This document shows, piece by piece, positions 1 to 32,000 of a stretch of 32,000 nt of DNA. A model generated the notes under the pieces. The model had not been told where the DNA came from. It made no database searches and saw only the letters and a list, made by a program, of their open reading frames with translations. Both the position numbers and the translations under genes were made by a program. The stretch comes from Promethearchaeota archaeon (GTDB taxonomy: Archaea > Asgardarchaeota > Hermodarchaeia > Hermodarchaeales > Hermodarchaeaceae). The stretch is from NCBI GenBank assembly GCA_048938295.1, contig JBHLMI010000004.1:90001-122000 (forward strand), given 5' to 3'. How positions within the stretch are numbered: position 1 is the stretch's first letter; each line of letters begins with the position of its first letter.

Positions 1-63
1 ATAACTCCTTTATTTGGGACAGGGTTCAAGTTGGCGGGAGACTAGCAACTGTATAAAGATTCC

Positions 64-792
64 TCACACCTCAATAGAGATTTTCAGACCATCAACGGTG
101 TAAGGGTACGATTCATATGTTTTGGGATTGTATCGCCCACCCGCTTTTTTAACACGTATCAGCCGTTGATTATTTTCTCGATTCAGTTCAACAACAATCT
201 GAGTGGTGTGTTCAATTGCTGCAAGGAACTCTTTATTATGAGCGTGTCTATTGATCGTCCAATAGGCCAATGTCTTGTATGCGTATAGTGCGGGGCAGAT
301 ATGTCCAAAAAGGCTCCGAGCATTCTCCTGCCCCCACAAGATTTCCATTGCTGTGAGACTATTTATCACAAGGCGGGTTTCATCACCGATAAACTCCCTT
401 TCGATGCGTCCAAAAAAGTGGTGAAACCTTTCAACTTCTCGTGACATGGGGACTTTGCGAATCCAAGATGGAGATTTGTCGTAAAAATCAGTAAAAACTA
501 GTTCCCCGCGACCTCCTGATTCTGAAAAACAATCTAATACTAAGAGATGGTTCTCCCAACCAGAAGGAAGGGAACTAATTAAGGGTTTTAGAAATAGTAA
601 CAAAGCTTGTGGCGGATATATGAAGTCCAGATAGATTACTTGCTTCTTTTCTTCAATTCCTTGTCGTAAGAAGTTTTGTAGGAATTCGTTGACGAAGGTT
701 CCGGTTTCATATTCCCAAACGACGTTTTCTCCAAGGATAAGTCCTTCACCAAGAATTTCATCGAATTTTGGAATGCCTGTTGAACTACGCAT
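64..792 (-). CDS. KaiC/RAD55-family ATPase-like protein, probably catalytically inactive
   Basis: N-terminus STGIPKFDEILGEGL matches the KaiC/RAD55 start motif. The Walker A region reads EYETGTFVNEF (no GKT/S) and Walker B reads LVINS (N for D). TATA-like TTTATATT on the minus strand at 814-821. Confidence 0.75.
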   Translation of the reverse strand: MRSSTGIPKFDEILGEGLILGENVVWEYETGTFVNEFLQNFLRQGIEEKKQVIYLDFIYPPQALLLFLKPLISSLPSGWENHLLVLDCFSESGGRGELVFTDFYDKSPSWIRKVPMSREVERFHHFFGRIEREFIGDETRLVINSLTAMEILWGQENARSLFGHICPALYAYKTLAYWTINRHAHNKEFLAAIEHTTQIVVELNRENNQRLIRVKKAGGRYNPKTYESYPYTVDGLKISIEV

Positions 793-813
793 GAGTTCTC
801 AACACATTCAATG

Positions 814-821
814 AATATAAA
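814..821 (-). promoter_or_regulatory. TATA box of the RAD55-like gene (probably leaderless transcript)
   Basis: TTTATATT on the minus strand, 22-29 nt upstream of the ATG at 792. Confidence 0.55.
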
Positions 822-851
822 CCGTGAATTAAATGTTTGATTGTTGTTTGA

Positions 852-897
852 TGTACATCCATGTACAAAGTGAACATAAGCTTTGAATAGTTGAACA
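852..897. promoter_or_regulatory. Putative operator array TG(T/A)ACA x4 upstream of gdh
   Basis: TGTACA 852-857, TGTACA 862-867, TGAACA 871-876, TGAACA 892-897. The last three share the 9/21 spacing seen at 2756-2791. Confidence 0.6.
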
Positions 898-927
898 CTA
901 TATTCTAACTTAACCAGGTGAAGTCAC

Positions 928-2706
928 ATGCTTAACCTGGTTGAATTAACACCAATTGAATTGGGCTTGCAGAAGTTAATGGTCGACTTCTTCGCTGATA
1001 AGCCCGAGTATACAGCCGGACTGGATCGATTTACATCCGCTCATTATGCCTTAATGACGGCATTATCTGAAAATTACAAGGTTCCCTTTGCGACAACATC
1101 AATGGTTTTCGAACAACTTGCCATGAAGATTCGTCGGGCTGAATATGTGAATGTTGAATGTCCTGATGAGTCATTAGGAAATGGTTGCCTAACCCGTCAA
1201 GAACTTCAAATTCTGGGTGCCATGTTTGATTATTTTGCTGAACAACCCTCACATGCTGAGGCCAGCCTTCTTACAAATCGTCGTGAAGTCTTCATAGATT
1301 ACTTCAAATGGATTCACGGTGGCAATATTGAAGAAATCTCGGTCTGCTGCGGCCAAGTGATTGATCGATTACAGAGCGCAGTTTCTGCCACAATTCAAAC
1401 CCTTGATTCAGTGACACCCACTCCTAATCCATATGAAGCGGCTCTTGAGCAACTGGATCTCGCTGCCGAAAAATTGGGTTTAGACCCAGCCACTCATGAG
1501 GTTTTGCGTCATCCACAGAGAATTCTCATCGTAAATATTCCAGTTCACATGGACGATGGAACAGTTCGTGTTTTCACTGGATATCGTTCCCAGTACAATG
1601 ATGCACTGGGACCTACGAAAGGGGGGATTCGATATCATCCTGATACAACACTCGATGAAGTGATTGCCTTATCGGCGTGGATGACCTTCAAAACTGCTGT
1701 CGTGGGCTTACCTCTGGGTGGCGGTAAAGGCGGGATACGGTGTAATCCCAAAGAAATGTCATTGGGCGAGCTTGAACGTTTAACCCGGGGATATACCAGA
1801 GAACTGGTTCGATTTATCGGCCCACAGACAGACGTCCCTGCCCCTGACGTGTATACGGATGCACAGATAATGACATGGATAATGGACGAATATGCTGAAT
1901 GCACAGGTCTTTATTGTCCGGGTGTGGTTACAGGAAAACCTGTGGGGATTGGTGGCTCGAAAGGTCGAGAGGAAGCAACCTCACTAGGATTAGTCTTCAC
2001 AGTGATTGAAGCAGTTCAAGAACTGGGAATCCCCCTTAACGAGACCCGAGTAGTTGTCCAAGGTTTTGGAAACGTTGGCTTTAACGCGGCTCAAATTCTA
2101 AATGAGCGAGGCTGTAAAATTATTGCTGTTTCTGATTCTCAGGGAGGAATATTCAATTCCGACGGGCTAGACCCTGAGCAGGTGAAAGAACACAAGAAAC
2201 TGTCCGGTTCAGTGATTGGCTACAAAGACGCTATTCCGATCAGTAATCATGATATTTTGGAACTTGATTGTGATATCCTGATTCCAGCTGCTTTAGAAAA
2301 CGTCATTACGGCTGAAAACGCCTCTAGAATCAAAGCGAAGATTATTGCTGAGGGAGCAAATGGCCCCACAACGCCTGAAGCCGATGTAATCCTACACCAA
2401 CAGAACGTCTTCTTAATCCCTGATATTCTTGCTAATGCTGGAGGCGTTACAGTCAGCTACTTCGAAATGGTCCAGAATCAAATCAATTACTTCTGGACTA
2501 TAGAAGAAGTTCATAGCAAGCTCAAACAAATCATGCAAACTGCATTTCACGATGTGCAGGTGCTTTCAAAGGAACATGATGTTCCCATGCGTATTGCCGC
2601 CTATATGCTTGCCTTGAGCCGTATCAGCTATGCAATGCAGATGAGAAAACGTTCATCTACTAAAGAACGTCTTACACAGCCTAAACAAAGAATCTTGAAA
2701 ACCTAA
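928..2706 (+). CDS. gdhA: Glu/Leu/Phe/Val dehydrogenase (glutamate dehydrogenase) with ~165-aa N-terminal extension
   Basis: Core from about residue 166: TKGGIRYHP, MTFK, GGGKGG, VPAPD, QGFGNVG (Rossmann), EGANGP, ANAGGVTVSYFE. The glutamate-binding lysines are retained. Confidence 0.93.
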   Translation: MLNLVELTPIELGLQKLMVDFFADKPEYTAGLDRFTSAHYALMTALSENYKVPFATTSMVFEQLAMKIRRAEYVNVECPDESLGNGCLTRQELQILGAMFDYFAEQPSHAEASLLTNRREVFIDYFKWIHGGNIEEISVCCGQVIDRLQSAVSATIQTLDSVTPTPNPYEAALEQLDLAAEKLGLDPATHEVLRHPQRILIVNIPVHMDDGTVRVFTGYRSQYNDALGPTKGGIRYHPDTTLDEVIALSAWMTFKTAVVGLPLGGGKGGIRCNPKEMSLGELERLTRGYTRELVRFIGPQTDVPAPDVYTDAQIMTWIMDEYAECTGLYCPGVVTGKPVGIGGSKGREEATSLGLVFTVIEAVQELGIPLNETRVVVQGFGNVGFNAAQILNERGCKIIAVSDSQGGIFNSDGLDPEQVKEHKKLSGSVIGYKDAIPISNHDILELDCDILIPAALENVITAENASRIKAKIIAEGANGPTTPEADVILHQQNVFLIPDILANAGGVTVSYFEMVQNQINYFWTIEEVHSKLKQIMQTAFHDVQVLSKEHDVPMRIAAYMLALSRISYAMQMRKRSSTKERLTQPKQRILKT

Positions 2707-2743
2707 AAGGCAGTCAATCACTGCCTTTATCTTTCTTTTTTTT
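2706..2743 (+). terminator. Hairpin plus T-tract terminator after gdhA
   Basis: AAAGGCAGT-caatc-ACTGCCTTT perfect 9-bp stem, followed by atctttctttttttt. Confidence 0.75.
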
Positions 2744-2755
2744 CTGATTCCATGG

Positions 2756-2791
2756 TGTACATAATGTACAAGATTAATAAACGAGTGTACA
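2756..2791. promoter_or_regulatory. Putative operator array TGTACA x3 flanking the TATA box of the RHH regulator gene
   Basis: TGTACA at 2756, 2765 and 2786, with the TATA-like ATTAATAA (2773-2780) between boxes 2 and 3. Confidence 0.65.
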
Positions 2792-2815
2792 CCGATTGAA
2801 ATTGAGGGAACATCG

Positions 2816-4747
2816 TTGTCGGTGCATATCCACACAACCATCCCCAAAAAAACTGGAGCAATTTTAGATGAATTAGCAGGAACGTATGGGACTAAAAGTC
2901 GTGTTATTGAAACGGCTTTGGAGACGTTACTACGCGTTGATAAGGTAGGGTCCTGCGATGATTGCCAATTAAAGGCCCAAATCGAAGAAGAGATCAAACT
3001 CCGTGAATCCATAGAGCTAGCCTCGATTCGTCGAGACTTGCTGGATGAGCTTCTAAAAGTTGCACTAGCAGACAAAACATTTGAAGAATTCATTCAATGG
3101 CAACAAAATGAGGTACAGAATACAATAGAACTAATTCAGAATACAATCCATTGGAAACCCCCCACCCAATTTCATGAATTTCTTGCAGTGATTGACCAAA
3201 TTAGTAGGACAACAAAGGCGTTTGAAATTGCTTCTCACCGCGAAACCGATAACACCATCGTGTTACGCCCCTTGGTCTTTCTTAGATTACCCCAATTGGT
3301 TGCTTTACAACTCACGATTATACTTGAAGGAATTGGCAGTCATTTTGATCTTCGAATTATGCGTAAAGAAATCATTATCAAAATGCTTCGAAGAGATTTA
3401 TCAACTATACGACACACTGACCCCATGCAACTCGTTCTTCAAAGCCTGCAGGAGAAGTTAACCACCATTCGACCATTAATCTTTAAGGAACAACTTGCGC
3501 TAGTTGGACCAGCATTCTTGAAATGGGCGACGAAGAACCTCGAAGACTCTGTTACGGATTTGGGAACAGCCATAGAAGATATCCAGTTATTTTTGAAACC
3601 CACTGAACTATCTGATGTACCCCAAGAATTCATGCAAGGATTACTCGAAGCTGTTCAAGGAATGAATTGGATTTCGCAATACAAAATTAAAACAGAATCC
3701 AACAATCAATGCCACATCACCTTTCAAGCAACCTCACCTCCCATCGCAAATATCACTACAGTAAGCCTTGCCATAATTTTAGCAACTCGTGGATGGAAAC
3801 TCATCCGGCACTCAACTGAATACAATAATGGCTCACTAATCGTCGAATTAGCAGGAGAAGGGTCTCAGAAAATTTTAGACCAACTGAGTGATTTGAATCT
3901 TTATGGTGTGGTAAATGAACAGTTCCTTGATTCCATTCCAGTCCCCCGGGAATTATACGAAACCTTTGCTATTAAAATATATGACAGTGATCGGCGACGA
4001 TTTGAAGAAATCTATAGAAACATGGGCTTCCGAGTCGCAAATGCAATTCGTATGCTGAGCAACAATGATGATTCGCGCACACTGCAACTCATTCAAATGT
4101 TTATCGAAAAGAACGTTCATCAATCTCAACCCAATGCTGACGTTCGCTTTGTTGATGATGAAAATTTCTCTATTGTCTTCAAGAAAATGAATGTGGTGAT
4201 ATTAGCCAGCCAACGATTAATCATTGGAGCGATGCTTGAAGCACTGGGGTATCAGGTCACATTCACAGAGTTTCAAAACCTACTGAATGTTGTGATGAAG
4301 AAAATTGACAAGCCCTTTCTGAGCCCCCTTCATCGAAGAGAAGTCGTTCAGATGGTGAGTGACGCTATTGCCGCGGATTCAGCGAAAAACGCCCTTAACC
4401 AAGTAAAACCGACCTTAGATGATCTGTTCCCCCTGGAATACCCCTGGACGATTCATGAAATTGGAGATCGGCTCCTAGAAATGTATCGTGAGTTGGGAAT
4501 ACAGGTAGAAGTCGAGTACTTCGAAGGCGGATTTACCCTCAAATATCGCACATGCCCTTATTACAAACTAGTGAAGAATGATCAAAAGACTTGGCTCTGT
4601 ACCTTCCGTAAAAAAGCCATCGAGTACATTCTATCACGAGTTACAAAGACCGGAAAAGGACGGATTAGGGTAATTAAATCGCTTATCCAAGACGGCACAC
4701 ATCCTTGCGAATATGCAGTTTTCCTAGAGGAATTTCTAGCAACATAA
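2816..4747 (+). CDS. Putative one-component regulator: N-terminal ribbon-helix-helix, CxxC, tandem V4R/methanogen-output-like domains
   Basis: HIHTTI-PKKTGAILDELAG-TYG-TKSRVIETALETL fits the RHH strand-helix-helix pattern, followed by SCDDC. The C-terminal TCPYY..LC..HPCEY Cys triad is V4R/MetOD-like. TTG start with GAGGGA upstream. Confidence 0.6.
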   Translation: MSVHIHTTIPKKTGAILDELAGTYGTKSRVIETALETLLRVDKVGSCDDCQLKAQIEEEIKLRESIELASIRRDLLDELLKVALADKTFEEFIQWQQNEVQNTIELIQNTIHWKPPTQFHEFLAVIDQISRTTKAFEIASHRETDNTIVLRPLVFLRLPQLVALQLTIILEGIGSHFDLRIMRKEIIIKMLRRDLSTIRHTDPMQLVLQSLQEKLTTIRPLIFKEQLALVGPAFLKWATKNLEDSVTDLGTAIEDIQLFLKPTELSDVPQEFMQGLLEAVQGMNWISQYKIKTESNNQCHITFQATSPPIANITTVSLAIILATRGWKLIRHSTEYNNGSLIVELAGEGSQKILDQLSDLNLYGVVNEQFLDSIPVPRELYETFAIKIYDSDRRRFEEIYRNMGFRVANAIRMLSNNDDSRTLQLIQMFIEKNVHQSQPNADVRFVDDENFSIVFKKMNVVILASQRLIIGAMLEALGYQVTFTEFQNLLNVVMKKIDKPFLSPLHRREVVQMVSDAIAADSAKNALNQVKPTLDDLFPLEYPWTIHEIGDRLLEMYRELGIQVEVEYFEGGFTLKYRTCPYYKLVKNDQKTWLCTFRKKAIEYILSRVTKTGKGRIRVIKSLIQDGTHPCEYAVFLEEFLAT

Positions 4748-4849
4748 TTGGAGAAGAGAAAGCATTGTGTTTTAAATTCAATTGTATAAACAAGGCCTGT
4801 ATAACCTTGGGAGGGTTTCATAGACTGAAGGAATTAAGGAGGATTTGTA

Positions 4850-7663
4850 TTGGTAACAACCAATTTGGATCACATATTTAATCCTAAGAATATTGCCGTC
4901 ATTGGAGCTAGCGAAGAGGAGGGATCAGTGGGACATATTCTGATGCGCAATTTGGCGATGAATGGATTTGGTGAAAAGGTCTTTCCTGTGAATATTCGTC
5001 GCACAGAAGTAATGGGCATTAAGGCTTATCCGACGGTAGGAGAAATCTCACAGCCTATTGACTTAGCGATCATTGCGACTCCAGCAAAAACTGTGCCCGA
5101 GATTGTTGAAGAATGTGGAAAAAAAGGAATTAGGGGAATAATAATCATCTCAGCTGGGTTCAAGGAAATTGGCTCTGAGGGACTTGCACTCGAGAAGGAA
5201 TTAATTGAGTTAAAAAAGAAGTACAATCTTCGAATAATCGGACCCAACTGTTTTGGTATTATTCGTCCGAGTATCCAATTAAATGCAACCTTTGCAGAAG
5301 CGATGCCAAAGGCTGGGAATATTGCATTCATCTCTCAGAGTGGAGCCTTAGGTTCAGCTATCATTGATTGGGCACTTGGTCAAAATCTGGGATTCAGTAA
5401 TTTTGTTTCAGTTGGTTCGATGATTGATGTGGATTTTGGGGATTTAATCGATTATTTTGGAACTGATCCCCAAACGCGAAGTATAATCCTGTACATCGAG
5501 GGCATATCCGATGCGAGGAAGTTTATGAGCGCTGCCCGTCACTTTGCGAAAACTAAACCCATTATTGTGGTAAAAGCAGGTCGGTTTAGCGAAAGTGCCC
5601 AGGCAGCTGCCTCACACACCGGCTCACTGACAGGGTCAGATCTGGTTTACGATGCAGCTTTCAAACGGGCAGGTATTGTACGTATCGAAGAAATTTCGGA
5701 TCTATTTAATGCGGCAGAAACATTGGGAATGCAACCATTACCAGAAGGCCCACGTTTAGCAATCGTCACAAATGCGGGGGGCCCAGGCGTGATGGCAGCA
5801 GATGCTTTACTGCAAAAGAGAGGAAAACTTGCCCAACTATCAGAAACCACAATAAAAAAATTGAACAAGATTCTGCCACCATTTTGGAGCCAAGGAAATC
5901 CTATCGATATTTTAGGCGACGCCGATGCCCAACGCTACCGCGAAGCGATGAGTATATGCCTAGCTGATAAAAACGTTGATGGAATCCTGCTTATTTACAC
6001 CCCACAAGCGATTGCTGCCGCTGAAACTATTGCACAGAATATCGTTTCAGCTTGTGACGCCCGCGGAGGATGTGAAAAAACCATATTGACCTCATTTATG
6101 GGCGGAAATAAAGTCGAAAAAGCTAACCAGATTTTCACAGAAAACGGATACCCTACATATTGGACTCCCGAACACGCTGTTGCAACTTACATGTATATGT
6201 ACCAATACAAACGAAATCTTGAGTTATTATATGAAACTCCTGAAGAACTCCCCATTGAGAGCGCGCCTCCAAAACGTCCCGTTATGGTGCTTTTACGAAA
6301 TGCAGCTAAGGAGAAGCGTGAAATCCTTACTGAAGTGGAAGCCAAAAAGCTTCTAGAATTTTATAATATTCCTGTGGTAAAAACCCGAATCGCGAAATCA
6401 GTGGATGAAGCCGCTGCAGCTGCAGCCACAATAGGATATCCGGTCGTCTTGAAGATTTACTCACCCGATATCACACACAAATCTGATGCCGGTGGAGTAA
6501 AACTCAATCTACGTGATGATAACGAAGTGCGCAATGCTTACAATCTCATTATCGAAGCAGCTAAAGCTTACAAACCAAAGGCTAAGATTCAAGGCGTGAC
6601 GGTCCAGGAAATGATTGAACCCACAGGAACGGAAGTTATTCTGGGCGCAAACCGCGACCCTCTCTTTGGACCCGTCATACTCTTTGGAATGGGAGGCGTA
6701 GGCGTCGAATTTTTCCATGATGTATCACTTGGTTTTCCTCCTCTCAATCAAACTCTTGCACGACGAATCATGGAAGACACCCGAGTATATGAGGTTCTCG
6801 TCAAAGGACACCGACAGACCATCCCGGCCAATCTCAAATTATTAGAAGAACTCATAGTTCGCTTCTCTCAAATGATTGTCGATTTTCCCGAAATCAAAGA
6901 GATAGACATCAATCCACTTCTTGTCGATGACAAACAAGCCATTGCATTAGATGCTCGCGTCGTACTCGATTTATCACGAATAGAAAAAAAATCAGACACC
7001 CCACAGGAACTAATAATAAGTCCTTATCCAAAACGGTATGAACAGATTTGGCGCATGCGAGATGGACGTACCGTCTTATTCCGCCCAATCAAGCCTGAAG
7101 ACGAACCACTTTGGTTAGAAATGTTTCAAAACTTTTCTGAAGAATCGATTCGCTACCGGTTTTTTCAAATCATTAAAGATACGCCCCACGAAGTTAGGAT
7201 ACGATACACAAATATCGATTATGACCGGGAAATCGCCATCGTCCCCATATTACACGAAAAAGGAAAAGATAGAATCTTAGGTGTGGTACGATTAATAGAA
7301 GAACCAGATAGAAAACGGGGAGAAATCGCCTTTATCATTGCTGATCCATGGCAAGGTCTTGGACTCGGCTCCAAGTTAATTGACTTTATGATTGAAATCG
7401 CAATTGACAGAGGATTGGAAGAAATCTATGGAATGATGCTCCCCGATAATTATCGAGCACATAAAATAATGGAAAAAATGGGATTTGCGCTCGAACGGAC
7501 AAAAGATGGGCTGGTCAAAGCCACACTCGATTTAATGGAAGAAAGACGCTGGCGAGCACCACGAGAATTTCGCCCCAGCTCTGATGCTGCAATTGAAGTG
7601 GAAGAACCGAAGAAGCATGTTCAAGCATCAAAGGAACGAAGGAAAAAAGCCAAAAAGTCCTGA
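4850..7663 (+). CDS. ADP-forming acetate/acyl-CoA ligase (alpha+beta) fused to a C-terminal GNAT acetyltransferase (Pat/PatZ-type architecture)
   Basis: CoA-binding AVIGAS, IGPNCFG, SQSGA, ASHTGS (catalytic His), NAGGPG, ATP-grasp THKSDAGGV, DINPL; GNAT with GEIAFIIADPWQGLGLG. SD AAGGAGGA at 4836-4843, TTG start. Confidence 0.9.
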   Translation: MVTTNLDHIFNPKNIAVIGASEEEGSVGHILMRNLAMNGFGEKVFPVNIRRTEVMGIKAYPTVGEISQPIDLAIIATPAKTVPEIVEECGKKGIRGIIIISAGFKEIGSEGLALEKELIELKKKYNLRIIGPNCFGIIRPSIQLNATFAEAMPKAGNIAFISQSGALGSAIIDWALGQNLGFSNFVSVGSMIDVDFGDLIDYFGTDPQTRSIILYIEGISDARKFMSAARHFAKTKPIIVVKAGRFSESAQAAASHTGSLTGSDLVYDAAFKRAGIVRIEEISDLFNAAETLGMQPLPEGPRLAIVTNAGGPGVMAADALLQKRGKLAQLSETTIKKLNKILPPFWSQGNPIDILGDADAQRYREAMSICLADKNVDGILLIYTPQAIAAAETIAQNIVSACDARGGCEKTILTSFMGGNKVEKANQIFTENGYPTYWTPEHAVATYMYMYQYKRNLELLYETPEELPIESAPPKRPVMVLLRNAAKEKREILTEVEAKKLLEFYNIPVVKTRIAKSVDEAAAAAATIGYPVVLKIYSPDITHKSDAGGVKLNLRDDNEVRNAYNLIIEAAKAYKPKAKIQGVTVQEMIEPTGTEVILGANRDPLFGPVILFGMGGVGVEFFHDVSLGFPPLNQTLARRIMEDTRVYEVLVKGHRQTIPANLKLLEELIVRFSQMIVDFPEIKEIDINPLLVDDKQAIALDARVVLDLSRIEKKSDTPQELIISPYPKRYEQIWRMRDGRTVLFRPIKPEDEPLWLEMFQNFSEESIRYRFFQIIKDTPHEVRIRYTNIDYDREIAIVPILHEKGKDRILGVVRLIEEPDRKRGEIAFIIADPWQGLGLGSKLIDFMIEIAIDRGLEEIYGMMLPDNYRAHKIMEKMGFALERTKDGLVKATLDLMEERRWRAPREFRPSSDAAIEVEEPKKHVQASKERRKKAKKS

Positions 7664-7692
7664 ATCAAGTGAACCATAGGTGTGAATTCCGT

Positions 7693-8229
7693 ATGACAAA
7701 TTTATGGCGTATGTTACCGCCAGGTTCGAATCCACCAAAACGGGTTAATGTAATCGTGGAAGTCCCCAAGGGGGAGACGAACAAATACGAATACGATCAT
7801 GAATTAGGGTTCTTTCGTCTGGACAGAGTACTGTATGGAGCACTCTACTATCCGGCTGACTACGGGATTATTCCACAAACCTGGTATATTGATAACGATC
7901 CGTTAGATATCATGGTACTAACATCCAAACCCACATTTACTGGTTGCGTTCTGGAAGCCAGACCTATTGGCATGCTCACTATGGAAGATGAAAAAGGTGA
8001 AGATGATAAAATCATCAGTGTGCCAATATCTGATCCACGGTTTGAAGAGCTGACTGATTGTTCCTTGATGGCCAAGCATCTTCGTGTCGAGATTGCTGAC
8101 TTTTTTTTAAATTATAAAAATCTTGAACCACGGAAATGGGTTAAGGTCAAAGAATGGAAAGAGTCCCCTGAAGCAGAGAAAATCATCAATCTATCAATCA
8201 AGATGTATCAGGAGAGATCAGCTGACTAG
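7693..8229 (+). CDS. ppa: Inorganic pyrophosphatase (family I)
   Basis: EVPKGETNKYEYD, YPADYG, DNDPLD, DEKGEDDKII, FFLNYK motifs. Start taken at ATG 7693 (the ORF track opens at GTG 7669). Confidence 0.95.
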   Translation: MTNLWRMLPPGSNPPKRVNVIVEVPKGETNKYEYDHELGFFRLDRVLYGALYYPADYGIIPQTWYIDNDPLDIMVLTSKPTFTGCVLEARPIGMLTMEDEKGEDDKIISVPISDPRFEELTDCSLMAKHLRVEIADFFLNYKNLEPRKWVKVKEWKESPEAEKIINLSIKMYQERSAD

Positions 8230-8830
8230 CGGATTTACCAGAAACCCTATTCTTTCGATGTTGCGCAAAAAACATCCGAATACTCGGAACTAGAAAAGGA
8301 GTCTTTCGTTTATAATCCAGATATTTTTCGCCAAACCGGCGGATTAAACTGGGTTCCTCACGTCTCTTGATTATGATGATTTGAATCCCGAGCACGATAG
8401 CAGGAATTAACAAACTCATTCCAAGGGATCTGAATAATAATCCCATGCCCAGTGGAAGCAGTGTATACCCAAAGGTCATAGGATTCCGTGTGTATGTAAA
8501 AATCCCGGTGGTCACGAGAGTTGATGATTGAGAAGCTTTTGTTGCTTCGCCCCAGGGAAGCCCCTTACCCACCTTGTGCAATTGCCGAGTCGCCTTGATG
8601 CCCACTGCTGCACCTCCAACCATCACAATTACACCGGATATAATGTTGAAGGGGAAAGGAGGAAAAGGAGGAAGCGACAGGATAAGGTCAGTCCAGCTTC
8701 CGAGTAGAAAGGTTCCAAACGGCACCAACAGAAAGATGAGCAAATAGGGTATGAAATAACGTAACTGAATTTTTGGCTGAGCCTTCGTATCCGCCTGTAT
8801 TTCACTGTCAGGCATCACAATCTCCTTCAA
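8198..8830 (-). CDS. Isoprenylcysteine carboxylmethyltransferase/PEMT-family membrane methyltransferase
   Basis: Several TM segments; LVTTGIFTYTRNPM and EEPSLIRRFGEKYLDYK motifs typical of ICMT/PEMT. Confidence 0.85.
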   Translation of the reverse strand: MKEIVMPDSEIQADTKAQPKIQLRYFIPYLLIFLLVPFGTFLLGSWTDLILSLPPFPPFPFNIISGVIVMVGGAAVGIKATRQLHKVGKGLPWGEATKASQSSTLVTTGIFTYTRNPMTFGYTLLPLGMGLLFRSLGMSLLIPAIVLGIQIIIIKRREEPSLIRRFGEKYLDYKRKTPFLVPSIRMFFAQHRKNRVSGKSASQLISPDTS

Positions 8831-8834
8831 ATAA

Positions 8835-8911
8835 TGGCGGGCCCGCGGGGATTCGAACCCCGGATTTTCGGCTTAGAGGGCCGATGCCTTGTCCAGCTTG
8901 GCCACGGGCCC
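8835..8911 (-). tRNA. tRNA-Arg(UCU), intronless, CCA encoded
   Basis: Reverse complement gives GGGCCCG acceptor / CGGGCCC-G-CCA, anticodon arm TCGGC-CCTCTAA-GCCGA and T-arm CGGGG-TTCGAAT-CCCCG. Confidence 0.95.
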
Positions 8912-9020
8912 AGATGGTGTGAATGAGGATTTCGGGATATTTGCAAGAAACAGCGGGTGGAGCTGGATATATTTTTATCTGTACATCGCATTGTGAGTGT
9001 AGTATAGCGGGTGATTATCG

Positions 9021-9236
9021 ATGGAAACTGATATCTATTCCACAGAGATGGCGTTACGTAGTGGCATTTCTGAGATTCATGTGACTGAAACCAAAACCGT
9101 ACGGGCGCTTTTAAAGGAATTGGGTTTGCTTTATCGACACCATGTAGTTTTAGTCGACGGAAAACGAGCCTATCTAGACGACGAAGTCGCTGAAGGGCAA
9201 CGCGTTATTGTCCTCCCAATCATCGCAGGTGGATAG
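9021..9236 (+). CDS. Ubiquitin-like beta-grasp protein (SAMP/MoaD/ThiS family)
   Basis: 71 aa, VLVDG..LDDE..EG..VIVLPIIAGG with C-terminal diglycine. Confidence 0.88.
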   Translation: METDIYSTEMALRSGISEIHVTETKTVRALLKELGLLYRHHVVLVDGKRAYLDDEVAEGQRVIVLPIIAGG

Positions 9237-9428
9237 AACCACTTCGTCATATTCGGATTATCCCTAATCATTTGAATTTGGGAAATAAACTTCTAACAGT
9301 ATACTTTCAGAGTGTGATTGATGGGATGCTAGTAAGAAATGTTCCTATCGGAAAATCTTTTTAAAACCTTTGAGCATTCGGGTTCATTCCCGTTATTTCG
9401 TTCACGGGCTTGTTGGTGTATTGCTGTG

Positions 9429-10802
9429 ATGAAAAAGACAACTCTGATTCCACTTATGATTTTGCTAGGGTTTCTCCTTCTTAACGCCTTACTTGCTCCT
9501 GGTCTCATTTTTCGAGTGAATGAGCCAGCAAGTAGTCCTCGTTTGAATGTGAATGCACCGCCTACCCCCCAATCAACGCCAGATTGGATTGATGTCTATC
9601 TCGATGCTGAATACACCTTTGATAATGATTCAGTCATCATAAGTTGGACCGGGCGCCCACGTACAAATCAGGATTCGCCTTTCAACTCGTTATACAACTG
9701 GACGAAGGCGGGATATATTGATGGTGGCATTTGGGATGGAAATCCAGGTAATGCAACCATTCATGCTGTTGCGTGGGATAACACGACTACAGCCTCTGAA
9801 GTCAGAGATTTCCTCAACCATACTATGATGACCTATGTACGGTATACGAGTTTCCCATCCTTGAGCATCTTCAACTTCACTGACTATGAGAACCAAACTA
9901 CGTGGGCTTTCGATGATGAAATTGCTTCCCATGAAGAATTCCTGAACACAACCTTCTATCTCGTCAACAACGCGACAGGCTATCTAATGGATGGGTTTAA
10001 CACCACCGGAATCGCAGCAGGTCTCACAAGTTACCGCATACATCTTGAATGGTTTGAGAATGAACCTATTGCCAAAGTAAACTTCACTTATACCATTGCA
10101 AATGTCATCGAAGCCCAAGATGACGCCTTCCTATTTCGACTAGGACGTGCTTTGGGTTTGACAGCACCCCTGAACCTAACAGGACAAGGGCAATTAACCA
10201 TCCATGGTCCGTTCAATCGCGTCTATCTTGAAGGTTCTCCAGAGATAGCGTTTGAAGGAACCGTCTTTCCATTCTATCCAATTGGTGTTGAGGCTTTTGG
10301 ATTTTCAGATGAAACGTCAGAGTTTGATTATACAATTAGGTTCCAGGAAGGATCCTCTATTCTTTCTGTAACTCGTGAGTTTAGTACAACCACAATTAAC
10401 CGAGGAGATCTAATCTCTGTACGAGTGGTTGTGGAGAACACTGGTAACACCATCTTCTCCCAAGCAACTGTGCGCGATGTAATTGCCATTGAAACAGGCG
10501 TTTTCCAACTTGTGAGCGGATTGGCTTCGATGACTGCTTTCAACCTCCAACCCGGTGACAATGTGACCCTCGAGTATTCCGTAATGGCGCTTGCCTCTGG
10601 AGTATATGAATACCCCGCAGTTCAGATTGTGGGAATTGATGTTTTCTCGCAACAGTGTACGTTTACCTCATCAACACAGTCACTTACAATCGGAAATGGC
10701 TTAACACCAAACGAAATCACGCTTATAGGATTGGGAGTAGGCGTCATTATCATCGTCGTTATCCTTCTGATTCTTTACCGATTCCGACGACGTATCTTCT
10801 AG
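9429..10802 (+). CDS. Secreted, C-terminally membrane-anchored surface glycoprotein with a BatD/DUF11-like Ig domain
   Basis: Signal peptide MKKTTLIPLMILLGFLLLNALLA, 13 N-x-S/T sequons, an Ig-like LSVTREF..GDLISVRVVVENTG domain, and a C-terminal TM plus basic tail RFRRRIF. Start moved from 9339 to ATG 9429. Confidence 0.7.
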   Translation: MKKTTLIPLMILLGFLLLNALLAPGLIFRVNEPASSPRLNVNAPPTPQSTPDWIDVYLDAEYTFDNDSVIISWTGRPRTNQDSPFNSLYNWTKAGYIDGGIWDGNPGNATIHAVAWDNTTTASEVRDFLNHTMMTYVRYTSFPSLSIFNFTDYENQTTWAFDDEIASHEEFLNTTFYLVNNATGYLMDGFNTTGIAAGLTSYRIHLEWFENEPIAKVNFTYTIANVIEAQDDAFLFRLGRALGLTAPLNLTGQGQLTIHGPFNRVYLEGSPEIAFEGTVFPFYPIGVEAFGFSDETSEFDYTIRFQEGSSILSVTREFSTTTINRGDLISVRVVVENTGNTIFSQATVRDVIAIETGVFQLVSGLASMTAFNLQPGDNVTLEYSVMALASGVYEYPAVQIVGIDVFSQQCTFTSSTQSLTIGNGLTPNEITLIGLGVGVIIIVVILLILYRFRRRIF

Positions 10803-10925
10803 CGTCTCACACACTTCAAGCAAACTCCAAGTCCTTCACGCAATCCCCAGTTGAGATACTAAGCATGATAGGGGCAAAGTCCTAAAAGCCCAGAGCCCCA
10901 ACATCCATACAGGCGGTCGTTTGAT

Positions 10926-12281
10926 ATGCCACCAGAAGAACCAGCAGGTTATTTGGGGAAAGCCCAAAAAGTCCTAGAGAAATCGAAGGTCCAAATCGGT
11001 GACCGTATATCTATTCAGACCTTGGACAATATCTTCGAGGGTATTGTGATTCCCCGCGCAGAGATTGGTGCCGATGATCAGCACATTGTCTTAAAACTTG
11101 ATTCGGGTTATAACGTTGGTATCCACGTCGATAGAATCCAGCAGCTCAAACGCCTTAAAACAGGGAAACCCGTCGAACCCGAACTTCCAGCGATATCTCG
11201 GAAAATCAAGAAAGGATTGCCCTGGGTGAGTATCCTTAGCACAGGAGGCACCATAGCCAGTCGAGTCGACTATCACACTGGAGCTGTCAATCCTGCATTA
11301 TCTGCTGATGACCTCTATACAGTCGTTCCTGAACTAGGTGACCTGGCCAACATTCGCGCTGATGTGCTCTTTAGCGAGTTCAGTGAGAACCTCACACCAA
11401 AGCACTGGACGACCATAGCCAAACAAACGGCAAAACACCTCGAGGAATCCGAAGGAGTAGTAATTGCGCACGGAACCGATACCATGGGGTACACTGCGGC
11501 AGCGCTCAGCTTTGCCCTCCAGAATCTCCCGCGACCTGTTATTCTAACTGGCTCACAACGTTCATCAGACCGACCCTCCTCAGATGCGGCACTGAACCTA
11601 ATGGGAGCCGTGATAACAGCTTCTCACGCCCCATTCGCTGAAGTCGTCTTGGCTATGCACCGATCACCGGATGATACAAAGATTGCTCTTCATCCTGGAA
11701 CCCAAGTTCGCAAATGCCATACCAGCCGGCGTGACGCCTTCTTGACCATTAACGCTGACCTTCTTGGCGAGGTCTATAATGGTAAAGTACACATGCTGGT
11801 TGATGATTCAGCTTATCGACATCGCAATTCGAAACGGAAACTTACCCTCCAACCAGAATTTGATTCCAAAGTGGCTTTGCTTAAAACCACTCCAGGAATG
11901 ACAGGAGATCTCATAGAGTCTCTCATCGATCGTGGATATCATGGAATTGTGCTTGAAGGAACGGGACTGGGTCACGCCCCTGCCTCTTTACTAAAAGCCA
12001 TAGAAAGGACACGAGAGGAGCAGATACCAGTTATCATGACCTCACAATGCATTTGGGGACGAGTCCAGATGCGTGTGTACCGAACAGGCGTAGAATTAGT
12101 ACAACGTGGAGTGATTTCTGCCGAAGACATGATTGCTGAAACCGCTTATGTGAAGTTGATGTGGGTACTTGCCAAAACTCGAGATATTACCGAAGTGCAA
12201 ACACAAATGAGAGCTAACCTAGTTGGGGAAATCACGGAGTGTTCCAAACGTAGCCAATACGATGAGATGAGCCACCTATGA
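10926..12281 (+). CDS. gatD: Glutamyl-tRNA(Gln) amidotransferase subunit D
   Basis: KLDSGYNVG N-domain; asparaginase motifs TGGTIASRVD, HGTDTM, GSQRSSDRPSSD, HTSRRDAF. Confidence 0.97.
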   Translation: MPPEEPAGYLGKAQKVLEKSKVQIGDRISIQTLDNIFEGIVIPRAEIGADDQHIVLKLDSGYNVGIHVDRIQQLKRLKTGKPVEPELPAISRKIKKGLPWVSILSTGGTIASRVDYHTGAVNPALSADDLYTVVPELGDLANIRADVLFSEFSENLTPKHWTTIAKQTAKHLEESEGVVIAHGTDTMGYTAAALSFALQNLPRPVILTGSQRSSDRPSSDAALNLMGAVITASHAPFAEVVLAMHRSPDDTKIALHPGTQVRKCHTSRRDAFLTINADLLGEVYNGKVHMLVDDSAYRHRNSKRKLTLQPEFDSKVALLKTTPGMTGDLIESLIDRGYHGIVLEGTGLGHAPASLLKAIERTREEQIPVIMTSQCIWGRVQMRVYRTGVELVQRGVISAEDMIAETAYVKLMWVLAKTRDITEVQTQMRANLVGEITECSKRSQYDEMSHL

Positions 12282-14185
12282 CCAAGATCAACTACGAAAA
12301 AGTAGGAGCCCTCATTGGCATCGAAGTCCATCAACAACTCGATACCCGAACGAAGTTATTCTGCAGCTGCCCTACAGAAATCCGAGAGGACAACCCGGAT
12401 TTCACTTTTCTTAGACAGCTACGGCCCACACAAAGTGAACTTGGTGAAGTGGATCCAGCAGCGCTATTTGAATTTCAAAGAGGTCGAGTCCATATCTATG
12501 AATATTATGACGATTCAATCTGTTTGGTTGAACAGGACGAAGAACCGCCCCATCTTTTAGATGAAGAAGCGGTGGATTTTGCCCTCGAAATCTCATTGCT
12601 CATGAATTCGCACCCTGTTGACGAGATACAGGTCATGCGAAAGCTGGTAATTGATGGTTCTAATACAACAGGATTTCAGCGAAGTGTAGTGGTGGCATTC
12701 GGGGGCTCGATCGAGGTGAATGGATTCACAGTTCCAATTCAAACCATCGGAGTGGAAGAGGATGCCGCTCGAAAAATCCGTGAAGACGGCATCCAAACCT
12801 ATTGGCGGCTTGATCGACTTGGAATTCCGCTCATTGAAGTTGCAACCGCTCCAGTAATGAACACGCCCCAACAGGTTCTTGATACGGCCTTGCGTATAGG
12901 TCAGATCTTTCGGGTGACCGGGAAGGTCAAGCGTGGACTGGGTACTATTCGACAAGATATCAATGTCTCCGTGAAAGGAGGCGCCATCATTGAAATCAAG
13001 GGTGTGCAAAAACTCAATCTCATCGGGCAGGTTGTCGAATACGAGGTCCAACGACAGTTGGAGCTGCTCAAGATCCGCGATGAACTTAAAGAGAGGGGTG
13101 TTCGCAGTGTACAGATTAAGAGCATAATTCACGATGTTACTCCTCTTTTCGAACAAAGTAGTAGCAAGGTCATTAAGGCTGCATTAAAGCGGAAGGAAGG
13201 TGTTTATGCTCTTGTACTGCCAGAATTTGCTGGAATCGTTGGAAGAGAAGTACAGCCAGGACGACGGTTAGGCAGTGAACTGGCAGATTATGCCAAGTTC
13301 TGGGGAGGCGTACAAGGTTTATTTCACACGGATGAATTACCAAATTATGGCATCACTGCGGCTGAAGTGGCTGCATTGCGAAAATACTTGAAGGCTCAGG
13401 ATGCGGATGCGATTATCATTGTGGCGGCCACTGAGACGGCATCCAAGGACGCGTTGAAAGCCGTCGCTGAACGGGCACGTCAGGCCTTGAAGGGTGTCCC
13501 CGATGAGACGCGAGGACCACTTGCTGATGGAACCACCCGTTACTCGCGCCCACGGCCTGGTGCCGCTCGAATGTATCCTGAAACGGATGTAGCACCTGTC
13601 GCCGTAACACCAACGCGACTAGAACGAATCCGACAGGGGTTGCCAGAACTCCCCGAGGAGAAGCTACAGAAATTCAGAAAGGAATACCACATGAGTGACG
13701 AGTTGGCAGGGATTATGATTCGTTCCCTGCGTATTGACCTTTTCGAAAATATCATCACCGAATATCCAGAATTAGCCGTGACTGTAGCCGCAACCCTTGA
13801 AACGACGTGGCGGAACCTTGAACGTGAGGGAGTCGATGTTGAGGGAATTCCGGAAAAGCAAATTTTACTCCTCTTTAACCGACTGGCGGCCGAACGGTTC
13901 GCCAAAGAGGCCATCGAAGAGCTTCTAACCTGGTTGGCTCAGCATCCTGAAAAGACTGTAGATGATGCCGTTGCAGCTCTTGGACTGGGAGTTATTTCTC
14001 GCTCTGAGCTGAAAAGCATCATTGACCAAATTGTGAAAGCGAATGCAGCCATGGTGGCTGAGCGGGGGGAAAGAGCTGTTGGTCCATTGATGGGGTTGGT
14101 GATGAAAGAAGTTCGGGGCCGTGCAGATGGAAAGTTAGTAAATAAGCTTCTTCAGGATGTAGTGAAGACCCAGATGAAATCATGA
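12278..14185 (+). CDS. gatE: Glutamyl-tRNA(Gln) amidotransferase subunit E
   Basis: GIEVHQQL, KLFC, IDGSNTTGFQR, EEDAAR, DRLGIPLIE, GLGTIRQDINVS, RMYPETD; ATGA overlap with gatD. Confidence 0.97.
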   Translation: MTKINYEKVGALIGIEVHQQLDTRTKLFCSCPTEIREDNPDFTFLRQLRPTQSELGEVDPAALFEFQRGRVHIYEYYDDSICLVEQDEEPPHLLDEEAVDFALEISLLMNSHPVDEIQVMRKLVIDGSNTTGFQRSVVVAFGGSIEVNGFTVPIQTIGVEEDAARKIREDGIQTYWRLDRLGIPLIEVATAPVMNTPQQVLDTALRIGQIFRVTGKVKRGLGTIRQDINVSVKGGAIIEIKGVQKLNLIGQVVEYEVQRQLELLKIRDELKERGVRSVQIKSIIHDVTPLFEQSSSKVIKAALKRKEGVYALVLPEFAGIVGREVQPGRRLGSELADYAKFWGGVQGLFHTDELPNYGITAAEVAALRKYLKAQDADAIIIVAATETASKDALKAVAERARQALKGVPDETRGPLADGTTRYSRPRPGAARMYPETDVAPVAVTPTRLERIRQGLPELPEEKLQKFRKEYHMSDELAGIMIRSLRIDLFENIITEYPELAVTVAATLETTWRNLEREGVDVEGIPEKQILLLFNRLAAERFAKEAIEELLTWLAQHPEKTVDDAVAALGLGVISRSELKSIIDQIVKANAAMVAERGERAVGPLMGLVMKEVRGRADGKLVNKLLQDVVKTQMKS

Positions 14186-14210
14186 ACCGACGCCTTCAGT
14201 ACCTTGCGTG

Positions 14211-14828
14211 CTAATGAAACACTATGGTAAGCGCAACCAAGAGGATCGCAGTAACGACTCCTGCGAGCGCCATACGTAATCCCCCTGCTATCAGATTCGC
14301 CTTAGCGAAATGACCCATCCACAAGCCTAGAACAAATAGAAATACCATTGTAATAAACACTGAGATGATACCTGCTAACATGAAATCAAAGGGGATAAGT
14401 ATCAGAGGAACTAGGGGAAGTATAGCGGCAGGAATTGGGGCAAATCCGTGAATGAACGACGCCCAGACCGTGGCAAAGCGAACCGCAGAATCCACCATAC
14501 ACCCGTCCAAGGGACGATGCAATTGCTGCTCAAGATTTTTGATTTCCAGCTTCCGTTCCATCCTTTCAGCTTCATAAGCACCCCATCCACTTGAAATGGC
14601 TAAACCTACTGCAGCAGCCAATCCTGCACTAATGAGAATCTTCACGTCCAGTGGTTCAATTATCGCTCCGAATAGCATCATGGCTGCAAGTGCACCTAAG
14701 ACAATGGCAACAATGGTCAGTGCACCATCAAAAGCGCCAATTACGATATAACGGCGAGTCAGAGATCCCAAATCTGTTATTCGCCAATACAACTTCCAGC
14801 ATTGAACCGTTCCCATTGAGTTTGACAT
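14211..14828 (-). CDS. VIT1/CCC1-family transporter
   Basis: RRYIVIGAFDGALT, GAYEAER, multiple TM helices. Confidence 0.85.
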   Translation of the reverse strand: MSNSMGTVQCWKLYWRITDLGSLTRRYIVIGAFDGALTIVAIVLGALAAMMLFGAIIEPLDVKILISAGLAAAVGLAISSGWGAYEAERMERKLEIKNLEQQLHRPLDGCMVDSAVRFATVWASFIHGFAPIPAAILPLVPLILIPFDFMLAGIISVFITMVFLFVLGLWMGHFAKANLIAGGLRMALAGVVTAILLVALTIVFH

Positions 14829-14949
14829 AGCTGTTTACCTGACCTGACATCAAATCGGCTTAAGAAGAAAGTAGTACTAGTTAATAGGTAAGCAATCAGA
14901 AAAAGGTTCAGGGTTTGCGGAAAAATCGAAGAAAGGATCTGAAATCGTG

Positions 14950-16440
14950 TTATAATTCCAACAAGCTTGGTATTTCGATAAGTAAGTGTCGAGTTTGGTT
15001 CCCCGTATTACGGTCCCGAATGGTAACCGTTTCGTCTTCAAGACTCTGCGGGTCAATTGTAACTGCCTTTGGAATTCCGATTTCATCAGCTCGTGCGTAC
15101 CGGCGACCAATTCGTCCACTCGCATCATAGAGAACATCAAGACCTTGACCTCTACATACTGAGTATAATGTTGTCGCCTTTTCTTCCAGTTCAGGACGGT
15201 TCAAAAGGGGTAGGATAACTGCATGATAGGGAGCAAGTTGGGGAGGTAGCTGGAACCAGGTCCATCCTCGCGTTTTATCTTTGGGTCGATAGGTGTGCTC
15301 CAGAATCGCATAGATTAATCGATCAATACCAAATGAAGGTTCAAGGACGTGAGGAATTACTTTCGCCCCTTCAAGGTCATAACTTAGGTCTTTTTGGCTT
15401 CCCACCATATGGGATTTCAAATCATGATCCCGTCGATATGCATTCCCGATGACTTCCTTCCAGCCAAAACTCAAATGGACCTCTAAATCGAAGTTCCCCC
15501 CACTGTAATGAGGAGTCTCCTCAGGCCGCATATGTCGGAACCGAATTGCTTTATCCGGGATGCCTAATAACTTGAAAAATTCTACTTCATCGCCAAGGAT
15601 ACAAGCCATCCACTGATTCGGAACAAACTTCTTTTCGAAGGCTTCCTGGACGCTGATCTGAATCGAAGCAAAATCAGTGGTTGATTGTTCTGCAGCTTTT
15701 TCTTGGTTTTCCCGAGTTACGAAATTTATCGGAACCTGGGCTAATTCATCAAAAAGGGGGCACGCATCCAATTGGTTTGGATCAACGAAATATTCGATTT
15801 CCATTTGCCCGAATTCTCGAACCCGCACTATACTCTGACGTGGTGAAATTTCATTGCGGTAGGAGTGCCCGATTTGAGCCACCCCAAAGGGGAGTTTTGC
15901 CCTAAGAGCTGTTTGGATACGTTTGAATCCCAAGAAAATATTCTGTGCGGTTTCGGGACGAAGAAAAGCCTCACGATGTTCACCACCAACACTCGTTCCA
16001 AACATGAGTCCAAAACGTTTCACTTCGCCTAAGTGATCTCCACAGATGGGACAACGTAGCTTCTTTTCCCGCACAATTGCCTCTAATTCCTCATTTGGCT
16101 TGCCCTCAGCAGGAATTTTCAATCGCTCTTCTATCAACTGGTCAACACGTGTAATGTGACCTTTGGAGCATTCAGCAGAGGGATCAGTGAAATGATCCAA
16201 GTGGCCTGAAGCTTTGAAAACTGGGCTAGGTAGAAGCGTATTCCCACTTACCTCGAAAACGTTATCTCTATTTTCAACGAACCGAGTACGCCAGAGACGA
16301 ATCAGATGATTACGGATTCTAGTCCCAATTGGTCCGAAATCATAGAATCCGGCAAGCCCACCATAGATTTCAGCAGTGGGGTAAATGATACCACGCCGTA
16401 GGGATACGGTCATTACTTCTTCGAGTAGCGAGTTCGTCAT
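14950..16440 (-). CDS. glyS: Glycine--tRNA ligase (alpha2, archaeal/eukaryotic type)
   Basis: EIYGGLAGFYDFGP, LRPETAQ, FRNE-like YRNEISPR, REFGQMEIE, EPSFGIDR, anticodon domain GRRYARADEIG. ATG 16440 preferred over GTG 16449. Confidence 0.96.
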   Translation of the reverse strand: MTNSLLEEVMTVSLRRGIIYPTAEIYGGLAGFYDFGPIGTRIRNHLIRLWRTRFVENRDNVFEVSGNTLLPSPVFKASGHLDHFTDPSAECSKGHITRVDQLIEERLKIPAEGKPNEELEAIVREKKLRCPICGDHLGEVKRFGLMFGTSVGGEHREAFLRPETAQNIFLGFKRIQTALRAKLPFGVAQIGHSYRNEISPRQSIVRVREFGQMEIEYFVDPNQLDACPLFDELAQVPINFVTRENQEKAAEQSTTDFASIQISVQEAFEKKFVPNQWMACILGDEVEFFKLLGIPDKAIRFRHMRPEETPHYSGGNFDLEVHLSFGWKEVIGNAYRRDHDLKSHMVGSQKDLSYDLEGAKVIPHVLEPSFGIDRLIYAILEHTYRPKDKTRGWTWFQLPPQLAPYHAVILPLLNRPELEEKATTLYSVCRGQGLDVLYDASGRIGRRYARADEIGIPKAVTIDPQSLEDETVTIRDRNTGNQTRHLLIEIPSLLEL

Positions 16441-16616
16441 TGAGAACACACACCAATGAAGGAACAGCGCACTATATTAAAGCCTGTCGCGTCAATTCAT
16501 TGTTTTATTCCTTCCTGAATAGGCGCTGTCACCTCAACAGAGTGACGAAACATTTTAAGCAATATGTGGGAGTGGTTAACTAATGCTCACTGAGCGTACT
16601 TACCACGTTTGCCTAC

Positions 16617-17330
16617 ATGTGGGAAAGGTGTAATCACGAAATGTCACAGGAAGAATTTGGACAAATGTACTGGAACGGCGTCCGTGACGCCTTGCGCATG
16701 ACCCAAACGTTCCTATTCTGGAAGGAAAAGAACCCCAACGAGAACCGCACAATTGAAACTTTCATTAGTGAAGCCCTCGAAGCCGTTCGCCAAAAATGCG
16801 CCCCTTGCTTGAAAGAAATCCTTGGTGTGACTTTTGGCGAAGATGAAGCAACAGTCGAAGAAATGCTGCCTGGCCTGCAAGAGATCGAAACCCCAGCTCC
16901 GGAACCTGAACTAGCACCCACCTTCGAACCCGCACCCGAGTTTGAACCAACCCCGGAACCGATTCCAGAACCAATTCCCGAACTTGAACCAGAGCCTGAA
17001 GCTATACCACCACCTGTACCTCCAGTTCCTGAACCTGCTGCAGCCCCTGAAACCATTCCTGAACTAACGCCTATCGAAGCACCATCAGAGCCTGAAGTCT
17101 TTCTAGCCGAAGAACCAGCCCCTGAACCGGAACCAACCTTTGATTTCGGCGAACCTGAACCAGCACCCACCTTCGAACCAGCCCCTGAATTTGAATCCGT
17201 ACCCGAACCTATTGCTCCACCACCTGCTGAACCAGTAGCTCCTGCTCCAGCACCCGCCGAACCAGCTGCCGAAGAAGAACCAGCAGAGGGCGAAGAGGAA
17301 GAACCCAAACGGCGAACCTTCTTCTTCTAG
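16617..17330 (+). CDS. Hypothetical protein: folded N-domain, Pro/Glu-rich disordered linker, C-terminal KRRTFFF tail
   Basis: Open frame with repeated PEPE/APTFEPAPEFE units. The start may be ATG 16641. Confidence 0.7.
   Translation: MWERCNHEMSQEEFGQMYWNGVRDALRMTQTFLFWKEKNPNENRTIETFISEALEAVRQKCAPCLKEILGVTFGEDEATVEEMLPGLQEIETPAPEPELAPTFEPAPEFEPTPEPIPEPIPELEPEPEAIPPPVPPVPEPAAAPETIPELTPIEAPSEPEVFLAEEPAPEPEPTFDFGEPEPAPTFEPAPEFESVPEPIAPPPAEPVAPAPAPAEPAAEEEPAEGEEEEPKRRTFFF
16914..17179 (+). repeat. Intragenic direct repeat (APTFEPAPEFE x2)
   Basis: Exact 17-bp gcacccaccttcgaacc at 16914-16930 and 17163-17179, extending imperfectly on both sides. Confidence 0.85.
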
Positions 17331-17391
17331 CTCCCCACGCTCTATTTACCAGGCGAAGTTCACAACGTTAATGCACATTAGGTTGACTGAA

Positions 17392-17425
17392 GTGAACTAC
17401 CATCGACTGAAGACGATGGCTTCTA
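17392..17425 (-). mobile_element. IS200/IS605 (IS1341-like) right end / 3' part of omegaRNA scaffold of TnpB-1
   Basis: Minus strand GAAG-CCATCG-TCTTCAGT-CGATGG-TAGTTCAC: subterminal hairpin followed by TTCAC, the typical right-end layout. Confidence 0.75.
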
Positions 17426-18460
17426 TGCAACTGCATAGTCAAGGGCCGGTTCACAGGCGGCCCCACACAATGGCATATAGCCAAGGTGTCTCTCGACTTT
17501 CCGAGCAATATTAATGGCACCATTAAGGTCCGCATTGTACTCCCCGCATTCTGGACATCGAAACCGTGCCTGAGTGGGACGCACTCCACGTCGACCACAC
17601 ACGTGACAGGTGACGCTGGTATAGGCCTCGTTCACCAAGACCACTGGGATACCCCGCATCATCGCTTTGTAGATGATCATGCGTGTCAGCCGATGATAGG
17701 GCATAGTGCCGATAATTCTCTGCAGCCGTTTGCCCTTCGTCGTAGTTGTCCGCCGGATACCGGTAAGGTCACCCATCGCAATCCATGCCATGGTCAGTTC
17801 AGCCAGCTCCACGATTTCCTTGCTTATCCGGTGGAGGACGGCGTCGACTCGCCGCTTCTCCCTGTCACGAAGGCGCTTGACAACCCGCGTCAGGCCACGT
17901 TCTTGCAACCGCCGGCGTAGCCATGCGTGATGCCGTCTAATCCTCCGGACCTCTCGTCCGAGAAACCTTGGTCGTGTTATACAGCTGTTTTGCAGCAGCA
18001 CCGTTGCTGCAATGATACGCTCGCCAAGATCCACGCCAAGCACAGATTTACCTCTGCGAAGAGGCGGGGCATTAAACGTGAACACCAAGTTCACGTAGAA
18101 CTTCCCCTGTTTACGAAGCAGTTTGCTCTCGCTCAGTTCAGCGTCTTTTGGAAACGCTCTATGAGGGAGTATGGGGATACGGAGTCCTCCCCGTTGCCCA
18201 TATACGCGGATTCGTAGGAACCAGAAGGTCTTTGCTTTGTGGAGGTCGATGAGGTCCTGCCGGAGAGAGAGGGGATACTCTTTCCCCGGTTTGGGTTGCT
18301 TGTAGTATCGTGCAGCCTGTTGACGGTTGGCGGAATAGAGCTTCACCCCTGTGTCTCCTTGAAGGAATCGTTGGAGGTTGTCATATTCTGCGTCCAAGAG
18401 AGCTCTTTTTCTCTTTGTGAGTCTGACCACGCCGCATTTGACGGCCAGCCGCATCTGCAT
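17423..18460 (-). CDS. tnpB: RNA-guided endonuclease TnpB with rearranged RuvC-II (solo, no TnpA)
   Basis: RuvC-I VLGVDLG; RuvC-II position IAMGDL (G for E) with alternative E in VNEAYTS; Zn finger CHVC/CPEC; RuvC-III NADLNGAINI. Confidence 0.92.
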   Translation of the reverse strand: MQMRLAVKCGVVRLTKRKRALLDAEYDNLQRFLQGDTGVKLYSANRQQAARYYKQPKPGKEYPLSLRQDLIDLHKAKTFWFLRIRVYGQRGGLRIPILPHRAFPKDAELSESKLLRKQGKFYVNLVFTFNAPPLRRGKSVLGVDLGERIIAATVLLQNSCITRPRFLGREVRRIRRHHAWLRRRLQERGLTRVVKRLRDREKRRVDAVLHRISKEIVELAELTMAWIAMGDLTGIRRTTTTKGKRLQRIIGTMPYHRLTRMIIYKAMMRGIPVVLVNEAYTSVTCHVCGRRGVRPTQARFRCPECGEYNADLNGAINIARKVERHLGYMPLCGAACEPALDYAVA

Positions 18461-18493
18461 ACATTTGAGGTTACAACTTTTGCTAAAAACTCA

Positions 18494-18871
18494 TCAAAAT
18501 AATTTTGAGAGCTGTTTTGCTGCTTGTTCCACCAACAGCAAAATCGCGCCTAAATGCTGCCGCTTAAACACCGCTACCAACACCATATCCTCATTCACGC
18601 CATGCAAGATGAGACTTCCGCCCTCCGTATCCAGGATAATTCGTGCGGGTGTCACGGTGAATAGCTTATCCGACAAATCCACCGACACATTTAGCAATGT
18701 CGCCAGACTCGCGGAGAGGAAGGTTTCATCAACGTGGACCCGAATCCGAGCTGTCACAGGCAATCCAGTCTTCATTAGCAGCACAACGCCCACAAGCCCC
18801 CCAGCGCGCTCGTCAAACTCCTCTAGCACCTGCTCAACATCTTCCATCAGACGGTACGCTTCAGCAGTCAT
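18494..18871 (-). CDS. Roadblock/LC7 (MglB-like) protein
   Basis: 125 aa, GLVGVVLLMKTGLPV, central helix, RIILDTEGGSLIL, LGAILLLVEQAAKQL pattern. Confidence 0.85.
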   Translation of the reverse strand: MTAEAYRLMEDVEQVLEEFDERAGGLVGVVLLMKTGLPVTARIRVHVDETFLSASLATLLNVSVDLSDKLFTVTPARIILDTEGGSLILHGVNEDMVLVAVFKRQHLGAILLLVEQAAKQLSKLF

Positions 18872-18965
18872 GCAAGCAACCCCTGAACACCCTAACCACC
18901 CAATCCTTGAAAAGACCTGTGGTTAGGAGTCTAAGTTAACTCCAAAAAACTACAGAGCTACCAAC

Positions 18966-19000
18966 AAAGAAAAATGGTGTGTCGGAAAGACCCGACACCA
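18966..19000 (-). terminator. Hairpin plus T-tract terminator after trxA
   Basis: Minus strand TGGT-GTCGG-gtcttt-CCGAC-ac-ACCA followed by TTTTTCTTT. Confidence 0.6.
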
Positions 19001-19014
19001 CGTAGAATCAACAC

Positions 19015-19332
19015 TTAAAGAATTGCAGCAAGTTCCTTTTCAATCTCTTCCCGCGGCCACACACCAACATGCGTGGTGACCGGCTCCCCATTTTGAAATA
19101 AGATCAGCGTTGGAATTGCACGGATCTGATATTTCATCGATGTTTCTGGCGCCTGATCTGCATCAATCTTGGCAATCCGCACCCGACCCTTATCCAACCC
19201 CTTCTCCAAACTCTCCAAAATTGGTGCCTGCATCTTACATGGGCCACACCAAACGGTGTAGATGTCTAGTATCACGATTTCGTGTTCGTTAAGAAATGCG
19301 TCGATGGTTGTGTCGGTTAATTGTTCAACCAT
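19015..19332 (-). CDS. trxA: Thioredoxin
   Basis: WCGPC active site, KIDAD, IRAIPTL cis-Pro loop, FQNG. Confidence 0.95.
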   Translation of the reverse strand: MVEQLTDTTIDAFLNEHEIVILDIYTVWCGPCKMQAPILESLEKGLDKGRVRIAKIDADQAPETSMKYQIRAIPTLILFQNGEPVTTHVGVWPREEIEKELAAIL

Positions 19333-19410
19333 GGTAGTTGTCTCCGTGATTCGCCATCAATCTTGTTACCGATTGAAAAGCCTTGTGCACTTTCCGTTAT
19401 TGTTAATGCG

Positions 19411-19929
19411 CTATGCGTTTTCGAGGAGCGTAGTGATGTTGAGACCTTTTCCGATGTCTCCGAGGTAGCGGATGAAGCTAATGAAGAGCTGATCAAGTCC
19501 AAGACCGCGGTTGGCTTGGGTAGGGAATACGGGGGCTCGGATCTTCATGAGGCTCTCGATTTGTTTGGGATGAATTGCCCCTGGTAGGTCTTGTTTGTTA
19601 GCAGCTACAGCGACAGGAGGATGATTTGGACCAAAGATTTCAAAGAGGTAGCGTTCGGCTTGGACGAGGGTGTGGGGGTTGGCGCTGTCGACGACGAGGA
19701 TGACACCGTCGGTGCCGCTGGAGAGCGCTTTGCGAACGAGACCGAAGTGTTGGAGTCCTGGGCTGCCGAACAGGTGGGCCTTGAATTCTTGGTATTCAAG
19801 AGTGCCGAAGTCGAGGCAGACGGTGCAGCCGTTGACTTCGGTGGAGATGGCGTGGTTGGTGACCTGTTTGATGAGCGTAGTTTTGCCGACGCCTTGAGGT
19901 CCAATGACCAGAAGTTTCAGATGCCGCAT
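19411..19929 (-). CDS. Small GTPase, MglA/CvnD-like (ATP/GTP-binding protein)
   Basis: G1 GPQGVGKTT, switch I TVCLDFG, G3 FGSPG, G4 ANKQD, G5 TQA. ATG 19929 preferred over TTG 19944. Confidence 0.9.
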   Translation of the reverse strand: MRHLKLLVIGPQGVGKTTLIKQVTNHAISTEVNGCTVCLDFGTLEYQEFKAHLFGSPGLQHFGLVRKALSSGTDGVILVVDSANPHTLVQAERYLFEIFGPNHPPVAVAANKQDLPGAIHPKQIESLMKIRAPVFPTQANRGLGLDQLFISFIRYLGDIGKGLNITTLLENA

Positions 19930-20292
19930 GGAGCCACTCCGCAATGATTAAGCCGTTGGTTGTGTGGTCTTAAGCCTTAAGGTTTGTGTTTTCCCGTGTT
20001 TTCTACGCCCTCCAGTGATATGTGATTGAAAGTGGAGCGCTGGAAATCCGCGCGGTTGCCGCAATGACTGGGGCTGTGGAGGGATGTTGAGGTTAAGAAG
20101 ATTGGACTAATTCATGCGATGAGGAGGGGAGGGAAATATTGGGATAGGAGGGAGTTCCGGGTTCCTCAACATCCTATCTCTGCGATTTTCGGTATTTGAG
20201 GTTTTTGTCGGCTCTTTACTATTAAGCCTTACGGCTCATAGAACCCCACAGAATGGGAGTATTCAGCAAAATGATGGCAAGATTGAGATGAA

Positions 20293-20622
20293 TTACTCTT
20301 CCACATATACAACTGTGACATATTCTATGATGGCAAATCGGTCCTTGCCCCGGGAGATGAGCTTCAAATCCGCCCGAAGTGCGTTGAGATGGAGGAATCG
20401 CTTAATATAAGTTCGGAGCTGAGTTTTGCTGGGATAGTTGGGAAAATCACTGCGAACATAGACTTCCGTATCAGACACCGTTACGGTGATATCCTTGGCA
20501 AGTTTTTCACTTAGGAAATTCACCATGGCTGTGCCAAGTTCCCCTCCGTGCGAAATCATCTCTTTGATTTCAATGGTAAGGAAAGTCTTGGCCGACTCCG
20601 GCTCTGCGGCAGTTTTTGACAT
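20293..20622 (-). CDS. rpl22e: Ribosomal protein eL22 (L22e), eukaryotic signature protein
   Basis: PSKTQLRTYIKRFLHLNALRADLKLISRGKDRFAIIEY aligns without gaps to eukaryotic eL22 [38 protein letters not shown] (recalled from memory); acidic C-terminus. Confidence 0.75.
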   Translation of the reverse strand: MSKTAAEPESAKTFLTIEIKEMISHGGELGTAMVNFLSEKLAKDITVTVSDTEVYVRSDFPNYPSKTQLRTYIKRFLHLNALRADLKLISRGKDRFAIIEYVTVVYVEE

Positions 20623-20684
20623 CGAGAGGATCCCCCAAAAGATAGGATGATGCCCTAACCAAAAGCAAGCCCCTTAAAAAGTCT

Positions 20685-20770
20685 CCGTTCCCCGAATCTA
20701 ACAAGAATTTAGGAAATTCTAAGTTCGGTTCCTGCTTCATCGACGGGCACTGCCCGAAGGCTGCAACCTC
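20685..20770 (-). mobile_element. IS607-like right end / omegaRNA region of TnpB-2
   Basis: Minus strand GCAGTGCCCGTCGATGAAGCAGGAACCGAAC...TTAGATTCGGGGAACGG, matching the IS607-type right-end pattern that ends in AACGG. Confidence 0.65.
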
Positions 20771-21944
20771 CCACCTCTAGACAGGCGTTTTGCGTCTCCG
20801 TGGAACTCACGGCGACAGCTACTAGATTATAACTTGCATTCAAATCTCTATCGATTTCCAATCCACAGTATTCGCATTTGAAGATCCGAGTTGAAAGCGA
20901 AAGTTCGCTTTTTGTAGTTCCGCATTTAGAACATCTTTTTGTTGATGGAAAAAATCTAGAAACAATAAAGATATCCGAGCCATACCATTCTGACTTGTAT
21001 TCCAATTGTTGCCGAATTTTGTTAAAGCATGCTTCAGTTACTGATTTCGCTATTGAATGACATTCCTGCATTCTTCTGACAGAAAGATTTTCAATTGCTA
21101 TCACTGACTTGGTTTTCGTCAAATACGTGGTAGCTTTATGAATAACATCTCCTCTGATATTAGCTATACGCGAATGCAACTCTTGTAACTGCAATACTAT
21201 TTTTCTTCTATTACTACTCCCTTTCCGTTTTCTTTCTAATGACCGTTGGGTACGTTTCAACTTACGTTCATATCTTGAAAGTACTTTTGGATTCTGAATA
21301 ATTGTTCCGTCAGATACCGTAGCAAGGTTTCTAACACCAAGATCCACACCTACAATGCTACCTTTATTCTTCGACACTTTGATTTCCTCTTTAACCTGGA
21401 GCGATACAAACCAACGTCCGGCTTTTTCTGACACAGTTGCAGAAAGAACATGGACTCTATCATCCATATGAGGTAAGTAATCTCGTTCCTTCAATCTAAG
21501 TAGTCCTAAGCGAGGTAATTGAATTGAACTGTGAAAAACACGGATGACTCCAGTTAATCTAAATGAGCCCCTCCCTCTTTTTCTTGATTTGAATTTTGGG
21601 AAACCAGGGTTTTCTTTTTTCTTAATTCGGCGAAAAAAATGACGAAAAGCATAATCGAGATTTCTTAAGGCTTCCTGAGGAGCACACTTTGAAACTTCAT
21701 ACATCCAAGGAAATTCAGTCTTTTTAAGTTGGTTTAACTCGCGATGCAAGTCCATTGCACTTGGCATTTTCCCAATTCGTTCGTATTCCTCTATCTTCCG
21801 TTGAAGGCCCCAATTGAAAGCAAAGCGGGCACAACCTACGTGTTTAATGCAAAGACACTTTTGGATGTTGTTTAATTCTAGTTCAGTTTTGTAGGCTCGA
21901 AAAATTGTCTTTCTTCCAGATTTGCCTAATTCAGATCCAGCCAT
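20709..21944 (-). CDS. tnpB: RNA-guided endonuclease TnpB, IS607-associated type (solo, no TnpA in window)
   Basis: HTH_OrfB-like RAYKTEL..GCARFAFNWGL; RuvC D (VGVDLG), E (IAIENL) and D (DRDLNAS) intact; Zn finger CSKC/CEYC. Visibly AT-richer than its flanks. Confidence 0.95.
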   Translation of the reverse strand: MAGSELGKSGRKTIFRAYKTELELNNIQKCLCIKHVGCARFAFNWGLQRKIEEYERIGKMPSAMDLHRELNQLKKTEFPWMYEVSKCAPQEALRNLDYAFRHFFRRIKKKENPGFPKFKSRKRGRGSFRLTGVIRVFHSSIQLPRLGLLRLKERDYLPHMDDRVHVLSATVSEKAGRWFVSLQVKEEIKVSKNKGSIVGVDLGVRNLATVSDGTIIQNPKVLSRYERKLKRTQRSLERKRKGSSNRRKIVLQLQELHSRIANIRGDVIHKATTYLTKTKSVIAIENLSVRRMQECHSIAKSVTEACFNKIRQQLEYKSEWYGSDIFIVSRFFPSTKRCSKCGTTKSELSLSTRIFKCEYCGLEIDRDLNASYNLVAVAVSSTETQNACLEVGGCSLRAVPVDEAGTELRIS

Positions 21945-22031
21945 ACATTACAAAACTATAAGAAATTAGTATTTAGACTAAGAGGCACCTCTGGATAAGT
22001 GATTCAGACGAAGAATTTAACGATTATTAGA

Positions 22032-22685
22032 CTAAATTAGATTCTCCTCTTCGTCACGCACTGGATTTTCAGAGTCGACGGAACTAGCCTTAATGGGGAG
22101 TGGTGGAGGATTGTCTTCGCGGAGGGCATGGCGGTGCGCTCGCCAGCGGATGATTCGGGGGGCTATAGCGCCGAAGCCTAGGGTGTAACCACTGTAAAGG
22201 ACGACAACGAGGAGGTAATAAATGACGTTGAAGGAAGAGAGCACAAATCCGACGGCATAGCCCAACAGAAAGCCGGTAAGAGCACGTATAGGATTTCGGC
22301 CCTCACGCATCTGCAGCGTCTGGGTGGACCAATCAACGACTGCAGGTAAGCTGAGAAGAAAGGCGCCAAAGAAGGTTAAGGGATTAAGTGGAATGTAAAT
22401 GACGACAATGTGGATGTAAAGGGCTAAAATGATTCCAACGAGGAGGGCAGAGCATCGCGCGCAAATGTGGAGGGTGTGACCGCGAAAGGTGATAGACCAA
22501 GTCCGATGCATGTAAGGTGGATCGTGGTGGCTAATGAGCAGGTGAAGGGTATCCAGTAGTCGTCGTTTCCGTGATTTGCGGGGTGGTTGGTCAGTCACGT
22601 TGACACCAGCTATTTTTAGCTGTACACGGTAATTAGGGATTAAAAAACCATTACTCAACCTAGAGTTCTTGTATGAGAATAACAT
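22032..22685 (-). CDS. DUF2085-like membrane protein
   Basis: HR..(HI)CARC..G motif, DWSTQ..R..NPIRALTGFLLG, several TM helices. The true start is probably downstream (GTG, VTDQPP). Confidence 0.7.
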   Translation of the reverse strand: MLFSYKNSRLSNGFLIPNYRVQLKIAGVNVTDQPPRKSRKRRLLDTLHLLISHHDPPYMHRTWSITFRGHTLHICARCSALLVGIILALYIHIVVIYIPLNPLTFFGAFLLSLPAVVDWSTQTLQMREGRNPIRALTGFLLGYAVGFVLSSFNVIYYLLVVVLYSGYTLGFGAIAPRIIRWRAHRHALREDNPPPLPIKASSVDSENPVRDEEENLI

Positions 22686-22696
22686 GTATGGTGTAG

Positions 22697-23092
22697 GTGA
22701 ATCCTCTGTCCGCTTCAGATCTTCTCATCGCCGCGATTGGAGTCATTTTGAGAGATAAGAGACTATGGATTCACGAATCAGCTCAGTCAAGTCTTGAGCT
22801 TCCCGGATATATCGTCGCAAAGAGCCAAGAGGCTGTGATCCACCTGAACAGATTCCTATCTGAGCTAGGCTTACAAGACCTGCCACAAGAATCTCTTTAC
22901 CTCACGGCGGTGAACATTGACCAGAAACCGAGCCGAAAAGCAACCGCTTTAGTAAGGATAATCCGGTTTGTCAAAAAACCTGAATTTGAGCTGCCCAACC
23001 ATCGTTGGGCAACTCTAGGGGAACTGTTAGAAAATGAACAGGCATCCTCCTTAACGAAAGCGGTCGCCAGTCGGCTAATTGTAGCCCATTAA
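22697..23092 (+). CDS. Nudix-fold protein with degenerate Nudix box
   Basis: AAIGVILRDKRLWI..LELPG..LNRFLSELGL follows Nudix topology but lacks the REUxEE glutamates; HRWATLGEL-type C-terminus. Confidence 0.5.
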   Translation: MNPLSASDLLIAAIGVILRDKRLWIHESAQSSLELPGYIVAKSQEAVIHLNRFLSELGLQDLPQESLYLTAVNIDQKPSRKATALVRIIRFVKKPEFELPNHRWATLGELLENEQASSLTKAVASRLIVAH

Positions 23093-23580
23093 GCGTCAAT
23101 GAGTATCCGAAGGAGTTCTACACTGAAGTACCCCTTAGCGCGGAGCTCCTCTAAAGGAGTGTGGAGTTTGATTGTCACGTAAGAGGCTTCACCGGTCGCA
23201 CCCACCATCTTCTTGTAAGTTTTCTTGAACTCCGCCAGTGAAGAAGTCATTGCTAAATCCCCAGCAGCTGCCTCTGACATCCGGATGAAGACATCAGTGT
23301 TAACACTTCGTTCCAGTGATAAACTCATGGGGGCTACGCCCTCCTTCTTCATTAGAAGTGGTTCGCCACCGACAATCAGCTGTAATGTGGTGTCCTTGAT
23401 TGCTTTTGTTTTGGCACTGATTTCGGGATCCGCTAAGAGATCATCGAGTCGTTGAATGTAGGCGTCTACGGGATTGACCATTGAGACTAGCGAACTTTCT
23501 GGCAGACCTGAGCTTTCAGTTTCGGAGTCCTTTGAAACTTGCTCGGGGGCATCCGTTTTCTTTCGTTTAAACCATCGCAT
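23089..23580 (-). CDS. Hypothetical protein, possible SCP2 (sterol-carrier-like) fold
   Basis: Helix, then TLQLIVGG, strand, and DVFIRMSEAAAGDL, which resembles SCP2 topology; basic N-terminus MRWFKRKK. Confidence 0.4.
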   Translation of the reverse strand: MRWFKRKKTDAPEQVSKDSETESSGLPESSLVSMVNPVDAYIQRLDDLLADPEISAKTKAIKDTTLQLIVGGEPLLMKKEGVAPMSLSLERSVNTDVFIRMSEAAAGDLAMTSSLAEFKKTYKKMVGATGEASYVTIKLHTPLEELRAKGYFSVELLRILIDA

Positions 23581-23761
23581 CTTCTTTCATTCCAAGGCTA
23601 TTCTCAAAACACGGTTGGATATATTGAGAAAACGATGGGAGCCATAAAAGCATGCCGGGATGAAAGTACTAGGTACGATTAAGGGAGAGGAAAACGCAGA
23701 AGCTTAACGGTGAGAGCGGACTTTATAACCATCGCCACGTAATACCCCTCAGTGACTCTCC

Positions 23762-24058
23762 ATGACGAAAGTAACTGAAATCGTTCACTTCTTCGAACAA
23801 AAAGTCTCATCCGTTCTCAGTGTAGATGGGTTCCCACCTGAATTGAAGAAGGATAGATTCGTGAAAGAAGGTGGCTTCTGGCTTCGTGTGGCTGATGGCG
23901 AAGGTAATGCTCAGACTATCAAGCTAAGCGATACCGAAATGACTAATCTTCTACAAGACATTAAACTCGCTCTAAAGAAGCACCGTGAACTAAAATTGAA
24001 ACTATTTGCAGATATTGATCAGAGGGAACGCTCTGCATCTGGTAAAGATCGCGACTAG
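23762..24058 (+). CDS. Hypothetical protein
   Basis: 98-aa ORF with TATA-like CTTTATAA at about 23720 and a natural composition. Confidence 0.65.
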   Translation: MTKVTEIVHFFEQKVSSVLSVDGFPPELKKDRFVKEGGFWLRVADGEGNAQTIKLSDTEMTNLLQDIKLALKKHRELKLKLFADIDQRERSASGKDRD

Positions 24059-24064
24059 TCCGAT

Positions 24065-24841
<777 letters not shown>

Positions 24842-24904
24842 TCACCCATAGATTTTTAGTAAAAATCATAGCGAGGGGAAAGAAACTCACAAGGATGTGA
24901 TGCA

Positions 24905-25300
24905 ATGTCAACAAATGAACAAATGCTAGAAGAATTACGGCAAATTCGTGAAGCTTTGGTTCCCAAACCGCCGCCACCACCAGAAAAGCAAGGGCTTTGG
25001 CAGGAATTCAAAGATTTCCTCGACCAATACAAGGTCATGGGACTTGCTGTAGCATTCATCATGGGCCTTTACCTTGGCAGACTCGTGCAAGCTCTTGTGA
25101 CTGCCTGGATAACACCTATCATCAACCAAATCCTACTAGTTTTGGGATTATTGAGTTTGGCCACCGTCGAGCTGAATCCAAGTGCTTATCCACTCACCTT
25201 CAATCCAACACTGTTCATCAGTGAATTCATAACCTTCCTAATTGTCGCCGTTGTCATCTTCATTCTAGTTAAATTTACTAAGCGCATAGGAATCAAGTAA
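24905..25300 (+). CDS. mscL: Large-conductance mechanosensitive channel
   Basis: EFKDFL..VMGLAVAFIMG..LVQALV..ITPII (TM1) and FISEFITFLIVAVVIF (TM2). Confidence 0.85.
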   Translation: MSTNEQMLEELRQIREALVPKPPPPPEKQGLWQEFKDFLDQYKVMGLAVAFIMGLYLGRLVQALVTAWITPIINQILLVLGLLSLATVELNPSAYPLTFNPTLFISEFITFLIVAVVIFILVKFTKRIGIK

Positions 25301-25666
25301 CTCAGAACCATTTGAGCTACTCCTCATTACTAAGGAGTGAGAGCTACCAGGTTGTAAATAACTCTGAATTCTATATTCGGCTAACAGAGCCTCAGCAGTT
25401 CATAGAACCAGGTGTATTAAGGCTTGATTCATTTATTTTAATGCCAAAAAAGCCACTATATCCTTGTTTTCGGATTCATAGACATATTACGTCTTCATTT
25501 AATGTATGATTTCTCATTATCCCTCATTTCTTCCTTACAACCGAATATTCGAGGATATATAAGAAACGTAGCGAAGTTTACCATTCAAATTTCGCTAGAT
25601 TCGTTTTTATCTAATCATTAGGGTTGCTAAAACGAAATTTGCTCATAAAAATAGGAGCATTCAGCA

Positions 25667-26469
25667 TGATTGATCGCCGAGTGGCAGATTTTTTCCAATA
25701 TTGGCGTCAGCAATATCAATGGCCATTAAGACGAACAAGAGTCAATACCGAAAAGAAGATTCAAGAGTTCAAAGAAAACGCCCAGTTAGCAGTAGCATCA
25801 GGGAAGGACGAGAGATTAGCCAATACATTGATTCAGATTCACCGTTGGAAGACTCGCAATCAAGCTGGCATAACCGATGATTATGCCCGCCAGTTGGACA
25901 AAGCACCGAAACGCCTTAGAGAACTCCAGAAAGAACTACCCCTCACACTCAAAACACCAAATGAGATACTAAAAAAAGCTCTTGACTTATTGCGATTCTC
26001 CGATTGCAATCTACCAGTGTGTACAGCACAACTAAGCTTCCTCTCAGATCGGGTATTCCCAATCCTAGACCGCTTCTTAGCTCAATTCTTTAGCCGAAAA
26101 GTTCATCCCATGATTCTCAAATGGGCTGATTTTGACATTCAAAACGTTTTCGAAACTCTTGGCATAATCGACTTTGCACTCGAAGATGACGGACGAGGAA
26201 AAGGAGTACCCAGAATGGCAGTGTATACCGAAAAATTCTATCGCTATAATCGGAACCTGTTTGTAGACGAACTTATCCCACGGCTCCAAAATTTAGCAAG
26301 ACAACTGAGTGAAGCAGATATAACGTATGAAGGCATCGATCGGAACTTACACTATTTCACAAGTGTTGACCTACAAATGGCGATTTTTATCTTCGGCAAA
26401 AAGAATCCGCGACTATTCAGGCAGTTTTACAAAGTTCCTCCAATCCCAAGTCTGCCACCGCATCTTTAG
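25667..26469 (+). CDS. Hypothetical protein, possible HhH-type DNA glycosylase-like fold
   Basis: I..WK.R motif, LPVCTAQLSF..DRVFPILDR resembling the (G)xPTASAIL..P..YPIxD signature, and VDLQMAIF. ATG 25667 preferred. Confidence 0.45.
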
Positions 26470-26527
26470 CAAATTAAACAACTCAAATGCTAAAAAGGTA
26501 CATATTATCGATGGTGGAAGCAAAAAG

Positions 26528-27115
26528 ATGGAACGAATTGAAAGATATCGGCAACTAGCGAAATTCTCGCACTCAGGAGCAGTGAATCGACGCTATTTTG
26601 CTACCAATGCTTTTGATGGCACCTTAACAATTGTAGGTTTAATACTTGGAAGCTATTTTGCGGTCATACTCAATCCAATTGCTGTAGTGAGAGCAGGAAT
26701 CGGTGCTTGTATAGCCATGATGTTTTCAGGGTTTGCTGGAACCCTTTTTGCAGAGCGACTTGTTCAACGTGAACAGATACAGGAACTAGAAAAAGCTATG
26801 CTTCGTAAACTCGATGAATCGCTTCCCAGTAAAGCATCCACCTTTGTGATTATCTCTTCCGCATTAGTAGATGGAATTGCTCCACTTCTTACAGGGCTAT
26901 TCTGTCTTATTCCAATATTTGCTGCGGCCTTGGGATTAATAGTATGGAATCTAGCGGTATTCGTATCTTGTATTATTGGATTAACTATACTTTTCACTTT
27001 AGGGTTCTATATCGGAAAAGTTGCCCGAATGAATCCACTTGTTCAAGGTGTTCAAACACTTTTCATCGGGATTGGAACAGTAATTGCCATTATTCTAATA
27101 CAACTCGCATTATAG
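26528..27115 (+). CDS. VIT1/CCC1-family transporter (second paralog)
   Basis: RRYFATNAFDGTLT, GTLFAER, DGIAP, multiple TM helices. Start at ATG 26528. Confidence 0.85.
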   Translation: MERIERYRQLAKFSHSGAVNRRYFATNAFDGTLTIVGLILGSYFAVILNPIAVVRAGIGACIAMMFSGFAGTLFAERLVQREQIQELEKAMLRKLDESLPSKASTFVIISSALVDGIAPLLTGLFCLIPIFAAALGLIVWNLAVFVSCIIGLTILFTLGFYIGKVARMNPLVQGVQTLFIGIGTVIAIILIQLAL

Positions 27116-27187
27116 CTTAAATGACAAACAAAGAGAAATAATGTGTCCATTAAATCACATATCGATTAAAAAAAAGGAGGTTCAACA

Positions 27188-27685
27188 TTGAAAGTCGGTG
27201 AAATCTTAGAAAAAAGCAAAAACCGTCTGTCAAGCTATGGAATTAGTTATCGACACCCTTTTGACGCCTACTACGATTTATTTCTGTCAAATGATGATAT
27301 AAAACCGGTTCAGATCAAATCTGTGTTGGTTCTAACAGATAAGCGTCCTCGGTCATTAGTAGCCATCGCTTATGCCCTTCGGTTAACAAGAGCCCTCAAT
27401 GCCAACCTTTTAGCGATAACAAGAGGTGTACATCAAGAACTGATTAAAGGTGAAGCTGAATTCTATGACATCAATTTATCTCTCCTACATATTTCGAAAC
27501 AACAACCATCATTGGACTTCATTCTAAGAACAATCCATCAGCATGACGTCGGAATGGTCATATTTCACAATCTGTATGCCCTTTCTGATGAACTCCAAGA
27601 AAATTCACCCGTTCCAGTGTTAGTTGTGAAAATCGACCAATTCTTCAAGATTACAAAGGACAAAGTAGGAGGATACATATCATAG
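27188..27685 (+). CDS. Universal stress protein-like (UspA) domain protein
   Basis: IKSVLVLTD..RSLVAIAYALRLTRALNANLLAI, and a terminal PVPVLVVK. Confidence 0.7.
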   Translation: MKVGEILEKSKNRLSSYGISYRHPFDAYYDLFLSNDDIKPVQIKSVLVLTDKRPRSLVAIAYALRLTRALNANLLAITRGVHQELIKGEAEFYDINLSLLHISKQQPSLDFILRTIHQHDVGMVIFHNLYALSDELQENSPVPVLVVKIDQFFKITKDKVGGYIS

Positions 27686-27769
27686 CCAAGGTCCGGTGAC
27701 TAGATTGGCTACGAGGTTTTGGAGCGTAATGAAGCAGTCGAAGTCTTTACAATTAGACTGATTTGAGTT

Positions 27770-28309
27770 TCATTCACGTAATGAGAACTCCCACGCGCAC
27801 CACCAGTCCTCGGGGTGTGGGTCTGGTGGACAGCCTAGACACCGAGTTGTGATTCGTGGATCGATAGTTTTTGCAAATTCACTGTATTCAACCAAGCCTA
27901 CGGCTTTACATGGAAAATCTGGTAATCCTCTGCGTTTTCGTGCATCCTGAACACGGCATTGTTCCATTCGGTAAATGAAGCGAGTCTCGTCGATCTCTTC
28001 AATGGATTGTTTGTTTAATCGTGCATAAACCCGGAATTGCAGTGCTTGTTTCAATCCTTCCAATCCCGAATTTGGTGGAATCTTCATCTCTTTCATAATT
28101 CGCTGCGCTTCAATTGGAGAAAAATGCCGCCATGATTCGGTATCGAGTTCGATTGCAGTTTCCATATCATATTTCTTTTCTGCGGCAAGGAACCATGTGC
28201 CGTCAATGGCTAGCCAGTTCTTGGCATACATATCGATGATTTTGAGAAGTTCTTCTCGAGAGAGTTCTTCAAAGACTACTGGTTTTGGCAAAAAAGGTAG
28301 CCTCCGCAA
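27770..28309 (-). CDS. DUF6125-family protein (V4R-like, Cys-rich)
   Basis: AKNWLAIDGTWF, CRVQDARKRRGLPDFPCK, CLGCPPD..WWCAWEF. Confidence 0.75.
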   Translation of the reverse strand: MRRLPFLPKPVVFEELSREELLKIIDMYAKNWLAIDGTWFLAAEKKYDMETAIELDTESWRHFSPIEAQRIMKEMKIPPNSGLEGLKQALQFRVYARLNKQSIEEIDETRFIYRMEQCRVQDARKRRGLPDFPCKAVGLVEYSEFAKTIDPRITTRCLGCPPDPHPEDWWCAWEFSLRE

Positions 28310-28355
28310 ACTCCTGGGGCTTGCGGTTATTTTAGTTTAGCTTTCAGCTAAGAGC

Positions 28356-29318
28356 CTAAAATTCCACAGCGAGATCGAGTTCGCGGACAAGTTCCTTATA
28401 GCGATTACGAACCGTAACTTCAGTGACATGGGCGACTTCAGCGATTTCCCGTTGGGTACGTCGTTCGCCTTCCATGATTGCTGAGATATACAAGGCTGAC
28501 GCCGCAAGACCAGTCGGATCTTTGCCAGTGGTGAAACCTTTACGCTTAGCATTTTCAAGGATTTGGACAGCCCGACGTTGTACTCGGCTGCTGAGGCCGA
28601 GACTTTGGGCAAACCGTGGAATGAAGTTGGTTGGTTGGGATACTGGCATTCGGACATCAAGGCGACGGAGGAGTAATCGGTAACAGCGACCTAGTTCTTT
28701 ACGGTTGATTCGGCTCTGCTGAGCGATTTCAACAAGGGTACAGGGAGCTTCTCGAAGCCGACAAGCAGCATACATAGCAGCGGCGATCATGGCGTCTATA
28801 CTGCGACCACGGATTAGTCGACGTTCTAAAGCCCGTCGATACATCACAGCGGCTGTTTCTTTGACATTGCGCGATACACCAAGTTGACTACTAAGACGAT
28901 CCAATTCACTCATAGCACTGGCAAGGTTGCGTTCAATGCTGGAGTGGACTCGTGACCGACGCTGCCATTTTCGGAGGCGATAGATTTCAGCGCGTCGATT
29001 GGAGGTGATTTGACGACCAGCGGCGTCACGATTCCGCCAATCAATCATTGTGCTTAAATCATGATCTTGAAGCGCATAGTTAATGGGGCTTCCTGTTCGT
29101 GCTCGTTTTTCTCGTTCCTCGCTAGTGAAGGCACGCCATTCCGGGCCAGAATCAATGGTATTTCCATCTAGAACTAACCCACAGTTCGCGCATGTGAGCT
29201 CCCCTCGGCTCTCATCACGGATCATATCTTTTTCACCGCAGTCAGGACACACGCGATGTTCCTGCAAATCTGTAAATTGCCGATGTTTGTCATGGATTGA
29301 GGAATTTTCTTCCATCAT
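28356..29318 (-). CDS. tfb: Transcription initiation factor IIB (paralog 1)
   Basis: Zn ribbon CPDC/CANC, GPEWRAF B-reader, two cyclin repeats, GKDPTGLAASALY, VTEVTVRNRYKEL; SD AGGAGA. Confidence 0.97.
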   Translation of the reverse strand: MMEENSSIHDKHRQFTDLQEHRVCPDCGEKDMIRDESRGELTCANCGLVLDGNTIDSGPEWRAFTSEEREKRARTGSPINYALQDHDLSTMIDWRNRDAAGRQITSNRRAEIYRLRKWQRRSRVHSSIERNLASAMSELDRLSSQLGVSRNVKETAAVMYRRALERRLIRGRSIDAMIAAAMYAACRLREAPCTLVEIAQQSRINRKELGRCYRLLLRRLDVRMPVSQPTNFIPRFAQSLGLSSRVQRRAVQILENAKRKGFTTGKDPTGLAASALYISAIMEGERRTQREIAEVAHVTEVTVRNRYKELVRELDLAVEF

Positions 29319-29602
29319 ACATTCTTCTCCTAATATATGGTCAGGGAAGTTTAGGATTCAGACCGTACCCTGCATATGGATGCATGATGTTTCAAGATGA
29401 CCAAGAGGTTCAACAATGGAACCTGAGATGGTAGTAAATCTCGCGGGATAAAGTGAATTTAACCGCGATGCTCATCAATAGCCTTATAAACTTTCCCATT
29501 TATTTACTAGTTGAACAAGTATTTAAATGTATGCTTTTTCTTCATAGTAATTTGTGAGACCCGCCTCTGGAAAGGAAGTGCATGTTCCACCTCAGTTACC
29601 CA

Positions 29603-30574
29603 TCAGATGTCCACATGGAGCTGTAGGACACGAACCATTTCCTTGTAGCGATTCCGGACCGTCACTTCAGTGACACGAGCAACAGCCGCAATTTCGCGTT
29701 GAGTCCGTCGTTCACCCTCTTGGATGGATGCAATATAGAGGGTAGCCGCAGCCAGCCCAGTAGGGTCTTTACCCGCTGTGATCCCCTTGGCTTTAGCTTT
29801 GTCAAGGATGTCGATGGCACGACGTTGCACACGACTTGACAGATTCAGGGCTTGAGCAAACCGGGGAACAAAGTCCGTTGGTTGGGAAATTGGAACTCGC
29901 ATGTCGAGTTTTCGAAGTAGCAGCCGATAGCAGCGACCAAGTTCCTTACGATTAATTCGACTATGATGGGCGATTTCATCCAAGGTTCGAGGAACCTGGC
30001 GGAGCCGGCAACCCGCATAGACACAGGCCGCGATCATCGCTTCGATACTACGTCCACGAATCAAATGGCGCTCGACAGTTCGGCGATACAAGATAGCAGA
30101 TGCTTCTTTCACTGGGCGGGGAACGCCTAGCTGGCTTGTGATACGGTCCAACTCGCTCATAGCCCGCGCTAGATTTCGATCAATACTAGAATGAACACGT
30201 GTACGAATTTGCCATTTGCGGAGTCGATATATTTGAGCCCGAAGACCTGGCGCTAGTTTTCGGCCATTCGCGTCTCGGTCACGCCAATCGATGGTAGTAC
30301 TAAGTCCTTTATCGTGACGGGTGAAATCAATGGGGGCCCCAGTACGGGCACGTCTGTCCCTTTCTTCACTTGTGAAAGCGCGCCATTCAGGTCCCTGATC
30401 GACCATATGGGAATCGAGGACTAGCCCACAACTTGTGCAGATAACTTCACCACGAATAGGATCGCGGATTACATCGGAGGTTCCGCAATCGGAGCAAGTG
30501 ACTACTACGGCATCGGGTGCCTCCCGTTGACGCTGGGAGCGTATGAATGTGTCAGGCTGGATAGTCTTTGCCAT
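29603..30574 (-). CDS. tfb: Transcription initiation factor IIB (paralog 2)
   Basis: Zn ribbon CSDC/CTSC, GPEWRAF, cyclin repeats, GKDPTGLAAATLY, VTEVTVRNRYKE. Confidence 0.97.
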   Translation of the reverse strand: MAKTIQPDTFIRSQRQREAPDAVVVTCSDCGTSDVIRDPIRGEVICTSCGLVLDSHMVDQGPEWRAFTSEERDRRARTGAPIDFTRHDKGLSTTIDWRDRDANGRKLAPGLRAQIYRLRKWQIRTRVHSSIDRNLARAMSELDRITSQLGVPRPVKEASAILYRRTVERHLIRGRSIEAMIAACVYAGCRLRQVPRTLDEIAHHSRINRKELGRCYRLLLRKLDMRVPISQPTDFVPRFAQALNLSSRVQRRAIDILDKAKAKGITAGKDPTGLAAATLYIASIQEGERRTQREIAAVARVTEVTVRNRYKEMVRVLQLHVDI

Positions 30575-30888
30575 TTACGTTCTACCAATGAGTTTGATGT
30601 TGCGCGGAGATGGAGTCTCTCCTACTTTATGCGGAAACATCCGAGGGCGGATATTACGGTAGGGATTCGAACCAGAGGGGGCCTCTCCAATACTCATGAA
30701 AAGGATCCATGTGGAGTGTGAGAGACAGCGTATGAAGGGCTAATCCCGCGCAAGGTGTCGAAACTTTTTTAAGGTTGCGAGTGGCGTTTGACACTTCTTT
30801 ATCATATAAAAATGTTCTTATTTTCCACAGATTACTCGACAAAATCTCATTCTGAGTCGAGTGAAGAAGGAGATGTTGACGATGGCAG

Positions 30889-31764
30889 CTAGATTTCTTT
30901 TTCACAAGCGTTGCAATAACGTGACCCATGAATGATTGTTGCGTTGCAGTGAGGGCACCGGGATTGTCCTGTAGGCGCTTGCCGACCTGTGCCTTTTAGG
31001 TGCTTGGTAACTTTTCCTTTCAGTGACGAGATGGCTTGGGCGCTTGGGGAGCCGCCTTTAGATGGTGGTGGGGGTGGAGCTTGTTCAACGGGATGTGGTG
31101 CTGGTAATGGTGGTGGTGCTTCCATGGGTGGAGCGGGAGCAGGTGGTGGCGGTGCAGGGCTACTCTGGGCTGGTACGTAAGCTGGTGCCGCATCAACGGC
31201 AAGTGGTGGTTGGCTGGTTGGTTCAGTGTATGAAGAAATGTCGACGGCTGATTCGGGAGCGGTGGCCACGTATAAGCCGGGTTCACGAGTGAAATGACCG
31301 CTAATTCCTGTAATTAGTAACCCAATGAAGCCGATGAATAGAGACGCCACAAGGAATTCCAGAAAAATCGCTAAAACCGATGTGCCGCCAGTCATGGCAC
31401 TAAGCAAGGCGGCAAGATCTGAAAAAAGCGTTAGAAATGGGATATACGAATTCACAAAAAACTGAAAAGAATCCCAGGCTTGAGAAATTTCGTAAAAGGA
31501 CAATGGGTGTAAAAACACTCCGATGAGGAGTGTTGAACACAATGCGAGAAAGATCATGAGTCCCAAGTAGATGAGGAAAGAAATCAGTAAAAGGTGTAAC
31601 ACGCGAATCCGCCCACCGATTCCAACGATAAGACACGCGATAATGAATCCCAAAGGGATTAACCACATACGAATAGAAAGTGGAATTAGAGTAACTCCAG
31701 CAAGTAAAGTAAACACGATGACAGATATCGCCCCACCGAGGACGGCTACCAGACTCCGATCCAT
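30889..31764 (-). CDS. Multi-pass membrane protein with polyproline linker and C-terminal zinc ribbon
   Basis: About 5 hydrophobic segments, PPPPAPAPP/APPPPPS stretch, terminal CPHC..YCNAC. ATG 31764. Confidence 0.75.
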   Translation of the reverse strand: MDRSLVAVLGGAISVIVFTLLAGVTLIPLSIRMWLIPLGFIIACLIVGIGGRIRVLHLLLISFLIYLGLMIFLALCSTLLIGVFLHPLSFYEISQAWDSFQFFVNSYIPFLTLFSDLAALLSAMTGGTSVLAIFLEFLVASLFIGFIGLLITGISGHFTREPGLYVATAPESAVDISSYTEPTSQPPLAVDAAPAYVPAQSSPAPPPPAPAPPMEAPPPLPAPHPVEQAPPPPPSKGGSPSAQAISSLKGKVTKHLKGTGRQAPTGQSRCPHCNATIIHGSRYCNACEKEI

Positions 31765-32000
31765 TGGAAGCACCCATATTTAGTGTCCCCGAAAATGCCT
31801 TATAAGCAGATTGACCGGCTTCAAAAACATTGAAAACTTTGTAGAGAATCACAAGGTTATTGAAAAAGGTAAAGACACAAGTTTCATTCTATTCTGTAAC
31901 ACCTTATTTCAAATCGTTACCGAATATGGGTGTAACCCCACACCCTCTATCCTGTCCACCTTGAAGGCTTCCGGGACTGCTTTTCTACCAATATTGTATC

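Follow-up and report, generated by a model that had tools for sequence, protein, structure and literature searches.

How many of the genes at this archaeal locus belong to one functional unit, and what might that unit control? The window, a 32,000-nucleotide stretch of a Promethearchaeota genome, opens with five genes, here g1 to g5, and its ORF and domain reading confirmed all five at the positions assigned in a preliminary description. The Asgard origin proposed there is likewise borne out, the nearest relative being a Hermodarchaeota MAG (94%). That description saw in the five genes a regulatory-metabolic hub; a conserved, glutamate-centred module is indeed present, but its co-conservation and its candidate operator cover g1, g2 and g3 only. 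The five-gene reading was dropped, and the functional unit is, with moderate confidence, a three-gene cassette: a KaiC-like ATPase that has lost its catalytic residues, a further glutamate dehydrogenase (GDH) carrying an additional, duplicated domain, and a probable DNA-binding sensor of 643 residues. A literature search found no paper describing this cassette, which is thus far undescribed.

The size of the unit follows from synteny across Bathyarchaeia and Asgard MAGs labelled Hermod- or Promethearchaeota, where g1, g2 and g3 are adjacent in all testable loci (63-67 of 63-67). The GDH gene lies immediately 5' of g3 in 66 of 67 loci, and the sole exception, L066, is rearranged yet keeps the two adjacent; g1 and g3 are at most 3.2 kb apart in 63 of 63 testable loci. 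The five genes are not conserved together across lineages: the trio occurs in every locus, g4 and g5 do not, and these two adjoin it in one Asgard clade only. Bathyarchaeia cassettes also contain a gene with a glutamate-synthase domain. When the g3 phylogeny is rooted with distant paralogues, Asgard sequences form a clade inside the diversity of Bathyarchaeia (SH-aLRT 99), which suggests that the trio block was transferred. It could be argued from this topology that the genes stay together only as a horizontally transferred block whose products do not cooperate, but this explanation is highly improbable: gene order, orientation and operator layout are conserved in more than 60 genomes despite changing flanks on both sides, and no case was found among the loci surveyed in which the N-terminal extension of the GDH, g1 and g3 were separated.

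The operator candidates are two arrays of TG(T/A)ACA boxes, both without strand assignment. In the divergent g1/g2 promoter (852..897), TGTACA at 852 and 862 and TGAACA at 871 and 892 are arranged around TATA-like elements, while in the g3 promoter (2756..2791) TGTACA at 2756, 2765 and 2786 flanks the TATA-like ATTAATAAA (2773-2781). TGTACA density reaches 11.8 per kb in the g1/g2 intergenic region (62 loci) and 12.1 per kb upstream of g3 (66 loci), against 0.42 overall, an enrichment of about 28-fold in both intergenic regions. Box order and the 9-10-bp spacing are conserved across loci, the g1/g2 promoter layout being common to 62 of them; spacing in the g3 promoter is identical among Asgard loci, and Bathyarchaeia g3 promoters carry TGTACA followed by TGAACA beside TATA. 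Tandem TGTACA pairs occur twice in the window (0.01 expected) and are exclusive to the g1-g2-g3 locus within the 2.52-Mb genome; a relaxed tandem pattern gives five sites genome-wide, three of them at this locus. The promoter boxes that the preliminary description took to link the whole set are therefore real, but confined to the g1/g2 and g3 promoters. No TG(T/A)ACA box lies 5' of g4 or g5 in the window, and the corresponding regions of nine related Asgard loci contain none except one isolated TGTACA in L010.

The two remaining genes are best viewed as lineage-specific neighbours. The first, g4 (4850..7663, plus strand), encodes a 937-aa NDP-forming acyl-CoA synthetase (ACD, alpha and beta) fused to a GNAT domain, and g5 (7669..8229, plus strand) a family I inorganic pyrophosphatase (PF00719, 192 bits); the gap between them is 5-30 nt, as the ATG at 7693 is a possible alternative g5 start. 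The ACD-GNAT fusion is present as described earlier, but it is no unusual feature, for an ACD-like region followed by a C-terminal GNAT with an acetyl-CoA motif (QGLGLG, read directly) is the known architecture of bacterial Pat/PatZ (YfiQ) lysine acetyltransferases (PDB 9it0, 9isq). Its alignment with a bacterial 'Protein acetyltransferase', 9it0, is full-length (residues 6-897, E 2.4e-182), but g4 still has SHTGS, a phosphohistidine motif that marks true ADP-forming acyl-CoA synthetases and is missing from 9it0 in the alignment. It also exceeds the NCBIfam cut-off for acetate-CoA ligase alpha (573.8 vs 567.15 bits). Judged by these motifs and scores, g4 looks like a Pat-like ACD-GNAT that is still an active ACD, and it may be bifunctional because it both keeps SHTGS and passes that cut-off.

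Could all five genes nevertheless act together, with g3 providing a transcriptional layer, g1 and the GDH extension an allosteric one, the g4 GNAT acetylating GDH or ACS, and the pyrophosphatase included, as one module that steers amino-acid catabolism, perhaps along a peptide-fermentation route of the Thermococcales type? The contiguity and common orientation of g3, g4 and g5, seen here and in 9 of 10 Asgard loci (g4 at most 3 kb downstream of g3), would agree with such a scheme, as would the intact acetyl-CoA motif, the full-length alignment with bacterial protein acetyltransferases and the presence of a g4 orthologue in all five tested Bathyarchaeia genomes with the trio. Even L089, a distant Asgard locus with a g3 only 55% identical, keeps g4 within 1.9 kb, two M14 peptidase genes lying between; since adjacency thus persists across the Asgard clade, some weaker functional link is possible in Asgards. 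Against the scheme, the Bathyarchaeia orthologues lie hundreds of kb from the trio, with g4 downstream of g3 in 0 of 56 loci, and g5 follows g4 in that same Asgard clade only. The loci with an adjacent g4 all group in a single clade (support 100%), and their adjacency therefore represents one evolutionary event. The absence of boxes 5' of g4 argues in the same direction, and the pyrophosphatase has no obvious pathway role, since an ADP-forming ACD releases no pyrophosphate. Cooperation of all five genes is thus quite unlikely, and g4 and g5 are predicted to form a separate transcription unit outside the conserved three-gene cassette.

Within that cassette, g1 (64..792, minus strand) encodes a 242-aa protein of the KaiC/RecA fold, which scores 27.8 bits with PF06745 (KaiC; cut-off 26.6) and 29.4 bits with PF05625 (PAXNEB/Elp4), and whose family profile matches KaiC PDB chains at E 1.7e-7. 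Its degeneracy, suspected earlier, holds throughout the family: neither the Walker A pattern GxxxxGK[ST] nor the catalytic glutamate(s) is found in g1 or its aligned homologues, 24 of 24 of which have GTFVN or GTFAR at the position of KaiC GTGKT and FIY at that of FEE. The Walker B Asp appears to be replaced by Asn, as judged by motif position only (RLVINS vs RIVIDS of the genome's intact KaiC-like paralogue). Although g1 shares the RecA-fold signature and the N-terminal STGIxxLD motif with KaiC-family and Elp4 proteins, it differs from both as a single domain, and from KaiC in that other residues replace the Walker A Lys/Thr, the catalytic Glu and also, as far as position shows, the Walker B Asp, a loss resembling that of the non-catalytic Elp4/5/6 type.

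The divergently transcribed g2 (928..2706, plus strand) encodes a 592-aa GDH paralogue whose core spans residues 166-573 (PF02812, 193 bits; PF00208, 273 bits), with 2tmg as best PDB match (E 6e-143). It is 59% identical to the canonical 420-aa GDH of the genome and remains below the cut-off of the NCBIfam archaeal GdhA equivalog (557 bits vs 750). Direct reading locates the active-site Lys signature GGGKGG and the segment LPLGGGKGGIRCNP, which agrees with the Glu/Leu/Phe/Val dehydrogenase family signature. The product is predicted to be a diverged but catalytically intact GDH with glutamate as its putative substrate, and a specialised paralogue, because the canonical GDH is encoded elsewhere in the genome. 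Its N-terminal extension (928..1422, plus strand; aa 1-165) is indeed duplicated, as proposed: it comprises two homologous units of ~75 aa (~aa 7-77 and ~88-157) that give no BLASTP match to each other but align by profile-profile comparison (hhalign probability 98.3%, E 1.9e-14, 71 columns). The predicted structure of the extension (pLDDT 80) could not be matched confidently to any fold (Foldseek E > 0.4, VIA Z <= 4.2, AFDB E >= 0.03). In homologue searches the extension was seen solely as a GDH fusion, never free-standing, and it is kept in 67 of 67 loci. Immediately 3' of the g2 stop, a hairpin with a T-run (2706..2745, plus strand) resembles a terminator, and T-runs occupy the equivalent site in related loci; g2 and g3 are accordingly read as separate units of transcription, divided by this predicted terminator.

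The third member, g3 (2816..4747, plus strand; 643 aa), combines a ribbon-helix-helix (RHH)-like head (aa 1-42), a CxxC motif and four modules of alpha-beta type (roughly aa 85-200, 232-350, 378-500 and 505-643), and has no match in Pfam or NCBIfam scans. More than 449 homologues were collected, 46-57% identical across phyla; H4, H6, T7 and T8 are invariant at the N-terminus, as are C47 and C50 of the CxxC and C580, C595, H629 and C631. Between phyla, identity stays near 50% over all 640 aa, more constraint than a sensor-regulator usually shows, and this would also fit a structural subunit. The earlier designation as a multi-V4R RHH protein stands for the RHH pattern and, at fold level, for V4R likeness, but not for profile matches. 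The head shows a strand with polar residues, unmodelled in the monomer, and CopG-like helices predicted at 11-24 and 27-40 around YGTKS, a G-x-S/T turn. RHH profiles match it weakly (RHH_3 in 4 of 28 members, best E 0.011; RHH_1, E 0.09), CopG 1b01 aligns with residues 1-41 at E 0.65, and residues 18-45 score better against a DNA-ligase helix-hairpin-helix stretch (E 0.001) than against RHH.

Pfam V4R (PF02830) matches neither whole g3 nor its separate modules; the sole V4R-related profile match, MetOD1 (aa 555-633, E 0.015), is below cut-off, and no sequence similarity could be detected among the four modules. In the predicted structure (mean pLDDT 70), module 3 matches Bet3/TPC6 (Z 8.6-9.1, 118-126 residues, rmsd 3.7-4.2) and the sensor domains of PoxR, MopR and DmpR (Z about 8), scores are lower for modules 1, 2 and 4 (Z 6.8-7.4), and an AFDB 'V4R domain protein' matches aa 270-637 at E 3.9e-8. 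The likeness to V4R, Bet3 and H-NOX thus holds at the level of the modelled fold only, where the matches point to ligand-sensing V4R domains.

These folds raise the question of whether g3 regulates or assembles. TRAPP Bet3, Trs33 and TPC6, among its top matches, are protein-protein assembly subunits, so g3 might be a scaffold or sensor subunit complexed with the GDH hexamer and g1, with another regulator occupying the boxes. Its conservation along the whole length, about as strong as that of the accompanying enzymes, would suit such a role, as would the weak RHH evidence, and Bacillus GDHs do act on the regulator GltC through direct protein contact (PMC6794564). It is hard to see, however, what an invariant strand-helix-turn-helix head would do in a protein that served purely as a scaffold, and boxes in a gene's own promoter are typical of autoregulated factors. 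Moreover, a 493-aa paralogue of g3 in an unrelated gene context (22% identical, nearly the same N-terminal strand) repeats the arrangement, with paired TGTGCAT boxes in its own promoter and in that of the next operon (6 found vs 1.3 expected). A scaffold role is accordingly unlikely, and g3 most likely regulates g1, g2 and its own gene locally, in response to a ligand or to redox state.

It is tempting to assemble these elements into one model, in which g3 acts on the three-gene cassette as a large one-component transcription factor through the TG(T/A)ACA boxes, g4 and g5 being separate neighbours; on balance, this is the reading that we favour. An N-terminal RHH dimer of g3 would read the tandem boxes that flank TATA-like elements, both between the divergent g1 and g2 and in front of g3, and since boxes lie on both sides of TATA, repression would be the likelier mode. 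The CxxC and the four V4R/Bet3-like modules, the last with its Cys/His cluster, would sense a small molecule or the redox state. Under such control would stand the specialised second GDH, whose duplicated N-terminal domain may be regulatory, the dead KaiC-like g1, most likely a non-catalytic partner of this GDH or of g3, and g3 itself. The pair g4 and g5 would have joined the g3 neighbourhood once, in the Hermod-type Asgard lineage.

Parts of this model have parallels in characterized systems. Like NikR, CopG and MetJ, g3 has an N-terminal strand-helix-helix head and is associated with short tandem or palindromic boxes spaced by roughly one helical turn; NikR also carries a fused C-terminal sensing domain, as proposed for g3; those proteins, however, have 45-150 aa against 643, and the similarity of g3 to RHH HMMs is below threshold. 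MsvR, a V4R-domain redox regulator of methanogens, is autoregulated, binds box repeats within the divergent promoter of its own gene and has three conserved Cys in its V4R part (PMC3729527). It resembles g3 in uniting an archaeal DNA-binding domain, putative in g3, with a Cys-bearing V4R or V4R-like part, but it consists of a helix-turn-helix and a single Pfam-recognised V4R in about 250 aa, unlike the RHH-like head, CxxC and four modules of g3, and its Cys spacing is different. A parallel in circuit logic is offered by RocG/GudB and GltC of Bacillus subtilis, where GDH serves as a trigger enzyme (PMC6794564) and, as proposed for g2 and g3, a catabolic GDH paralogue is coupled with its own transcription factor at the glutamate/2-oxoglutarate node. 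GltC, though, is a LysR-type regulator, and RocG lacks an extra domain, whereas g2 bears a new duplicated one. Contact between GDH and regulator is known in Bacillus and putative in the archaeal cassette, which includes a dead KaiC-like protein as a third fixed member.

Comparison with homologous loci resolves the five genes at window positions 64-8229 into a conserved three-gene cassette and a neighboring, separate unit. The cassette comprises g1 (64-792, minus strand; 242 aa, KaiC/PAXNEB-like), the divergent g2 (928-2706, plus; 592 aa, a Glu/Leu/Phe/Val dehydrogenase with its core starting at residue 166) and g3 (2816-4747, plus; 643 aa, matching no Pfam or NCBIfam family). The assignment of the window to an Asgard archaeon proved right, as the locus has its closest relative, at 94% protein identity, in a Hermodarchaeota MAG. 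The synteny sample comprised eighty genome loci together with others drawn from contig look-ups; g2 immediately precedes g3 in 66 of the 67 testable loci (the exception is rearranged yet adjacent), and the N-terminal extension of g2 is present in all 67 and g1 in 63 of 63. A preliminary description had joined all five genes into one regulatory-metabolic hub; g1, g2 and g3 indeed stay together throughout, but adjacency of g4, the acyl-CoA synthetase-acetyltransferase gene downstream, is confined to one Asgard clade. It is found within 3 kb downstream in 9 of 10 Asgard loci and in none of 56 Bathyarchaeia loci; in five Bathyarchaeia genomes a g4 orthologue of full length (51-67% identical) does occur, but separated from the trio by hundreds of kb. 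The g4-adjacent loci form a single clade in the g3 tree with 100% support, and the adjacency therefore represents one event. Rooted on distant paralogues, with the root on long branches, this tree nests the Asgard clade among Bathyarchaeia sequences (SH-aLRT 99), which, from the g3 tree alone, suggests that the cassette moved as a block between phyla.

Outside the trio, flanks vary by lineage. Some 40 Bathyarchaeia loci have, immediately 3' of g1 and in the same orientation, a gene for a glutamate-synthase-domain (PF01645) protein of 535 aa that is 80-85% identical among Bathyarchaeia (e.g., L001:3516-5123, minus), so that the cassette there consists of four genes. The orthologue in the present genome (61% identical) is unlinked, on another contig (G000:C41:99822-101393). 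Here and in Asgard relatives, g1 is followed instead by a PyrK/NfnA-like FAD/NAD/2Fe-2S gene (FAD_binding_6, NAD_binding_1, DHODB_Fe-S_bind; L093:9160-10029, equal to G000:C33:89160-90029, minus), 34 nt to the left of g1. Beyond it lie SCP2, 2-hydroxyacid dehydrogenase, FGGY kinase, class II aldolase and tungsten AOR genes. Locus L089 (4536-9027), from a MAG labelled Promethearchaeota in which g3 is only 55% identical, has two genes for M14 carboxypeptidases and one for a MazE/AbrB-like protein between g3 and the synthetase-acetyltransferase gene.

The cassette promoters share TG(T/A)ACA boxes. The g1/g2 intergenic region has TGTACA at 852 and 862 and TGAACA at 871 and 892; in the g3 promoter, TGTACA at 2756, 2765 and 2786 lies on both sides of the TATA-like ATTAATAAA. 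A hairpin and T-run directly 3' of the g2 stop codon indicate that g3 has its own promoter. Two copies of the tandem box pair are found in the window, where 0.01 would be expected, and a relaxed tandem pattern finds five sites in the whole 2.52-Mb genome, three of them at the cassette locus. TGTACA density is 11.8 per kb in the g1/g2 intergenic region (62 loci) and 12.1 per kb in that before g3 (66 loci), compared with 0.42 per kb overall, and box order and 9-10-bp spacing are conserved. The boxes had been thought to link all five genes; this holds for the g1/g2 and g3 promoters, but none precedes g4 here, and of the nine Asgard relatives L010 alone shows a box there, a single isolated TGTACA. 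The only other TGAACA-N3-TGAACA tandem in the window (27040-27054, minus) falls within a VIT1-family ORF (26327-27115) and is probably due to chance, because a reversed-pattern control gives similar counts genome-wide. A lone TGTACA is found at 8980.

The g3 product, with more than 449 full-length homologues and 46-57% identity between Asgard and Bathyarchaeia members, appears from its sequence and predicted structure to be a conserved, sensor-like protein. Its N-terminus combines an invariant SVHxHTTI, two helices with a YGTKS joint and an invariant GSCxxC, a succession that reads as the CopG-type strand-helix-helix pattern. The AF2 model (pLDDT 70) contains four helix/beta-hairpin modules, the third of which resembles TRAPP Bet3/TPC6 (Z 8.6-9.1 for the predicted structure) and, with Z about 8, the sensor domains of PoxR, MopR and DmpR, which contain V4R; an AFDB cluster bearing the name "V4R domain protein" aligns with residues 270-637 (E 3.9e-8). 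The earlier label of an RHH protein with multiple V4R domains can nevertheless be retained at the level of pattern and fold only, because RHH family profiles match weakly (E 0.011-0.65, with a DNA ligase helix-hairpin-helix stretch at E 0.001), the Pfam V4R profile finds no match, the last module giving only MetOD1 (E 0.015), and pairwise profile comparison of the four modules reveals no sequence similarity (probability < 3%). A phmmer search of g3 against PDB sequences likewise returned nothing.

Distant proteins of 493-519 aa, 22-25% identical, have an RHH-like head, the CxxC and three modules in common with g3. In one of them (493 aa), the N-terminal strand is nearly the same as in g3, and paired TGTGCAT boxes occur in its own promoter and in that of the next operon (L086:4160-4185 and 6135-6161; L087:4826-4851 and 6801-6827), six being found against 1.3 expected on two independent contigs. 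Since this paralogue repeats the same box logic in an unrelated gene context, the comparison speaks for g3-type proteins acting locally as DNA-binding factors that regulate their own genes. The 493-aa gene adjoins a response regulator/histidine kinase pair and an Hdr-like FAD/Fe-S operon. At a further paralogue locus, L085, the upstream region contains no clear box pair, and its unannotated 218-aa neighbor is not g1-like.

The proposed degeneracy of the g1 ATPase is borne out across its aligned homologues. Built from 24 homologues, a g1 profile hits the KaiC CI domain (E 1.7e-7), while the family has GTFAR/GTFVN in place of KaiC GTGKT and FIY in place of FEE. By position only, RLVINS in g1 corresponds to the Walker B RIVIDS of the genome's intact KaiC-like paralogue; LLVLD (aa 83-87), an alternative Walker B candidate, was set aside on account of this correspondence. 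As the losses are common to every homologue, they represent a family trait rather than decay. Judged by these motifs, g1 is a pseudo-ATPase, and its role is inferred to be that of a non-catalytic partner.

Sequence comparison likewise identifies g2 as a putative specialised glutamate dehydrogenase (GDH): it aligns end to end with the Thermotoga enzyme (E 6e-143), retains the active-site Lys signature, and shares 59% identity in its core with a canonical GDH (420 aa) on another contig of the genome. The 165-aa extension was correctly described as duplicated, its two units being homologous by hhalign (probability 98.3%, E 1.9e-14), although BLASTP of half against half gives no match and the duplication is visible only by profile comparison. 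Its predicted structure is confident (pLDDT 80); nevertheless, no confident match emerged from Foldseek against the PDB (E > 0.4), a VIA-wide fold search (Z <= 4.2, rows mostly winged-helix or HTH) or AFDB clusters (E >= 0.03), and an Atlas feature search gave no usable match. The extension is seen only in GDH fusions. Complex prediction of g1 with the extension scored 0.01, which gives no verdict and is counted neither for nor against contact.

Downstream, g4 (4850-7663, plus; 937 aa) encodes a fusion of an NDP-forming acyl-CoA synthetase, with both alpha and beta parts, and a GNAT domain, and g5 (7669-8229, plus) encodes a family I pyrophosphatase. The g4 architecture is already known from bacterial protein acetyltransferases, with which the protein can be aligned along its full length (9it0, E 2.4e-182). 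The synthetase histidine motif is kept, and g4 is possibly bifunctional. The two genes belong to a unit separate from the cassette, and the placement of the Pat-like acetyltransferase in one unit with g1-g3 is hereby corrected, given the missing boxes and the clade-limited adjacency. Further along, a tRNA gene (8838-8911, minus; Rfam 64.8 bits) lies between a PEMT-like gene (8198-8830) and a small ThiS-like ORF (9021-9236). The archaeal Glu-tRNA(Gln) amidotransferase genes GatD (10926-12281; syntenic in the Hodarchaeota-labelled locus L003) and GatE (12278-14185) overlap by 4 nt a few kb from the cassette. Two IS605-type OrfB/TnpB-like genes with a Cas12f1-like TNB domain (17423-18460 and 20709-21944, both minus) occupy a stretch with GC 0.51-0.55, compared with about 0.44 elsewhere.

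Sediments harbor abundant Bathyarchaeia and Asgard archaea, most of them uncultured and thought to use peptides and amino acids, and to our knowledge control of their glutamate/2-oxoglutarate node has not been described. We consider it rather probable that the trio is a regulatory cassette in which g3 would sense a ligand or redox state and act through the boxes on g1, g2 and its own gene; boxes flank the TATA-like element on both sides, which makes repression the likelier mode. No RNA datasets matching the whole stretch were listed. In three small-share metatranscriptome runs, short contigs (90-96% alike) cover parts of g2, including the extension (1002-1142); they are not counted as expression, because one run is probably DNA and carry-over is possible in the others. 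Literature searches for a description of the cassette found nothing specific. The cassette supplies a candidate regulator-operator pair, a new GDH accessory domain and a conserved pseudo-enzyme partner, all strongly conserved in two phyla and either absent from Pfam or undescribed in the literature searched.

It is intriguing, if unlikely, that the trio forms a physical trigger-enzyme machine, in which the extension would dock g1 and/or g3, and two inputs, GDH flux (glutamate, 2-oxoglutarate, NAD(P)H) and the state of a metal or Fe-S center bound by Cys residues of g3, would jointly and directly set g3 occupancy of the TGTACA operators, the block having apparently moved between Bathyarchaeia and Hermod-type Asgard archaea and landed beside a bifunctional synthetase-acetyltransferase. 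The reading as a three-gene regulatory cassette has precedents in Bacillus, where GDH contacts and acts on the regulator GltC (PMC6794564), and in MsvR, a Cys-dependent V4R regulator (PMC3729527). The trigger-enzyme machine, if real, would be an archaeal counterpart of RocG-GltC assembled from entirely different parts.

Follow-up and report, generated by a model that had tools for sequence, protein, structure and literature searches.

Several well-described proteins illustrate how RHH domains read DNA, and each of them shares some features with the locus considered here. RHH dimers of the Arc, MetJ, CopG and omega type bind cooperatively to tandem short subsites that lie about one helical turn apart. 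While Arc and several RHH antitoxins are among the top fold matches of the head of the regulator described below, proteins of this type differ from it in being 45-100 aa long, in coming from bacteria, phages and plasmids, in lacking a fused sensor and in acting at bacterial promoters. In NikR, RHH heads on a regulatory body set the two dimers that read DNA at a distance of about two helical turns, which is comparable to that of the invariant box pairs (20-21 bp) at the present locus; NikR differs in its ACT-like nickel-binding tetramerisation domain and its inverted half-sites, and no sequence or fold link between it and the regulator body was found. PutA, in turn, reads sites of the sequence GTTGCA. 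As described for Escherichia coli and Salmonella (PMC5293562; PDB 2rbf), it resembles the present protein, whose head is RHH-like, in carrying an N-terminal RHH domain on a very large protein, and is an autogenous repressor that acts on a divergent control region through several 6-bp sites, one per RHH dimer, with a link to glutamate metabolism. It differs in that its body consists of two enzymes (PRODH and P5CDH), in that its promoter is bacterial, and in that its sites, instead of being in phase around a TATA box, extend over about 420 bp; a Pfam search found no proline dehydrogenase or P5C dehydrogenase domain in the regulator.

An archaeal precedent is provided by MsvR, a V4R-domain regulator whose boxes, overlapping BRE and TATA in a shared divergent region, block TBP and TFB; two or three such boxes lie upstream of its own gene, in the region common to it and the divergent gene, and MsvR is autoregulated (PMC3729527). 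Like MsvR, the protein considered here would be an archaeal one-component regulator, in which a DNA-binding head is joined to a V4R-type sensor with three conserved cysteines. MsvR has a non-RHH DNA-binding domain, a single V4R domain and about 250 residues, occurs in methanogens only and controls oxidative-stress genes, whereas the present protein has an RHH-like head and four V4R-like modules (643 aa), and is associated with a different box sequence and with a gdh cassette as putative target. With a different head, a different number of modules and different hosts (Asgard archaea and Bathyarchaeia), it is outside the MsvR family, and is likened to it in mode of action. A cluster of three conserved cysteines has been described for the MetOD1/V4R domain group (PMC5847659), and the last module of the regulator shares the cluster with the group formed by MetOD1, V4R, H-NOX and ATC hydrolase domains (PMC5847659; PMC2253512). 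A search of the literature on this cassette, on archaeal TGTACA operators and on RHH-V4R fusions found nothing specific, and the papers retrieved describe no protein in which an RHH head is followed by four such modules. The combination of an RHH-like head with four V4R/MetOD1-like modules would represent an undescribed regulator architecture. We know of no transcription factor in Asgard archaea or Bathyarchaeia that has been characterised together with its operator. The locus described here offers a precise cis element (hexamer, number, spacing and promoter position) together with a specific candidate protein, and the pairing can be tested without cultivation; its putative target, GDH, is the enzyme through which amino-acid nitrogen enters and leaves in lineages presumed to subsist on peptides and amino acids.

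Hexamer arrays at two promoters of a conserved cassette

The window, by which we mean the whole stretch of 32,000 nucleotides that was analysed, comes from a Hermodarchaeota (Asgard) genome of 2,519,385 bp. It contains a cassette of three genes, namely a divergent KaiC-like gene, a GDH gene and a gene for a 643-aa RHH-like protein, and the same three are found together at about 60 loci in Bathyarchaeia and Hermodarchaeota, uncultivated archaea of two phyla, between which the cassette appears to have been transferred horizontally. The features of the locus are as follows.

64-792, minus strand: KaiC/RecA-like gene, 242 aa (Pfam KaiC PF06745, E 2e-6)
852-857, unstranded: gdh-promoter box 1, TGTACA (54 loci: TGTACA 32, TGTTCA 22)
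862-867, unstranded: gdh-promoter box 2, TGTACA, +10 bp from box 1 (54 loci: TGTACA 48, TGAACA 6)
871-876, plus strand: gdh-promoter box 3, TGAACA, +9 bp from box 2 (TG-N-ACA, always in the same orientation, 54 loci)
882-889, plus strand: gdh TATA-like element TTTGAATA (high information content, 54 unique promoters)
892-897, plus strand: gdh-promoter box 4, TGAACA, +21 bp from box 3 (TGAACA in 54/54 strict-pattern loci)
928-2706, plus strand: glutamate dehydrogenase gene, 592 aa (Pfam ELFV_dehydrog and ELFV_dehydrog_N, residues 196-573)
2709-2744, plus strand: hairpin GGCAGT / ACTGCC followed by a T-run, 3' of gdh (terminator-like in sequence)
2756-2761, unstranded: RHH-promoter box A, TGTACA (less conserved than any other box)
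2765-2770, unstranded: RHH-promoter box B, TGTACA (invariant in 11/11 Hermodarchaeota promoters)
2773-2780, plus strand: putative TATA box of the RHH gene, ATTAATAA (A[GC]ATTAATAA invariant in 11/11 orthologs)
2786-2791, unstranded: RHH-promoter box C, TGTACA, +21 bp from box B (invariant in 11/11 Hermodarchaeota promoters)
2816-4747, plus strand: regulator gene, 643 aa (RHH-like head at residues 1-44, CxxC at 47-50, four alpha/beta modules)

The KaiC-like gene, divergent from gdh, stands first in the conserved cassette, and an ortholog is equally placed in 62 loci; its translation lacks the GKT/S of a Walker A motif, and its P-loop is degenerate. The gdh gene starts with the ATG at 928, behind a Shine-Dalgarno sequence (AGGTGA, 916-921), and its product carries an N-terminal extension of approximately 190 aa that is itself conserved, with matches beginning at residue 1 in about 60 loci. 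The regulator gene starts with the TTG at 2816, preceded by a Shine-Dalgarno sequence (GAGGGA, 2804-2809).

An initial annotation of this DNA had reported TG(T/A)ACA boxes at 852, 862, 871 and 892 and again at 2756, 2765 and 2786, and all seven were found where it had placed them; the spacing of +9 and then +21 bp that it described, shared by the regulator array and the last three gdh boxes, was likewise confirmed, as was the presence of a TATA-like, A/T-rich octamer between the last two boxes of each array. Upstream of gdh, the four-box arrangement with its +10/+9/+21 spacing is kept in all 58 promoters examined; 54 of them match box-N4-box-N3-box-N15-box exactly, and each of the remaining four has a single degenerate box. 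The spacers themselves are free to vary in sequence (37 different N4 and 13 different N3), such that information across the 54 unique promoters amounts to about 2 bits in the boxes and to about 0 in spacers and flanks, while the 15-bp spacer between boxes 3 and 4 is invariant in length and contains the TATA-like element. That strict a layout, amid surroundings that have diverged, constitutes a clean natural data set on the placement of an archaeal regulator relative to BRE and TATA. The TATA-like element of gdh departs from the usual archaeal consensus in having C or G as its fourth base, and takes a non-canonical form (TTTGAATA or TTTCTATA) in either phylum; from its position it would serve as the TATA box, with a predicted TSS near 912. 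Three of the four boxes stand upstream of it, with box 3 extending to the expected BRE position, and box 4 occupies a predicted position of about -20 to -15.

The promoter of the regulator gene is built from similar parts. Here, the octamer ATTAATAA is a putative TATA box of canonical, A/T-rich sequence, unlike the corresponding element of gdh, and would direct initiation near 2803; box B lies immediately upstream of it, at the BRE position, and box C at about -17 to -12 relative to the predicted start. Box A is found in orthologs either 9 bp or 21 bp upstream of box B, or in degenerate form (CGTACA). Nearly all of 71 regulator promoters carry boxes 20-21 bp apart that adjoin or bracket the TATA box. 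In the Bathyarchaeia (about 60 promoters), boxes are present and one adjoins the TATA box in nearly all, and both lie upstream of it. Judged from these sequences, the universal component of the promoter is only a pair of boxes 20-21 bp apart, with a third that moves or degenerates. The identity of the two arrays that the annotation had emphasised thus describes this genome, and does not extend to its relatives, in which the third box of the regulator promoter varies. A lack of conservation in orthologous promoters, which it had named as one outcome that would refute its proposal, is clearly contradicted: both arrays are kept in every cassette examined, in Hermodarchaeota and Bathyarchaeia alike.

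Confinement of the boxes to the cassette

A scan of the entire 2,519,385-bp genome for TGWACA-N3-TGWACA-N15-TGWACA returned two matches, both at the cassette, and the reversed control pattern returned none; hexamer densities predict a count of about 0.0007. The claim that the arrays exceed chance is borne out by that scan, and a chance origin of the three-box arrays is excluded. A relaxed scan of the same genome (one mismatch, spacing of 20-21 bp and an A/T-rich spacer) gave 25 hits against 19 in a reversed-genome control, and thus nothing further above background. Exact scans of four Bathyarchaeia genomes for a wider regulon likewise found nothing above control outside the cassette, and two-box scans of five genomes recovered the cassette promoters together with noise at the level of the controls. 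Across the loci that were fetched, box pairs 20-21 bp apart numbered 117 in 18.6 kb of cassette promoters and none in the other 657 kb.

Several additional candidate sites in the window were set aside. Pairs of boxes 9 bp apart at 26761 and 27040 lie within coding sequence and were taken as chance occurrences. The TGTATA variants that had been offered as weaker sites fared no better: those at 4783 and 4798, in the acd promoter, are kept in the two closest relatives only and are absent in six others, and outside Hermodarchaeota the acd-GNAT gene does not belong to the cassette; that at 50 is located beyond the stop codon of the KaiC-like gene.

The boxes also follow the regulator gene, in that all loci bearing the gene have them. 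In two genomes (G357 and G315) that possess a long gdh (58-59% identity), orthologs of the regulator and of the KaiC-like gene were not found, and the 260 bp upstream of gdh are free of boxes. These two cases, which perhaps represent one evolutionary event, involve loss of the KaiC-like gene together with the regulator, and the co-occurrence is therefore not specific to the RHH-like protein. At one rearranged locus (L085), the regulator gene lies 3' of the KaiC-like gene and is without boxes of its own, and the array is retained in the divergent region between gdh and the KaiC-like gene.

Architecture of the 643-residue protein

The N-terminus of the regulator is modelled as a strand-helix-helix unit, with residues 1-10 extended and helices at 11-24 and 27-44. 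The top structural neighbours of this head are RHH proteins (ParD, Arc, MazE and FitA, with a TM score of 0.68 for ParD), and residues 4-44 superimpose on the PutA52-operator complex (2rbf) with an rmsd of 1.4 A over 41 residues and a Z of 4.0; as is to be expected with only 45 residues, the Z of these matches is low and their E-values fall short of significance. Profile searches of Pfam, NCBIfam and PDB gave no usable match for the head, and short, divergent RHH domains are often missed by sequence models. Some homologs of the regulator are named CopG or DinJ antitoxin by JGI, and a language-model atlas returned DUF5371 for the head at 0.76, no more than a lead. A predicted complex containing two copies of residues 1-75, which bears on the dimer with an intermolecular two-stranded beta-sheet that an RHH domain would form, scored 0.28, below the mark of 0.32, and carries no weight either way. 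Taken together, the model and the weak structural matches suggest an RHH-like domain.

The pattern of conservation within the head is consistent with that assignment. Seven residues (H4, H6, T7, T8, G25, T26 and K27) are invariant among 25 family sequences that share 48-94% identity, and of these G25-T26-K27 form the turn; conserved polar strand residues, together with a glycine turn before helix 2, are a meaningful pattern for RHH domains. The invariance of these residues parallels that of the hexamer, and since strand residues and box sequence are both fixed across the family, there is no covariation to use. Apart from this head, no DNA-binding domain was detected in the cassette.

The four alpha/beta modules that follow appear to be of the V4R/H-NOX/Bet3 type, the last of them MetOD1-like. 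Fold matches in the PDB include Bet3/TRAPP and H-NOX (E 0.03-0.1, probability up to 1.0), and further matches are to ATC hydrolase and to a 'V4R domain protein' in AFDB (6e-6), on a model with a pLDDT of 68. At the level of sequence, the MetOD1 model of Pfam matches, with a best E of 5.6e-5, in 21 of 22 members of the family; the window's own protein reaches E 0.02 and 15.4 bits, under the cut-off of 23.8 bits; V4R (PF02830) gave no match in the regulator. C580, C595, H629 and C631 are invariant in the last module, and the three preceding modules are without the cysteines.

Proposed mode of action and its alternatives

The restriction of the boxes to the cassette, their conservation, their absence where the regulator gene is absent and the RHH-like model of the head together make the reading as an autoregulated operator well supported by comparative inference: the hexamers very probably serve as operators for the RHH/V4R-like one-component regulator encoded beside them, which would control its own gene and the cassette. 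One RHH dimer would occupy each palindromic or near-palindromic hexamer, and the spacings of 10, 9 and 21 bp, corresponding to about one and two helical turns, would place the subsites on one face of the DNA, where cooperative binding would be expected of an oligomer joined through the large C-terminal part of the protein. In both promoters there are boxes next to or around the TATA box, and for this reason the protein, once bound, would most probably exclude TBP, TFB or RNA polymerase. Transcription of gdh and of the regulator gene itself may thereby be repressed, and that of the divergent KaiC-like gene perhaps modulated, until the V4R-like modules sense a signal (a redox or metal signal and a small metabolite are candidates) and the protein is released; the regulon would be the cassette itself. 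That the protein binds, as what oligomer it does so, in which direction it acts and what it responds to are the parts of this scheme that we infer, and repression is the probable sign, given the position of the boxes and the precedent of MsvR. The earlier proposal of an autoregulated RHH repressor is in this respect supported by comparison as regards the operators and their adjacent protein, and repression by occlusion of TBP and TFB is its more tentative part. As a complete explanation, the cooperative binding of the 643-aa protein to these subsites, most probably with repression of gdh and of its own gene, is somewhat favoured.

The same protein might instead use the same boxes as an activator or dual regulator, activating gdh through boxes 1-3, upstream of a weak TATA box, and repressing its own strong promoter, an arrangement that we regard as distinctly less probable. 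Archaeal regulators bound upstream of BRE and TATA often activate (Ptr2, SurR and TrmBL1), and the placement of three of the four gdh boxes upstream of the TATA-like element would fit activation as well; the same can be said of the non-canonical character of that element, as compared with the canonical TATA box of the regulator gene, and of the two boxes upstream of TATA in the Bathyarchaeia regulator promoters. Set against these points, each promoter has a box, namely box 4 for gdh and box C for the regulator, on the stretch from the TATA box to the predicted start site, and the proximal upstream box sits at the BRE position, where MsvR blocks TBP and TFB (PMC3729527).

That the boxes serve another factor encoded elsewhere, with the adjacent RHH-like protein having a different target or role, is improbable. 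Binding by that protein is a prediction, and its RHH assignment comes from a model and weak structural matches, which leaves some room for such a factor; its gene would nevertheless have to be unlinked to sites that occur at the cassette's two promoters alone in each genome scanned, and would have to cross phyla as well, an unparsimonious requirement given that the boxes moved with the cassette between phyla and are absent where the regulator is absent. Finally, while one box always adjoins the TATA box, at the location of a BRE, and the cassette is apparently mobile, the notion that the hexamers belong to the basal promoter (as BRE or proximal element), have clustered by chance or play a structural or recombinational part in a mobile cassette is very hard to credit in view of up to four copies in fixed helical phase that reach 40 bp from the TATA box, the occurrence of the pair at no other promoter (657 kb of flanking DNA; five genomes), the complete lack of boxes at gdh promoters without the regulator, and the two arrays observed where about 0.0007 were expected.

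The operator reading can be extended to a self-contained, horizontally mobile control circuit of an undescribed kind, in which an RHH head with four V4R-like modules clamps the TATA box; in this full form it is a speculative and rather unlikely proposal. The TATA box would be gripped between hexamers that lie two helical turns from each other, such that the DNA stays straight and the bend induced by TBP is excluded, a redox or metabolite signal would be integrated, possibly with the participation of a KaiC-like protein devoid of catalytic activity and of the novel domain at the N-terminus of GDH, and the cassette would bring its own operators along as it passes between archaeal phyla.

Additional observations concern the transcripts of the locus. 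An RNA hairpin formed by self-complementary TGTACA copies was considered and rejected: the boxes precede the predicted TATA boxes, the TGAACA copies cannot pair with one another, and there is no compensatory pattern either. A transcript search confined to assembled contigs found three short contigs in one soil metatranscriptome, 93-96% alike and located inside the gdh coding region, which give no start site and for which DNA carry-over is possible. The hairpin and T-run behind gdh form what is, by sequence, a terminator-like element between two transcription units, and the GGCAG...CTGCC stem of that hairpin is kept in Hermodarchaeota orthologs around a variable loop.

Putative operator boxes of the two cassette promoters

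The initial annotation placed identically spaced TG(T/A)ACA boxes upstream of gdh and of the adjacent regulator gene, and both their positions and their common spacing (+9, then +21) matched the sequence exactly; in both genes a Shine-Dalgarno sequence lies 6-8 nt ahead of the start codon.

Boxes and TATA-like elements of the two promoters (window positions, read from the sequence)
852, 862: TGTACA, upstream of the gdh ATG at 928
871, 892: TGAACA, upstream of the gdh ATG at 928
882-889: A/T-rich octamer, between the last two boxes of the gdh array
2756, 2765, 2786: TGTACA, upstream of the regulator TTG start at 2816
2773-2780: A/T-rich octamer, between the last two boxes of the regulator array

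A scan of the assembly (2,519,385 bp in 66 contigs, 91.6% complete, 45.8% G+C), which that annotation had suggested, returned two matches to the three-box pattern, both in these promoters; a reversed control pattern gave none, and approximately 0.0007 such arrays would be expected genome-wide from the hexamer densities. When two boxes and one mismatch were allowed, no excess over a reversed-genome control was found beyond these two promoters. TGWACA pairs at 9-bp spacing number five genome-wide, four of them being the two promoter pairs and two pairs (26761-26775 and 27040-27054) within an open reading frame at 26327-27115, which resemble chance occurrences or a repeat in the coding sequence.

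For comparison, 80 cassette loci were fetched from species-representative genomes, mostly Bathyarchaeia. Phylogenetic footprinting, likewise suggested at the outset, demonstrated that boxes are kept and that spacers and flanks have diverged: box-N4-box-N3-box-N15-box recurs with all spacings unchanged in 54 of 58 KaiC-like/gdh intergenic regions, and each of the other four has a single box off by one base. Across the 54 loci, box 1 reads TGTACA or TGTTCA, box 2 almost always TGTACA, box 3 TG-N-ACA, and box 4 invariably TGAACA (54/54), with 37 different N4 and 13 different N3 spacers. In these unique sequences, the hexamers and the TATA-like core of the 15-bp spacer approach the maximum of 2 bits of information, and the short spacers and both flanks carry almost none. 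The box at 852 had been listed as an extra; the box is real, and, because the four-box pattern is kept across gdh promoters, it is, on this conservation, a full member of a four-box array.

In all 11 regulator promoters from Hermodarchaeota, the Asgard lineage of the window, TGTACA is followed by A[GC]ATTAATAA, five further bases and a second TGTACA, and the third box is either degenerate or found 9 or 21 bp farther upstream. Nearly all Bathyarchaeia regulator promoters contain TGTACA-N14/15-TGAACA, in which the second box directly adjoins a canonical TATA box, and the flanking layout of the window is also present in the Bathyarchaeia subgroup nearest to Hermodarchaeota. Since the third box varies and the Bathyarchaeia layout differs, the exact identity of the window's two three-box arrays appears partly lineage-specific; the claim of identical spacing is true in this genome but does not extend to a general rule, the third regulator box shifting or degenerating in relatives. 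Judged across these promoters, what is universal is a pair of boxes separated by about two helical turns and touching the TATA box. In 16 of 71 loci (L026, L029, L030 and others, not the window), regulator codons 2-4 (Ser-Val-His) spell TGT(A/T)CA, approximately 52 bp after the proximal box in Bathyarchaeia; its synonymous positions vary freely, so that this hexamer is probably a coding coincidence.

Cassette genes, distribution and apparent transfer

The gdh gene (928-2706) encodes an ELFV-family glutamate dehydrogenase behind an N-terminal extension of about 190 residues (window 928-1500), which has no Pfam or NCBIfam match and, in about 60 copies of the cassette from two phyla, is conserved from residue 1 onwards (40-50% identity in Bathyarchaeia). 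Always divergent from gdh is a KaiC/RecA-like gene (64-792, minus strand), whose product lacks a Walker A GKT/S and is probably not an ATPase, because EYETGTFV replaces GxxGxGKT/S at the P-loop position; either the regulator or the extension may be its partner. The 643-residue product of the third gene (2816-4747), the proposed regulator, has no Pfam or NCBIfam match; its full-length homologs, each of about 645 residues, number more than 300 (identity 66-94% in close relatives, approximately 50% in Bathyarchaeia). Among 81 genomes sampled from the phylum, it was found in the window's own family only (11 of 18 other family genomes; 0 of 62 Asgard genomes of other families), and gdh directly precedes it in 10 of 10 full-length orthologous loci of the genus.

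Directly downstream lies a 937-residue fusion of an ADP-forming acyl-CoA synthetase and a GNAT acetyltransferase with Pat-like architecture (4850-7663); it is linked to the cassette in Hermodarchaeota only, and its promoter contains no conserved boxes. A GGCAGT/ACTGCC hairpin with a T-run follows gdh (2709-2744), and the fact that its stem is kept while its loop varies among Hermodarchaeota orthologs suggests a terminator separating gdh from the regulator gene.

Gene order and orientation (divergent KaiC-like gene, long gdh, regulator) recur in the fetched loci at about 60% protein identity, and the cassette as a whole (64-4747; loci L024-L103 in relatives) appears to have moved horizontally. 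A tree of the regulator unites the Hermodarchaeota in a single clade, nested next to two small groups of Bathyarchaeia (L032/L033 and L031/L034; SH-aLRT 97-100), for which a single inter-phylum transfer, with tree root and direction not fixed, is the simplest reading.

The boxes are confined to the cassette promoters: in 675 kb of fetched loci, 117 box pairs spaced 20-21 bp apart fall within 18.6 kb of the two promoters and none within the other 657 kb, and exact two-box scans of the window's genome and of four Bathyarchaeia genomes returned these promoters and otherwise control-level noise. A sample of 301 Bathyarchaeia genomes contained long gdh in 11. In two of these (G357 and G315), gdh is 58-59% identical and retains its extension, genome-wide searches found neither a regulator nor a KaiC-like ortholog, and boxes are absent from the 260 bp preceding gdh; the two cases possibly represent one event, the KaiC-like gene is missing together with the regulator, and these metagenome-derived genomes are incomplete. 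Within the window's family, five genomes lacking the regulator (four from the same genus, one from the sister genus; 78-88% complete) likewise yielded no match to long gdh. Loci L085 / L115-L116 (genome G120) are rearranged, with gdh divergent from the KaiC-like gene and then the regulator (41% identity); the array lies in the gdh/KaiC-like divergent region, its third box degenerated to TTAACA, and the L085 regulator gene has no boxes of its own.

The putative regulator protein

An AlphaFold2 model built with 25 homologs (mean pLDDT 68) displays an extended N-terminus, helices at 11-24 and 27-43, a long helix following an invariant CxxC (47-50), and four helix-helix-hairpin-helix-hairpin modules. 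When a separate model of residues 1-75 (pLDDT 76.5) was queried in two structure searches, both were headed by the RHH proteins ParD, ParD2, Arc, AtaR, VapB, MazE, FitA and MatP, and PDB 2rbf (PutA) was among the matches; the operator-bound PutA RHH domain fits the head with an rmsd of 1.4 A over 41 of 44 residues, with statistics that are weak, as expected at 45 residues. The whole family shares H4, H6, T7 and T8, in the strand presumed to read the DNA, and the G25-T26-K27 turn without exception, just as the hexamer is invariant.

Searches with the body gave weak matches: Bet3/TRAPP and H-NOX from the PDB and, from the AlphaFold DB, a 'V4R domain protein' (6e-6) and clusters of ATC hydrolase. 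For the body's last module, in which three cysteines and one histidine are invariant, 21 of 22 members hit the Pfam model MetOD1 (best E 5.6e-5), the copy in the window scoring under the cut-off. MetOD1 is described as a relative of H-NOX, V4R and ATC hydrolase that shares a three-cysteine cluster with V4R (PMC5847659); V4R domains are Bet3 relatives thought to bind small hydrophobic ligands (PMC2253512). The CxxC (window 2954-2965) immediately follows the RHH-like head; it and the C-terminal Cys/His cluster might jointly make up a redox or metal site that couples the sensor to the DNA-binding head.

Proposed binding and sign of control

The hexamer TGTACA is perfectly palindromic, and one RHH dimer could read a site of this length, so one dimer per box is proposed; the PutA RHH dimer reportedly reads a hexamer. 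The gdh boxes start at 0, 10, 19 and 40 bp, which would place all subsites on one helix face and thereby favours cooperative binding by several dimers tied via the C-terminal body. Such binding would resemble that of NikR, whose sites are spaced by two turns, and that of Arc or CopG, with one turn between sites. If the TATA-like octamers are functional, transcription is predicted to start near 912 (gdh) and 2803 (regulator), leaving 13-16-nt leaders that hold the Shine-Dalgarno sequences; box 4 (892) would then occupy approximately -20 to -15 and the last regulator box (2786) -17 to -12, with the boxes at 871 and 2765 at the BRE position.

MsvR is the analogue studied most; its boxes overlap BRE/TATA in a divergent region and block TBP/TFB, in redox-dependent autorepression (PMC3729527). 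By this analogy, the favoured reading is a repressor that would leave the DNA when its V4R-like modules sense a signal; the cysteine cluster makes redox state or a metal a candidate, and a glutamate-node metabolite is another. A serious alternative is that the protein activates gdh and represses its own gene, given that the gdh TATA-like element is non-canonical and that three of the gdh boxes lie upstream of it.

While a repressor of this type would work like MsvR, PutA or NikR, its RHH-like head differs from that of MsvR, and its body lacks the PutA enzymes and the NikR metal domain; the system is thus a member of none of these families, and no description of an RHH head fused to a four-module V4R-like array was found in the literature searched. 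In one soil metatranscriptome, three short contigs of a close relative all fall inside the gdh coding region.
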